NCBI GenBank assembly: GCA_964426145.1
Contig: CAYRPW010000002.1
Span: 1-24,933, forward strand
Reading direction: 5' to 3'
DNA from: an uncultured Oscillospiraceae bacterium
GTDB taxonomy: Bacteria > Bacillota > Clostridia > Christensenellales > Aristaeellaceae
DNA length: 24,933 nt
Part shown: piece after piece, positions 1 through 24,933 of the stretch
How the letters are laid out: the number at the start of each line of letters is the position of its first letter
Numbering within the stretch: position 1 is the stretch's first letter
Program-made: the position numbers and the translations under genes
The notes under the pieces: model-generated
What the model saw: the letters and a program-made list of their open reading frames with translations, nothing else
Database searches by the model: none
Told to the model about the DNA's origin: nothing

Positions 1-150
1 TGCGGCGGTTTCCTGCTCAAACGCCGTGATTGCCGGCCCCGTCGGCGCAATCCAATTGGTTTCGAACGCGTCCTGAATAAACGCCATCTCGCGCCCGCAC
101 ATATAGGGCGGCGAGAGATAAATACGAAACGGCATAACCGATCCATCCAT
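1..150 (-). CDS. DegT/DnrJ/EryC1/StrS-family PLP-dependent sugar aminotransferase, 5' fragment (runs off left edge)
   Basis: Not in the ORF track. Manual translation from the ATG at 150 (alternative ATG at 135) gives MDGSVMPFRIYLSPPYMCGREMAFIQDAFETNWIAPTGPAITAFEQETAA. This matches the RIYLSPPHM...AFxTNWIAPxGP N-terminus typical of PglE/EpsN-like enzymes. The frame is open to position 1. Confidence 0.85.
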   Translation of the reverse strand, partial: MDGSVMPFRIYLSPPYMCGREMAFIQDAFETNWIAPTGPAITAFEQETAA

Positions 151-222
151 TCTTTGCAGCGGTTTGTTCTTGTAAGTCGCATTATAGCACGCCTGTCGCC
201 CGCTTGCCACATTTTTCCTGCG

Positions 223-1107
223 TTACGCGTCCTGCCCGCCCATCAGGTCAAACAGCGTCACCTGCGGCGGGGCTTTGGGCGCTTCGCTCAGATATCGGAA
301 TACCTCATAATCGGTCAGGATGCCGTGTTTTTTGCAGCGCTCCGTAAGCAGCGCGGTCAAACGCTCGCTGTGCGGGCTTTTGCACTCGTACTGCAGGCCG
401 AACGCCTGGATGTAGCGCTGCTTCATGCCCGGAAACAGCCGGTCCAGCTGCGCGTAGAAGTATTCGCGGTCGCCTTCGCGCAGCGTAAGCCCCATGCCGA
501 AGCTGATGATGCCGCGCACGCCCGCGCCGATGCAGTCGTCCAGCAGGCCGTTTACGTTCTCTTCCGTGTCGTTGATGAACGGCAAAATCGGCGTCATCCA
601 GACCGCGGTGGGAATGCCGCGCTCCCGGCAGGCCGCAAGCACCTTCACGCGCGCCGCGGTGCCGCAGACGTTGGGTTCCAGCTTCGCGCACAGGGCTTCG
701 TCGCGGGTGGTCAGCGTCGTCTGCACCACGCATTTGTACCTGCGGTTGATTTCCGCAAACAGGTCCAGATCCCGCAGCATCCGGTCGGACTTGGAAAGGA
801 TGGTCAGGCCGAACCCGTGGCGCGCGATCACCTCCAGGCATTTTCGCGTGAGCTGCAGTTCGCTTTCCAGCGGAATGTAGGGGTCGCACATGCTGCCGGT
901 GTGGATGACCGCCTTCTTGCGCCGCCGCTGCAGCTGCAAGTCCAAAATCCGGTCCGCGCCGCGCTTGACCTCGACGTCCTCAAACGGGTGGCGGATTTGG
1001 TAGCAAACGCTGCGCGAATCGCAATAAATACAGCCGTGCGTGCAGCCGCGGTACAGGTTCAGGGTGTTGTTGGCCAAAAGCACGGTTTTGTAATCGGCGT
1101 AATGCAT
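223..1107 (-). CDS. Radical SAM protein, SPL/Rv2578c-like family
   Basis: CxxxCxxC motif (GCTHGCIYCDSRS), GSMCDPY, ILSKS and PILPFIND segments typical of this family. Start moved from the track's 1185 to the ATG at 1107 (MHYADYK), which follows the SD AGAGGA. Confidence 0.85.
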   Translation of the reverse strand: MHYADYKTVLLANNTLNLYRGCTHGCIYCDSRSVCYQIRHPFEDVEVKRGADRILDLQLQRRRKKAVIHTGSMCDPYIPLESELQLTRKCLEVIARHGFGLTILSKSDRMLRDLDLFAEINRRYKCVVQTTLTTRDEALCAKLEPNVCGTAARVKVLAACRERGIPTAVWMTPILPFINDTEENVNGLLDDCIGAGVRGIISFGMGLTLREGDREYFYAQLDRLFPGMKQRYIQAFGLQYECKSPHSERLTALLTERCKKHGILTDYEVFRYLSEAPKAPPQVTLFDLMGGQDA

Positions 1108-1148
1108 TGCGTTTCCTCTGTTCGCGGCGGTGGATGGCGTTGGCTTCC

Positions 1149-1177
1149 ATCGTATCATACCGGTCCCCGCGCCACAA
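1149..1177 (-). promoter_or_regulatory. Possible sigmaA-type promoter for the radical SAM gene
   Basis: Minus strand: TTGTGG (1177-1172), 17 bp, TACGAT (1154-1149), with a TGn extension. The -35 is weak. Confidence 0.35.
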
Positions 1178-1206
1178 TATTTCATCCGTTCTTAACCCGC
1201 TGCCCG

Positions 1207-1235
1207 TTGACAGGGCTGATCCGTTTTCGTATGAT
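1207..1235 (+). promoter_or_regulatory. sigmaA-type promoter for the MBL hydrolase gene
   Basis: TTGACA (1207-1212), 17 bp, TATGAT (1230-1235); lies 45 nt upstream of the ATG at 1281. Confidence 0.7.
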
Positions 1236-1280
1236 GAGCGCTGACTGCGCGTAATCAATGTAACATATGGAGACCGACTG

Positions 1281-2210
1281 ATGCAAAGAAAACTGCTGGC
1301 CCTTTTGCTTGTGTTTGCGCTTCTGCCCGCCGCGGCAGCCCCCGCGCTCCCCGGCCCGGCCGTTGCGGCGCCGCTGCCGGATACGTCCCTTCGCTTCTGG
1401 GAAACGTCCGGCGCGCAGGCCTGGGAAGCCCGGGATCTTGAACTGTTTCCAAACGCGGACGACGTGCTGACCGTGATCGCCGCGGAACTCGGCGCTGCCG
1501 ATTGCTTTATTCTGCGCTGCGGCGGCCAGACCGCGCTGATCGACTGCGGTTGGCTTGGGCCTGGTGATCTGGTGCTGCGGCTTCTAGCGCAGGAGGGGAT
1601 CGACAGGTTTGATTTTGTCATCAACACGCACCCGCATGACGACCATATCAACGGCATTTTCGAGCTGCTGCCGAAGTTTCCCATCGGGAAACTCTACGTC
1701 GGGTTTGACCGCCATTACCGCAACCTCAACAAGCGGCTGTTCCGCGAGGCGGAGAAGCTGGGCATCCCCGTGGAACAGGTGGAAACGCCCAAAACCCTGA
1801 CCCTGGGCTCGGCGGAGCTGACGCTCTACCAGGTTCCCTGGGGTGACAACACCAACAACCGCTCCCTGGTCACGCGGCTGACGCTGGGGGAGCGTTCCAT
1901 GCTGCTGCCCGCCGATATCGGCCAAAGCGGGATGCTGTGGCTTTTGGATACCTACGGCGCGCAGGCTTTCCAGGCGGACATCCTGAAGGCGCCGCATCAC
2001 GGCATCGACCTGGTGCCGCCGGAGCTTCTGGCCGCCGCCGGGCCGCAGGCGATCTTCATTACCTACGTTCCGCACTCGCGCAACGAGGAAACCGTGAAAA
2101 AACTCAGAATGCTGGGCTACGAACCCCTCTTCGCCGGGCTCGGCTCGCTGGTGATGAAAACCGACGGCAACCTGTGGACCATCACCCAGCTGCCCCGCGA
2201 GGGCAGATAA
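1281..2210 (+). CDS. Secreted metallo-beta-lactamase-fold hydrolase, ComEC/Rec2 MBL-domain type
   Basis: Hydrophobic signal peptide (MQRKLLALLLVFALLPAAAA); ALIDCG, THPHDDH (HxHxDH), NNRSLV, LLPADIG and ILKAPHHG motifs; SD GGAGA. There is no ComEC membrane domain. Confidence 0.85.
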   Translation: MQRKLLALLLVFALLPAAAAPALPGPAVAAPLPDTSLRFWETSGAQAWEARDLELFPNADDVLTVIAAELGAADCFILRCGGQTALIDCGWLGPGDLVLRLLAQEGIDRFDFVINTHPHDDHINGIFELLPKFPIGKLYVGFDRHYRNLNKRLFREAEKLGIPVEQVETPKTLTLGSAELTLYQVPWGDNTNNRSLVTRLTLGERSMLLPADIGQSGMLWLLDTYGAQAFQADILKAPHHGIDLVPPELLAAAGPQAIFITYVPHSRNEETVKKLRMLGYEPLFAGLGSLVMKTDGNLWTITQLPREGR

Positions 2211-2243
2211 CCGGCGGTATTGCGGATAATCCGGTTTCGAAAC

Positions 2244-2274
2244 GGAAACGCCCGGCAGGCCTTTTTTCGTTTCC
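2244..2274. terminator. Possible weak hairpin between the convergent MBL and TetR genes
   Basis: GGAAACG (2244-2250) and CGTTTCC (2268-2274) enclose a GCC-CGGCA-GGC stem and a T6 run. The stem is imperfect. Confidence 0.3.
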
Positions 2275-2277
2275 CGG

Positions 2278-2865
2278 CTACAGCAGCCCCCGGATCACGG
2301 CCTCGGCCTGGGCGAGGGTTGCTTTCGTATTCTGCAGCTCGCCGGAGGCGATGAGCACGGAAATGCCGTGCACCACGCCCCAGCAGTGCAGGACGATCTC
2401 CTCGTGGGAACGCGGATCCTGCGGACAGGCTTCGCGGTAGCGCGTGACGGCGTCTTTGAGGATGCCCAGCGTGCCGCCGTGCTTTCGCACCCGTTCGTCC
2501 TGGAAGAAGCGCTCGCGGATGCGCAGGTCGGTTAAAAACAACAAACGCAGGTATTCGGGTTTCTCGGCGAAGAACCGGATGTATGCGACGCCCATCGCCG
2601 TCAGCTGCGCCGCGGGCGCGCCGGGGTGCAGCGCGACGGCGTCCAGAAGCCGCTGCTCGAAAGCGCTCATCGCCTGTGCCGCGATCGCGCCGATCAAATC
2701 GTCCTTGTTTCGGAAATGCCGGTAAGGCGCCGTCTGGCTTACGCCGCAGCGCTTGGCCGCTTCCCGCAGCGAAAAACGCTCGTACCCTTGGGCGTCCAGC
2801 AGCTGCAGGCCCTGCTCGATGAGCTGGGCTTTCAGGTCTCCGTGATGATAGGGCTGCTCAGGCAT
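2278..2865 (-). CDS. TetR/AcrR-family transcriptional regulator
   Basis: YHHGDLK N-terminus and HTH FSLREAAKRCGVSQTAPYRHFRNKDDL; C-terminal WGVVHGIS. Start moved to the ATG at 2865, which follows the SD GGAGGGA. Confidence 0.93.
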   Translation of the reverse strand: MPEQPYHHGDLKAQLIEQGLQLLDAQGYERFSLREAAKRCGVSQTAPYRHFRNKDDLIGAIAAQAMSAFEQRLLDAVALHPGAPAAQLTAMGVAYIRFFAEKPEYLRLLFLTDLRIRERFFQDERVRKHGGTLGILKDAVTRYREACPQDPRSHEEIVLHCWGVVHGISVLIASGELQNTKATLAQAEAVIRGLL

Positions 2866-2903
2866 CAGGCTTCCCTCCGGCGGATACATTAGAGTTGGAT
2901 TAA

Positions 2904-2932
2904 ATCATAGCATGGAATGTTGACAAAGTAAA
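2904..2932 (-). promoter_or_regulatory. Promoter for tetR, overlapping the divergent flavodoxin promoter
   Basis: Minus strand: TTTACT (2932-2927), 17 bp, TATGAT (2909-2904), with a TGn extension. Confidence 0.55.
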
Positions 2933-2967
2933 CATTGTACGCTACGCTATGTTTACATTGTTAACAT
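2916..2967. promoter_or_regulatory. Two TetR-type operator palindromes plus the flavodoxin operon promoter
   Basis: O1 AATGTTGAC-AAA-GTAAACATT (2916-2936) and O2 ATGTTTAC-ATT-GTTAACAT (2949-2967). Plus-strand promoter: TTGACA (2920-2925), 17 bp, TACGCT (2943-2948). Confidence 0.75.
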
Positions 2968-2978
2968 GGGAGGGAAAC

Positions 2979-3545
2979 ATGTCCATGCAGGCTTACATTC
3001 TGTCCGACGGCGAGTTCGACGGTGACCGGCTGCAAAGGCTCGGCGCCGCGGTGGAGCGCTGTTTGACCCAAAAGGGATTTGCGGTTACGCACAAGCGGCT
3101 GGAGCCGGGGGAGCTGAACCATTGCGTGGGCTGTTTCGGCTGCTGGGTGAAAACGCCGGGCCGCTGCGTGATCAAAGACTCGATGGACGGCATCAACCGC
3201 GCCGCCATGAACAGCGACGTAGTTGTCTATCTGGTGCCGCTGGTGTTCGGCCAGTTCTCCGCCAACATGAAAAACGCGGTGGACCGCTGGATTCCAAACA
3301 TACTGCCGTTTTTTCTCCTCAGGCCGGACGGTTCCACCATCCACCCGGCGCGTTACGAAAGCAATCCGCGCATCGTGATGATCGCTTACGGCGACAGCCT
3401 GACGGCGGAGGACAAAGCCCTGTTTACCGATATCACGGTCAGGCATCGCGCAAACGGGTCGGTGCTGTTTTATGAGGATAACGACGAAAAGCTTTCGCAG
3501 GCGCTGCTGGCCGTGGATTTGCGAAAGGCGGGGAGCGTCATATGA
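2979..3545 (+). CDS. Flavodoxin-like / iron-sulfur flavoprotein-like protein (NADPH-dependent FMN reductase superfamily)
   Basis: CVGCFGCWVKTPGRC cysteine cluster and DVVVYLVPLVFGQFSANMKNAVDR. Start moved to the ATG at 2979, which follows the SD GGAGGGA. Confidence 0.85.
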   Translation: MSMQAYILSDGEFDGDRLQRLGAAVERCLTQKGFAVTHKRLEPGELNHCVGCFGCWVKTPGRCVIKDSMDGINRAAMNSDVVVYLVPLVFGQFSANMKNAVDRWIPNILPFFLLRPDGSTIHPARYESNPRIVMIAYGDSLTAEDKALFTDITVRHRANGSVLFYEDNDEKLSQALLAVDLRKAGSVI

Positions 3546-4216
3546 GTGAGAAGAAACAGGTGGTCATCGTAAGCGCCAGCCCCAAGCCGCAGGGCAGAGC
3601 CGCGTCCGACCGGCTGGCGGAGGTGGCGGCGGCCGTGCTGCAAGACGATAGGGTGGGCGTGCAGATCATAAGCGCCCGGGAAACGCTGCAAACACGCGAA
3701 ACGGAGAAGGCGTTTGCGGCTATGGCCGCGGCGGACGCGCTGATCCTCGTGTTCCCGCTGTACGTTTTCTGCCTGCCGGGGATCACCATGCGGTTTTTGC
3801 AGCTGTACCGGGATTACGCGCTTCGGCTGCCCCTGCGCAGGCAGGCGGCGGTGTATGCCATCGTCAACTGCGGGTTTCCGGAGCCGGAAATCAACGAGGA
3901 GGCGTCGCGCGTCGTGGGCAGGTTCGCGTCGGCCGTCGGCGCGCGGTATGGATTTGGTATTTTGATCGGCGGCGGCGGCATGGTTTCGATGACGATCCCG
4001 CCCGTACAGAAAATGCTGACGAAGCTTACGGAGACGCTGCAGCGCGTGAAAGAAGAAATTAAAAGCGGCGCCTGCGCGCCTGCCCAAAGCGTATGCCTTC
4101 GCGTGGCCTTTCCCCGGAGGCTGTACTACTTTATGGGCAACATCGGCTGGAAGCGGTGGATCCGCAGCAACGGCAAACCCGTGAAGGACCTGTATGCGAG
4201 GCCGTACCAGCAATAA
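3542..4216 (+). CDS. Flavodoxin-like NAD(P)H-dependent oxidoreductase
   Basis: VVIVSASPK...SDRL, ADALILVFPLYVFCLPG and AIVNCGFPE motifs; ATGA overlap with the upstream gene, indicating translational coupling. Confidence 0.8.
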   Translation: MSEKKQVVIVSASPKPQGRAASDRLAEVAAAVLQDDRVGVQIISARETLQTRETEKAFAAMAAADALILVFPLYVFCLPGITMRFLQLYRDYALRLPLRRQAAVYAIVNCGFPEPEINEEASRVVGRFASAVGARYGFGILIGGGGMVSMTIPPVQKMLTKLTETLQRVKEEIKSGACAPAQSVCLRVAFPRRLYYFMGNIGWKRWIRSNGKPVKDLYARPYQQ

Positions 4217-4219
4217 ACA

Positions 4220-4248
4220 AAACCCGCGGGGGTTTTCCCCGCGGGTTT
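4220..4248. terminator. Bidirectional Rho-independent terminator
   Basis: Perfect 12-bp stem AAACCCGCGGGG / CCCCGCGGGTTT with a 5-nt loop, between the convergent flavodoxin and CotH genes. A-rich on the left and T-rich on the right. Confidence 0.85.
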
Positions 4249-4273
4249 ACTTTCTGTTCCCGCTTACTTTTGA

Positions 4274-5758
4274 TTACGGCGCGGGCGTCGGCGCGGGCGG
4301 GATTTCCGTGGGAAGGATCGCCGGCGGGGCGGTCGGCGTGGCCGTGGGCTTGGGGGTCGGCGTTGCGGAAAGGTTGCGCAGATAGGTTTCCAGGTTTTCG
4401 TCCATGTAGCGGCCCTTCAGCACAATCTCGTTTTTCAGCTGCGCTACGGCGTCTTCGAAGGTATATACGTTGCGGTTGCTGCCGTCTGCGGCGGCAGTCA
4501 GGATATCTTTTGCCAGGATTTTGTCCCACCGGTCAAAATTGCGCTGAGCGGCGGGGCCCAGGTAGGCGGCAATTTCGTCGATCATGGCCAGCAGCCGTTC
4601 TTCGCTGAGCACGGTTTTACGAAGTTCCCGGTAGCGGTAGACGACGGTGTTGACGAACGTCTTATCCAGCACCAGCACGTTGAACCAGTTCGCGCCGCTC
4701 ATCAGAATGGTGTCGTACGCCGTGGGGTCGATGTGGTTGTCCAGGCAGTTGTTAAAATCCCATACTGGGCCCATGATCAGCTTCCCGCGCGGGTCGCGGT
4801 AACAGAAGGTGGAAAACGTTCCGGCGTCGCGGTTCATGGCGAACTCGTTGAAAATGAAGTAATCCACGAAGGAGTTCATGTCGATCTCGTCGGCGAAGGC
4901 GCGGCTCTTGTCCCCGTCCTGCAGCGCGTAGAGCTTCTCCTCAAACGCGTTGATGTCGTTTAATATATACTGGATGCTTTCCTCGGTCAGGTCGGCGGCC
5001 TGCGGAAACTCTATGCCCATGTCGTAGGTGGTTTTGCCCAGCGTGTCCGAGTAGGTTTTAATGTGCGATTTGATGTACACGTACATATCCCGCTGCAGAA
5101 GGTAGCCGACGGCGCCTTTTGCGCCTTGCTTCTGGGATACGTTGACGCGGTTTTTACCCACGGTCACCGCTTCGGTCATCACGTACAGCCCTTCGTAGCT
5201 GCCGTCGATAAACACTTCGCAGAACTTCGCGTGCGGCGCCCAGACCATGATCTCGCCCGCCAGGTTGTACATCAGATAATTGCGCATCAGCGATTTATCC
5301 AGGTACGGCCCGTTGAGCACCCAGTCGGTATCCGCGGCCATGCCCATCACGGCGCGGTTCACATGGTTGCCGGAGGCGAGTTTTTTTGTGAAATTGATCC
5401 GGTATTGCTTTTTGGGAAATTCCGCGGACGTTTTGCCGCGGATATTGATCAGCGCCGCGTTCGTCAGCGCCGGTGTGTCCGTCGTGTGGTTGTAGCCTCC
5501 CGCCTGGTCGATCACGGTCACCGTGACGGGGAGCTGCGTTTCCCGGGTGATCGTCCCGCCGCCGGTTTCAATCAGCACCAGCGGAAGGTGGCTGGAAAAA
5601 ACGTCGCTGCCGACGTCGTACGCGTCCGGACCGGCGGCGGTTTCATGCTGGTAAATGCGCTCATACTGCGGCCACAGCACCTGCCGCGCCGTGGCGGCCA
5701 CGGCCGCGATGAGAACGACGACGATTGAAATCACAATAACGGTCAGCCTGTTACGCAC
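4274..5758 (-). CDS. CotH-family atypical kinase, N-terminally membrane anchored, with Pro/Thr-rich tail
   Basis: N-terminal TM segment; IRGKTS, KKQYRINF, DWVLNGPYLDKSLMRN, YEGLYVMTE, FNEFAMNRD and GPVWDFN motifs; C-terminal ATPTPKPTATPTAPP...PTPAP. GTG start. Confidence 0.88.
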   Translation of the reverse strand: MRNRLTVIVISIVVVLIAAVAATARQVLWPQYERIYQHETAAGPDAYDVGSDVFSSHLPLVLIETGGGTITRETQLPVTVTVIDQAGGYNHTTDTPALTNAALINIRGKTSAEFPKKQYRINFTKKLASGNHVNRAVMGMAADTDWVLNGPYLDKSLMRNYLMYNLAGEIMVWAPHAKFCEVFIDGSYEGLYVMTEAVTVGKNRVNVSQKQGAKGAVGYLLQRDMYVYIKSHIKTYSDTLGKTTYDMGIEFPQAADLTEESIQYILNDINAFEEKLYALQDGDKSRAFADEIDMNSFVDYFIFNEFAMNRDAGTFSTFCYRDPRGKLIMGPVWDFNNCLDNHIDPTAYDTILMSGANWFNVLVLDKTFVNTVVYRYRELRKTVLSEERLLAMIDEIAAYLGPAAQRNFDRWDKILAKDILTAAADGSNRNVYTFEDAVAQLKNEIVLKGRYMDENLETYLRNLSATPTPKPTATPTAPPAILPTEIPPAPTPAP

Positions 5759-5772
5759 CGCGCCGCACCTGC

Positions 5773-6450
5773 CTAACGGCTCATGTCGTCGGTCTGGGAA
5801 ACGAGGTTGACCATTTTCACGCCGTTGACGCGGTAGAGGAACTGCATGATGCTGTTGTCGTTGAGGCGGGTGGATTTTTTCACGTCCGCGCCGTTGATTT
5901 CGAAAATGAACTCCACGTCCTCGGGTGTGGTATTCTTCACCCGCAAAACGGGCTTTTTATAGTATTCCTGCACGATCATCTCGATGATTCCCTGCCGGGG
6001 CATGTCGCAGCGGATGACGAGAATGTACTTGTTGTCTTCGCGGATGTGGTGGAAGACCACCAAAAACAGCACCACCGAGGCGGAGCCGATGGCCGCCGCC
6101 AGATAGAAACCCACGCCGCAGCAGATGCCCACCGCGATGCTCCAGAAAATGAAGGTGGTGTCCCGCGCGTCCTTGATGGCCGTGCGGAAGCGCACGATGG
6201 ACAGCGCGCCCACCATGCCCAGCGACAGCGCGATGTTGTTGGAAATCACGGTCATCACCATGGAGGTGACCAGCGAGAGCATGATCAGCGAGATGTTGAA
6301 CTTTTTGGAGTAGGAAATTCCCGCGTAGGTCCAGGCATAAATGGCGTAAATCAGCATGCCCAGCACAAGCGTCACGCCTGCGTTCATCAGCAGCTGCTCG
6401 AGCTGGAGCGTGCCCTGTTCCGCCAGATTGTTCAGGATGTACTCTTTCAC
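5773..6450 (-). CDS. DUF4956-family membrane protein
   Basis: ISNNIALSLGMVGALSIVRFRTAIKDARDTTFIFWSIAVGICCG signature and an ACT-like C-terminus. The GTG at 6450 (after AGAGGT) is preferred over the track's 6462. Confidence 0.88.
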   Translation of the reverse strand: MKEYILNNLAEQGTLQLEQLLMNAGVTLVLGMLIYAIYAWTYAGISYSKKFNISLIMLSLVTSMVMTVISNNIALSLGMVGALSIVRFRTAIKDARDTTFIFWSIAVGICCGVGFYLAAAIGSASVVLFLVVFHHIREDNKYILVIRCDMPRQGIIEMIVQEYYKKPVLRVKNTTPEDVEFIFEINGADVKKSTRLNDNSIMQFLYRVNGVKMVNLVSQTDDMSR

Positions 6451-6523
6451 CGGCTTACACACCTCTGGTTTCTTTTGCCTGATGCGGGAGTGTTGCGTGG
6501 TTGCGGCCTCGTGCCGCCGGGGC

Positions 6524-7207
6524 TTAGTGCAGATCGGCGCGGCCGAGCACGTATTTGCTCATGGCCGCCGGCTGCGTATCCAGGTTCTTAAGCATCCCCT
6601 GCAGGTAGGAATACAGAAAGCCGTTGTATTTCACTTCCAGCACGCCCATGTCCGGGGCGATCAGCGGCGTGAAGTTCGCGTTGGCTACGAACAGGTTGCT
6701 GCTCTGCCAGGACGCGCGGATGTGCGAATCGTAGGTGATGCGGATATCGTTGCCCGGCGCGGCGTAGGCTTGCCGGTCATACTCGATGAGCACCTTGGGC
6801 TGGTAGACGCGCATCATCATTTCGTGATAAATCTGCGCGGCCAGCGGATCGGGAAGGTCAAGCAGGAAGCCGTAGTCGCCCGCCACCATCTGCCGGGCCT
6901 GCTTGCGCGTCAGCGGGATGGAGGTCTTGTGCTGGTTTACGCCCTGCTTGAACTTGTATTCCAGCTTGATGAGGCGGCCCTGGGGGGGATACACGCGCAC
7001 GCGGATCTTCTTGCGGGTTTCCGCGCCTTTCAAGACGTCGAAATAGTCTTCGTTATGGAAGGAGTCGAAATAGAGGGAGCGCACTTTGTACAGGCCGCTC
7101 GCGTCGCCGGCCGGGTCCGGCCTGAGCAGAAGCGAAAGCTTCGGTTCCAGCATCTTGAACTGCAGCAGAGGGATCAGGTACTTTATCTCTCTTCGTTCAA
7201 CGTTCAT
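6524..7207 (-). CDS. VTC-domain (polyphosphate polymerase / CYTH-like tunnel) protein
   Basis: RREIKY, VRSLYFDS, KKIRVRVY, KLEYK, IEYDRQAY, IRITYD, VLEVKY and SKY motifs. Start moved to the ATG at 7207, which follows the SD CAGGAG. Confidence 0.88.
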   Translation of the reverse strand: MNVERREIKYLIPLLQFKMLEPKLSLLLRPDPAGDASGLYKVRSLYFDSFHNEDYFDVLKGAETRKKIRVRVYPPQGRLIKLEYKFKQGVNQHKTSIPLTRKQARQMVAGDYGFLLDLPDPLAAQIYHEMMMRVYQPKVLIEYDRQAYAAPGNDIRITYDSHIRASWQSSNLFVANANFTPLIAPDMGVLEVKYNGFLYSYLQGMLKNLDTQPAAMSKYVLGRADLH

Positions 7208-7326
7208 TGCGCTCTCCTGTCGGGTTACTGCCGCCCCGGGCGTCTGGCCGCAAAGCCTTGGCCGCCGGGCTTTCCGCCGTAAAACTCCGCCGCACGGACG
7301 CGGTGTTGTGGTTCTCACGTGATTGC

Positions 7327-7355
7327 ATTATAGAATATATGAACCATTGTGTCAA
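7327..7355 (-). promoter_or_regulatory. Consensus sigmaA promoter for the VTC-DUF4956-CotH operon
   Basis: Minus strand: TTGACA (7355-7350), 17 bp, TATAAT (7332-7327); a perfect consensus match. Confidence 0.85.
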
Positions 7356-7395
7356 TTGTATTACAGAAATATTTCAAAAATATTTTGAATTTCGG

Positions 7396-7424
7396 TTGTA
7401 TTTTAAAACAAAGTCTGGTATGGT
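7396..7424 (+). promoter_or_regulatory. Promoter for the MBOAT/ACP operon
   Basis: TTGTAT (7396-7401), 17 bp, TATGGT (7419-7424), with a TGn extension. Confidence 0.6.
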
Positions 7425-7481
7425 GGTACCGTCGAACGCTGCCGCACCGGCGGTTACAACAGCAAACGGGAGGCGGTTCCC

Positions 7482-8942
7482 ATGGTGTTTTCAAGCGTCA
7501 CATTTATCGGCGTGTTTCTGCCTGCGACGCTGATCCTTTACTACCTGTCCAAAAACCGCACGGTCCGCAATGCCGTGCTTCTGGCCGCGTCGCTTTTGTT
7601 CTACGCCTGGGGCGAGCCGGTGTACATCCTCGCGATGATCGGCGTAACGCTGATTGATTACGTGTTCGGCATCATTCTGGGGAAAACGCACAGCAAGGCG
7701 GCGGGAGTGTGGCTGCTGGTGCTGTGCGTAACATTGAACCTGCTGCCGCTCATTACCTTCAAATATTACAATTTCTTTGCGGGCCAGCTCGGGCTGCTTT
7801 TCCATTTCTCGCCGCGGCTTCTTTCCGCGGCGATGCCCATCGGCATTTCGTTTTTCACCTTCCAGTCCTTAAGCTACGCGATCGACGTCTACCGCCAGAA
7901 TGCCAAAACCCAGCGCAACTACGCGCACGTTCTATTATATGTATCCATGTTCCCGCAGCTGATCGCGGGCCCCATCGTGCGCTATACCGACGTGGAGGAC
8001 GAGCTTTACAACCGCCGGGAAACCCCGGAGCAGTTCACCGAGGGCTGTTTCCGCTTTGCGGTGGGCTTCGCCAAAAAGGTGATCCTGGCCAACTACGCGG
8101 GGCAGGTGGCAAGCTATCTGCTCAACGACCTGTTCTCGTCGCTGTCGGTGTGCGGCGCGTGGATCGGCCTCGCCACGGCGGCGATCCAGCTGTTTTTCGA
8201 TTTCTCCGGCTATTCCGATATGGCGATCGGGCTGGGGCTGATGTTCGGCTTCCATTTTAAAGAGAACTTCAAATACCCCTACATGGCCCGGTCGATCACG
8301 GAATTCTGGGCGCGCTGGCATATCTCCATGGGCAACTGGTTCCGTGATTACGTGATGTATCCCATGGCGATGTCCGGCGGCTTTTCCCGGTTCAGCCGCG
8401 CCGTGCGCAAGCGTTTGGGCGCGCAGATGGGCAGCTTCCTTCCGTCCTCGGTCGCAACCGTGATCACCTTCGCGCTCATCGGCCTGTGGCACGGCGCGGA
8501 CTGGAACTTTATTCTATGGGGGCTGTATTTCGCGGTGTTCCTGGTCATCGAAAAAGCGCTGAAACTCAAGTGGCGGCGGATTGATAAAATTCCCGTCGCC
8601 TCCAACTTCGTCACCGTGCTCGTGGTGCTGCTGGGCTTCGTATTGTTCTATTACACGGATCTGGGCCAGATCGGGCATTTTTACGCGTTGCTGTTCGGGG
8701 CGGGCGGCGCGCAGCTGCTGCCGGGTGTGCGGGAGATGTCGCAAATCAACGGCATCGTGTGGCTGTACCCGGTGCTCGTCGTCGCCGTTACGCCGTGGCC
8801 CGCCCGGCTTGCGCGCAAATGGCTTGGAAACGGCAGGCGCTTCGTAATCTTTCGCACCGGCTGGACGGCGGTGCTGCTTGCGCTGGGGTTTGTGATGCTG
8901 CTTGGGCAGAGCTTCAACCCCTTCATCTACTTCCGGTTTTAG
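7482..8942 (+). CDS. MBOAT-family O-acyltransferase (AlgI/PatA/DltB-like)
   Basis: MVFSS...F, ASLLFYAWGEP, PIGISFFTFQSLSYAIDVY, FPQLIAGPIVRY, FDFSGYSDMAIG, EFWARWHISMGNWFRDY, catalytic GLWHGA (His codon 8490) and C-terminal FIYFRF; SD GGGAGG. Confidence 0.95.
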   Translation: MVFSSVTFIGVFLPATLILYYLSKNRTVRNAVLLAASLLFYAWGEPVYILAMIGVTLIDYVFGIILGKTHSKAAGVWLLVLCVTLNLLPLITFKYYNFFAGQLGLLFHFSPRLLSAAMPIGISFFTFQSLSYAIDVYRQNAKTQRNYAHVLLYVSMFPQLIAGPIVRYTDVEDELYNRRETPEQFTEGCFRFAVGFAKKVILANYAGQVASYLLNDLFSSLSVCGAWIGLATAAIQLFFDFSGYSDMAIGLGLMFGFHFKENFKYPYMARSITEFWARWHISMGNWFRDYVMYPMAMSGGFSRFSRAVRKRLGAQMGSFLPSSVATVITFALIGLWHGADWNFILWGLYFAVFLVIEKALKLKWRRIDKIPVASNFVTVLVVLLGFVLFYYTDLGQIGHFYALLFGAGGAQLLPGVREMSQINGIVWLYPVLVVAVTPWPARLARKWLGNGRRFVIFRTGWTAVLLALGFVMLLGQSFNPFIYFRF

Positions 8943-8953
8943 GAGGCGCGATT

Positions 8954-9262
8954 ATGCAGAACGTATACAGGGCAAGCACGGCTATACTCGCGCTGGTTCT
9001 TCTCACCGTCGCGGTGTTTTCCGTTTTCGCGTTCTTCAACGGCGCAACGCTGGTGTCAATGCAGGAAAACCGAACGCTGGCGAAGCTGCCCGCGCTCACG
9101 GCGGAAACGTGGTTTGGCGGCGGCTACGGCACGGCGCTGGACGAGTATCTGGGCGATCACGTGCTGCTGCGCGAGGAGCTGATCCCGGTCACCCGCGCGC
9201 TGGAACGGCTGATGCGCGTGCAGTCCCGCATCCGCATCATTGACATGGATAACCCGAACTGA
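8954..9262 (+). CDS. 102-aa membrane-anchored protein resembling the N-terminal module of DHHW/AlgJ-like proteins
   Basis: ATG at 8954 after the SD AGGAGG (inside track ORF 8759-9262). One TM helix is followed by ENRTLAKLP...TWFGGGYGTALDEYLGDHVLLREE, like the ENRxLAxxP...DxFxxR segment of DHHW proteins. Ends in TGA TAA. Confidence 0.7.
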   Translation: MQNVYRASTAILALVLLTVAVFSVFAFFNGATLVSMQENRTLAKLPALTAETWFGGGYGTALDEYLGDHVLLREELIPVTRALERLMRVQSRIRIIDMDNPN

Positions 9263-9290
9263 TAAGATTTGAAAAAGGGGAGAAACGCTT

Positions 9291-9530
9291 ATGATGGATA
9301 CGTTACAGGAGATTCTTGAGGAGATACATCCCGGCATTGATTATCAAAACGAAACCGCGCTGATCGACGACGGGCTGTTGGATTCCTTCAACGTCATCGC
9401 GATCGTCACGGAGCTGAACAACCGGTTCGGCATCCGCATCTCCATCAGCGATCTCGAACCGGAAAATTTCAATTCCATGCAGGCCATCCAGGCGCTTGTG
9501 GAACGGCACAGGCAGAAAAAAAGCCGCTGA
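9291..9530 (+). CDS. Acyl/aminoacyl carrier protein (DltC-like)
   Basis: 79 aa, acidic; LIDDGLLDSF phosphopantetheine-Ser motif and PENFNS; SD GGGGAG. Confidence 0.92.
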   Translation: MMDTLQEILEEIHPGIDYQNETALIDDGLLDSFNVIAIVTELNNRFGIRISISDLEPENFNSMQAIQALVERHRQKKSR

Positions 9531-9532
9531 CC

Positions 9533-11059
9533 ATGACCACGAACGTGTTGGCCTGGCTGGAACAAACGGCGGAGCGCATTCCCGATTGCACCGCCTTCTC
9601 CGGCCCGGAGGAACGGCTCACCTTCCGCACGCTGCAGGCGCGCGCCGCGGCTGCGGGCACCTTTTTGCACCCGTTTGTGCCGCCGCGCCGGGCCGTGGCC
9701 GTGCTGATGGATAAAAGCTGCGACGCCATCGTCGCCTGTCTGGGCGCGGTGTATGCGGGCGGCTTTTATGCGTATATCGACCGCACCCAGCCCGCGCAGC
9801 GCGTGCAGGCAATCCTCGGCCAGCTCAACCCCGCTGCCATCGTAACCGGCCGTACGCTGAAACCCCAGGCCGACGCGCTGATGGCGGGCTGCCCGGTGTT
9901 CACGGCGGAAGAGCTGATCGGCGGGCAGGCGGATCCGGCGGTTGTGCAGGCCGTCCGCCGGGACGCCATCGATACCGACCCGCTGTACTGCAACTTCACC
10001 TCGGGATCCTCGGGCACGCCCAAGGGCGTGCTGGTGTGCCACCGCTCGGTGATCGATTTCATCACAGTGTTTGCTGAGACCTTCGGCATTACGCAGCAGG
10101 ACGTGCTGGGAAACCAGGCCCCGCTGGATTTTGACGTGTCGGTGAAGGACGTGTTCACGGGGCTTTATACCGGCGCGGAGGTTGTGCTCATTCCCCGGGG
10201 ATACTTCACGTTTTTGAAAAAGCTTTTAGAACTTTTGGAGCAGCGCGGCGTGACCACGCTGACGTGGGCGGTGTCCGCCCTGTGCCTCCTGTCCACGATG
10301 GACGGGCTTGCCACGCTGCGCCCTTCGCGGCTCAGGCGGTTTATGTTCTCCGGCGAGGTGATGCCGCTGGACCATCTGCGCTATTGGCGCAAGCACTACC
10401 CGGACGCCCTGTTCGTCAACCTCTACGGCCCCACGGAGATCACCTGCAACTGCACCTACCACATCGTTCCCCGGAACGCGGATCCGGACGCGGCGCTTCC
10501 CATCGGCATTCCGTTTCCCAACGAACGGGTTTTCCTGCTGGACGAGAACAACGCGCCGGTAACCCGGCCGGATGCGGAGGGCGAGCTGTGCGTCAGCGGC
10601 ACGGCGGTTACGCTGGGCTACTACAATAACCCGCAGCGCACGGCGGAGGCGTTCGTGCAAAACCCGCTCAACACGGCCTATCCCGAGATCATCTACCGCA
10701 CGGGCGACCTTGCCCGCTACGGCAGCGACGGGCTTTTATACTTCGCCGGCCGGCGGGATTTCCAGGTTAAGCACCACGGCAGGCGCGTGGAGCTGCCGGA
10801 AATCGAAATCGCGCTGGCCGCCGCGGGCGCGAAACGCGCCTGCGCGCTGTATATGGACAAGGAGGAGCGCATCATTGCCTACGTGATCGCCGATCGGCCC
10901 CCGCAGGAGCTGATGAAGGCGCTGCGCCAGGCGCTGCCCGATTATATGATCCCGTCCGAAATCATCCCGGCTGTCACCCTGCCGCTGACGAGTAACGGCA
11001 AGCTCGACCGCAAGGCGCTCACCGAGGCCTGGCGCAGCCGGAAGGCGGACACCGTATGA
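9533..11059 (+). CDS. Stand-alone amino-acid adenylation enzyme (DltA-like aminoacyl-carrier ligase)
   Basis: Core motifs A3 FTSGSSGTPKG, A4 FDVSV, A5 NLYGPTE, A6 GELCVSG...GYYNNP, A7 YRTGDL, A8 GRRDFQVK..G.RVEL.EIE and A10 NGKLDR. Confidence 0.93.
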   Translation: MTTNVLAWLEQTAERIPDCTAFSGPEERLTFRTLQARAAAAGTFLHPFVPPRRAVAVLMDKSCDAIVACLGAVYAGGFYAYIDRTQPAQRVQAILGQLNPAAIVTGRTLKPQADALMAGCPVFTAEELIGGQADPAVVQAVRRDAIDTDPLYCNFTSGSSGTPKGVLVCHRSVIDFITVFAETFGITQQDVLGNQAPLDFDVSVKDVFTGLYTGAEVVLIPRGYFTFLKKLLELLEQRGVTTLTWAVSALCLLSTMDGLATLRPSRLRRFMFSGEVMPLDHLRYWRKHYPDALFVNLYGPTEITCNCTYHIVPRNADPDAALPIGIPFPNERVFLLDENNAPVTRPDAEGELCVSGTAVTLGYYNNPQRTAEAFVQNPLNTAYPEIIYRTGDLARYGSDGLLYFAGRRDFQVKHHGRRVELPEIEIALAAAGAKRACALYMDKEERIIAYVIADRPPQELMKALRQALPDYMIPSEIIPAVTLPLTSNGKLDRKALTEAWRSRKADTV

Positions 11060-12234
11060 ACCGGGCGGAGCTTTTAAACCTCGCGGCGGCGTACGGAACG
11101 CCTTTGTACGTGTTCGATACCGACGCGCTTTCGCGCCGCACGGCGCTGGTGCGCGACGCATTTTCAAACGCCGTGCGCCTGTGCTATTCCATCAAGGCCA
11201 ATCCGTTCTTAACGGGCTGCGCGCCCATGGAGCTTCTGGAGGTATGCAGCCCCGGCGAGCTTGCCATCTGCCGGGCGCTCCGCGTGCCGCCGGAGCGCAT
11301 TCTGCTCAGCGGCGTCAGCAAAACGGAGCGGGACGTTGCGGACGCGCTCGATTACGGTGTGAGAACCCTGACCGCCGAAAGCCCGCTGCACGCGGAACGT
11401 ATCGAGGCCGCGGCAGCGCAGAGGGGGCTGACCGTCGATCTGCTGCTTCGGCTTACGGGCGGCGATCAGTTCGGCATGGACGGGGCAGCCGTGCGCGAAC
11501 TGGTGCGCGGCCGGGATGCCTTCAAGCACCTGCGGATGCAGGGCCTGCACTTTTTTTCCGGCACGCAGAAGAAAAACAAGGCGGCGGCCGAGCGAGAGCT
11601 TACGATGCTTGCCGATTTTGCCGACGGCCTGGAGCGCGATTTCGGCTTTGCCGGGCGGCGCCTGGAATATGGCGCGGGGCTGTTTGCCGATTACTTCGGC
11701 GCGGACGCGGCCAAGCGCGAGGAACAGCTGCTTTTGGACGTTGCCCCGTTCGTGCGCAGGGCGGCGGAGCGCTTTGCGCTCACCGTGGAAATGGGGCGGT
11801 TCTTCGCCGCGTCCTGCGGGTACTACCTGACCTCGGTTGCGGACGTCAAGGTTTCCGATGGCAGGAATATCGCCATCGTGGACGGCGGCAATCACCAAAT
11901 TCAGTACGACGGGCTGCTGCTTGCGCCCGCGCCGCCGCCCGTGACTTTGCTTTCGGGCGACCGTCCGGCGGACGGCGAGTGGACGGTCTACGGAAGCCTC
12001 TGTTCGCGCGGGGACATTCTGGCGCGGGGCGTGAAGCTTCCCGCGCTGCGCCTTTCCGACGTGCTGTGTTTCGGGCAGGCGGGGGCGTACGCGGTGACCG
12101 AGGGCATGGCCCTGTTTTTAAGCCGCGATCTGCCCGCCGTGGTACTGTGGAGTAAAAGCGGAGGCGCGTCGCTTTTACGCGGGCATCTGTCCACGCACCT
12201 GTTCAGCACCCCATTCGCCCGGTTGGAGGAATAA
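11056..12234 (+). CDS. Fold-type III PLP-dependent decarboxylase (LysA/ODC superfamily, divergent)
   Basis: YGTPLYVFD, YSIKANP (PLP Lys, codon 11194), EVCSPGE, EMGR, VDGG, GSLCSRGD and GAY motifs; ATGA overlap with the adenylation gene. Confidence 0.88.
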   Translation: MNRAELLNLAAAYGTPLYVFDTDALSRRTALVRDAFSNAVRLCYSIKANPFLTGCAPMELLEVCSPGELAICRALRVPPERILLSGVSKTERDVADALDYGVRTLTAESPLHAERIEAAAAQRGLTVDLLLRLTGGDQFGMDGAAVRELVRGRDAFKHLRMQGLHFFSGTQKKNKAAAERELTMLADFADGLERDFGFAGRRLEYGAGLFADYFGADAAKREEQLLLDVAPFVRRAAERFALTVEMGRFFAASCGYYLTSVADVKVSDGRNIAIVDGGNHQIQYDGLLLAPAPPPVTLLSGDRPADGEWTVYGSLCSRGDILARGVKLPALRLSDVLCFGQAGAYAVTEGMALFLSRDLPAVVLWSKSGGASLLRGHLSTHLFSTPFARLEE

Positions 12235-12237
12235 TTT

Positions 12238-13104
12238 TTGAAAATCCATGCAATCGGCACACGGTTTCTGGATTATCCGCAGTACTGCGCGGTGGTGGAT
12301 GAGGCGCTTGCCGCCATCCACGCGCCGCTGCTGAACGGCCTGCCCCTGGCGGGAGACGCGCGGCGGCTGATTGATGCGAAGAGGCTTTTTTACGTGCGCG
12401 GCCGGGATCATCTGCTGCTTTTCAGCGCGCACGTTGGCTATTATAAGCTCTATTACGCCGCGCACGAGGACGCGGTGCTGACCATTCCGCCGACCGCCAT
12501 GCCCATCGTGGCCGATCAGGTGCGGCTTTCCACCCGGGAATGCCCGCGCTGCGACCAGCTGATGGCCCGAAGCTGTTTCACGCTCGACCGCGTGGACGTG
12601 CGCCTGGAACGGAAGCTGGACGCAAGCCTGCGCCGTTCGCAGTATATCCACGGCTCGCTGCCGCTGCATGCCGTTGCGGATTACGCGATGACCGGAGAGT
12701 ATTACAAAATCAATACGCTGCTGCGCGGCGCGTTCGACCCGTTGCTTGACGAACTTCCCGGCAGGGACGAACTGATGCGGAGCATTCAGGACGGGTTTGT
12801 GTTCGTGGTCCGCGACGCGGAAAAAATCGCGGCCGTGATGGTCTGCATCCCCAAAGGCGCCATGGTGCTGCTGCACTGGATTGCCGTGGACAAGAAGTAC
12901 CGCAACCAGAATTTGAGCGGCCTGCTGCATTTCTTCGGCGATACCCAATGCCGGAGGAAAGGCTTCCGCCAGGAGGCCCTGTGGGTGGACGAGCATGCCG
13001 CCGGGTGGATCGGGGCGGTGCGCAGACGGGGCTTCCATTTGACCGACCAGCGGCTTTACACCTACGTGCATCCGCCCAATTGCGAAAACCCTTCATACGC
13101 TTGA
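12238..13104 (+). CDS. GNAT-family acyltransferase-like protein
   Basis: TTG start after the SD GGAGGA. The C-terminal GNAT domain carries LHWIAVDKKYRNQNLSGLL (motif A-like) and ends in RRRGF. The N-terminal half is of uncertain fold. Confidence 0.7.
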   Translation: MKIHAIGTRFLDYPQYCAVVDEALAAIHAPLLNGLPLAGDARRLIDAKRLFYVRGRDHLLLFSAHVGYYKLYYAAHEDAVLTIPPTAMPIVADQVRLSTRECPRCDQLMARSCFTLDRVDVRLERKLDASLRRSQYIHGSLPLHAVADYAMTGEYYKINTLLRGAFDPLLDELPGRDELMRSIQDGFVFVVRDAEKIAAVMVCIPKGAMVLLHWIAVDKKYRNQNLSGLLHFFGDTQCRRKGFRQEALWVDEHAAGWIGAVRRRGFHLTDQRLYTYVHPPNCENPSYA

Positions 13105-13129
13105 CTTACACGCTTCACAGAATTATAAT
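13101..13129 (+). promoter_or_regulatory. Internal sigmaA promoter upstream of the DHHW lipoprotein gene
   Basis: TTGACT (13101-13106, overlapping the GNAT TGA stop), 17 bp, TATAAT (13124-13129). Confidence 0.75.
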
Positions 13130-13181
13130 AATATTGGAAAACTGTGTTAAGAGAAAAGAATCGGATGCTGGAGGCACGATC

Positions 13182-14264
13182 ATGAAGAAATGGCTTGCTG
13201 TTCTACTCCTTCTCGCGATAGCGCTCTTTCTCACTTCCTGCGGCGGCGGGGAACCCGCGCCTACGGCCGCGCCGGACGAAAGCGCGAGCACCGCGATCGA
13301 CGAAACCGCGGAGGAGCAGGGCGGCGCTCTCCCTGTCACACAGACCGAAACGGCCAACGACTTGGATAAAACCGAGTTCATCGTCTACGAGGACCGCATT
13401 TTCTTCATCTCCAAATCCAGCCCCGAGGTGGAAGCCACCCTTGCGGACGCCATGAACGCCCTGTTCCGGTCGCTTCCCGACAGCGTGTCCAAATACCTGA
13501 TGATCGTTCCCACCCGGATCGCCTACGAGGTGGCGGAGGTGCAGGAGCTCTCCTCCGACCAGAAGGCCGAGATCAAGAATATCTATATGGCGATCGATTC
13601 CACCGTCACGCTGGTGGACGCGTATTATGCCCTCAACGAACACGCCGCGGATTTGAACGCCATCTACTACCGCACCGACCACCACTGGACGCATCTGGGC
13701 GCGTATTACGCGGCGCAGGCGTTCTTCGAAGCCGCGGGGATTGCCTATCATCCGCTGGAGGATTACGAACCCCACGACGGCGGCACGTTCCTGGGCTATC
13801 TGCAGGACCTCGCCAACGACCCGTATTTCTACGACAAACCCGATTCCATCACCTATTATCTTTTGCCCGGCGTCAACCACAAAGAGTGGATCTACTATAA
13901 GGACGTTGAAACCGGCGAGATGGAAATGACCGAAACCACCGCGGTGGACGATACGCGCCCGGCCTATGAAAAGTTCGTGGGCGTCAACGGCTTCTCGCAT
14001 GCGATCCTCTTTGGCAACGAGGAGAGCGACCGTTCGCTGCTTCTGGTGGGCTACTCGTTTTCCAACGCCATCTCCACCTGGCTTGCGGACAGCTTCCGCA
14101 CCGTTGTGCTGGTCGATCCCCGGTATTACGAGGACGGCCGGGAGGGCCTGGGCGAGCTGATGGATACCTATAACGTGACCGACGCGCTCTTGTTGATCTC
14201 GACGTCGGATTCCTCTGCGGTGGTCAACAACTTCAGCTCCTATATCGGGCGGCTGATTCAGTAG
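13182..14264 (+). CDS. DHHW-family (AlgJ/AlgX-like, permuted SGNH) acyltransferase lipoprotein
   Basis: Start moved to the ATG at 13182 (SD GGAGG). Lipobox LTSC; YYRTDHHWTHLGAYYA (13665-13712); LLLVGYSFSNA (Ser codon 14055) and VLVDPRYY. Confidence 0.88.
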   Translation: MKKWLAVLLLLAIALFLTSCGGGEPAPTAAPDESASTAIDETAEEQGGALPVTQTETANDLDKTEFIVYEDRIFFISKSSPEVEATLADAMNALFRSLPDSVSKYLMIVPTRIAYEVAEVQELSSDQKAEIKNIYMAIDSTVTLVDAYYALNEHAADLNAIYYRTDHHWTHLGAYYAAQAFFEAAGIAYHPLEDYEPHDGGTFLGYLQDLANDPYFYDKPDSITYYLLPGVNHKEWIYYKDVETGEMEMTETTAVDDTRPAYEKFVGVNGFSHAILFGNEESDRSLLLVGYSFSNAISTWLADSFRTVVLVDPRYYEDGREGLGELMDTYNVTDALLLISTSDSSAVVNNFSSYIGRLIQ

Positions 14265-14306
14265 GGCGGCGCGGCGTCAGGCGCCGTGCGGAGGAGTTGA
14301 CGCGTA

Positions 14307-16193
14307 TTGCGGGGGAGTTTGCGCAGGGTTTGGCTGGCGGTACTCGTGGCCGTGCTTGCGGCGGTGCTTGCTTCCTGCAGCGCGCTGGTCGTGCGGGAAC
14401 TGCCGCTGGACAAGCGCCTGGAAGACGACGTGCTGACCTATCTGCGCTCCCGCGCGGGCGACGCGGTGGAACTCTACAAACTGACCATCGACAGCCGGGA
14501 CTACCGGGAAGCGCAGGGCACCCTCGCCTACGAGTGCACCGCGATGCTGACCTGGGACCCGTTCAGCCAGACGGCTGAACAGCAGATCCGCCTTTCCTAC
14601 CGGCTGACGGACGACGCCTGGGTTCTCGTGTCGGCGGACAGCGACATTACCCAGGAGGATCTGGACGCCCGGCTGACCATGCACAGCCTGTTTGTGGAAA
14701 CGGTCGACCTTCCCTCCGCCGTGCTCAACGCGCTGACGGGCGCGGATACCCCGATGTCGGACACGCTGTTCGATTTCACGGCGCAGCTGCACGGGCGCGT
14801 GTACCGCTTCCCCTGCCCGTATGCGGACCTTATTCTCAGCGGCTGGGAAATCGCCCCGGATTCGGATATCACCATGCTCACCACCATCGCGGCGCAGTCC
14901 TTCATCACCGTTCCCATGGAAAACGAAGGCGAAACGGTGACCTTCTACGTCGCCAACCAGACGGCGAGCACCATCTATGCCGGGGCGGGCATGTGCGTGG
15001 GCGGCATCGTCCGCTCGCCAAACGCCGCGGTAACGCTTGCGGGCGGCATCACCGCCCAGTCCGCGGCGGAAGACGTGCTTGCGGCCTACGGAACGCCCAC
15101 GGCGGATGAAACCGCCGAAACCGGGCGCAAACTCACCTATCAGGCGTCGGCCAACAACCGCATCAGCTTCCTGTTCTCCGATACGGGAACGCAGATCGTG
15201 CTGTTCACCCTGAAAAAGCAAACGGCCAAGGTGCAGCCGGCCGAACTGTTTACTTCGTACCGGTTCACCTTCACGCTGGAGGGCAGGGATTACGCCCTGC
15301 CAACCCGCCTGGACAGCCTTCTTAACAACGGCTGGACGATCGCGGGAACGCAGAAATCCACCGATGCGATCGCCTGGTACGAAAGCCGGGAGCTGACCCT
15401 GCAAAAGGGAACCGCAAGCGTTGACGTGGTGGTCAACAACCTGACCATGGGCGACTTGCGCCTGTACGCCGCAAGCGTAACGGGGATCACGCTGGACAAC
15501 AGCCGCGCGGCCTTCGCCCTGACGGACGTCAGAACCGGCGTAAGCGACGTGCGGTCCACCCGGACCTACGCGCAGATCCTGACGGCGCTGGGCGAGCCCA
15601 GCGACACCGATGCGGCGGCGCAGACCGCAACCTACCGTACGGACGACGGCCGCTCGGTAAGCCTCACCGCGCAGGAGGCGGGCGTCGTGCTCACGCTGCA
15701 GGCCGCCGAGGCGGACGACGAGGCGACCGGCACCCTTGCGGATACGGCGCTGCGGGTGAACGTAGGCGGCAACGCCTACACCCTTCCCGCCGACGCGTCG
15801 CTATTCCGGGATAACGCGTGGATCCCCCAGCGCGGCTGGCAGCAGCTCGTGGGCAGCGGCAGCTTCGTGCAAATGGACATGGAGGGCCGCAGGGCGGAAA
15901 CGGTCACCGCGTACTTCATCAACACGGGCGCGGACACGCAAACGCTGGCAACCTGCCGCATCGGCGGGCTGTACGCAGGCCCGGGCGCGGCCGATATCAT
16001 CGTCAGCCGGTCCGTGCAGCAGGAAGCGGAAATTGCCGAGGCGTTCAACATTCTGGGCATCCCGGCGTTCGATCTGCAGGACGGCGGCTACCGGTACCTG
16101 GTATACGGCACGTCGGTCAACCACTTCCTGTGCCTCCGGTGTTCGGGCGATCTGATCGACGCCCTGTGGATCGTATGCTTTACGTATCATTGA
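14307..16193 (+). CDS. Lipoprotein of unknown function with three ~162-aa internal repeats
   Basis: TTG start after the SD GGAGGAG; lipobox LASC. Repeats with the pattern xxLxGxxYxLP...LxxxxW start at 14769, 15258 and 15744. Confidence 0.75.
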   Translation: MRGSLRRVWLAVLVAVLAAVLASCSALVVRELPLDKRLEDDVLTYLRSRAGDAVELYKLTIDSRDYREAQGTLAYECTAMLTWDPFSQTAEQQIRLSYRLTDDAWVLVSADSDITQEDLDARLTMHSLFVETVDLPSAVLNALTGADTPMSDTLFDFTAQLHGRVYRFPCPYADLILSGWEIAPDSDITMLTTIAAQSFITVPMENEGETVTFYVANQTASTIYAGAGMCVGGIVRSPNAAVTLAGGITAQSAAEDVLAAYGTPTADETAETGRKLTYQASANNRISFLFSDTGTQIVLFTLKKQTAKVQPAELFTSYRFTFTLEGRDYALPTRLDSLLNNGWTIAGTQKSTDAIAWYESRELTLQKGTASVDVVVNNLTMGDLRLYAASVTGITLDNSRAAFALTDVRTGVSDVRSTRTYAQILTALGEPSDTDAAAQTATYRTDDGRSVSLTAQEAGVVLTLQAAEADDEATGTLADTALRVNVGGNAYTLPADASLFRDNAWIPQRGWQQLVGSGSFVQMDMEGRRAETVTAYFINTGADTQTLATCRIGGLYAGPGAADIIVSRSVQQEAEIAEAFNILGIPAFDLQDGGYRYLVYGTSVNHFLCLRCSGDLIDALWIVCFTYH

Positions 16194-16235
16194 GATTTTG
16201 AACTGTCACAGACAGTGAAAAGGAGCAGCCAGAAC

Positions 16236-17753
16236 ATGGGTGAGAAGAACCAGAACCAGACCCAGATCGAAAAGCTCATTGAAATGGCTAACCAGCTGGA
16301 GCAGCGGGAGCTTGCGCTCAGCCGGGAGACCCGGTACCTGGAGGAAATGAAGGCGTCGCTGGAAGCGCAGGAGAAGAAATTCTCCGCCGTCAAGGCGGAG
16401 CGCCCCGAAGGAGTGTTCCAGGAGGGGCAGGCTCCGCAGCCTAAGCCTGTGCTCCGGGAAAAACCAATAGGCCAGCCCGCGGCGGAGGTGCAGCCCGCAC
16501 CTAAACCCGCAGTGCGCCAGGCGGCTGCCGCGCCCGCGTCCCAGCCCGTACGGCAGGCTGCCGCCGCGCCCGTATCCGCGCCCCAGCCCATGCGCCAGGC
16601 GGCTCCCGCGCCCGTATCCGCGCCGATGGCCGTATCCGCGCCTGCCGCGCAGAAACCCGTGCCGCAGAAATCCGCCGCCGATGCCGTTACGGAAATCAAC
16701 CAGATTTTGCAGTCCATTTTCTGGGACTATTCCAACAGCGTACACCAGATCAGCTCGCAGCTATCCACGGTAACGGCGGCCATGATGTGCGCGGCGGTGA
16801 CCTGCGTGCTGGAAAACCGCGGCTTCAACACCAAGGACGTTTTCCTGCAGGAAATGGAAAAGCTGCTGCAAAGCGGCGGTTTTGGCAGCTCCTGCGGCGT
16901 TGCGGCGGAACGCCCCGCGCGGCCTGCGCCTGTAACCCGGCCTGCCGCGGAAACCCCCGCGCCGGCGGCGGCCAAACCATACGCTCCCGCCGTTGCCGTT
17001 CCCGCCCCCAAGCCCCCCACGCTGGACGCGGATGAGGACGACGACGACGTTATGGCCGCGGGCGGCATGCCGATGCCCCAGCAGCAGGAGGCGGGCGTCG
17101 TGCGGATCAACAGCCTGTCGGAATTCCAGAAACTCGGCGAATACGGCTTCCGCAACGATGAGAAAATCGTCCGCGTGGAACTTCCGGAGGGCGTGCAGCA
17201 TCTGCCGGGGAGCTTCTTCTACGGCTGCAGCAACCTGGTGGAAGTATGGCTGCCGGACTCGCTGCAGGAAATCGGGCCCTACGCGTTCTACGGCTGCGAA
17301 TCTCTGGAGACCGTGCATATGAGCGACAACGCCACGCTTTTGGAAATCGGCGAGTATGCGTTTGCCATGTGCTCGTCGCTTGTGTCGTTTACGGTTCCGG
17401 CCTCGGTGGAAACGCTGGGCACCAGCGTGTTCCGCTTCTGCGCGAAGCTGGAAAAAGTAAGCTTCTCCCGGGAGAGCAAGCTGCAGACCATCGGCAGCCA
17501 CCTGCTGCAAAACTGCACGGCGCTGGATAAGATGCGCCTGCCCGATTCCATTGCCGTGATCCCCACCAGCATGTTCTACGGCTGTTCCAGCCTGAGAAAG
17601 GTGGTTGCCAAGGGCGTGGATACCATCGAAGACTACGCCTTCTACGGCAACGAAGCGCTGCGCCTCATCCGCATCCGCACCAAGAAGAGCATATCGGCCC
17701 AGGCGTTTGAAGGCTGCGATCCGTCCCTGGAAATCGAGTACCTGAATTATTAA
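16236..17753 (+). CDS. BspA/TpLRR-type leucine-rich-repeat protein with N-terminal coiled coil and Pro/Ala-rich linkers
   Basis: About 8 repeats of LxxVxLPxSLxxIGxxAFxGCxx at 17166-17750. The ATG at 16236 after AGGAG is preferred over the track's GTG at 16215. No signal peptide is visible. Confidence 0.85.
   Translation: MGEKNQNQTQIEKLIEMANQLEQRELALSRETRYLEEMKASLEAQEKKFSAVKAERPEGVFQEGQAPQPKPVLREKPIGQPAAEVQPAPKPAVRQAAAAPASQPVRQAAAAPVSAPQPMRQAAPAPVSAPMAVSAPAAQKPVPQKSAADAVTEINQILQSIFWDYSNSVHQISSQLSTVTAAMMCAAVTCVLENRGFNTKDVFLQEMEKLLQSGGFGSSCGVAAERPARPAPVTRPAAETPAPAAAKPYAPAVAVPAPKPPTLDADEDDDDVMAAGGMPMPQQQEAGVVRINSLSEFQKLGEYGFRNDEKIVRVELPEGVQHLPGSFFYGCSNLVEVWLPDSLQEIGPYAFYGCESLETVHMSDNATLLEIGEYAFAMCSSLVSFTVPASVETLGTSVFRFCAKLEKVSFSRESKLQTIGSHLLQNCTALDKMRLPDSIAVIPTSMFYGCSSLRKVVAKGVDTIEDYAFYGNEALRLIRIRTKKSISAQAFEGCDPSLEIEYLNY
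16512..16643 (+). repeat. In-frame tandem repeat encoding (V/M)RQAA(A/P)AP(V)S(A)(PQ)P
   Basis: Units at 16512-16547, 16548-16589 and 16590-16625, plus a partial unit at 16626-16643; shared cores CAGGC and CCGTATCCGCGCC. Confidence 0.8.
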
Positions 17754-17846
17754 GCGGGCGTCGGGCGGCGGGTAACGCGGCCCGCCATTGCGCACAGGCG
17801 GCTTGGCCGCGTCAAACAGGCGGCCGGACCGCCAATCGTGGAATGG

Positions 17847-17873
17847 AGATTGGGAGCCGCGGGCTCCCAATCT
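17847..17873 (+). terminator. Strong hairpin just upstream of the SMP-30 ribosome-binding site
   Basis: Perfect 12-bp stem AGATTGGGAGCC / GGCTCCCAATCT with a GCG loop, followed by TTGT. It ends 5 nt before the SD (GGGAGGA). Confidence 0.55.
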
Positions 17874-17888
17874 TTGTCGGGAGGATGT

Positions 17889-18767
17889 ATGCGTCAGTAT
17901 CCGGAAGCGGAACTCTTGCTGGACGCGCAGGCGGTGCTGGGGGAAAGCGCGTTGTGGCGCGCACAGACGCAGGCGCTTCACTGGGTGGACATTGTGAAAG
18001 CCGAGGTGCACACGCTGCGCGTGCCCACCATGAAACACACGTGGTTTTCCACCGCCCAGGCAACGGGCGCCATCGTACCCGCGCCGGACGGCGGCTTCGC
18101 CGCGGCGCTGGCCACGGGGTTTTACCGGCTGGACAGCCGGGGCCCCGTCCGCCGCATTGCCGAGCCGGACGGCCTGGTGCCGATGTTTCGCTGTAACGAC
18201 GGCAAGTGCGACCGCCTTGGCCGGTTTTGGGCGGGCACGCAGATCCTGCGCGACGAAATGAAGGGCCGCGGCTTTTTCTGGTGCCTGGATACGGACGGCA
18301 CCGTGCGCACGGCGCTTACGGGCATTACCACGTCCAACGGCCTTGCCTGGAATGCGGACGATACCGTGCTGTATTACATCGATACGCCTACGTTCCGGGT
18401 CACGGCCTTCGATTTTGATCTGGAACACGGCACGCTTGGCGCGGGGCGGGTCTGCGTGAGCGTTCCCGAAGCGTACGGCTACCCGGACGGCATGACCGTC
18501 GACCGGGAGGGCATGCTTTGGGTTGCGCATTGGATGGGCGGCGCCGTGCGGCGGTATGACCCGCGCACGGGCGCGTGCATCGGCGTGCTTCCGGTTCCCG
18601 CGTCCAAGGTCACCAGTTGCTGCTTCGGCGGCCCGGACCTCGATATTCTCTACATCACCACCGCCCGGGAAGAGACCGTCGCGGCGGACGAGCCCCTTGC
18701 GGGCGGCATCTTCCAGGCCCGCGTCGGGGTGAGCGGGTACGAGGCGTTTTTCTACCGGGGAATATAG
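17889..18767 (+). CDS. SMP-30/gluconolactonase/LRE-family protein
   Basis: LGESALW, LHWVDI, RCNDGKCDRLGRFWAGT, SNGLAW, LYYIDT, PDGMTVDREGMLWVA and VTSCCFGG motifs. Start moved to the ATG at 17889, which follows the SD GGAGGA. Confidence 0.93.
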   Translation: MRQYPEAELLLDAQAVLGESALWRAQTQALHWVDIVKAEVHTLRVPTMKHTWFSTAQATGAIVPAPDGGFAAALATGFYRLDSRGPVRRIAEPDGLVPMFRCNDGKCDRLGRFWAGTQILRDEMKGRGFFWCLDTDGTVRTALTGITTSNGLAWNADDTVLYYIDTPTFRVTAFDFDLEHGTLGAGRVCVSVPEAYGYPDGMTVDREGMLWVAHWMGGAVRRYDPRTGACIGVLPVPASKVTSCCFGGPDLDILYITTAREETVAADEPLAGGIFQARVGVSGYEAFFYRGI

Positions 18768-18800
18768 CAGCGCAGCGCCTGTACGTGCTGTGCAAGAATC

Positions 18801-18830
18801 AAAAAGCCGCGGCATTTCGCCGCGGTTTTT
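18801..18830. terminator. Bidirectional Rho-independent terminator
   Basis: AAAAAGCCGCGGC-ATTTC-GCCGCGGTTTTT between convergent genes. Confidence 0.85.
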
Positions 18831-18880
18831 GTGTTCGTGTCGTTACCTCCGGCCTGCCGGAAGTGATATGGCGTAGCGTT

Positions 18881-21013
18881 TTAGTCCGCGTCCGCCGGCG
18901 GCGCGGCGTACGCCGCGCGGTAGGCTTGGGCAAGGCCCGCGTCCAAAACGTAAATGCGCATGCTGCCTTCCTCGATCACCTGGTCGTCCGGGAGGGTGGC
19001 AAGGTAGTCGCTGAGCGTGGATTCGGCAAAGAAACGGTTGTCCCAGAAATCCGGTTCGGTCGCCACGGCGGCAACGTTCCACTTCGCAAGCTCGCCGGGG
19101 ATTTCGGCAAGCGAAAGGTTTAACAGCGGCGCGACGGGGTTGGCGGTCAGCAGCAGCGCGCGGGAGTGAATGGGGTACTGGTAGCTGTCCCGGGTGATCA
19201 GCAGGTTCTGGCCGTCCTCAAGCAGCGCGCTGAAGCGCATCAGCGCGCCGTACCGGGTTTGCATATAGTTGTCCTGCGCGTACAGCGGGTCGGTAAGCGT
19301 CGGGCGGCCATAGCGGTAAAAGCTCGCGGAGTAGCCGGTTTCCCGGATGCCTTCCGCAAACCAGCCCACGCACAAAAGCGCGCACGCGAAGGCGGGGATT
19401 TGTTTGGTCCACAGCGGGCAGGACGCGCGCTTCGCCTTTTTCTGCACGAAGGCTTGAATCGAAGGCCATTTGTCCTCCAGGTACGCGCCCGCCGCGGCGA
19501 TCATCACGCACGCGAACAGGTACCACTGCAGCGTGTAGCGCTGGAGCTTCAAAAACGTGCCGGAAAAGCTGTAGAAGCTCGTATCCAGCAGGCCCGTCAT
19601 CGGCGCGAGGGTGAACAGCGTCATCAGGGCGATCATCAGCGGGGTCAGGTCGGGCGCGGGCTGCAACAGCGCCGCCTGGCTGCGCCTGCGCCGCCACAGC
19701 AGCCAGAGTAACCCGCACAACAGCGCGCACAGCGCAAGCCGCAGCCCCCAAATTCCCACGGGCGTGGCGTACGCCATCACGATGTCGTATTTCGCTTCCC
19801 AGAAGTTCAGGCTCGTGGTGGTTTCCTCCAGCCGGTATTCCATGCGCAGGTAGGTGTCAAACCACGGCGCGCTTGTAAACGTGTTCAGGATGCGAAACGG
19901 CGACAGCTCCCCCCACGTCCGGTAGCACCAGAGGTTGCCCGAGAAGGCGAGCAGCACGCCCGCCGCGCCGCTCAGCGCCACGCCCGCGGTTTTGAAAAAC
20001 GCCGGGACCGGCTTCTGCTTTTGCAAAACGGCTTCCGTGAATACGGCGATCGCCCAGGCGGCCACGAGGAAGGGAAGCACCACGAAGCACACCACGTGCG
20101 CGCTCATCACCGTAAAGCAAACCGCGAACGAAAATAAAAGCGCGGGCAGGTATCGCCATCCCTTGCCGGGCCGCAGATCGATAAACGCAAGCGCCGCCAG
20201 AACAAGCGCAAGGCAGCGCCAGGTATCGCGCGGGGCGCTCGCCACGGAAAACACAAGATTAGGAACGAGGTTCAAAAGCAGCAGCGCGGGCATCAGCCAC
20301 CGGAGTTTTCCCCGCAGCACACGCAGGCACAGCGCGACGAACGCCGCCAGCAGATAGAAAACCAGCATGCCGACCGCCGTGAACATGGGTTTGTCGTAGG
20401 GGTATCCGGCAACGCCCGCGTTATGCATCAGCCCGTAGGCCATGTACAGCTCCAGCGACGGAAAGTGCGCGTTTCCGCGGTAATCCGTCTGCGTGTCGGC
20501 CTTGGTAAACAGGGCCTCGGTATCGCGGTCCTCGGTATAGCGCAGGGCCAGGCCCATAAACTCGCCGGAGTCGGCCTGGGCGGAGATCGTGGAGGTCGCA
20601 AACCGGACGCACATAGGCGTCAGCAGCAGAAGCATCGCCAGCGCCAGCGCGGCCGATACGGCCGCCGCCCGGTCGAACTGGATTTTCCGGACCGCCGCAA
20701 ACCCGCCCCGGAGCAGCGCTATGAAGCGTTTGCGGATTTTGAACAGCAGGAAGCAAAGATAGAAAGCCGCGGCCAGCGGCGGCACGCCAACGTACACAAG
20801 CTGCGGCGCGGCGGGCCATAAAAGCGCGAGCACAAGCATCCACAGGTACTGGGCAAACGGCGTCGCCGCCGCGCCTGTCAAAAACGCCGCTACGCGGTGC
20901 TCCCGCATCCAGCGTTTGCGCGTGGCAAAAGCAAAACCCAGCGCCGCGGCTTGCGCAAGGCAGCTCAGCAAAAACAGATTGCGCCATCCGTTTCCAAGGT
21001 CCAGCCAGGTCAT
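18881..21013 (-). CDS. Large polytopic membrane protein, probable GT-C-fold (lipid-linked-donor) glycosyltransferase-like
   Basis: Start moved to the ATG at 21013 (SD GAAGGA); 710 aa. Many TM segments, an acidic external loop (QADSGEFMGLA, AHFPSLELY) and a soluble C-terminal domain. The membrane-protein call is secure; the GT-C call is inference. Confidence 0.6.
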   Translation of the reverse strand: MTWLDLGNGWRNLFLLSCLAQAAALGFAFATRKRWMREHRVAAFLTGAAATPFAQYLWMLVLALLWPAAPQLVYVGVPPLAAAFYLCFLLFKIRKRFIALLRGGFAAVRKIQFDRAAAVSAALALAMLLLLTPMCVRFATSTISAQADSGEFMGLALRYTEDRDTEALFTKADTQTDYRGNAHFPSLELYMAYGLMHNAGVAGYPYDKPMFTAVGMLVFYLLAAFVALCLRVLRGKLRWLMPALLLLNLVPNLVFSVASAPRDTWRCLALVLAALAFIDLRPGKGWRYLPALLFSFAVCFTVMSAHVVCFVVLPFLVAAWAIAVFTEAVLQKQKPVPAFFKTAGVALSGAAGVLLAFSGNLWCYRTWGELSPFRILNTFTSAPWFDTYLRMEYRLEETTTSLNFWEAKYDIVMAYATPVGIWGLRLALCALLCGLLWLLWRRRRSQAALLQPAPDLTPLMIALMTLFTLAPMTGLLDTSFYSFSGTFLKLQRYTLQWYLFACVMIAAAGAYLEDKWPSIQAFVQKKAKRASCPLWTKQIPAFACALLCVGWFAEGIRETGYSASFYRYGRPTLTDPLYAQDNYMQTRYGALMRFSALLEDGQNLLITRDSYQYPIHSRALLLTANPVAPLLNLSLAEIPGELAKWNVAAVATEPDFWDNRFFAESTLSDYLATLPDDQVIEEGSMRIYVLDAGLAQAYRAAYAAPPADAD

Positions 21014-21055
21014 GCGGTTTCCTTCTTTCGGCTGTGCTGATCGCGTTCGGTTTTC

Positions 21056-21085
21056 AGTATATCGTTCGCGGGGCGGGGTTGTCAA
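21056..21085 (-). promoter_or_regulatory. sigmaA promoter for the large membrane protein gene
   Basis: Minus strand: TTGACA (21085-21080), 18 bp, TATACT (21061-21056). Confidence 0.7.
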
Positions 21086-21152
21086 ACGCCCGGCCCCGCA
21101 ACCCGCCGCTTTGCGGCGCGGGATCGCCGCGCTTTCCTTTTTTTACTACTTA

Positions 21153-21161
21153 TGGTAGAAT
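21153..21161 (+). promoter_or_regulatory. Extended -10 element for the diguanylate cyclase gene
   Basis: TGG-TAGAAT (TGn + -10); no convincing -35. Confidence 0.4.
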
Positions 21162-21221
21162 AGCGTCAAACGTATCGGCAGCGTTTGGCTGCGCCGAAGC
21201 TAGACGATCAGAGGATAATTC

Positions 21222-22355
21222 ATGCTGCAGATCCGCTTCATTGAAAACATAGACCTTCTTTTGTTCAGCACGCTTCTCAATGCGATCATGTTCTGGTTTT
21301 TGCACCGGCAGAAAAGCAGGCAGAGCCATTCCACGAAGCTGTTTGAGCAGATGCTTTTATCCGTCGCCGCGGCGGGCTTTTTTGAAACGATCGCCTGGAT
21401 ATTCGCCATGCCGGAGGGCGCCGCGTTCCGGCCGCTGCATTACGCGGGAAACGTTCTGTTCTTCTCGTTCAACCTGCTGCCTGCGGCGCTGGGCCTCCGG
21501 TATCTGGATTACCTGGTTACCCTGTCCAAGGAGAAAAGCAAACGCAGACAATGGGTTTACTTGGCGCCGGTGATCATGAACGTCGGGTTTGTGATCGTCA
21601 ATCTGTTTTCGGACGGGTTCCTGTTTCGCATCGACGCGGAAAACGCCTACCACCGGGGCATTGCGGTGTATATCGGCAACGCCGCCACGCTATTTTTCGC
21701 GGTTGCCGTCGTGCTCTCGTTTTTCCGCAACCGGCAGCTGATCACCGGCCGCGTCACGCAGGTTATCCTCACGCTTACGCTGCTGCCCATCCTCGGGGTG
21801 GTGCTGCAGACGCTGTTTTTCGGATTGTCGTTCGGCATACCCGGCTATACGCTGGGTATTTTCATTTGCTTTCTGCTGATGGAGCGCGACGAGCTGCTCA
21901 AGGACCCGCTGACGCTGTTGAATTCCCGCGTGCAGATGGAAAACCGGCTGATGTACAAAATCAAATCCCGGGAACCCTTCACCGCCATTATGATCGACGT
22001 GAACGGGTTTAAGAACATCAACGATACCTTCGGCCACGCCATCGGCGACGAGGTGCTTAAGGACGTTTCCCGCATCCTGTTATCCAGCGCGAATTTCGAG
22101 GATTTCGTCTGCCGCTTCGGGGGCGACGAATTTTTCGTGATTCTCGAATCGCCCAAGGACATCGGCCAGTCCTACATCAAGCGGATCGACCAGATTCTTA
22201 CGGATTATTCCGCGGGCAAGCCCTTCGCAACGGGGCTGAGCTTCGGCTGTGTGTACGTCAACCACACCGTGCCTTACGACGTGGAGGAGCTGGTGAATTT
22301 GACCGACCAGCTGATGTATAAGGACAAGGAAAACCGCAAGCGGGAGTGTTTATAA
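21222..22355 (+). CDS. Membrane-bound diguanylate cyclase (GGDEF) with multi-TM sensor N-terminus
   Basis: About 6-7 TM helices; KDPLT, IDVNGFKNINDTFGHAIGDEVL and intact RFGGDEF; SD AGAGGA. Confidence 0.93.
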   Translation: MLQIRFIENIDLLLFSTLLNAIMFWFLHRQKSRQSHSTKLFEQMLLSVAAAGFFETIAWIFAMPEGAAFRPLHYAGNVLFFSFNLLPAALGLRYLDYLVTLSKEKSKRRQWVYLAPVIMNVGFVIVNLFSDGFLFRIDAENAYHRGIAVYIGNAATLFFAVAVVLSFFRNRQLITGRVTQVILTLTLLPILGVVLQTLFFGLSFGIPGYTLGIFICFLLMERDELLKDPLTLLNSRVQMENRLMYKIKSREPFTAIMIDVNGFKNINDTFGHAIGDEVLKDVSRILLSSANFEDFVCRFGGDEFFVILESPKDIGQSYIKRIDQILTDYSAGKPFATGLSFGCVYVNHTVPYDVEELVNLTDQLMYKDKENRKRECL

Positions 22356-22498
22356 GATACTCTGTAATTATTCCGCCCGCGCCGTGCGGCAAGGTTTCCA
22401 TAGGATTCCGCAAGCGGTTTCCCTGCGGTTCGCGCGGTGACCGGCGGCGCGGCGGCGTGTTTCGGCGGGTAAAAACGAAAAAAATGCACGCGGGCATC

Positions 22499-22527
22499 TT
22501 TACAGATGCCCCGCATTCGTGTACGAT
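22499..22527 (+). promoter_or_regulatory. Promoter for the mannanase fusion gene
   Basis: TTTACA (22499-22504), 17 bp, TACGAT (22522-22527). The -35 lies inside the inverted repeat GGGCATCT-TTAC-AGATGCCC (22492-22511). Confidence 0.55.
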
Positions 22528-22621
22528 AGAGTTACAATAAACCTATAAACTAGCTAACTGGTTAACAAACCGGTACTTGGGCGGTGCGGCACACTGCGGG
22601 CGAAAGCGAGTGGGCACGGGA

Positions 22622-24933
22622 ATGAAAACGTTTGAGGCGTTGCGGAGGGCGATCTTTGTGTTTGCGCTGCTTGCCTTGCTGCTTGCGCCTTTCTTCGCAT
22701 CATGCGCCGAACCCGCCGTTTTTGAAGCCGAAAGCGGCGCGCTGCTGGGCAACGCGACGCTGGGCAGCGCCGGGGGCGTTCAATACGCGGAAAACCTGCG
22801 GGCGGACGGCGACGGCGTGGATATCCCCGTCACCGTTGCCACGGACGGCTTTTACGACCTCACGGTGCGGCAGGCAAGCGTAGACGGCAGCTACAAGGAA
22901 AACTACGTAAACGTCGACGGCGCGATGGCGGGCACGGTCAGCATTCAGGGCACGGCCTTTGCCGACACGGTGCTGGAACGCCTGTACCTCGCACAGGGAA
23001 CCCACATTGTTTCCATCCGGAAATACTGGGGCTGGGTCAAGATCGATTATGTTTCGCTGTCCGCCTCCCCGCCGCTCAGAGAGGGGCTGTTCCAAATCGA
23101 GCCGCAGCTTGTGAATCGGAACGCATCCGCCAATGCGCGCCGCCTGATGAATTATCTGTGCGATATCTACGGCACGAAAATCCTCTCGGGCCAGTACTGC
23201 GACGGCGGGATGTTCGGCATGGAAAACGCCGCCATCTGGCGCGCAACGGGCGGCAAATTTCCCGCGGTGCTCGGGCTGGACCTGATCGACTATTCCCCCT
23301 CCCGCGTGGAAAACGGCAGCGTTTCCAAGGCGACGGAGTACGCGGCAGAATACTGGAACGCGGGCGGCATCGTGACCCTGACCTGGCACTGGAACGCGCC
23401 GGCAAAGTATCTCACCGGCATCTGGTACAAGGGCTTTTATACCGATCAGACCAACATCAACCTCGCCGCCATCATGAACGGAAACGATGCCGAGGGCTAC
23501 GCGCTGCTGCTTTCGGATATCGACGCGATCGCAGAGCAGCTGAAGGTTTTGCAGGCCGCGGATGTGCCCGTGCTGTGGCGGCCGCTGCACGAGGCAAGCG
23601 GCGGGTGGTTCTGGTGGGGCGCGCAGGGGAGCGAAGCCTATGTGCGGCTCTACCGGCTGCTGTACGACCGGCTGACCAATCTGCACGGCCTCGATAACCT
23701 GATCTGGGTGTGGAACGGGCAGGACGCCGCCTGGTACCCGGGCGACGACGTGGTGGATATCATCGGCGAGGACATTTACCCCGGCGAGCGCGTGTATACG
23801 CCGCAAACCGCACGGTTTATCAAGGCCACGCAGTATACGGATGCCAGCAAGCTGATCGTCCTTTCCGAAAACGGCTGTTTGTTCGACCCCGACCTTGCCC
23901 TGCGCGACGGCGCCATGTGGGGGCTGTTTTGCACCTGGGGCGGCGAGTTCGTGCTGGAAAACCGGGCGTTCAACGATCTGTCCGAGCAGTACACCGAGGC
24001 GGCCATGGTGCGCAAGGTGTACGAAAGCGATCTGGTGATCACCCGCGCCGATCTGCCCGATCTGAAAACCTACCCCCTGCCGGAAGTTGCCGCGGAACCC
24101 GCGCAGACCGGGGAAACCGCCGCGCAAACCGCTTCCGGTTCTGCGGACAAAACGATGGCGGAGTACCTGGACCTCGTCAGCACCTATTCCATCGATAATT
24201 CGGTACCTGAATACCCGCAGTACGCAAGCGGCGCGCAATCCGGCGGCGCGCAGCCCGCAATCGAGATCGCGGCGAACGCGTATGTCCGCTACGAGGAGGA
24301 TGGCAGAACCGTTTACCCTATCCTGATGACCGGCTACGAAGGGATGAACGGCACCGCCGTGCTGACGGGCGAGGACGCGCTGATTGCTTACCATGTGTCC
24401 GTCCCGCAAAACGGCTGGTACGACATCTCCCTCACCTATTTCCCCGTGGAGGGGAAAAACGCCGCCATCCAGCGCGCGGTGCTGATCGACGGAACGCTTC
24501 CCTGCAAGGAACTGGCGCTGGTGGAGTTCCGCCGCGTTTGGGCGAACACCGAGCTTTTGCCTTCCCCGGATTCCAACGGCGTTTCCGTGATCGCCTGGAC
24601 GAAGGATAACCAGGGCAACGAGCTGAAACCCTCGCCGTTTGAAACGCCCGTGTGGATGACGTCCAAGCTGTACGACCAGAACGGCTATATCGCCGAGCCC
24701 CTGTCCGTGTACCTGACGGCGGGCGAGCATACGCTCACGCTTCTGTCGCTGCGCGAGCCGATGCTTCTGTATAGCATCACTTTGGGCGGGCGGGAGGAGA
24801 CCCTTTCCTATGCGGCCGTCAAGGCCGAAGCGGACGCCGCGGGCGCGAAGGATACTGCCGGGCAATCGGTCCGCATCGAGGCGGAAAACGCAGTGCGCAC
24901 ATCCTCCCAGATGCTCTACCCCAGGCAGGAGCA
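22622..24933 (+). CDS. Signal peptide - CBM35-like - GH26 beta-mannanase - linker - large ABC solute-binding-protein-like N-terminal module (runs off right edge)
   Basis: Not in the ORF track. Manual translation shows no stop in this frame from 22622 to the window end (>770 codons). CBM35-like FEAE...KYWGWVKIDY; GH26 motifs ILSGQ, WHWNAP, WRPLHEASGGWFWWG (acid/base Glu at 23591) and LSENG (nucleophile Glu at 23867). After about 24155 the sequence reads YSIDNSVPEY, YFPVEGKNAAIQR, KDNQGNELKP, GEHTLTLLSLREPM and IEAENAVRTSSQMLYP. Confidence 0.9.
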   Translation, partial: MKTFEALRRAIFVFALLALLLAPFFASCAEPAVFEAESGALLGNATLGSAGGVQYAENLRADGDGVDIPVTVATDGFYDLTVRQASVDGSYKENYVNVDGAMAGTVSIQGTAFADTVLERLYLAQGTHIVSIRKYWGWVKIDYVSLSASPPLREGLFQIEPQLVNRNASANARRLMNYLCDIYGTKILSGQYCDGGMFGMENAAIWRATGGKFPAVLGLDLIDYSPSRVENGSVSKATEYAAEYWNAGGIVTLTWHWNAPAKYLTGIWYKGFYTDQTNINLAAIMNGNDAEGYALLLSDIDAIAEQLKVLQAADVPVLWRPLHEASGGWFWWGAQGSEAYVRLYRLLYDRLTNLHGLDNLIWVWNGQDAAWYPGDDVVDIIGEDIYPGERVYTPQTARFIKATQYTDASKLIVLSENGCLFDPDLALRDGAMWGLFCTWGGEFVLENRAFNDLSEQYTEAAMVRKVYESDLVITRADLPDLKTYPLPEVAAEPAQTGETAAQTASGSADKTMAEYLDLVSTYSIDNSVPEYPQYASGAQSGGAQPAIEIAANAYVRYEEDGRTVYPILMTGYEGMNGTAVLTGEDALIAYHVSVPQNGWYDISLTYFPVEGKNAAIQRAVLIDGTLPCKELALVEFRRVWANTELLPSPDSNGVSVIAWTKDNQGNELKPSPFETPVWMTSKLYDQNGYIAEPLSVYLTAGEHTLTLLSLREPMLLYSITLGGREETLSYAAVKAEADAAGAKDTAGQSVRIEAENAVRTSSQMLYPRQE

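What the first reader, a model, noticed from the sequence alone, without database searches (positions are those of the whole stretch)
4274..7207. VTC-domain / DUF4956 / CotH three-gene module: candidate phosphate-export and extracellular phosphorylation system
Seen: a tight operon under a consensus promoter encoding a cytoplasmic VTC/CYTH tunnel enzyme, a small multi-TM protein and an externally facing CotH-like kinase with intact-looking motifs (NRD, GPVWDFN). Known: eukaryotic Vtc4 polymerises polyP from ATP and couples this to membrane translocation; Bacillus CotH is an atypical ATP-dependent protein kinase. To my knowledge the bacterial triplet has no established biochemical function. Inference: VTC plus DUF4956 could supply a phosphoryl donor across the membrane for CotH to modify surface proteins or glycans.
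Basis: partly seen in the sequence, partly recalled or inferred. Interest (0 to 1): 0.6.

Follow-up and report, generated by a model that had tools for sequence, protein, structure and literature searches.

The report
VTC–DUF4956–CotH surface-modification operon
A three-gene operon pairs a polyphosphate-polymerase-like enzyme and its membrane partner with an outward-facing CotH kinase; the trio is widespread and already noted next to biofilm-sugar genes, but what it does chemically is still unknown.

Summary
On the minus strand lie VTC (6524-7207), DUF4956 (5773-6450) and CotH (4274-5758). They sit between a perfect sigma-70 promoter (7355-7327) and a hairpin terminator (4248-4220).

The trio is not new. 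Two Pel-polysaccharide papers and a Clostridium perfringens paper list it, but none gives a biochemical function.

What I add, from 200 genomes of the same class:
- VTC and DUF4956 are an obligate pair: 115 of 120 near-full VTC genes have DUF4956 within 1 kb on the same strand.
- The third gene is CotH (56 of 120) or the beta-helix protein Cthe_2159 (35 of 120), never both. Every partner whose N-terminus I examined (21 CotH, 5 Cthe_2159) carries a signal or anchor sequence.
- VTC and DUF4956 trees split the same way, by partner type.
- The VTC protein keeps the Vtc4 catalytic residues, and its model matches Vtc4 best.
- CotH keeps both catalytic aspartates and has an N-terminal membrane anchor.
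- The closest relatives sit in polysaccharide-synthase operons that are not Pel.

Against it: DUF4956 resembles MgtC, and the published streptococcal VTC deletion had no reported phenotype.

Verdict: a member of a known but uncharacterised module, of moderate interest.

The parts
7327..7355 (-). Sigma-70-type promoter, TTGACA-17 nt-TATAAT, about 120 nt upstream of the VTC start codon
   Evidence: 12 of 12 consensus matches. The sequence was read. No Rfam family matched the 5' leader.
6524..7207 (-). VTC-domain protein (227 aa): a stand-alone triphosphate-tunnel enzyme of the Vtc4 polyphosphate-polymerase type, with no signal or TM segment in the model
   Evidence: PF09359, E 3.3e-33. A profile of 64 homologues hits the Vtc4 catalytic domain 3g3q at E 1.2e-10. 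The AlphaFold model has pLDDT 94.3. Its best Foldseek matches are Vtc4 structures, 3g3r_B at E 7.3e-14, TM 0.75-0.78. Invariant residues are listed.
5773..6450 (-). DUF4956 membrane protein (225 aa; alternative start at 6462): five TM helices plus a C-terminal ACT-like, MgtC-C-like domain
   Evidence: PF16316, E 1.9e-16. Weak MgtC matches: Pfam E 6e-5 and NCBIfam PRK09977 E 5e-6. The model has pLDDT 74.6. The C-terminal domain matches MgtC C-domains 7qa5 (Z 9.5) and 2lqj (Z 9.2), tied with other ACT folds. The RBS and GTG were read.
4274..5758 (-). CotH kinase-family protein (494 aa): N-terminal membrane anchor (about residues 5-25), CotH domain (104-452), Pro/Thr-rich C-terminal tail (about 463-494)
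   Evidence: PF08757, E 4.5e-61. Matches 5jd9 (B. cereus CotH) at E 4.6e-6, with both Asp positions aligned. The N-terminal 19-aa hydrophobic window has a mean Kyte-Doolittle score of 2.94 at residue 5. D311 and D334 are invariant.
4220..4248 (.). Bidirectional intrinsic-terminator-like hairpin that ends the operon and the convergent flavodoxin-like gene
   Evidence: 12-13 bp stem with 9 GC pairs and a T-run on both strands.

Best explanation
**Proposed mechanism**

The operon encodes a trans-membrane module that modifies a cell-surface polymer.
- Cytoplasmic face: the VTC enzyme, a Vtc4-type triphosphate-tunnel metalloenzyme, acts on ATP or a triphosphate substrate, most likely building polyphosphate. 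It works together with the MgtC-like five-TM protein DUF4956.
- Outer face: the membrane-tethered CotH kinase modifies an exopolysaccharide or a surface protein.
- Link between the two: DUF4956 hands the phosphate polymer, or phosphoryl groups derived from it, across the membrane. This would give an outside kinase a donor where ATP is scarce.

**Shown here**
- The operon structure.
- The obligate VTC-DUF4956 pairing.
- The alternation of two partner families whose examined members carry signal or anchor sequences.
- Intact catalytic residues in VTC and CotH.
- Repeated linkage to polysaccharide-synthase genes.

**Inferred**
- Polyphosphate synthesis by the bacterial enzyme.
- Any transport by DUF4956.
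- The donor and the substrate of CotH.

**Confidence**
- About 0.75 that the three proteins cooperate in surface-polymer biology.
- About 0.35 for the export-and-donor mechanism. The confidence figure given refers to that mechanism.
For: **1. Obligate pair**
- In 200 genomes of the class (at least 90% complete), VTC was found in 101 and DUF4956 in 99. All 99 DUF4956 genomes hold VTC.
- 130 VTC matches were listed; 10 shorter than 500 nt were dropped, leaving 120.
- 115 of the 120 have DUF4956 within 1 kb. All 115 are on the same strand, and 114 of 115 have DUF4956 downstream.

**2. Partner that is predicted to sit outside**
- CotH lies within 5 kb of 56 of 120 VTC genes, always on the same strand. 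It is downstream in 41, as in the window.
- Cthe_2159 lies within 5 kb of 35 of 120. No locus has both, and 29 have neither.
- 21 of 21 linked CotH proteins have an N-terminal hydrophobic anchor.
- 5 of 5 Cthe_2159 partners inspected have a signal peptide, four of them with a lipobox.

**3. Co-diversification**
- VTC and DUF4956 trees both split, with 100/99-100 support, into a CotH-linked clade and a Cthe_2159-or-unaccompanied clade.
- The window sits in a clade of 8 'short CotH' loci, supported 95/91 in the DUF4956 tree.
- Paralogous systems coexist in 7 of 200 genomes, this one included.

**4. Active sites**
- Window residues K9, R69, R71, K85, Y143, R145 and E191 align with Vtc4 K200, R264, R266, K281, Y359, R361 and E426.
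- Those Vtc4 residues bind the triphosphate and Mn2+ and are needed for polyP synthesis (bioRxiv 10.1101/2023.01.27.525886, passages).
- An invariant K218 sits where Vtc4 K458 is expected. K458 is the one residue that differs in the inactive Vtc2 and Vtc3. This mapping is inferred from order and spacing, not from an alignment.
- Foldseek ranks Vtc4 structures (E 7e-14) well above other tunnel enzymes (E 6.5e-8 or weaker).

**5. Genomic context**
- Six of the seven closest loci read VTC-DUF4956-CotH, then a protein of about 720 aa, a HEAT-repeat protein and a membrane GT2 synthase. The sixth is cut by its contig end after the 720-aa gene. Three of the six also carry a GGDEF-EAL gene.
- The seventh locus carries a GT2-PilZ synthase, an MBOAT and an AlgX/DHHW gene. 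Its MBOAT is 42.6% identical to the MBOAT that diverges from this operon.
- Published work places the trio in pel loci.

**6. Genetics elsewhere**
- Deleting the CotH or the DUF4956 homologue in S. intermedius halved aggregation in sputum medium and changed Pel levels.

**7. Membrane link**
- Some VTC proteins carry their own N-terminal multi-TM domain: P0276 and P0294, among 14 long forms in the top 150.
Against: - **DUF4956 looks like MgtC**. By my recollection, no MgtC-family member is a proven channel.
- **The VTC active site differs from Vtc4 at one position.** An invariant glutamate (E7) sits where Vtc4 has T198. This is the glutamate of the classical tunnel-hydrolase motif, so hydrolysis rather than polymerisation is possible.
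- **The pair can stand alone.** 29 of 120 VTC genes have neither CotH nor Cthe_2159 within 5 kb. 24 of those still have DUF4956, and 6 lie within 5 kb of the start of their contig.
- **No VTC-DUF4956 fusion was seen**.
- **Published genetics.** In S. intermedius the VTC deletion had no reported effect. The DUF4956 and CotH deletions moved Pel levels in opposite directions.
- **Donor.** Bacillus CotH uses ATP (recalled; the paper is not held). A polyphosphate-using CotH has no precedent.
- **Incomplete tables.** 24 CotH matches and 11 Cthe_2159 matches were not listed by the tool. I entered only 87 of the 150 Cthe_2159 matches it did list, leaving out lower-scoring second hits of genes already entered and a few weak isolated ones. 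The 'neither' class may therefore be overcounted.
Confidence: 0.35

Rival explanations
1. Inside-only phosphate and energy module. VTC and the MgtC-like DUF4956 buffer cytoplasmic ATP and phosphate at the membrane, storing phosphate as polyphosphate. Nothing is exported. CotH is merely co-expressed and uses extracellular ATP, or acts as a binding protein.
For: - DUF4956 resembles MgtC in both its TM part and its ACT-like C-domain.
- The mBio paper's discussion links MgtC to phosphate metabolism.
- 24 VTC-DUF4956 pairs have no CotH or Cthe_2159 nearby.
- Many loci are flanked by an OmpR-type response regulator and histidine kinase: 9 of the 13 'long CotH' loci, several Cthe_2159 or unaccompanied loci, and this genome's second locus. 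That fits a homeostatic regulon.
Against: - 91 of 120 pairs are co-directional with a CotH or Cthe_2159 gene. The pair's phylogeny follows the type of that partner. This is hard to explain without a functional link across the membrane.
- 69 of the 72 CotH-bearing genomes listed also hold VTC.
Confidence: 0.25
2. Regulatory module of polysaccharide synthesis. CotH phosphorylates proteins of the secretion or synthase machinery. VTC turns over a triphosphate signal, and the ACT-like domain of DUF4956 senses a small molecule. Together they tune polymer output, as an alternative or addition to c-di-GMP control.
For: - Whitfield et al. proposed protein phosphorylation as a way to regulate Pel.
- In S. 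intermedius the DUF4956 deletion raised Pel and the CotH deletion lowered it, which looks regulatory rather than biosynthetic.
- ACT domains commonly bind small ligands (established knowledge); the fold match is.
- The retained glutamate E7 is typical of tunnel hydrolases and cyclases (the motif is recalled).
Against: - The close relatives already carry c-di-GMP parts: GGDEF-EAL and PilZ.
- CotH faces outwards while the synthase catalytic domains face inwards.
- The Cthe_2159 variant has no kinase at all, yet keeps the same VTC-DUF4956 core.
Confidence: 0.2
3. Polyphosphate itself is the exported product. It would be an anionic surface or matrix polymer that binds cations or cross-links cationic polysaccharide such as Pel. 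CotH or Cthe_2159 would capture, anchor or trim it, not use it as a donor.
For: - Same core evidence as the main model.
- Two unrelated outside partners share one core. This fits a common exported product handled in different ways.
- Cthe_2159 is annotated in Pfam as a carbohydrate-binding protein. That its fold is of the kind that binds polyanionic pectate is recalled.
- Pel is described in the papers read as GalNAc-rich. That it is cationic is recalled.
Against: - CotH keeps both catalytic aspartates in 21 of 21 proteins, which argues for catalysis rather than mere binding.
- No evidence for transport by DUF4956.
- The streptococcal VTC deletion had no reported aggregation defect.
Confidence: 0.15

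Closest known systems
Yeast VTC complex (Vtc4 catalytic tunnel domain with the Vtc1/Vtc3 membrane channel)
   Same: - Same Pfam family and same tunnel fold; Vtc4 structures are the best structural matches.
- Same triphosphate- and Mn-binding residues.
- Both work with a membrane partner.
   Different: - No SPX domain, and no TM domain on the enzyme itself.
- The membrane partner is an MgtC-like five-TM protein with an ACT-like domain, not the three-helix Vtc1 type.
- An extra invariant glutamate (E7) sits where Vtc4 has T198.
- Polymerase activity and translocation are unproven in bacteria.
Bacillus spore-coat kinase CotH (PDB 5JD9/5JDA)
   Same: - PF08757 over its whole length.
- Both aspartates align, 23 residues apart.
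   Different: - Only a distant sequence match (E 4.6e-6).
- The window protein has an N-terminal membrane anchor and a Pro/Thr-rich tail and is predicted to face outwards.
- It sits in a polysaccharide and surface context, not a spore-coat one.
- Its substrate and donor are unknown.
Accessory genes cotH / 'polyphosphate polymerase' / DUF4956 (/DUF4832) of Gram-positive pel loci (Whitfield et al. 2020; S. intermedius SIR_1592-1594, mBio 2025)
   Same: - The same three families in one transcription unit.
- This genome also has a pel-like locus with an epimerase-fused PelD-like gene and a DUF4832 gene. That is the combination the 2020 paper correlates with the accessory set.
   Different: - Here the trio is not contiguous with pel. 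It lies on another contig, under its own consensus promoter, back to back with an MBOAT/AlgX-type acylation cluster.
- CotH lacks the FN3 domain described for SIR_1594.
- The 2025 paper reports not finding the trio outside pel loci. In my sample, none of the 20 CotH-type loci inspected had pel genes in the genes scanned.
C. perfringens NELoc-2 segment: VTC, 'tubulin/FtsZ-like' membrane protein, CotH, 685-aa protein, HEAT protein, chitin-synthase-like GT (PMC2879425)
   Same: Gene order and sizes match six of the seven closest relatives of the window's trio.
   Different: The window lacks the 720-aa, HEAT and GT2 genes after CotH, and tblastn found no homologue of the first two in this genome. 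That the 222-226-aa 'tubulin' genes are DUF4956 is my inference from size, membrane localisation and position; I did not test it.
MgtC/SapB family
   Same: Five-TM N-terminal part plus an ACT-like C-terminal domain. Weak profile matches and a fold match.
   Different: Scores lie below the curated cut-offs (23.8 against 31.4 bits; 26.2 against 214 bits). It is always paired with VTC, which classical MgtC is not (recalled). It has its own invariant R87-x-R89 motif.

Membership tests
VTC / Vtc4-type polyphosphate polymerase domain (PF09359, triphosphate tunnel metalloenzymes) | Sequence match to the family model above the curated cut-off, over its full length | tested here: met
   115.6 bits against a cut-off of 23; profile positions 2-235 of 235.
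VTC / Vtc4-type polyphosphate polymerase domain (PF09359, triphosphate tunnel metalloenzymes) | Closed beta-barrel tunnel fold, closest to Vtc4 | tested here: met
   The model has pLDDT 94.3 and nine strands. Vtc4 3g3r_B scores E 7.3e-14, TM 0.75-0.78; the best non-VTC tunnel enzyme scores E 6.5e-8, TM 0.56.
VTC / Vtc4-type polyphosphate polymerase domain (PF09359, triphosphate tunnel metalloenzymes) | Triphosphate-binding residues (Vtc4 K200, R264, R266, K281, Y359, R361) and the Mn-binding residue E426 | tested here: met
   They align with K9, R69, R71, K85, Y143, R145 and E191. All are invariant or at least 90% conserved in 64 sequences. Residue roles come from bioRxiv 10.1101/2023.01.27.525886, passages read.
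VTC / Vtc4-type polyphosphate polymerase domain (PF09359, triphosphate tunnel metalloenzymes) | S457/K458 pair; K458 distinguishes active Vtc4 from inactive Vtc2/3 | tested here: inconclusive
   S217 (at least 90% conserved) and K218 (invariant) lie at the expected distance after K193. The printed alignment to Vtc4 stops before this point.
VTC / Vtc4-type polyphosphate polymerase domain (PF09359, triphosphate tunnel metalloenzymes) | Polyphosphate synthesis from ATP | not testable with these tools
   Needs an enzyme assay. The invariant E7, aligned to Vtc4 T198, leaves hydrolase chemistry open.
Eukaryotic VTC complex (synthesis coupled to membrane translocation) | Catalytic subunit carries SPX and a C-terminal three-helix TM domain; the channel is built with Vtc1-type subunits | tested here: not met
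   The protein is 227 aa and holds the tunnel domain only. Its neighbour is DUF4956/MgtC-like, not Vtc1-like.
CotH kinase family (PF08757) | Sequence match over the whole domain | tested here: met
   207.6 bits against a cut-off of 23.8; profile positions 1-322 of 322. 5jd9 scores E 4.6e-6.
CotH kinase family (PF08757) | Catalytic-loop Asp and metal-binding Asp (roles recalled from Nguyen et al. 2016, paper not held) | tested here: met
   D311 and D334 align with the two Asp of 5jd9, 23 residues apart. Both are invariant in 21 of 21 linked CotH proteins.
CotH kinase family (PF08757) | ATP-dependent protein kinase activity; spore-coat location | not testable with these tools
   Activity needs an assay. 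A spore-coat location is unlikely because of the N-terminal anchor.
DUF4956 (PF16316) | Sequence match above the cut-off | tested here: met
   60.7 bits against a cut-off of 30.6.
MgtC/SapB family (PF02308; NF007431) | Sequence match above the curated cut-off | tested here: not met
   23.8 against 31.4 bits; 26.2 against 214 bits.
MgtC/SapB family (PF02308; NF007431) | Five-TM part plus an ACT-like C-terminal domain | tested here: met
   The model has five TM helices and a beta-alpha-beta-beta-alpha-beta domain. 7qa5 scores Z 9.5 (rmsd 2.7, 83 aligned) and 2lqj Z 9.2, tied with other ACT folds.
pel-locus accessory gene set (cotH/PPP/DUF4956/DUF4832) | The three families in one co-directional cluster | tested here: met
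pel-locus accessory gene set (cotH/PPP/DUF4956/DUF4832) | Contiguous with pelDEA(DA)FG | tested here: not met
   No pel gene is in the window. PelF, PelG and DUF4832 lie on contig C1. The assembly is fragmented, so the true distance is unknown, but at least five unrelated genes separate the trio from the nearer contig end.

The most novel reading that the evidence does not exclude
Bacteria have their own counterpart of the eukaryotic VTC machine. A Vtc4-type enzyme docked on an MgtC-like membrane protein would polymerise phosphate and thread it to the outer face of the membrane. There it would serve as an ATP-independent phosphoryl or energy source, or as a building block, for interchangeable surface enzymes: CotH kinases in one lineage and Cthe_2159 beta-helix proteins in another. 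These would decorate or organise exopolysaccharides. This would also give the MgtC superfamily a first transport-type role, and it would explain how an extracytoplasmic kinase works without ATP.
Probability: 0.25. Interest if true: 0.85.

Novelty: new member of a known kind. Interest (0 to 1): 0.5.

Why it matters
**How common it is.** The VTC-DUF4956 pair is in about half of the 200 genomes sampled from this class. The VTC family has about 9,000 cluster representatives at E 1e-10 or better. No member has a tested biochemical function in the literature I could search.

**If the export model is right:**
- it would reveal a bacterial route for putting phosphoanhydride chemistry outside the membrane;
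- it would show what CotH kinases do outside spores;
- it would point to a new chemical modification, or a new partner polymer, of biofilm polysaccharides such as Pel.

**If it is wrong,** the strict pairing with an MgtC-like protein still offers a handle on what MgtC-type proteins do.

**This window's instance** is convenient for testing. It is a compact three-gene operon with its own consensus promoter and terminator, separate from any synthase genes.

Tried and rejected
- **Complex prediction, VTC with DUF4956** (alignments A1 and A2): no answer, score 0.00 against a mark of 0.32, controls not run. This counts neither for nor against binding.
- **Fusion search.** A word-index search for longer VTC forms found none (weak evidence). 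The exhaustive profile search gave 14 long proteins among the top 150. Their N-terminal extensions are low-complexity or multi-TM, not DUF4956 or CotH.
- **Single-sequence PDB searches.** VTC and DUF4956 gave nothing meaningful. The DUF4956 profile also found no solved relative.
- **DUF4956 TM part.** It matched only designed or generic helical bundles. I claim no fold for it.
- **Rfam.** Nothing in the window or the 5' leader.
- **Sequencing runs.** No RNA holder is listed. The DNA holders with a large share are bioreactor and wastewater metagenomes. I laid no reads, so there is no expression evidence.
- **Earlier-findings tool.** Closed.
- **CotH kinase paper (PNAS 2016).** Not held. The roles of the two CotH aspartates are therefore recalled.
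- **Phage, defence or toxin readings.** Considered and dropped; nothing in the context supports them.
- **Idea that the two large unannotated ORFs at 16761-21085 are the missing 720-aa partner.** Rejected: tblastn with the relatives' 715- and 727-aa proteins found nothing in this genome.
- **** was an empty script.

Full report
**1. What is there**

The minus strand between 7355 and 4220 carries one compact transcription unit.
- A 12-of-12 consensus promoter, TTGACA-17-TATAAT, lies at 7355-7327.
- VTC runs from 7207 to 6524 (227 aa). DUF4956 runs from 6450 to 5773 (225 aa; an in-frame GTG at 6462 is the longest ORF). CotH runs from 5758 to 4274 (494 aa).
- A GC-rich hairpin with a T-run at 4248-4220 ends the unit.
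- Pfam assigns PF09359 (E 3.3e-33), PF16316 (E 1.9e-16) and PF08757 (E 4.5e-61).

**2. The three proteins**

*VTC*
- A profile of 64 homologues (A1) hits the Vtc4 catalytic domain at E 1.2e-10.
- Window residues K9, R69, R71, K85, K94, Y143, R145, R156, E191 and K193 align with Vtc4 K200, R264, R266, K281, K294, Y359, R361, R373, E426 and K428.
- The VTC cryo-EM preprint (10.1101/2023.01.27.525886, passages read) states three things. K200, R264, R266, K281, R361, K458, S457 and Y359 bind the triphosphate. E426 chelates Mn2+. K458 is the only one of these residues that differs in the inactive Vtc2 and Vtc3.
- The window protein has S217-K218 (K218 invariant) at the expected place. The printed alignment does not reach that far, so this mapping is inferred.
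- The AlphaFold model (pLDDT 94.3) matches Vtc4 structures best (E 7.3e-14, TM 0.75-0.78). Other tunnel enzymes follow at E 6.5e-8 or weaker.
- One difference: an invariant glutamate, E7, aligns with Vtc4 T198. This is the glutamate of the classical tunnel-enzyme motif (recalled), so hydrolytic chemistry cannot be excluded.

*DUF4956*
- The model (pLDDT 74.6) has an N-terminal amphipathic helix, five TM helices (17-41, 49-69, 73-90, 95-113, 116-132) and a beta-alpha-beta-beta-alpha-beta domain (141-219).
- That domain matches the MgtC C-terminal domains 7qa5 (Z 9.5) and 2lqj (Z 9.2), tied with other ACT-type folds.
- Sub-threshold MgtC profile matches agree with this.
- By the positive-inside rule (my reading of the sequence), the N-terminus is outside and the ACT-like domain inside.
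- The invariant R87 and R89, with K93 and D97, then sit in the cytoplasmic loop after the highly conserved, small-residue-rich TM3.

*CotH*
- It aligns with B. cereus CotH 5jd9 (E 4.6e-6). Both aspartates match and are 23 residues apart.
- D311 and D334 are invariant in 21 of 21 VTC-linked CotH proteins.
- All 21 have a hydrophobic N-terminal segment after basic residues. About half also appear to end in a hydrophobic stretch followed by basic residues.
- The window protein ends in a Pro/Thr-rich tail.
- The kinase domain is therefore predicted to be outside the membrane and tethered to it.

**3. How the genes travel together**

I searched 200 genomes of the same class, each at least 90% complete, with four Pfam models.

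| Family | Genomes with a match |
|---|---|
| VTC | 101 of 200 |
| DUF4956 | 99 of 201 |
| CotH | 81 of 200 |
| Cthe_2159 | 70 of 200 |

I parsed the listed coordinates.

| Count | Result |
|---|---|
| VTC matches listed / kept (500 nt or longer) | 130 / 120 |
| Kept VTC with DUF4956 within 1 kb | 115 of 120 |
| Of those, same strand / DUF4956 downstream | 115 of 115 / 114 of 115 |
| DUF4956 genomes that also hold VTC | 99 of 99 |
| VTC-only genomes | 2, both with partial matches only |
| CotH within 5 kb, all same strand | 56 of 120 |
| Of those, CotH downstream as here / upstream | 41 / 15 |
| Cthe_2159 within 5 kb, all same strand | 35 of 120 |
| Both CotH and Cthe_2159 | 0 |
| Neither | 29 (24 still with DUF4956; 6 within 5 kb of the start of their contig) |
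| Genomes with a CotH-type locus | 49 of 200 |
| Genomes with a Cthe_2159-type locus | 34 of 200 |
| Genomes with both types | 7 of 200 |
| CotH-bearing genomes listed that also hold VTC | 69 of 72 |

Caveats:
- The tool left 24 CotH and 11 Cthe_2159 matches unlisted.
- I entered 87 of the 150 Cthe_2159 matches it did list. I left out lower-scoring second hits of genes already entered and a few weak isolated ones.
- Related genomes are not independent.

Among the 14 control genomes, VTC, DUF4956 and CotH all ring in the same three: Bacteroides thetaiotaomicron, Corynebacterium glutamicum and Methanosarcina acetivorans.

This genome itself has a second set on contig C13: VTC, DUF4956 and a 606-aa Cthe_2159 lipoprotein. 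A response regulator, a histidine kinase and a GT2 gene lie on the same contig.

**4. Co-diversification**

I built trees of VTC (42 rows) and DUF4956 (40 rows). The rows came from 20 CotH-type loci, 16 unaccompanied loci, 4 Cthe_2159-type loci and this genome's two loci. I chose the rows by type, so they are not a random sample.
- Both trees split, with 100/99-100 support, into a CotH-linked clade and a clade of Cthe_2159-linked or unaccompanied loci.
- The window falls in a clade of eight 'short CotH' loci, supported 95/91 in the DUF4956 tree.
- Label clustering beat all shuffles, 0 of 200.
- The split does not follow the organism families. The two kinds of system are therefore old paralogues, each tied to its own outside partner.

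**5. Context**
- Six of the seven loci closest to the window continue after CotH with a protein of about 720 aa (weak GH72-like match), a HEAT-repeat protein and a membrane GT2 synthase. The sixth is cut by its contig end after the 720-aa gene. Three of the six also carry a GGDEF-EAL gene.
- The seventh locus continues with a GT2-PilZ synthase, an MBOAT and an AlgX/DHHW protein.
- The first pattern matches the gene list of C. perfringens NELoc-2 (PMC2879425, passages).
- The MBOAT of the seventh locus is 42.6% identical to the MBOAT that starts 275 bp upstream of, and divergent from, the window's operon.
- That window cluster also encodes a carrier protein, an AMP-binding enzyme, a PLP decarboxylase and a DHHW/AlgX protein.
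- The 13 'long CotH' loci look different. Nine are flanked by an OmpR-type two-component system, and none has pel genes in the genes scanned.
- This genome also has a pel-like locus, but on contig C1. It holds an epimerase-fused PelD-like gene, DUF2194, PelF, a split PelG and DUF4874-DUF4832.

**6. Literature**
- Whitfield et al. (PMC7112168 and its preprint, passages) describe cotH, a polyphosphate polymerase gene, DUF4956 and DUF4832 as accessory genes contiguous with pelDEA(DA)FG in streptococci, clostridia and bifidobacteria. They suggest a regulatory kinase role.
- The S. intermedius study (PMC12345266, passages) found that all accessory mutants still make Pel.
  - The DUF4956 and CotH deletions lost more than 50% of aggregation in sputum medium.
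  - Pel went up in the DUF4956 deletion and down in the CotH deletion.
  - No change was reported for the VTC deletion.
  - The authors state they did not find the trio outside pel loci. My sample shows that it is common outside them.
- The other papers that mention DUF4956 only list it in expression tables.
- I found no biochemical study.

**7. Reading**

The data firmly support a functional unit made of a cytoplasmic enzyme, a membrane protein and a partner predicted to lie outside the membrane, tied to surface-polymer biology.

- why a Vtc4-type enzyme is locked to a membrane protein;
- why the third partner carries an export or anchor signal in every case I examined;
- why an outside kinase is linked to a phosphate-polymer enzyme.

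It remains inference, and the evidence against it is real: the likeness to MgtC, the retained glutamate, pairs that stand alone, and the silent VTC deletion in streptococci.

I put about 0.35 on the export-and-donor mechanism. I give lower weights to an inside-only homeostasis module (0.25), a regulatory module (0.2) and export of polyphosphate as a matrix component (0.15).

**8. Verdict**

The finding is real and well delimited. It is a further member of a gene set already noted in print, in a new arrangement: unlinked from pel and beside an acylation cluster. Its function is unknown. Interest is moderate, because the module is very common, untested, and directly testable with three small genes.

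Noticed in passing
window 7482-14264 (+): A cluster divergent from the operon encodes an MBOAT (7482-8942), a small hydrophobic ORF (8759-9262), a phosphopantetheine carrier protein (9291-9530) and an AMP-binding enzyme (9533-11059). It continues with a PLP-dependent Orn/DAP/Arg-type decarboxylase (11056-12234), a weak GNAT-like ORF (12238-13104) and a DHHW/AlgX protein (12948-14264). It looks like a Dlt-like system that would put an amino-acid-derived acyl group on a surface glycan. Its MBOAT is 42.6% identical to one inside a relative's CotH operon.
   Followed up: partly
own genome contig C13, 7718-10981 (-), held as L048: A second, paralogous set: VTC (10199-10981), DUF4956 (9538-10209) and a 606-aa Cthe_2159 lipoprotein (7718-9538). 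An OmpR-type regulator and a histidine kinase lie downstream, and a GT2 synthase at 14209-15498.
   Followed up: partly
own genome contig C1, about 7700-23300, held as L047: A pel-like locus: an epimerase-fused 769-aa gene, DUF2194, PelF (DUF3492+GT4), GT2, DUF4874+DUF4832, a GT2-LRR fusion, GT4 and a flippase. PelG is in two frames (171 and 355 aa), which suggests a frameshift or an assembly error. No GH114 was found in the genome.
   Followed up: partly
own genome contig C36, 1-1819 (-), held as L002: A second CotH with lamin-tail, chitobiase-C and Fn3-associated domains ahead of the kinase domain. It is cut by the contig end and is not next to a VTC gene.
   Followed up: no
window 14307-21085: Three large ORFs have no convincing Pfam match: 14307-16193 (+), 628 aa; 16761-18815 (-), 684 aa; 18881-21085 (-), 734 aa. 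A BspA-type LRR protein lies at 16215-17753 (+).
   Followed up: no
window 21222-24931 (+): A GGDEF diguanylate cyclase (21222-22355), then a GH26 mannanase with CBM35 that runs off the window end.
   Followed up: no
P0276, P0294 (library proteins): Some VTC-domain proteins carry an N-terminal domain with several hydrophobic helices. Others carry long charged, low-complexity N-terminal extensions. 14 of the top 150 representatives are such long forms.
   Followed up: partly
L035 (G150:C2) 1849-3929 (-): One genome has VTC followed by two tandem DUF4956 genes.
   Followed up: no
window 7208-7326 (-): The 5' leader of the operon is about 120 nt long and GC-rich. It matches no Rfam family. I did not test it for conserved structure.
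   Followed up: partly
L008, L011, L012, L014, L016, L019 CotH N-termini: Six of the seven close relatives share a His/Cys-rich stretch (YHQH...C.HTD..C.HLPL) between the anchor and the kinase domain; L015 does not. The window protein keeps YQH and HLPL but lacks the cysteines.
   Followed up: no

Follow-up and report, generated by a model that had tools for sequence, protein, structure and literature searches.

The seven-gene operon at positions 7482-14264 of the window (the whole stretch of 24,933 nucleotides analysed) probably encodes a carrier-fed envelope acylation system, in which an acidic amino acid would be loaded onto a carrier protein, decarboxylated there and exported by an MBOAT to a surface polymer. 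Gene content, motifs, conservation and co-occurrence were observed directly; the chemistry at each step, the substrate loaded and the acceptor polymer are what we infer. In the proposed pathway, the adenylation enzyme would activate aspartate or glutamate at the side-chain carboxyl and transfer it to Ser32 of the 79-residue carrier, and a decarboxylase resembling BtrK, CtaF and VinO would strip the free alpha-carboxyl on the carrier, leaving a beta-alanyl or 4-aminobutyryl thioester. On the cytoplasmic side, the MBOAT would then take over the carrier-bound acyl group and pass it to its own Tyr483, situated in an FxYxxF shuttle motif; PatA is a demonstrated example of such an acyl-tyrosine shuttle, as is DltB, where it runs via DltX (PMC12148441). 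Finally, a split DHHW protein, composed of a membrane anchor and a lipoprotein catalytic module, would esterify a hydroxyl of a surface glycopolymer. If this is true, the aminoacyl ester would add positive charge to the glycopolymer.

Arrangement of the seven genes

All seven genes are verified on the plus strand and are closely spaced (Table 1), with intergenic gaps, in gene order, of 11, 28, 2, -4, 3 and 77 nt, where the negative value is an ATGA overlap between the stop of the adenylation gene and the start of the decarboxylase gene. The original prediction of a coupled operon containing the MBOAT, small membrane protein, carrier, adenylation enzyme, decarboxylase and GNAT, followed by the DHHW lipoprotein, is confirmed in both its genes and its gaps. 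Identical order recurs in loci L009, L010, L011/L008 and L110, so the arrangement is far beyond chance, and it is kept down to about 50% protein identity among relatives. Two alternative gene calls were rejected: the 8902-9243 reading frame lies in another frame from the small membrane protein gene and its translation is arginine-rich nonsense, and position 12948 is merely the longest-ORF start of the DHHW lipoprotein gene, the real start of which gives a signal peptide ending in LTSC.

Table 1. Features of the locus, in window coordinates.
Feature	Position	Strand	Remarks
MBOAT, 486 aa	7482..8942	+	AlgI/PatA architecture; PF03062 74 bits
Small membrane protein, 102 aa	8954..9262	+	One TM helix and 'ENRxLxxxP' juxtamembrane module
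Weaker promoter-like site	9240-9268		Upstream of carrier gene; consensus scan only, 10/12 matches
Carrier protein, 79 aa	9291..9530	+	Phosphopantetheine Ser32 in LLDSF (nt 9384-9386)
Stand-alone adenylation enzyme, 508 aa	9533..11059	+	TIGR01733 above cutoff
PLP decarboxylase of fold III (alanine-racemase fold), 392 aa	11056..12234	+	PF02784 and PF00278; PLP Lys47 (nt 11194-11196)
GNAT-fold protein, 288 aa	12238..13104	+	TTG start; GGAGG ribosome-binding site
Promoter-like TTGACT-17-TATAAT	13101..13129	+	3' end of GNAT gene, upstream of DHHW lipoprotein gene; consensus scan only, 11/12 matches
DHHW/AlgX-like lipoprotein, 360 aa	13182..14264	+	Lipobox LTSC; PF14286 97 bits

Proposed carrier loading and decarboxylation

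The operon resembles Dlt in its stand-alone adenylation enzyme and small carrier, the His-bearing MBOAT, the FxYxxF shuttle and an extracellular transferase (PMC12148441), but it also differs from Dlt. The window contains an extra decarboxylase, predicted to act on the carrier; the shuttle is fused to an MBOAT of 486 residues ending in FIYFRF, whereas DltB has about 400 residues and the shuttle resides on DltX; and a split DHHW/AlgX-like protein takes the place of DltD outside the cell. Neither a separate DltX microprotein nor DltD was found at the window operon. The earlier description as 'DLT-like' holds only with reservations, given the AlgI/PatA type of the MBOAT with its fused FxYxxF, the missing DltX and DltD, and the split DHHW. 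All Dlt models score under their cutoffs: the carrier, which matches PF00550 at 23.3 bits, reaches 42.7 bits against DltC, its top NCBIfam model (cutoff 68), the MBOAT 175.8 bits against the DltB model TIGR04091 (cutoff 375), and the adenylation enzyme 265.2 bits against the DltA equivalog TIGR01734 (cutoff 559.85), compared with 335.6 bits against TIGR01733 (cutoff 317.4). An ordinary D-alanylation operon lying beside lysA and a GNAT gene by chance would account for DltA, DltB and DltC being the top named NCBIfam models of three proteins; however, given scores far below the cutoffs, the absent DltX and DltD, a different substrate pocket, a decarboxylase that is not LysA and a linkage to the trio of carrier, adenylation enzyme and decarboxylase conserved across hundreds of species, this explanation is disfavoured as extremely improbable.

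By alignment, the adenylation code is D235, V236, K239, T278, M299, S301, L322, C330, N331 and K517. The D-Ala pocket of DltA (3FCC/3DHV), formed by L198, M and C269 in B. cereus numbering, is replaced by V, K and S, and the pocket is not DltA-like; a substituent other than D-Ala, as originally proposed, is the best reading. All 77 aligned cassette homologues have lysine or arginine at position 239, and this suggests a dicarboxylic amino acid as the substrate. Asp235 is replaced by isoleucine in 51/77 homologues, and in 51/77 an acidic residue occurs at none of the ten code positions. Lys/Arg239 together with Ile235 fits a substrate carrying a second carboxylate, with its amine not adjacent to the activated carboxyl. 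The window enzyme itself retains Asp235.

Activators of the VinN type, which handle side-chain carboxyls or beta-amino acids, have a beta13-beta14 loop one residue shorter, K330/R331, a bulky residue 236 and Ser301 (PMC11253843). The window enzyme has C330 and N331, but V236 and S301; its loop exceeds that of HitB by one residue and equals in length that of one NRPS A domain of 8XJZ. The lack of the shortened loop and the retained Asp235 are counted against the proposed pathway.

The decarboxylase, with its PLP lysine in SIKAN, has BtrK as its best solved relative (E = 2.4e-29, about 25-30% identity as estimated by eye from the alignment), and the best DAP decarboxylase follows at 1.2e-22. It lacks the DAP-binding Glu of CE(S/T)GD, which reads CSRGD, and the Arg of IRxxLY, which reads QIQYDG. 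The lysA model TIGR01048 is its best NCBIfam match at 155.7 bits, under the cutoff of 297.9, and a better lysA candidate (275 bits) exists on contig C93 of the same genome. An assignment as LysA was rejected on the closer BtrK, the absent DAP-binding motifs and this second candidate. Precedents for decarboxylation on the carrier are CtaD/E/F (PMC7183216), VinN/L/O and FlvN (PMC11284099), and BtrK (PMC7857480): BtrK converts Glu-S-BtrI to GABA-S-BtrI, CtaF converts Asp-S-CtaE to beta-Ala-S-CtaE, and VinO acts on 3-MeAsp-S-VinL. The window enzyme shares with these the family, the gene linkage to a carrier and a loader, and the loss of DAP-specific residues. BtrJ and CtaD are ATP-grasp loaders, whereas the window loader is an adenylation enzyme.

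On-carrier decarboxylation to a beta-alanyl or 4-aminobutyryl group is the best reading, and the remodelling step of the original prediction is retained on that footing, the enzyme resembling on-carrier BtrK more than LysA. A 4-aminobutyryl ester or thioester would be prone to lactam cyclisation, which we count against the proposed pathway in its GABA form. The decarboxylase shows 66 near-invariant columns but no column that tells loci with Asp235 apart from those with Ile235, and this suggests one common head group. Alternatively, the decarboxylase may use a free metabolite, turning Asp into beta-Ala, Glu into GABA or DAP into Lys, and the adenylation enzyme may then load the product for export, as would suit the free substrates of most characterised fold-III decarboxylases and the top lysA match. 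This order of events is distinctly unlikely: an invariant Lys/Arg239 and the 51/77 pockets free of acidic code residues fit a cationic omega-amino acid or lysine poorly, the best solved relative works on a carrier, the DAP-binding residues are absent, and CtaF, of the same family, rejects free Asp (PMC7183216).

BtrK, CtaF and VinO feed antibiotic biosynthesis, whereas the window product is proposed to pass to a membrane acyltransferase. Every characterised on-carrier fold-III decarboxylase does come from a natural-product pathway (PMC7183216, PMC11284099, PMC7857480), and the trio may accordingly be imagined to make a starter or side-chain unit, as for butirosin, closthioamide and macrolactams, with the MBOAT acylating a lipid or a secreted molecule. 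Such a role is very improbable, since genes for PKS, NRPS condensation, ATP-grasp and tailoring enzymes are absent from the loci examined, and the shuttle-ended MBOAT and the AlgX-like extracellular protein of the clade are typical of polymer acylation (PMC12148441).

A similar pairing of an AMP-forming ligase with a DAP-decarboxylase-like enzyme occurs in surface-polysaccharide loci as the exosortase-A-associated TIGR03098/TIGR03099. The window proteins score 206 and 143.5 bits, respectively, far under the cutoffs of 592.35 and 478.45. The exosortase-associated pair is known from Proteobacteria, alongside PEP-CTERM/exosortase genes, and no exosortase-related family appears in Pfam scans of the window.

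The MBOAT and its split DHHW partner

The MBOAT possesses the conserved catalytic His334 in GLWHG (nt 8481-8495), an RWH motif at residue 278 and the C-terminal acyl-shuttle motif F481-I-Y483-F-R-F486 (nt 8922-8939). Its only solved relative is DltB (6BUG/8JEM), in which the conserved His aligns. FxYxxF ends every full-length cassette MBOAT and is also found in seven ordinary MBOATs. In length, in the fused C-terminal FxYxxF and in the adjoining DHHW/AlgX-like partner, the window protein resembles the MBOAT-SGNH pairs, namely PatA/PatB, AlgI/AlgJ/AlgX and the clostridial MBOAT-DHHW pairs; the conserved His and FxYxxF are both present, and an adjacent AlgX/AlgJ-like protein carries catalytic motifs. 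However, MBOAT-SGNH pairs have no carrier protein and use an acyl-CoA donor (PMC12148441), whereas in the window the carrier, adenylation and decarboxylase genes are interposed between the MBOAT and the catalytic module of a DHHW protein encoded by two genes.

The DHHW partner is divided into an anchor gene, encoding the small membrane protein, and a catalytic gene, encoding the lipoprotein. In single-chain DHHW proteins from the same order, residues about 10-98 align with residues 11-93 of the small membrane protein (E down to 8e-9), and residues about 105-443 with the lipoprotein. The small membrane protein, which has no match in the Pfam search and in which FxYxxF was not found, is kept in L009, L010, L011 and L110 at 45-81% identity; it is an N-terminal DHHW anchor module that has become a separate protein. 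The lipoprotein matches PF14286 over profile positions 138-385 and PF16822 (ALGX) at 36 bits. Its DHHW motif falls at residue 166 (nt 13677), its GYSFS motif at residue 290 (nt 14049).

In the tree, the window MBOAT clusters with support of 100/100 with ordinary carrier-less MBOATs of MBOAT-DHHW pairs of the same order, and is not grouped with the main cassette-family MBOATs. It is 40-44% identical to carrier-less MBOATs adjoining single-chain DHHW genes. Ordinary pairs of this kind presumably use acetyl-CoA and, because the window MBOAT groups with them, the use of an acyl-carrier donor by this protein is an assumption. Since the trio sits within an MBOAT-DHHW pair of an otherwise carrier-less kind, the window clade looks like a partner swap with respect to the main cassette family.

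Distribution of the cassette and position of the GNAT

Relatives of the decarboxylase are encoded in 546 species genomes, and the cassette, borne for example by Ruminococcus albus, is a common feature of Clostridia from the gut and the rumen; the literature search found no paper describing this cassette or surface decoration. Among the best 80 related loci, the adenylation enzyme and carrier adjoin the decarboxylase in 79, and an MBOAT lies at most 10 kb away in 38 of the 42 that have at least 8 kb of flank on both sides. Carrier, adenylation enzyme and decarboxylase are one conserved unit, almost always coupled to an MBOAT, and the coupling expected elsewhere is borne out. The co-occurrence search had been set beforehand as a refuting test, and for the decarboxylase the prediction survives it. 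L108 has no MBOAT/anchor, adenylation/decarboxylase or DHHW segment, yet it retains the intervening genes, including the carrier and the GNAT; the MBOAT, DHHW and adenylation/decarboxylase genes are lost together in both L108 and L109. The L108 losses resemble the breakdown of a single functional unit. In L062, the trio occurs without an MBOAT, beside polysaccharide and sugar-nucleotide genes and a hexapeptide acyltransferase; therefore, MBOAT export is not the sole outlet of the trio.

L062, the carrier and GNAT kept together in L108, and the grouping of the window MBOAT with carrier-less, DHHW-partnered MBOATs would suit two unrelated units sharing one operon, in which the MBOAT and split DHHW form an acetyl-CoA-dependent O-acetyltransferase and the trio yields a cytoplasmic product used elsewhere, the GNAT perhaps serving as its acyltransferase. 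We consider this arrangement unlikely, in view of the MBOAT coupling in other lineages (38/42), the tight placement of the trio between the two DHHW parts (2-28 nt gaps) in a conserved order, the joint losses in L108 and L109, and a GNAT pseudogene in L010 despite an intact trio.

The GNAT gives weak matches to PF13508 and PF00583 over residues 177-266 and is generic both by language-model features and by fold. The search found only 15 homologues; the protein is confined to this small clade, and it is intact in L108 and L109, both without the cassette. Together with the L010 pseudogene, this distribution speaks against the GNAT as a pathway step, as originally envisaged, and the protein is probably outside the core pathway, its gene being a neighbour with, at best, an optional accessory role.

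Composition and conservation of the operon

The predicted operon consists of seven closely packed genes on the forward strand (7482–14264), separated by 11, 28, 2, −4 (an ATGA overlap), 3, and 77 nt, and the original prediction had described this arrangement accurately. Families were assigned by Pfam and NCBIfam profile searches. The small membrane protein, hereafter the anchor, has no Pfam match, even at an E-value of 1; an ORF at 8902–9243 was rejected as its gene, being in the wrong frame.

Features of the operon and its flanks, in order of position
Feature	Position	Strand	Properties
CotH kinase-like protein	4274–5758	−	tight operon with VTC-domain protein
DUF4956/MgtC-like membrane protein	5773–6462	−	tight operon with VTC-domain protein
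VTC-domain protein	6524–7318	−	tight operon
Promoter-like site	7355–7327	−	perfect TTGACA-17-TATAAT
MBOAT	7482–8942	+	486 aa; PF03062, 74 bits (Pfam)
Small membrane protein	8954–9262	+	102 aa
Carrier protein	9291–9530	+	79 aa; PP-binding, 23 bits (Pfam)
Adenylation enzyme	9533–11059	+	508 aa; AMP-binding, 204 bits; TIGR01733, 335.6 bits, exceeding cutoff
Fold-III PLP decarboxylase	11056–12234	+	392 aa; Orn_Arg_deC_N and Orn_DAP_Arg_deC
GNAT	12238–13104	+	288 aa; TTG start, GGAGG site; weak matches, residues 177–266
DHHW lipoprotein	true start 13182	+	360 aa; signal peptide ends LTSC; DHHW 97 bits, ALGX 36 bits
Lipoprotein and BspA-type LRR protein	14307–17753	+	628 aa, no Pfam family, signal peptide ends LASC; 512 aa
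CBM35-GH26 mannanase frame	22577–24931	+	785 aa so far; runs past window end

Pattern scanning based on aligned decarboxylase relatives located such enzymes in 546 species-representative genomes, mostly from Oscillospiraceae, Ruminococcus (including R. albus), Acutalibacteraceae, Candidatus Limiplasma, Anaerovoracaceae, Mogibacterium, and Eubacterium saphenum. The adenylation enzyme and the carrier protein adjoin the decarboxylase in 79 of the best 80 loci, and of the 42 among them that extend at least 8 kb to both sides, 38 have an MBOAT no more than 10 kb away. Because of this linkage, the trio of carrier protein, adenylation enzyme, and decarboxylase forms a conserved core together with the MBOAT; a search for co-occurrence elsewhere had been proposed as a check of the original prediction, and these genes do recur together. 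Among the cassette loci compared, the GNAT, the anchor, and the DHHW protein are confined to the three closest loci and L110, a locus from a relative. A second subgroup carries a hexapeptide acyltransferase, a 78-aa membrane protein, and two LRR-like proteins, and the R. albus cassette combines the adenylation enzyme, carrier protein, decarboxylase, and MBOAT with a 409-aa protein of no Pfam family. Strains in culture that carry the cassette include R. albus KH2T6 and AR67 (loci L067 and L085) and Ruminococcus sp. JL13D9 (L061). No sequence similarity was found between the DHHW protein of the window and either this 409-aa post-MBOAT protein or the LRR-like proteins (509 and 600 aa) of the hexapeptide subgroup. 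No account of the cassette emerged from literature searches.

Adenylation pocket and proposed decarboxylation on the carrier

In the alignment to 3FCC and 3DHV, the residues L198, M, and C269, whose roles define D-Ala specificity in B. cereus DltA (PMC11253843), are replaced by V, K, and S in the window adenylation enzyme, which is consistent with the predicted non-D-Ala acyl group. The ten-residue specificity code of the enzyme is DVKTMSLCNK. To derive it, HMMER alignments to DltA, HitB, and other PDB chains were combined with motif positions that we take to be those of the PheA numbering. Position 239 is Lys or Arg and Lys517 is kept in all 77 cassette adenylation homologues, and position 235 is Asp in 26 and Ile in 51 of them (the latter being the Ruminococcus type, IAR..SQASK). 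The alpha-amino group is usually anchored by Asp235. Because position 239 is invariably basic, Asp235 is dispensable, and a PLP decarboxylase is obligatory, the loaded substrate would fit a dicarboxylic amino acid attached through the side-chain carboxyl, and Lys/Arg 239 would grip its free alpha-amino-acid end. Beta-Ala, GABA, Lys, or D-Ala would fit the pocket and the decarboxylase poorly. Compared with the features of VinN and of beta-type enzymes (PMC11253843), the window enzyme departs from the VinN mode in its unshortened beta13–beta14 loop and in the C and N at positions 330/331, and resembles the beta-type enzymes in Val at 236 and Ser at 301.

The closest solved relative of the decarboxylase is BtrK, the L-glutamyl-[BtrI] decarboxylase (E-value 2.4e-29), followed by the DAP decarboxylases (1.2e-22). 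An identity as LysA was rejected, since the score on the NCBIfam lysA model is only 155.7 bits against a cutoff of 297.9, contig C93 of the same genome encodes a better lysA candidate (275 bits), BtrK is closer, and the DAP-binding residues are lost. In the alignments, the Glu site CE(S/T)GD reads CSRGD in the window decarboxylase and CTPED in BtrK, and the window decarboxylase lacks the Arg of the (N/D)xIRxxLY motif. BtrK decarboxylates its amino acid only while the latter is carrier-bound through the side-chain carboxyl (PMC7857480); CtaF acts only on a carrier-tethered amino acid with the same link, free Asp not being a substrate (PMC7183216); VinO, alongside the Asp-loading FlvN system, also decarboxylates only on the carrier with a side-chain carboxyl tether (PMC11284099). 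The middle step of the cassette, between its donor and membrane sides, would be of this BtrK/CtaF/VinO type. Furthermore, the decarboxylases from loci with Asp235 and with Ile235 have 66 near-invariant columns in common and none that separates the two groups; hence, both probably see the same head group. No second decarboxylase of the cassette family was found in the genome (a 91%-complete assembly).

The substrate could be either Glu, with a 4-aminobutyryl product, or Asp, with a beta-alanyl product. The similarity of the decarboxylase to BtrK points to Glu, as would the occurrence of Lys239 in Glu-specific NRPS codes; in the Stachelhaus code table, Lys239 would be the signature of Glu domains and Lys278 that of Asp domains. 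The tendency of 4-aminobutyryl esters toward lactam formation points to Asp.

The MBOAT and its split DHHW partner

DltB structures are the only solved relatives of the window MBOAT (84.6 bits), and both the catalytic His at residue 334 (in GLWHG) and the RWH motif align with them. Approximately 115 residues lie beyond the DltB-matching part, terminating in F-I-Y-F-R-F, and FxYxxF forms the C-terminal end of every full-length cassette MBOAT. In PatA this motif serves as the acyl-tyrosine shuttle, in Dlt it resides on the separate DltX, and all MBOAT/SGNH pathways except Dlt operate without a carrier protein (PMC12148441). Owing to the fused FxYxxF and the carrier protein, the cassette is, on sequence grounds, a hybrid in which the donor side resembles Dlt and the membrane side resembles PatA/PatB and AlgI/AlgJ. 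The earlier designation as DLT-like has to be qualified in this sense. Membership of the Dlt family itself was rejected, as all Dlt models score below cutoff for the cassette proteins, the pocket differs, and DltX and DltD are absent. Membership of the exosortase-A ligase/decarboxylase pair was also rejected (206 and 143.5 bits vs. cutoffs of 592 and 478).

In the same order, DHHW proteins encoded as a single chain (DHHW being an AlgX-like extracellular transferase family) possess an N-terminal TM helix and an 'ENRxLxxxP...Y..DQFxxR' module. In BLASTP comparisons with full-length DHHW proteins, residues 11–93 of the anchor match residues ~10–98 of the single-chain proteins (E-values down to 8e-9), and the window lipoprotein aligns to the remainder. 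The DHHW partner is split over two genes here, the anchor module and the lipoprotein.

In seven of eight ordinary DHHW loci of the order, the gene immediately preceding the DHHW gene encodes an MBOAT, which is 40–44% identical to the window MBOAT and is accompanied by no carrier protein, adenylation enzyme, or decarboxylase. A maximum-likelihood tree groups the window-type MBOATs with these ordinary DHHW-paired MBOATs (100/100), outside the main cassette clade, to which they are only 30–37% identical. Meanwhile, the adenylation code of the window is common to L041, a locus with an MBOAT of the main cassette type, and L013, with the same MBOAT type, has the near-identical code DIKTISVCNK. Given the tree and the shared code, the trio here sits within a different MBOAT–DHHW pair, as the result of a second, independent coupling or of a partner swap, and has thus been joined to MBOATs repeatedly. 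Belonging with ordinary carrier-less pairs, the window MBOAT may still use acetyl-CoA. However, the seven-gene order is kept in four related loci (L009, L010, L011, and L110) across which both DHHW halves fall to about 45–50% identity, and in the otherwise syntenic locus L108 the MBOAT/anchor, adenylation/decarboxylase, and DHHW/lipoprotein segments are jointly absent with the intervening genes remaining; both observations favour coupling to the trio.

A further-reaching proposal is that Clostridia of the gut, rumen, and mouth, with no fewer than 546 species genomes, would place a cationic omega-amino-acyl ester, beta-alanyl or 4-aminobutyryl from on-carrier decarboxylation of Asp or Glu, on a surface glycopolymer. 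The donor module would be portable and, in the window clade, captured by an AlgI/AlgJ-type MBOAT–DHHW pair, thereby turning an O-acetyltransferase into an aminoacyl transferase with a split DHHW protein. The chances for and against this proposal are in our judgement evenly balanced, every chemical step being one that we infer from the encoded sequences. D-alanylation is the sole carrier-dependent MBOAT pathway in recent mechanistic work (PMC12148441). The cassette, if the proposal is true, would represent a second widespread carrier-fed MBOAT pathway with different donor chemistry, and a new charge-modifying envelope decoration in abundant gut and rumen anaerobes, with possible effects on cationic-peptide resistance, host recognition, and phage adsorption. 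On-carrier decarboxylation, hitherto known only in antibiotic pathways, would then serve primary envelope biology. The window variant also suggests that MBOAT–SGNH pairs can switch donor type by gaining a donor-making module.

The GNAT and the flanking genes

Fifteen GNAT homologues were found, all at least 52% identical. The gene accompanies a full cassette in L009 and L110 and overlaps there with the stop of the decarboxylase gene. The L010 copy is pseudogenized, with an in-frame stop plus an internal deletion, beside an intact MBOAT, carrier protein, adenylation enzyme, and decarboxylase, and the L011 copy carries a frameshift, for which a long-read assembly error may be responsible. The GNAT gene is intact with the carrier protein in L108 and alone in L109, within the same TetR/FMN-reductase/flavodoxin neighbourhood, and these two regions contain no MBOAT, adenylation enzyme, decarboxylase, or DHHW gene. 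The remaining ~75 cassette loci contain no GNAT. The predicted GNAT structure (mean pLDDT 69.7) retrieved only generic GNATs in a fold search, in which SbzI (8ZT4), a GNAT solved with a carrier protein, matched at the generic level only; an Atlas look-up gave a generic GNAT result as well. Loss of the GNAT from an intact cassette and its retention without one argue that it is a neighbour or an optional accessory rather than a pathway step. The original prediction is partly supported: its core is retained, and its extension by the GNAT is not.

In the syntenic region of L108 (8509–9843), the MBOAT, anchor, adenylation enzyme, decarboxylase, and DHHW gene are gone, and intact copies remain of just two genes, those for the carrier protein (78% identity) and the GNAT (55%). 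This remnant is either the product of recent decay or a hint that the two work together. Hexapeptide-type acyltransferases adjoin the trio in 15 loci and in L062; because soluble acyltransferases recur beside the trio, they may perform amine-capping or carrier-dependent transfer in some lineages. In the L062 region (3333–11400; Bacillota MAG OH_CDB_227), the trio has the code DVKTMSLCNK, as in the window, and no MBOAT within 10 kb. Directly upstream of the trio are a MurJ-like flippase, a polysaccharide-deacetylase-like gene, a CapD-like sugar-nucleotide dehydratase, and a 298-aa hexapeptide acyltransferase, and a donor of the cassette type may also serve cytoplasmic N-acylation of an amino sugar there.

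Elsewhere in the genome, contig C230 (L093:1474–3006, − strand) encodes another stand-alone adenylation enzyme, which shares 39% identity with that of the window and adjoins a GNAT fragment and ClpB, and contig C303 (L001:3–1088, − strand) encodes a second, truncated MBOAT, 48% identical to the main-cassette MBOAT of the hexapeptide subgroup. Upstream of the operon, the VTC/DUF4956/CotH block with its promoter-like site (4274–7355) is missing from the otherwise syntenic L108, L109, and L110. Downstream, the genes for the 628-aa lipoprotein and the LRR protein start 42 nt after the DHHW gene with no clear terminator between; the lipoprotein is lost along with the cassette in L108 and L109, and the LRR protein is retained. 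In the hexapeptide subgroup, the MBOAT likewise has LRR-like proteins as flanking neighbours. Farther downstream, the window ends within the mannanase frame.

What the first reader, a model, noticed from the sequence alone, without database searches (positions are those of the whole stretch)
22622..24933. GH26 beta-mannanase fused in frame to a giant ABC solute-binding-protein-like module
Seen: one open frame, missed by the ORF track because it has no stop in the window. It runs signal peptide, CBM35-like domain, complete GH26 with both catalytic Glu, an Ala/Thr/Glu linker (about 24075-24155), then >250 aa more with no second signal peptide or good SD. Recognised from memory, not from a search: the extra region (YSIDNSVPEY; YFPVEGK..AIQR..LIDG; KDNQGN.LKP; G.HTLT..SL.EPM; IEAE...TSSQMLYP) matches the CBM-like N-terminus of the ~900-1000-aa solute-binding proteins that head Firmicute glycan ABC-uptake loci. 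Inference: a single surface protein that binds mannan, cuts it and hands oligosaccharides to the transporter, a 'selfish' capture device.
Basis: partly seen in the sequence, partly recalled or inferred. Interest (0 to 1): 0.8.

Follow-up and report, generated by a model that had tools for sequence, protein, structure and literature searches.

The report
Mannanase fused to giant ABC receptor
This is a real gene, conserved in one genus of anaerobic-digester and gut Clostridia, in which a secreted mannan-cutting enzyme is joined in one ~1,477-residue protein to the oversized sugar-binding receptor of an ABC importer, so the cutter and the catcher of plant mannan fragments are physically tethered.

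Summary
Window 22622-24931 is one open frame: signal peptide, CBM35, GH26 with both catalytic Glu (E324, E416), a 19-aa linker, then a CBM-like beta-sandwich. The window is a whole contig. Contig C357 overlaps its end (three synonymous differences) and carries the frame on to about 1,477 aa, through a second CBM-like module, a helical bundle and an SBP_bac_1/8 domain, followed by ABC permeases.

It is not a misassembly. Four other species of the genus (sources name it Candidatus Limiplasma) have the same uninterrupted 1,486-1,503-aa open frame, independent public contigs bridge the junction, and the fused proteins form one clade (100/100).

Other Clostridia show the unfused state: a 510-aa CBM35-GH26 gene 11 nt upstream of a 1,009-aa SBP. 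The fusion replaced the stop codon, the spacer and the SBP's signal peptide with a linker.

The operon continues with two permeases, NHL/TPR, Yip1, DUF5696, two permeases, a CBM65 protein, a second SBP, a GH130 mannooligosaccharide phosphorylase and LacI. That makes it a beta-mannan utilisation locus.

No other fusion was found in 400 sampled Clostridia genomes, and no paper describing one was found. Handing cleavage products directly to the receptor is inferred, not shown. The scan had already noted the stand-alone giant SBP cassette in at least 55 other genomes, but none of the 16 notes shown described this fusion.

The parts
22499..22527 (+). Promoter-like site: TTTACA, 17 nt, TACGAT
   Evidence: It is the only sigma-70-like site found in 22200-24933. 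Both hexamers are conserved upstream of the orthologous genes in G021 and G017.
22552..22565 (+). Conserved block AGCTAACTGGTTAA containing the inverted repeat TAAC-TG-GTTA; candidate operator
   Evidence: The block is identical in the upstream regions of the window, G021 and G017. A LacI-family regulator closes the operon. The operator role is inferred.
22622..22711 (+). N-terminal signal peptide (aa 1-30); a lipobox-like pattern ends at Cys28
   Evidence: This is the only hydrophobic segment of the protein. A PROSITE-type lipobox pattern matches here and in P0006 but not in five other fused orthologues.
22715..23059 (+). CBM35 module (aa 32-146)
   Evidence: Pfam PF16990, E 7e-16. It aligns with the CBM35 of 3zm8. 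The AF2 model is a beta-sandwich with pLDDT of 92 or more.
23111..24079 (+). GH26 endo-beta-1,4-mannanase catalytic domain (aa 164-486). E324 is at 23591-23593 and E416 at 23867-23869
   Evidence: Pfam PF02156, E 1e-73. PDB 3zm8 E 3.9e-92 and 6hpf E 4e-76. Foldseek target-normalised TM-score 0.94 and rmsd 1.5 A to 6hpf. Both catalytic Glu are conserved. It is 60.5% identical to the stand-alone GH26 of L021 up to that protein's last residue.
24080..24136 (+). Pro/Ala/Glu/Thr-rich interdomain linker (aa 487-505): the fusion joint
   Evidence: It has no homology to either unfused partner. pLDDT is below 50 for aa 493-505. Length and sequence vary among orthologues but the frame is always kept. 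A public contig carries an in-frame 21-nt insertion behind 24128.
24137..24826 (+). First CBM6/35-like beta-sandwich module of the giant SBP (aa 506-735)
   Evidence: aa 506-1477 of the merged protein are 66.5% identical to residues 32-1004 of L021's stand-alone SBP. AF2 gives a beta-sandwich for aa 512-725, most of it at pLDDT 77-97. It is 24% identical to module 2 (E 4e-6), and module 2 is 27% identical to the GH26's CBM35 (E 2e-6).
24854..24931 (+). Start of the second CBM-like module, cut by the contig end. It continues on contig C357 (L004:2-2245) with a helical bundle and the SBP_bac_1/8 domain
   Evidence: The overlap with C357 is 123 nt with 3 A>G differences that leave the protein unchanged. 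The same three variants are linked to the GH26 part in an 1,800-nt public contig. The SBP domain is at P0003 aa 346-637. Fold match to CUT1 SBPs, Z 13-15.
21222..22355 (+). Upstream neighbour: GGDEF-domain membrane protein (377 aa); syntenic, not part of the operon
   Evidence: Pfam GGDEF, E 4e-31. A GGDEF gene also lies just upstream of the GH26 gene in L020. A 376-aa ORF lies in the same position and strand in G021, though no domain scan was run on it.

Best explanation
The window ends inside the first gene of a beta-mannan utilisation operon. That gene arose by fusion of two formerly adjacent genes: a secreted CBM35-GH26 endo-beta-1,4-mannanase and the ~1,000-aa 'giant' CUT1-type solute-binding protein that heads a conserved ABC-importer cassette. 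The fusion removed the mannanase's stop codon, the short spacer and the SBP's own signal peptide, and put a flexible 19-aa linker in their place. Both halves are therefore exported by the single N-terminal signal peptide. Outside the cell, the CBM35 and the two CBM35-like modules are expected to hold mannan, and GH26 to cut it by the retaining mechanism (E324 acid/base, E416 nucleophile). The C-terminal SBP lobe pair, tethered a few nanometres away, would capture the manno-oligosaccharides and dock on the permease pair encoded next. In the cytoplasm the GH130 phosphorylase would degrade the oligosaccharides, and the LacI-family protein would regulate the operon. Shown: the architecture, its conservation, its origin from adjacent genes and the operon content. 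Inferred: enzyme activity, ligand specificity, and that proximity improves capture (a covalent, Gram-positive analogue of 'selfish' uptake).
For: The frame is open and its domains are as stated. It continues on C357 to a stop, with an SBP domain and then a permease start. Four other species carry the whole 1-770 query in one 1,486-1,503-aa frame without stops, at 70-87% identity. Five fused proteins of 1,467-1,485 aa sit on independent contigs of up to 232 kb. Public-run contigs bridge the joint, and one has an in-frame 21-nt indel in the linker. Among orthologues GH26 is 78-93% identical, the SBP domain 88-95% and the linker 37-63%, with both catalytic Glu invariant. The fused proteins form one clade with 100/100 support. 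The unfused adjacent state exists in L021, and homology runs exactly up to the stop codon and resumes just after the signal peptide. The G017 operon runs fused gene, 2 permeases, NHL/TPR, Yip1, DUF5696, 2 permeases, CBM65 protein, SBP2, GH130, LacI, and the same pieces are in the window's own genome. A complete genome of another family has the same gene set, with a separate CBM35-GH26 next to GH130. The AF2 model of the window's protein has pLDDT 90.7 and its GH26 part matches solved mannanases. The C-terminal part matches oligosaccharide SBPs at Z 13-15.
Against: No activity, binding or expression data exist. The join to C357 rests on a 123-nt overlap with 3 mismatches plus one public contig, not on a closed assembly. 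The AF2 model of the SBP half is poor (pLDDT 54.7). The SBP's nearest solved relatives bind other glycans (Lin1841 E 2e-12; the mannobiose binder CpMnBP1 only E 2e-4), so mannooligosaccharide specificity is inferred from context alone. Surface retention is unresolved: only 2 of 7 fused proteins and 3 of 111 stand-alone giant SBPs show a lipobox pattern. The operon also has a second, ordinary SBP and a second permease pair, so the giant SBP may not be the main oligosaccharide receptor. The fusion occurs in only 5 of 25 species of the genus, which is consistent with a modest or niche-specific benefit.
Confidence: 0.65

Rival explanations
1. The fusion is selectively neutral, an accident of losing a stop codon between two co-transcribed genes. 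The two halves work independently, as they do in the unfused loci, and tethering gives no capture advantage.
For: Unfused loci with the same gene set are far more common. The fusion is confined to one clade and to 5 of 25 species of the genus. Linkers are long and flexible.
Against: The frame is kept across species 70-87% identical despite repeated indels in the linker, including an in-frame 21-nt variant. The SBP half has lost its own signal peptide, so it now depends on the fusion for export.
Confidence: 0.2
2. The gene acts as a polyprotein. After export by the single signal peptide, a protease cuts the exposed linker, releasing a free mannanase and a free giant SBP that then behave as in the unfused loci.
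For: The linker is disordered and Pro/Ala/Glu/Thr-rich. Stand-alone giant SBPs normally work without a lipid anchor.
Against: No conserved cleavage motif is visible in the linker alignment. Such linkers are typical of stable multi-modular glycoside hydrolases (general knowledge of CAZyme architecture).
Confidence: 0.1
3. In the fused protein the SBP part no longer delivers ligand to the permeases. It serves instead as a binding or docking module, effectively a large CBM or an anchor to the transporter complex, while the second, ordinary SBP of the operon does the transport.
For: The operon has a second 458-aa SBP and a second permease pair. The giant SBP carries two CBM-like modules suited to polymer binding.
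Against: The SBP domain is the most conserved part of the protein (88-95%). It is 66% identical to stand-alone SBPs that directly precede a permease pair in every locus examined.
Confidence: 0.1
4. The open frame is an assembly chimera or a sequencing frameshift that artificially joins two genes.
For: The genome is a fragmented MAG of 514 contigs, and the window ends inside the gene. One long-read-like metagenome contig (L020) has the two parts called as overlapping genes in different frames.
Against: Five independent assemblies of different species give the same single frame. Contigs from two further runs span the joint. L020 also has other fragmented genes, and its SBP nests inside the fused clade, which suggests indel errors in that assembly.
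Confidence: 0.02

Closest known systems
Roseburia intestinalis beta-mannan utilisation locus (surface RiGH26, RiMnBP solute-binding protein, ABC permeases, intracellular GH130s), as summarised in PMC8262883; the primary paper, La Rosa et al. 2019 Nat Commun, is cited from my own knowledge
   Same: It is a Gram-positive system. A cell-surface multimodular GH26 endo-mannanase makes oligosaccharides, a CUT1 ABC transporter captures them through an extracellular SBP, and GH130 phosphorylases degrade them inside the cell. The authors call it a 'selfish' mechanism.
   Different: There the GH26 and the SBP are separate proteins, the SBP is of ordinary size, and the GH26 carries other CBM families (from my own knowledge, not checked here). 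Here the two are one polypeptide. The SBP is about 970 aa with two CBM35-like modules and a helical bundle. The locus also contains NHL/TPR, Yip1 and DUF5696 genes, a second permease pair and a second SBP.
Stand-alone 'giant SBP' cassette of Clostridia (giant SBP, 2 permeases, NHL/TPR, Yip1, DUF5696, 2 permeases, second SBP). It is uncharacterised and annotated only as 'extracellular solute-binding protein'
   Same: The C-terminal ~970 aa are 65-68% identical to these proteins, and the downstream gene order is the same. Mannan-type versions also carry CBM35-GH26 and GH130 genes.
   Different: In those loci GH26 is a separate gene, either 11 nt upstream (L021) or about 13 kb downstream (G295, G244, G145), and the SBP has its own cleavable signal peptide. 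Here that signal peptide has been replaced by a linker to GH26.
Podospora anserina PaMan26A (PDB 3zm8), a CBM35-GH26 endo-beta-1,4-mannanase
   Same: It has the same two-module CBM35 + GH26 arrangement, aligned over aa 31-478 (E 3.9e-92, Foldseek E 1.7e-45). The catalytic motifs are conserved.
   Different: It is a fungal secreted enzyme that ends after the GH26 domain and has no transporter component.
CUT1 oligosaccharide-binding proteins with solved structures: Lin1841 (5ysb), cycloisomaltooligosaccharide-binding protein (9xfu), RafE (6pql), CpMnBP1 (4r9f)
   Same: They share the SBP_bac_1 fold of the last ~420 residues (phmmer E 2e-12 to 5ysb; VIA Z 13-15).
   Different: They are 380-450-aa single-domain receptors, and sequence identity is only 15-21%. 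Ligand specificity cannot be transferred from them.
Bacteroidota SusCD 'utilisomes', in which surface glycanase and glycan-binding proteins assemble on the transporter (from my own knowledge, not checked here)
   Same: The logic is the same: the polymer-cleaving enzyme is held next to the receptor that feeds the importer, which limits loss of products.
   Different: Those are non-covalent outer-membrane complexes with TonB-dependent transporters, and the proteins are unrelated. Here the link is a covalent fusion to an ABC receptor in a Gram-positive-type lineage.

Membership tests
GH26 (glycoside hydrolase family 26, endo-beta-1,4-mannanase) | Significant match to the family profile | tested here: met
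   PF02156, 248.6 bits against a cut-off of 20.2, aa 164-449.
GH26 (glycoside hydrolase family 26, endo-beta-1,4-mannanase) | Two catalytic glutamates (acid/base and nucleophile) in the conserved motifs | tested here: met
   E324 (LHEA) and E416 (SENG) align with the HEA and AEVG motifs of 3zm8. Both are invariant in seven fused proteins. That these motifs hold the catalytic residues is family knowledge.
GH26 (glycoside hydrolase family 26, endo-beta-1,4-mannanase) | (beta/alpha)8 barrel fold | tested here: met
   AF2 model pLDDT 90.7. Foldseek target-normalised TM-score 0.94 and rmsd 1.5 A to the GH26 mannanase 6hpf.
GH26 (glycoside hydrolase family 26, endo-beta-1,4-mannanase) | Hydrolysis of beta-1,4-mannan | not testable with these tools
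   This needs an enzyme assay.
CBM35 | Match to the family profile and a beta-sandwich fold | tested here: met
   PF16990, 59 bits against a cut-off of 28, aa 32-146. The model is a beta-sandwich. For the two internal modules the only support is weak pairwise similarity (E 2e-6 and 4e-6) and one related Atlas cluster in which 67% of members carry Pfam CBM_35.
CUT1 / SBP_bac_1 ABC solute-binding protein | Match to SBP_bac_1 or SBP_bac_8 profiles above the cut-off | tested here: met
   P0003 (contig C357): 63.8 and 64.2 bits against cut-offs of 26 and 27. The G017 orthologue matches at aa 1081-1368.
CUT1 / SBP_bac_1 ABC solute-binding protein | Two-lobe periplasmic-binding-protein fold | tested here: inconclusive
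   VIA-align Z 13-15 to many CUT1 SBPs over aa 326-743 of P0003, but the model of that region is of low confidence (pLDDT mostly below 50).
CUT1 / SBP_bac_1 ABC solute-binding protein | Encoded next to a pair of BPD_transp_1 permeases | tested here: met
   A permease start follows on C357 and two permeases lie on C336. The same holds in G017, G021, L021, L022 and G295.
CUT1 / SBP_bac_1 ABC solute-binding protein | Lipoprotein anchor, usual for Gram-positive SBPs | tested here: inconclusive
   The lipobox pattern is present in the window's protein (Cys28) and in P0006, absent from five fused orthologues, and present in only 3 of 111 stand-alone giant SBPs.
CUT1 / SBP_bac_1 ABC solute-binding protein | Binds the transported oligosaccharide and delivers it to the permeases | not testable with these tools
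   This needs ITC or SPR and transport assays.
Gram-positive beta-mannan utilisation locus (R. intestinalis type) | Extracellular endo-mannanase, an SBP-dependent ABC importer, an intracellular GH130 phosphorylase and a regulator in one locus | tested here: met
   G017 operon. Pieces in the window's own genome on C2, C357, C336, C200, C407 and C223. The reference model is described in PMC8262883.
Gram-positive beta-mannan utilisation locus (R. intestinalis type) | Accessory enzymes (acetyl esterases, alpha-galactosidase GH36, mannobiose 2-epimerase, GH113 or GH3) | not tested
   None lies within the G017 operon as read. The rest of the genome was not searched for them.
Giant-SBP / NHL / Yip1 / DUF5696 double-permease cassette (uncharacterised) | Gene order: giant SBP, 2 permeases, NHL/TPR, Yip1, DUF5696, 2 permeases, second SBP | tested here: met
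   G017, L021 and L022, G295, and pieces in the window's own genome.

The most novel reading that the evidence does not exclude
The fusion is a natural 'Rosetta stone'. It would show that the anchor-less giant SBPs of the widespread, unstudied NHL/Yip1/DUF5696 cassette work at the polymer itself, side by side with the depolymerase. In Limiplasma, selection would have made that partnership covalent, giving a single-polypeptide Gram-positive 'utilisome' that channels freshly cut manno-oligosaccharides straight into an ABC importer.
Probability: 0.35. Interest if true: 0.8.

Novelty: new variant of a known kind. Interest (0 to 1): 0.6.

Why it matters
Gram-positive bacteria have no periplasm, so oligosaccharides released by a surface enzyme can diffuse away to competitors. 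How they limit that loss is an open question in gut and digester ecology. A natural covalent tether between an endo-mannanase and the ABC receptor offers a clean experimental system: the fused protein can be compared with its split halves to test whether proximity alone improves capture.

The fusion also gives a functional handle on a very common cassette for which I found no published description. Its stand-alone SBP alone has clusters with more than 12,000 member sequences. The fusion ties one subtype of the cassette to beta-mannan, together with GH130.

The architecture could also serve as a template for engineered enzyme-receptor fusions in biomass-converting strains.

Tried and rejected
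1. Misassembly or frameshift at the joint. Rejected on five independent assemblies and on public-run contigs.

2. Contig C336 as a simple continuation of C357. The two share only 79 nt at 96% identity and their intergenic regions differ. I take C336 to be the same operon from a strain variant, because its permeases are 89-93% identical to G017's.

3. Exhaustive representative search with the window's protein. The best 150 hits were CBM35-GH26 enzymes or SBP N-termini. Among them I saw none whose listed best stretch joined a GH26 to a giant SBP. The fused family's own cluster did not show up as a separate representative.

4. AF2 of the C357 half. The model was poor (pLDDT 54.7), probably because the alignment is over 70% identical throughout. 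Only module 2, the helical bundle and a coarse SBP fold could be used.

5. Foldseek on the whole P0001 model. GH26 hits dominate, so module 1 could not be given a specific CBM family. Later rows are long, loose alignments to proteins containing CBM6 or CBM35.

6. NCBIfam. It gave no informative equivalog for either half.

7. Literature. 'DUF5696' returned no papers. Searches combining GH26, solute-binding protein, fusion, carbohydrate-binding module and N-terminal extension found no description of this architecture. Papers mentioning Limiplasma are taxonomic or microbiome surveys.

8. Anchor-sharing as the reason for the fusion. Considered but not supported, because most fused orthologues lack a lipobox.
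Full report
**Observation**

The window is a complete 24,933-bp contig (C2) of a 514-contig, 2.6-Mb metagenome-assembled genome that is 91% complete. One frame is open from ATG 22622 to the last full codon, 24931. Its 770 residues contain:
- An N-terminal hydrophobic signal, the only hydrophobic segment in the protein.
- Pfam CBM_35 at aa 32-146 and Glyco_hydro_26 at aa 164-449.
- The motifs LHE324A and LSE416NG, which align with the catalytic motifs of the solved CBM35-GH26 mannanase 3zm8 (E 3.9e-92).
- A Pro/Ala/Glu/Thr-rich stretch at aa 487-505 (nt 24080-24136).
- A further 265 residues with no Pfam hit.

The AF2 model of these 770 residues is confident (mean pLDDT 90.7). The exception is aa 493-505, which fall below 50, as expected for a flexible linker. 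Residues 512-725 form a beta-sandwich. The GH26 part superposes on solved mannanases, with a target-normalised TM-score of 0.94 to 6hpf.

**Continuation beyond the window**

Contig C357 overlaps the last 123 nt of the window with three A>G differences, and these leave the protein sequence unchanged. C357 continues the frame for another 706 residues to a stop, giving a merged protein of 1,477 aa. That part contains:
- A second beta-sandwich module.
- A helical bundle of about 110 residues.
- An SBP_bac_1/SBP_bac_8 domain at P0003 aa 346-637.

The coarse fold of the SBP part matches CUT1 oligosaccharide-binding proteins at Z 13-15. That model is weak, however (pLDDT 54.7).

The N-terminus of an ABC permease follows on C357. 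The rest of the operon lies on small contigs C336, C200, C407 and C223 of the same genome.

**Is the fusion real?**

Yes, on five lines of evidence.
- Four other species of the same genus carry the whole 1-770 query in a single open frame of 1,486-1,503 aa, with no stops, at 70-87% identity. One of these lies on a 110-kb contig.
- The large protein collection holds five fused proteins of 1,467-1,485 aa, each with precomputed CBM_35, GH26 and SBP domains. Their sources name them Candidatus Limiplasma sp. or Clostridiales.
- Contigs assembled independently from public bioreactor and wastewater runs cross the joint. One 1,800-nt contig covers 23203-24933 and beyond without gaps, and carries the three C357 variants. 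Another covers 24009-24267 with no differences. A third, from a different study, has an in-frame 21-nt insertion inside the linker.
- Among fused orthologues the GH26 domain is 78-93% identical and the SBP domain 88-95%. The linker is only 37-63% identical and varies in length, yet the frame and both catalytic Glu are always kept.
- On a maximum-likelihood tree of the SBP part, the fused proteins form one clade with 100/100 support, which is compatible with a single fusion event.

**Origin**

In another Clostridia genome (L021) a 510-aa CBM35-GH26 lipoprotein gene ends 11 nt before a 1,009-aa stand-alone SBP gene. Comparison with the merged protein gives:
- Residues 27-486 are 60.5% identical to that GH26, up to its last residue. 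This is more than to any of the 150 best representatives, none of whose long matches over the GH26 part exceeded 59% identity.
- Residues 506-1477 are 66.5% identical to that SBP, starting at its residue 32, just after the signal peptide.

The fusion therefore replaced the stop codon, the spacer and the SBP's signal peptide with the linker. The SBP half now depends on the mannanase's signal peptide for export.

In a complete genome of a different family (G295) the same gene set occurs in another order: LacI, giant SBP, two permeases, NHL/TPR, a 207-aa ORF at the Yip1 position (not scanned), DUF5696, two permeases, a second SBP, CBM35-GH26, GH130. Two further genomes have a related GH26 about 13 kb from a giant SBP on the same contig.

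No additional fusion appeared in 400 Clostridia genomes drawn evenly from the class. Within the genus, 5 of 25 species have it.

**What the locus does**

In G017 the operon reads: fused gene, 2 permeases, NHL/TPR protein, Yip1 membrane protein, DUF5696, 2 permeases, a protein with three CBM65 modules, an ordinary 458-aa SBP, a GH130 beta-1,4-mannooligosaccharide phosphorylase, and a LacI-family regulator. The window's own genome has the same SBP-GH130-LacI tail on C223.

This matches the logic of the characterised Roseburia intestinalis mannan system: a surface GH26, a specific ABC importer and intracellular phosphorylases, described as a selfish mechanism (PMC8262883).

A promoter-like site at 22499-22527 and a conserved block containing TAAC-TG-GTTA at 22552-22565 precede the gene. 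Both are conserved in two orthologous loci. The fused gene therefore probably opens the operon, possibly under LacI control, which is an inference.

**Mechanism proposed**

- Shown: architecture, origin, conservation and genomic context.
- Inferred: after Sec export, the CBM35 and the two CBM35-like modules hold mannan. Module 2 is 27% identical to the enzyme's own CBM35 (E 2e-6), module 1 is 24% identical to module 2, and one related Atlas cluster has Pfam CBM_35 in 67% of its members.
- Inferred: GH26 cuts the mannan, and the SBP lobes, tethered by the linker, capture the products and dock on the adjacent permeases.

The benefit would be a high local product concentration at the receptor and fixed 1:1 stoichiometry.

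Surface retention is unresolved. The window's protein and one orthologue match a lipobox pattern, while five orthologues and 108 of 111 stand-alone giant SBPs do not.

**Rivals**

- A neutral fusion with no capture advantage (0.2).
- A polyprotein cleaved in the linker after export (0.1).
- An SBP part that serves only as a binding or docking module, while the second SBP does the transport (0.1).
- An assembly artefact (0.02). The one contig where the two parts are called as separate overlapping genes (L020) also has other fragmented genes, and its SBP nests inside the fused clade.

**Comparison and novelty**

Each half is a member of a known family: GH26 with CBM35, and the CUT1 SBPs. The giant-SBP cassette has already been noted by this scan in at least 55 other genomes. 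I treated those notes as leads and re-tested what I used: the module structure, the absence of a lipobox, the gene order and the GH26 neighbourhood.

None of the 16 notes shown (of 61 holding the search words) describes an in-frame GH26-SBP fusion, and I found no paper describing one. Databases annotate these proteins simply as 'extracellular solute-binding protein'.

I rate it a new variant of a known kind. It is of moderate-to-high interest as a natural test case for enzyme-receptor proximity in Gram-positive glycan capture, and as a functional clue to an unstudied cassette.

Noticed in passing
L005 (G000:C336) 1-370 versus L004 (G000:C357) 2246-2555: The intergenic region between the fused gene and the first permease is completely different on the two overlapping contigs. 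Only 79 nt at the permease start match, at 96%. The C357 version is rich in GC-rich inverted repeats. This may be strain heterogeneity, and it may explain why the assembly breaks here.
   Followed up: partly
window 24128 (linker): A wastewater-metagenome contig from another study carries an in-frame 21-nt insertion (7 codons) that nearly repeats the neighbouring AAEPAQ-coding sequence. The linker appears to evolve by in-frame duplication.
   Followed up: partly
L020 6509-10901 (ENA contig of 295 kb): A close relative's GH26 (517 aa) and SBP (966 aa) are called as genes overlapping by 62 nt in different frames. The NHL and DUF5696 genes on the same contig are also fragmented, which suggests indel errors in that assembly rather than a true split.
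   Followed up: partly
G000:C200 893-3486 and G000:C223 2459-3855: In the window's own genome the DUF5696 gene and the second SBP gene each match their G017 orthologues as two separate tblastn pieces. These may be frameshifts or local divergence. I did not examine them.
   Followed up: no
G018:C11, G027:C3, G008:C100, G017:C17 (loci L012, L013, L016): A second, distant type of giant SBP (955-1,131 aa, about 30% identical over module 1) exists in the genus and its order, sometimes alongside the fused gene. The giant-SBP family therefore has deep paralogues.
   Followed up: no
window 22552-22565: The block AGCTAACTGGTTAA, containing the inverted repeat TAAC-TG-GTTA, lies just downstream of the promoter-like site and is identical in three species. 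It is a candidate operator for the LacI-family regulator at the end of the operon.
   Followed up: partly
window 16761-18815 (-) and 18881-21085 (-): Two large predicted proteins (684 and 734 aa) upstream of the locus have no Pfam match at E 0.001. The 734-aa one reads as hydrophobic over much of its length.
   Followed up: no
L024 15384-17144 (G017) and L021 21392-23030: A secreted protein with three CBM65 modules is a conserved member of the mannan-type cassette, between the second permease pair and the second SBP. CBM65 is known, from my own memory, for binding xyloglucan and beta-glucan, so its role in a mannan locus is unexplained.
   Followed up: no
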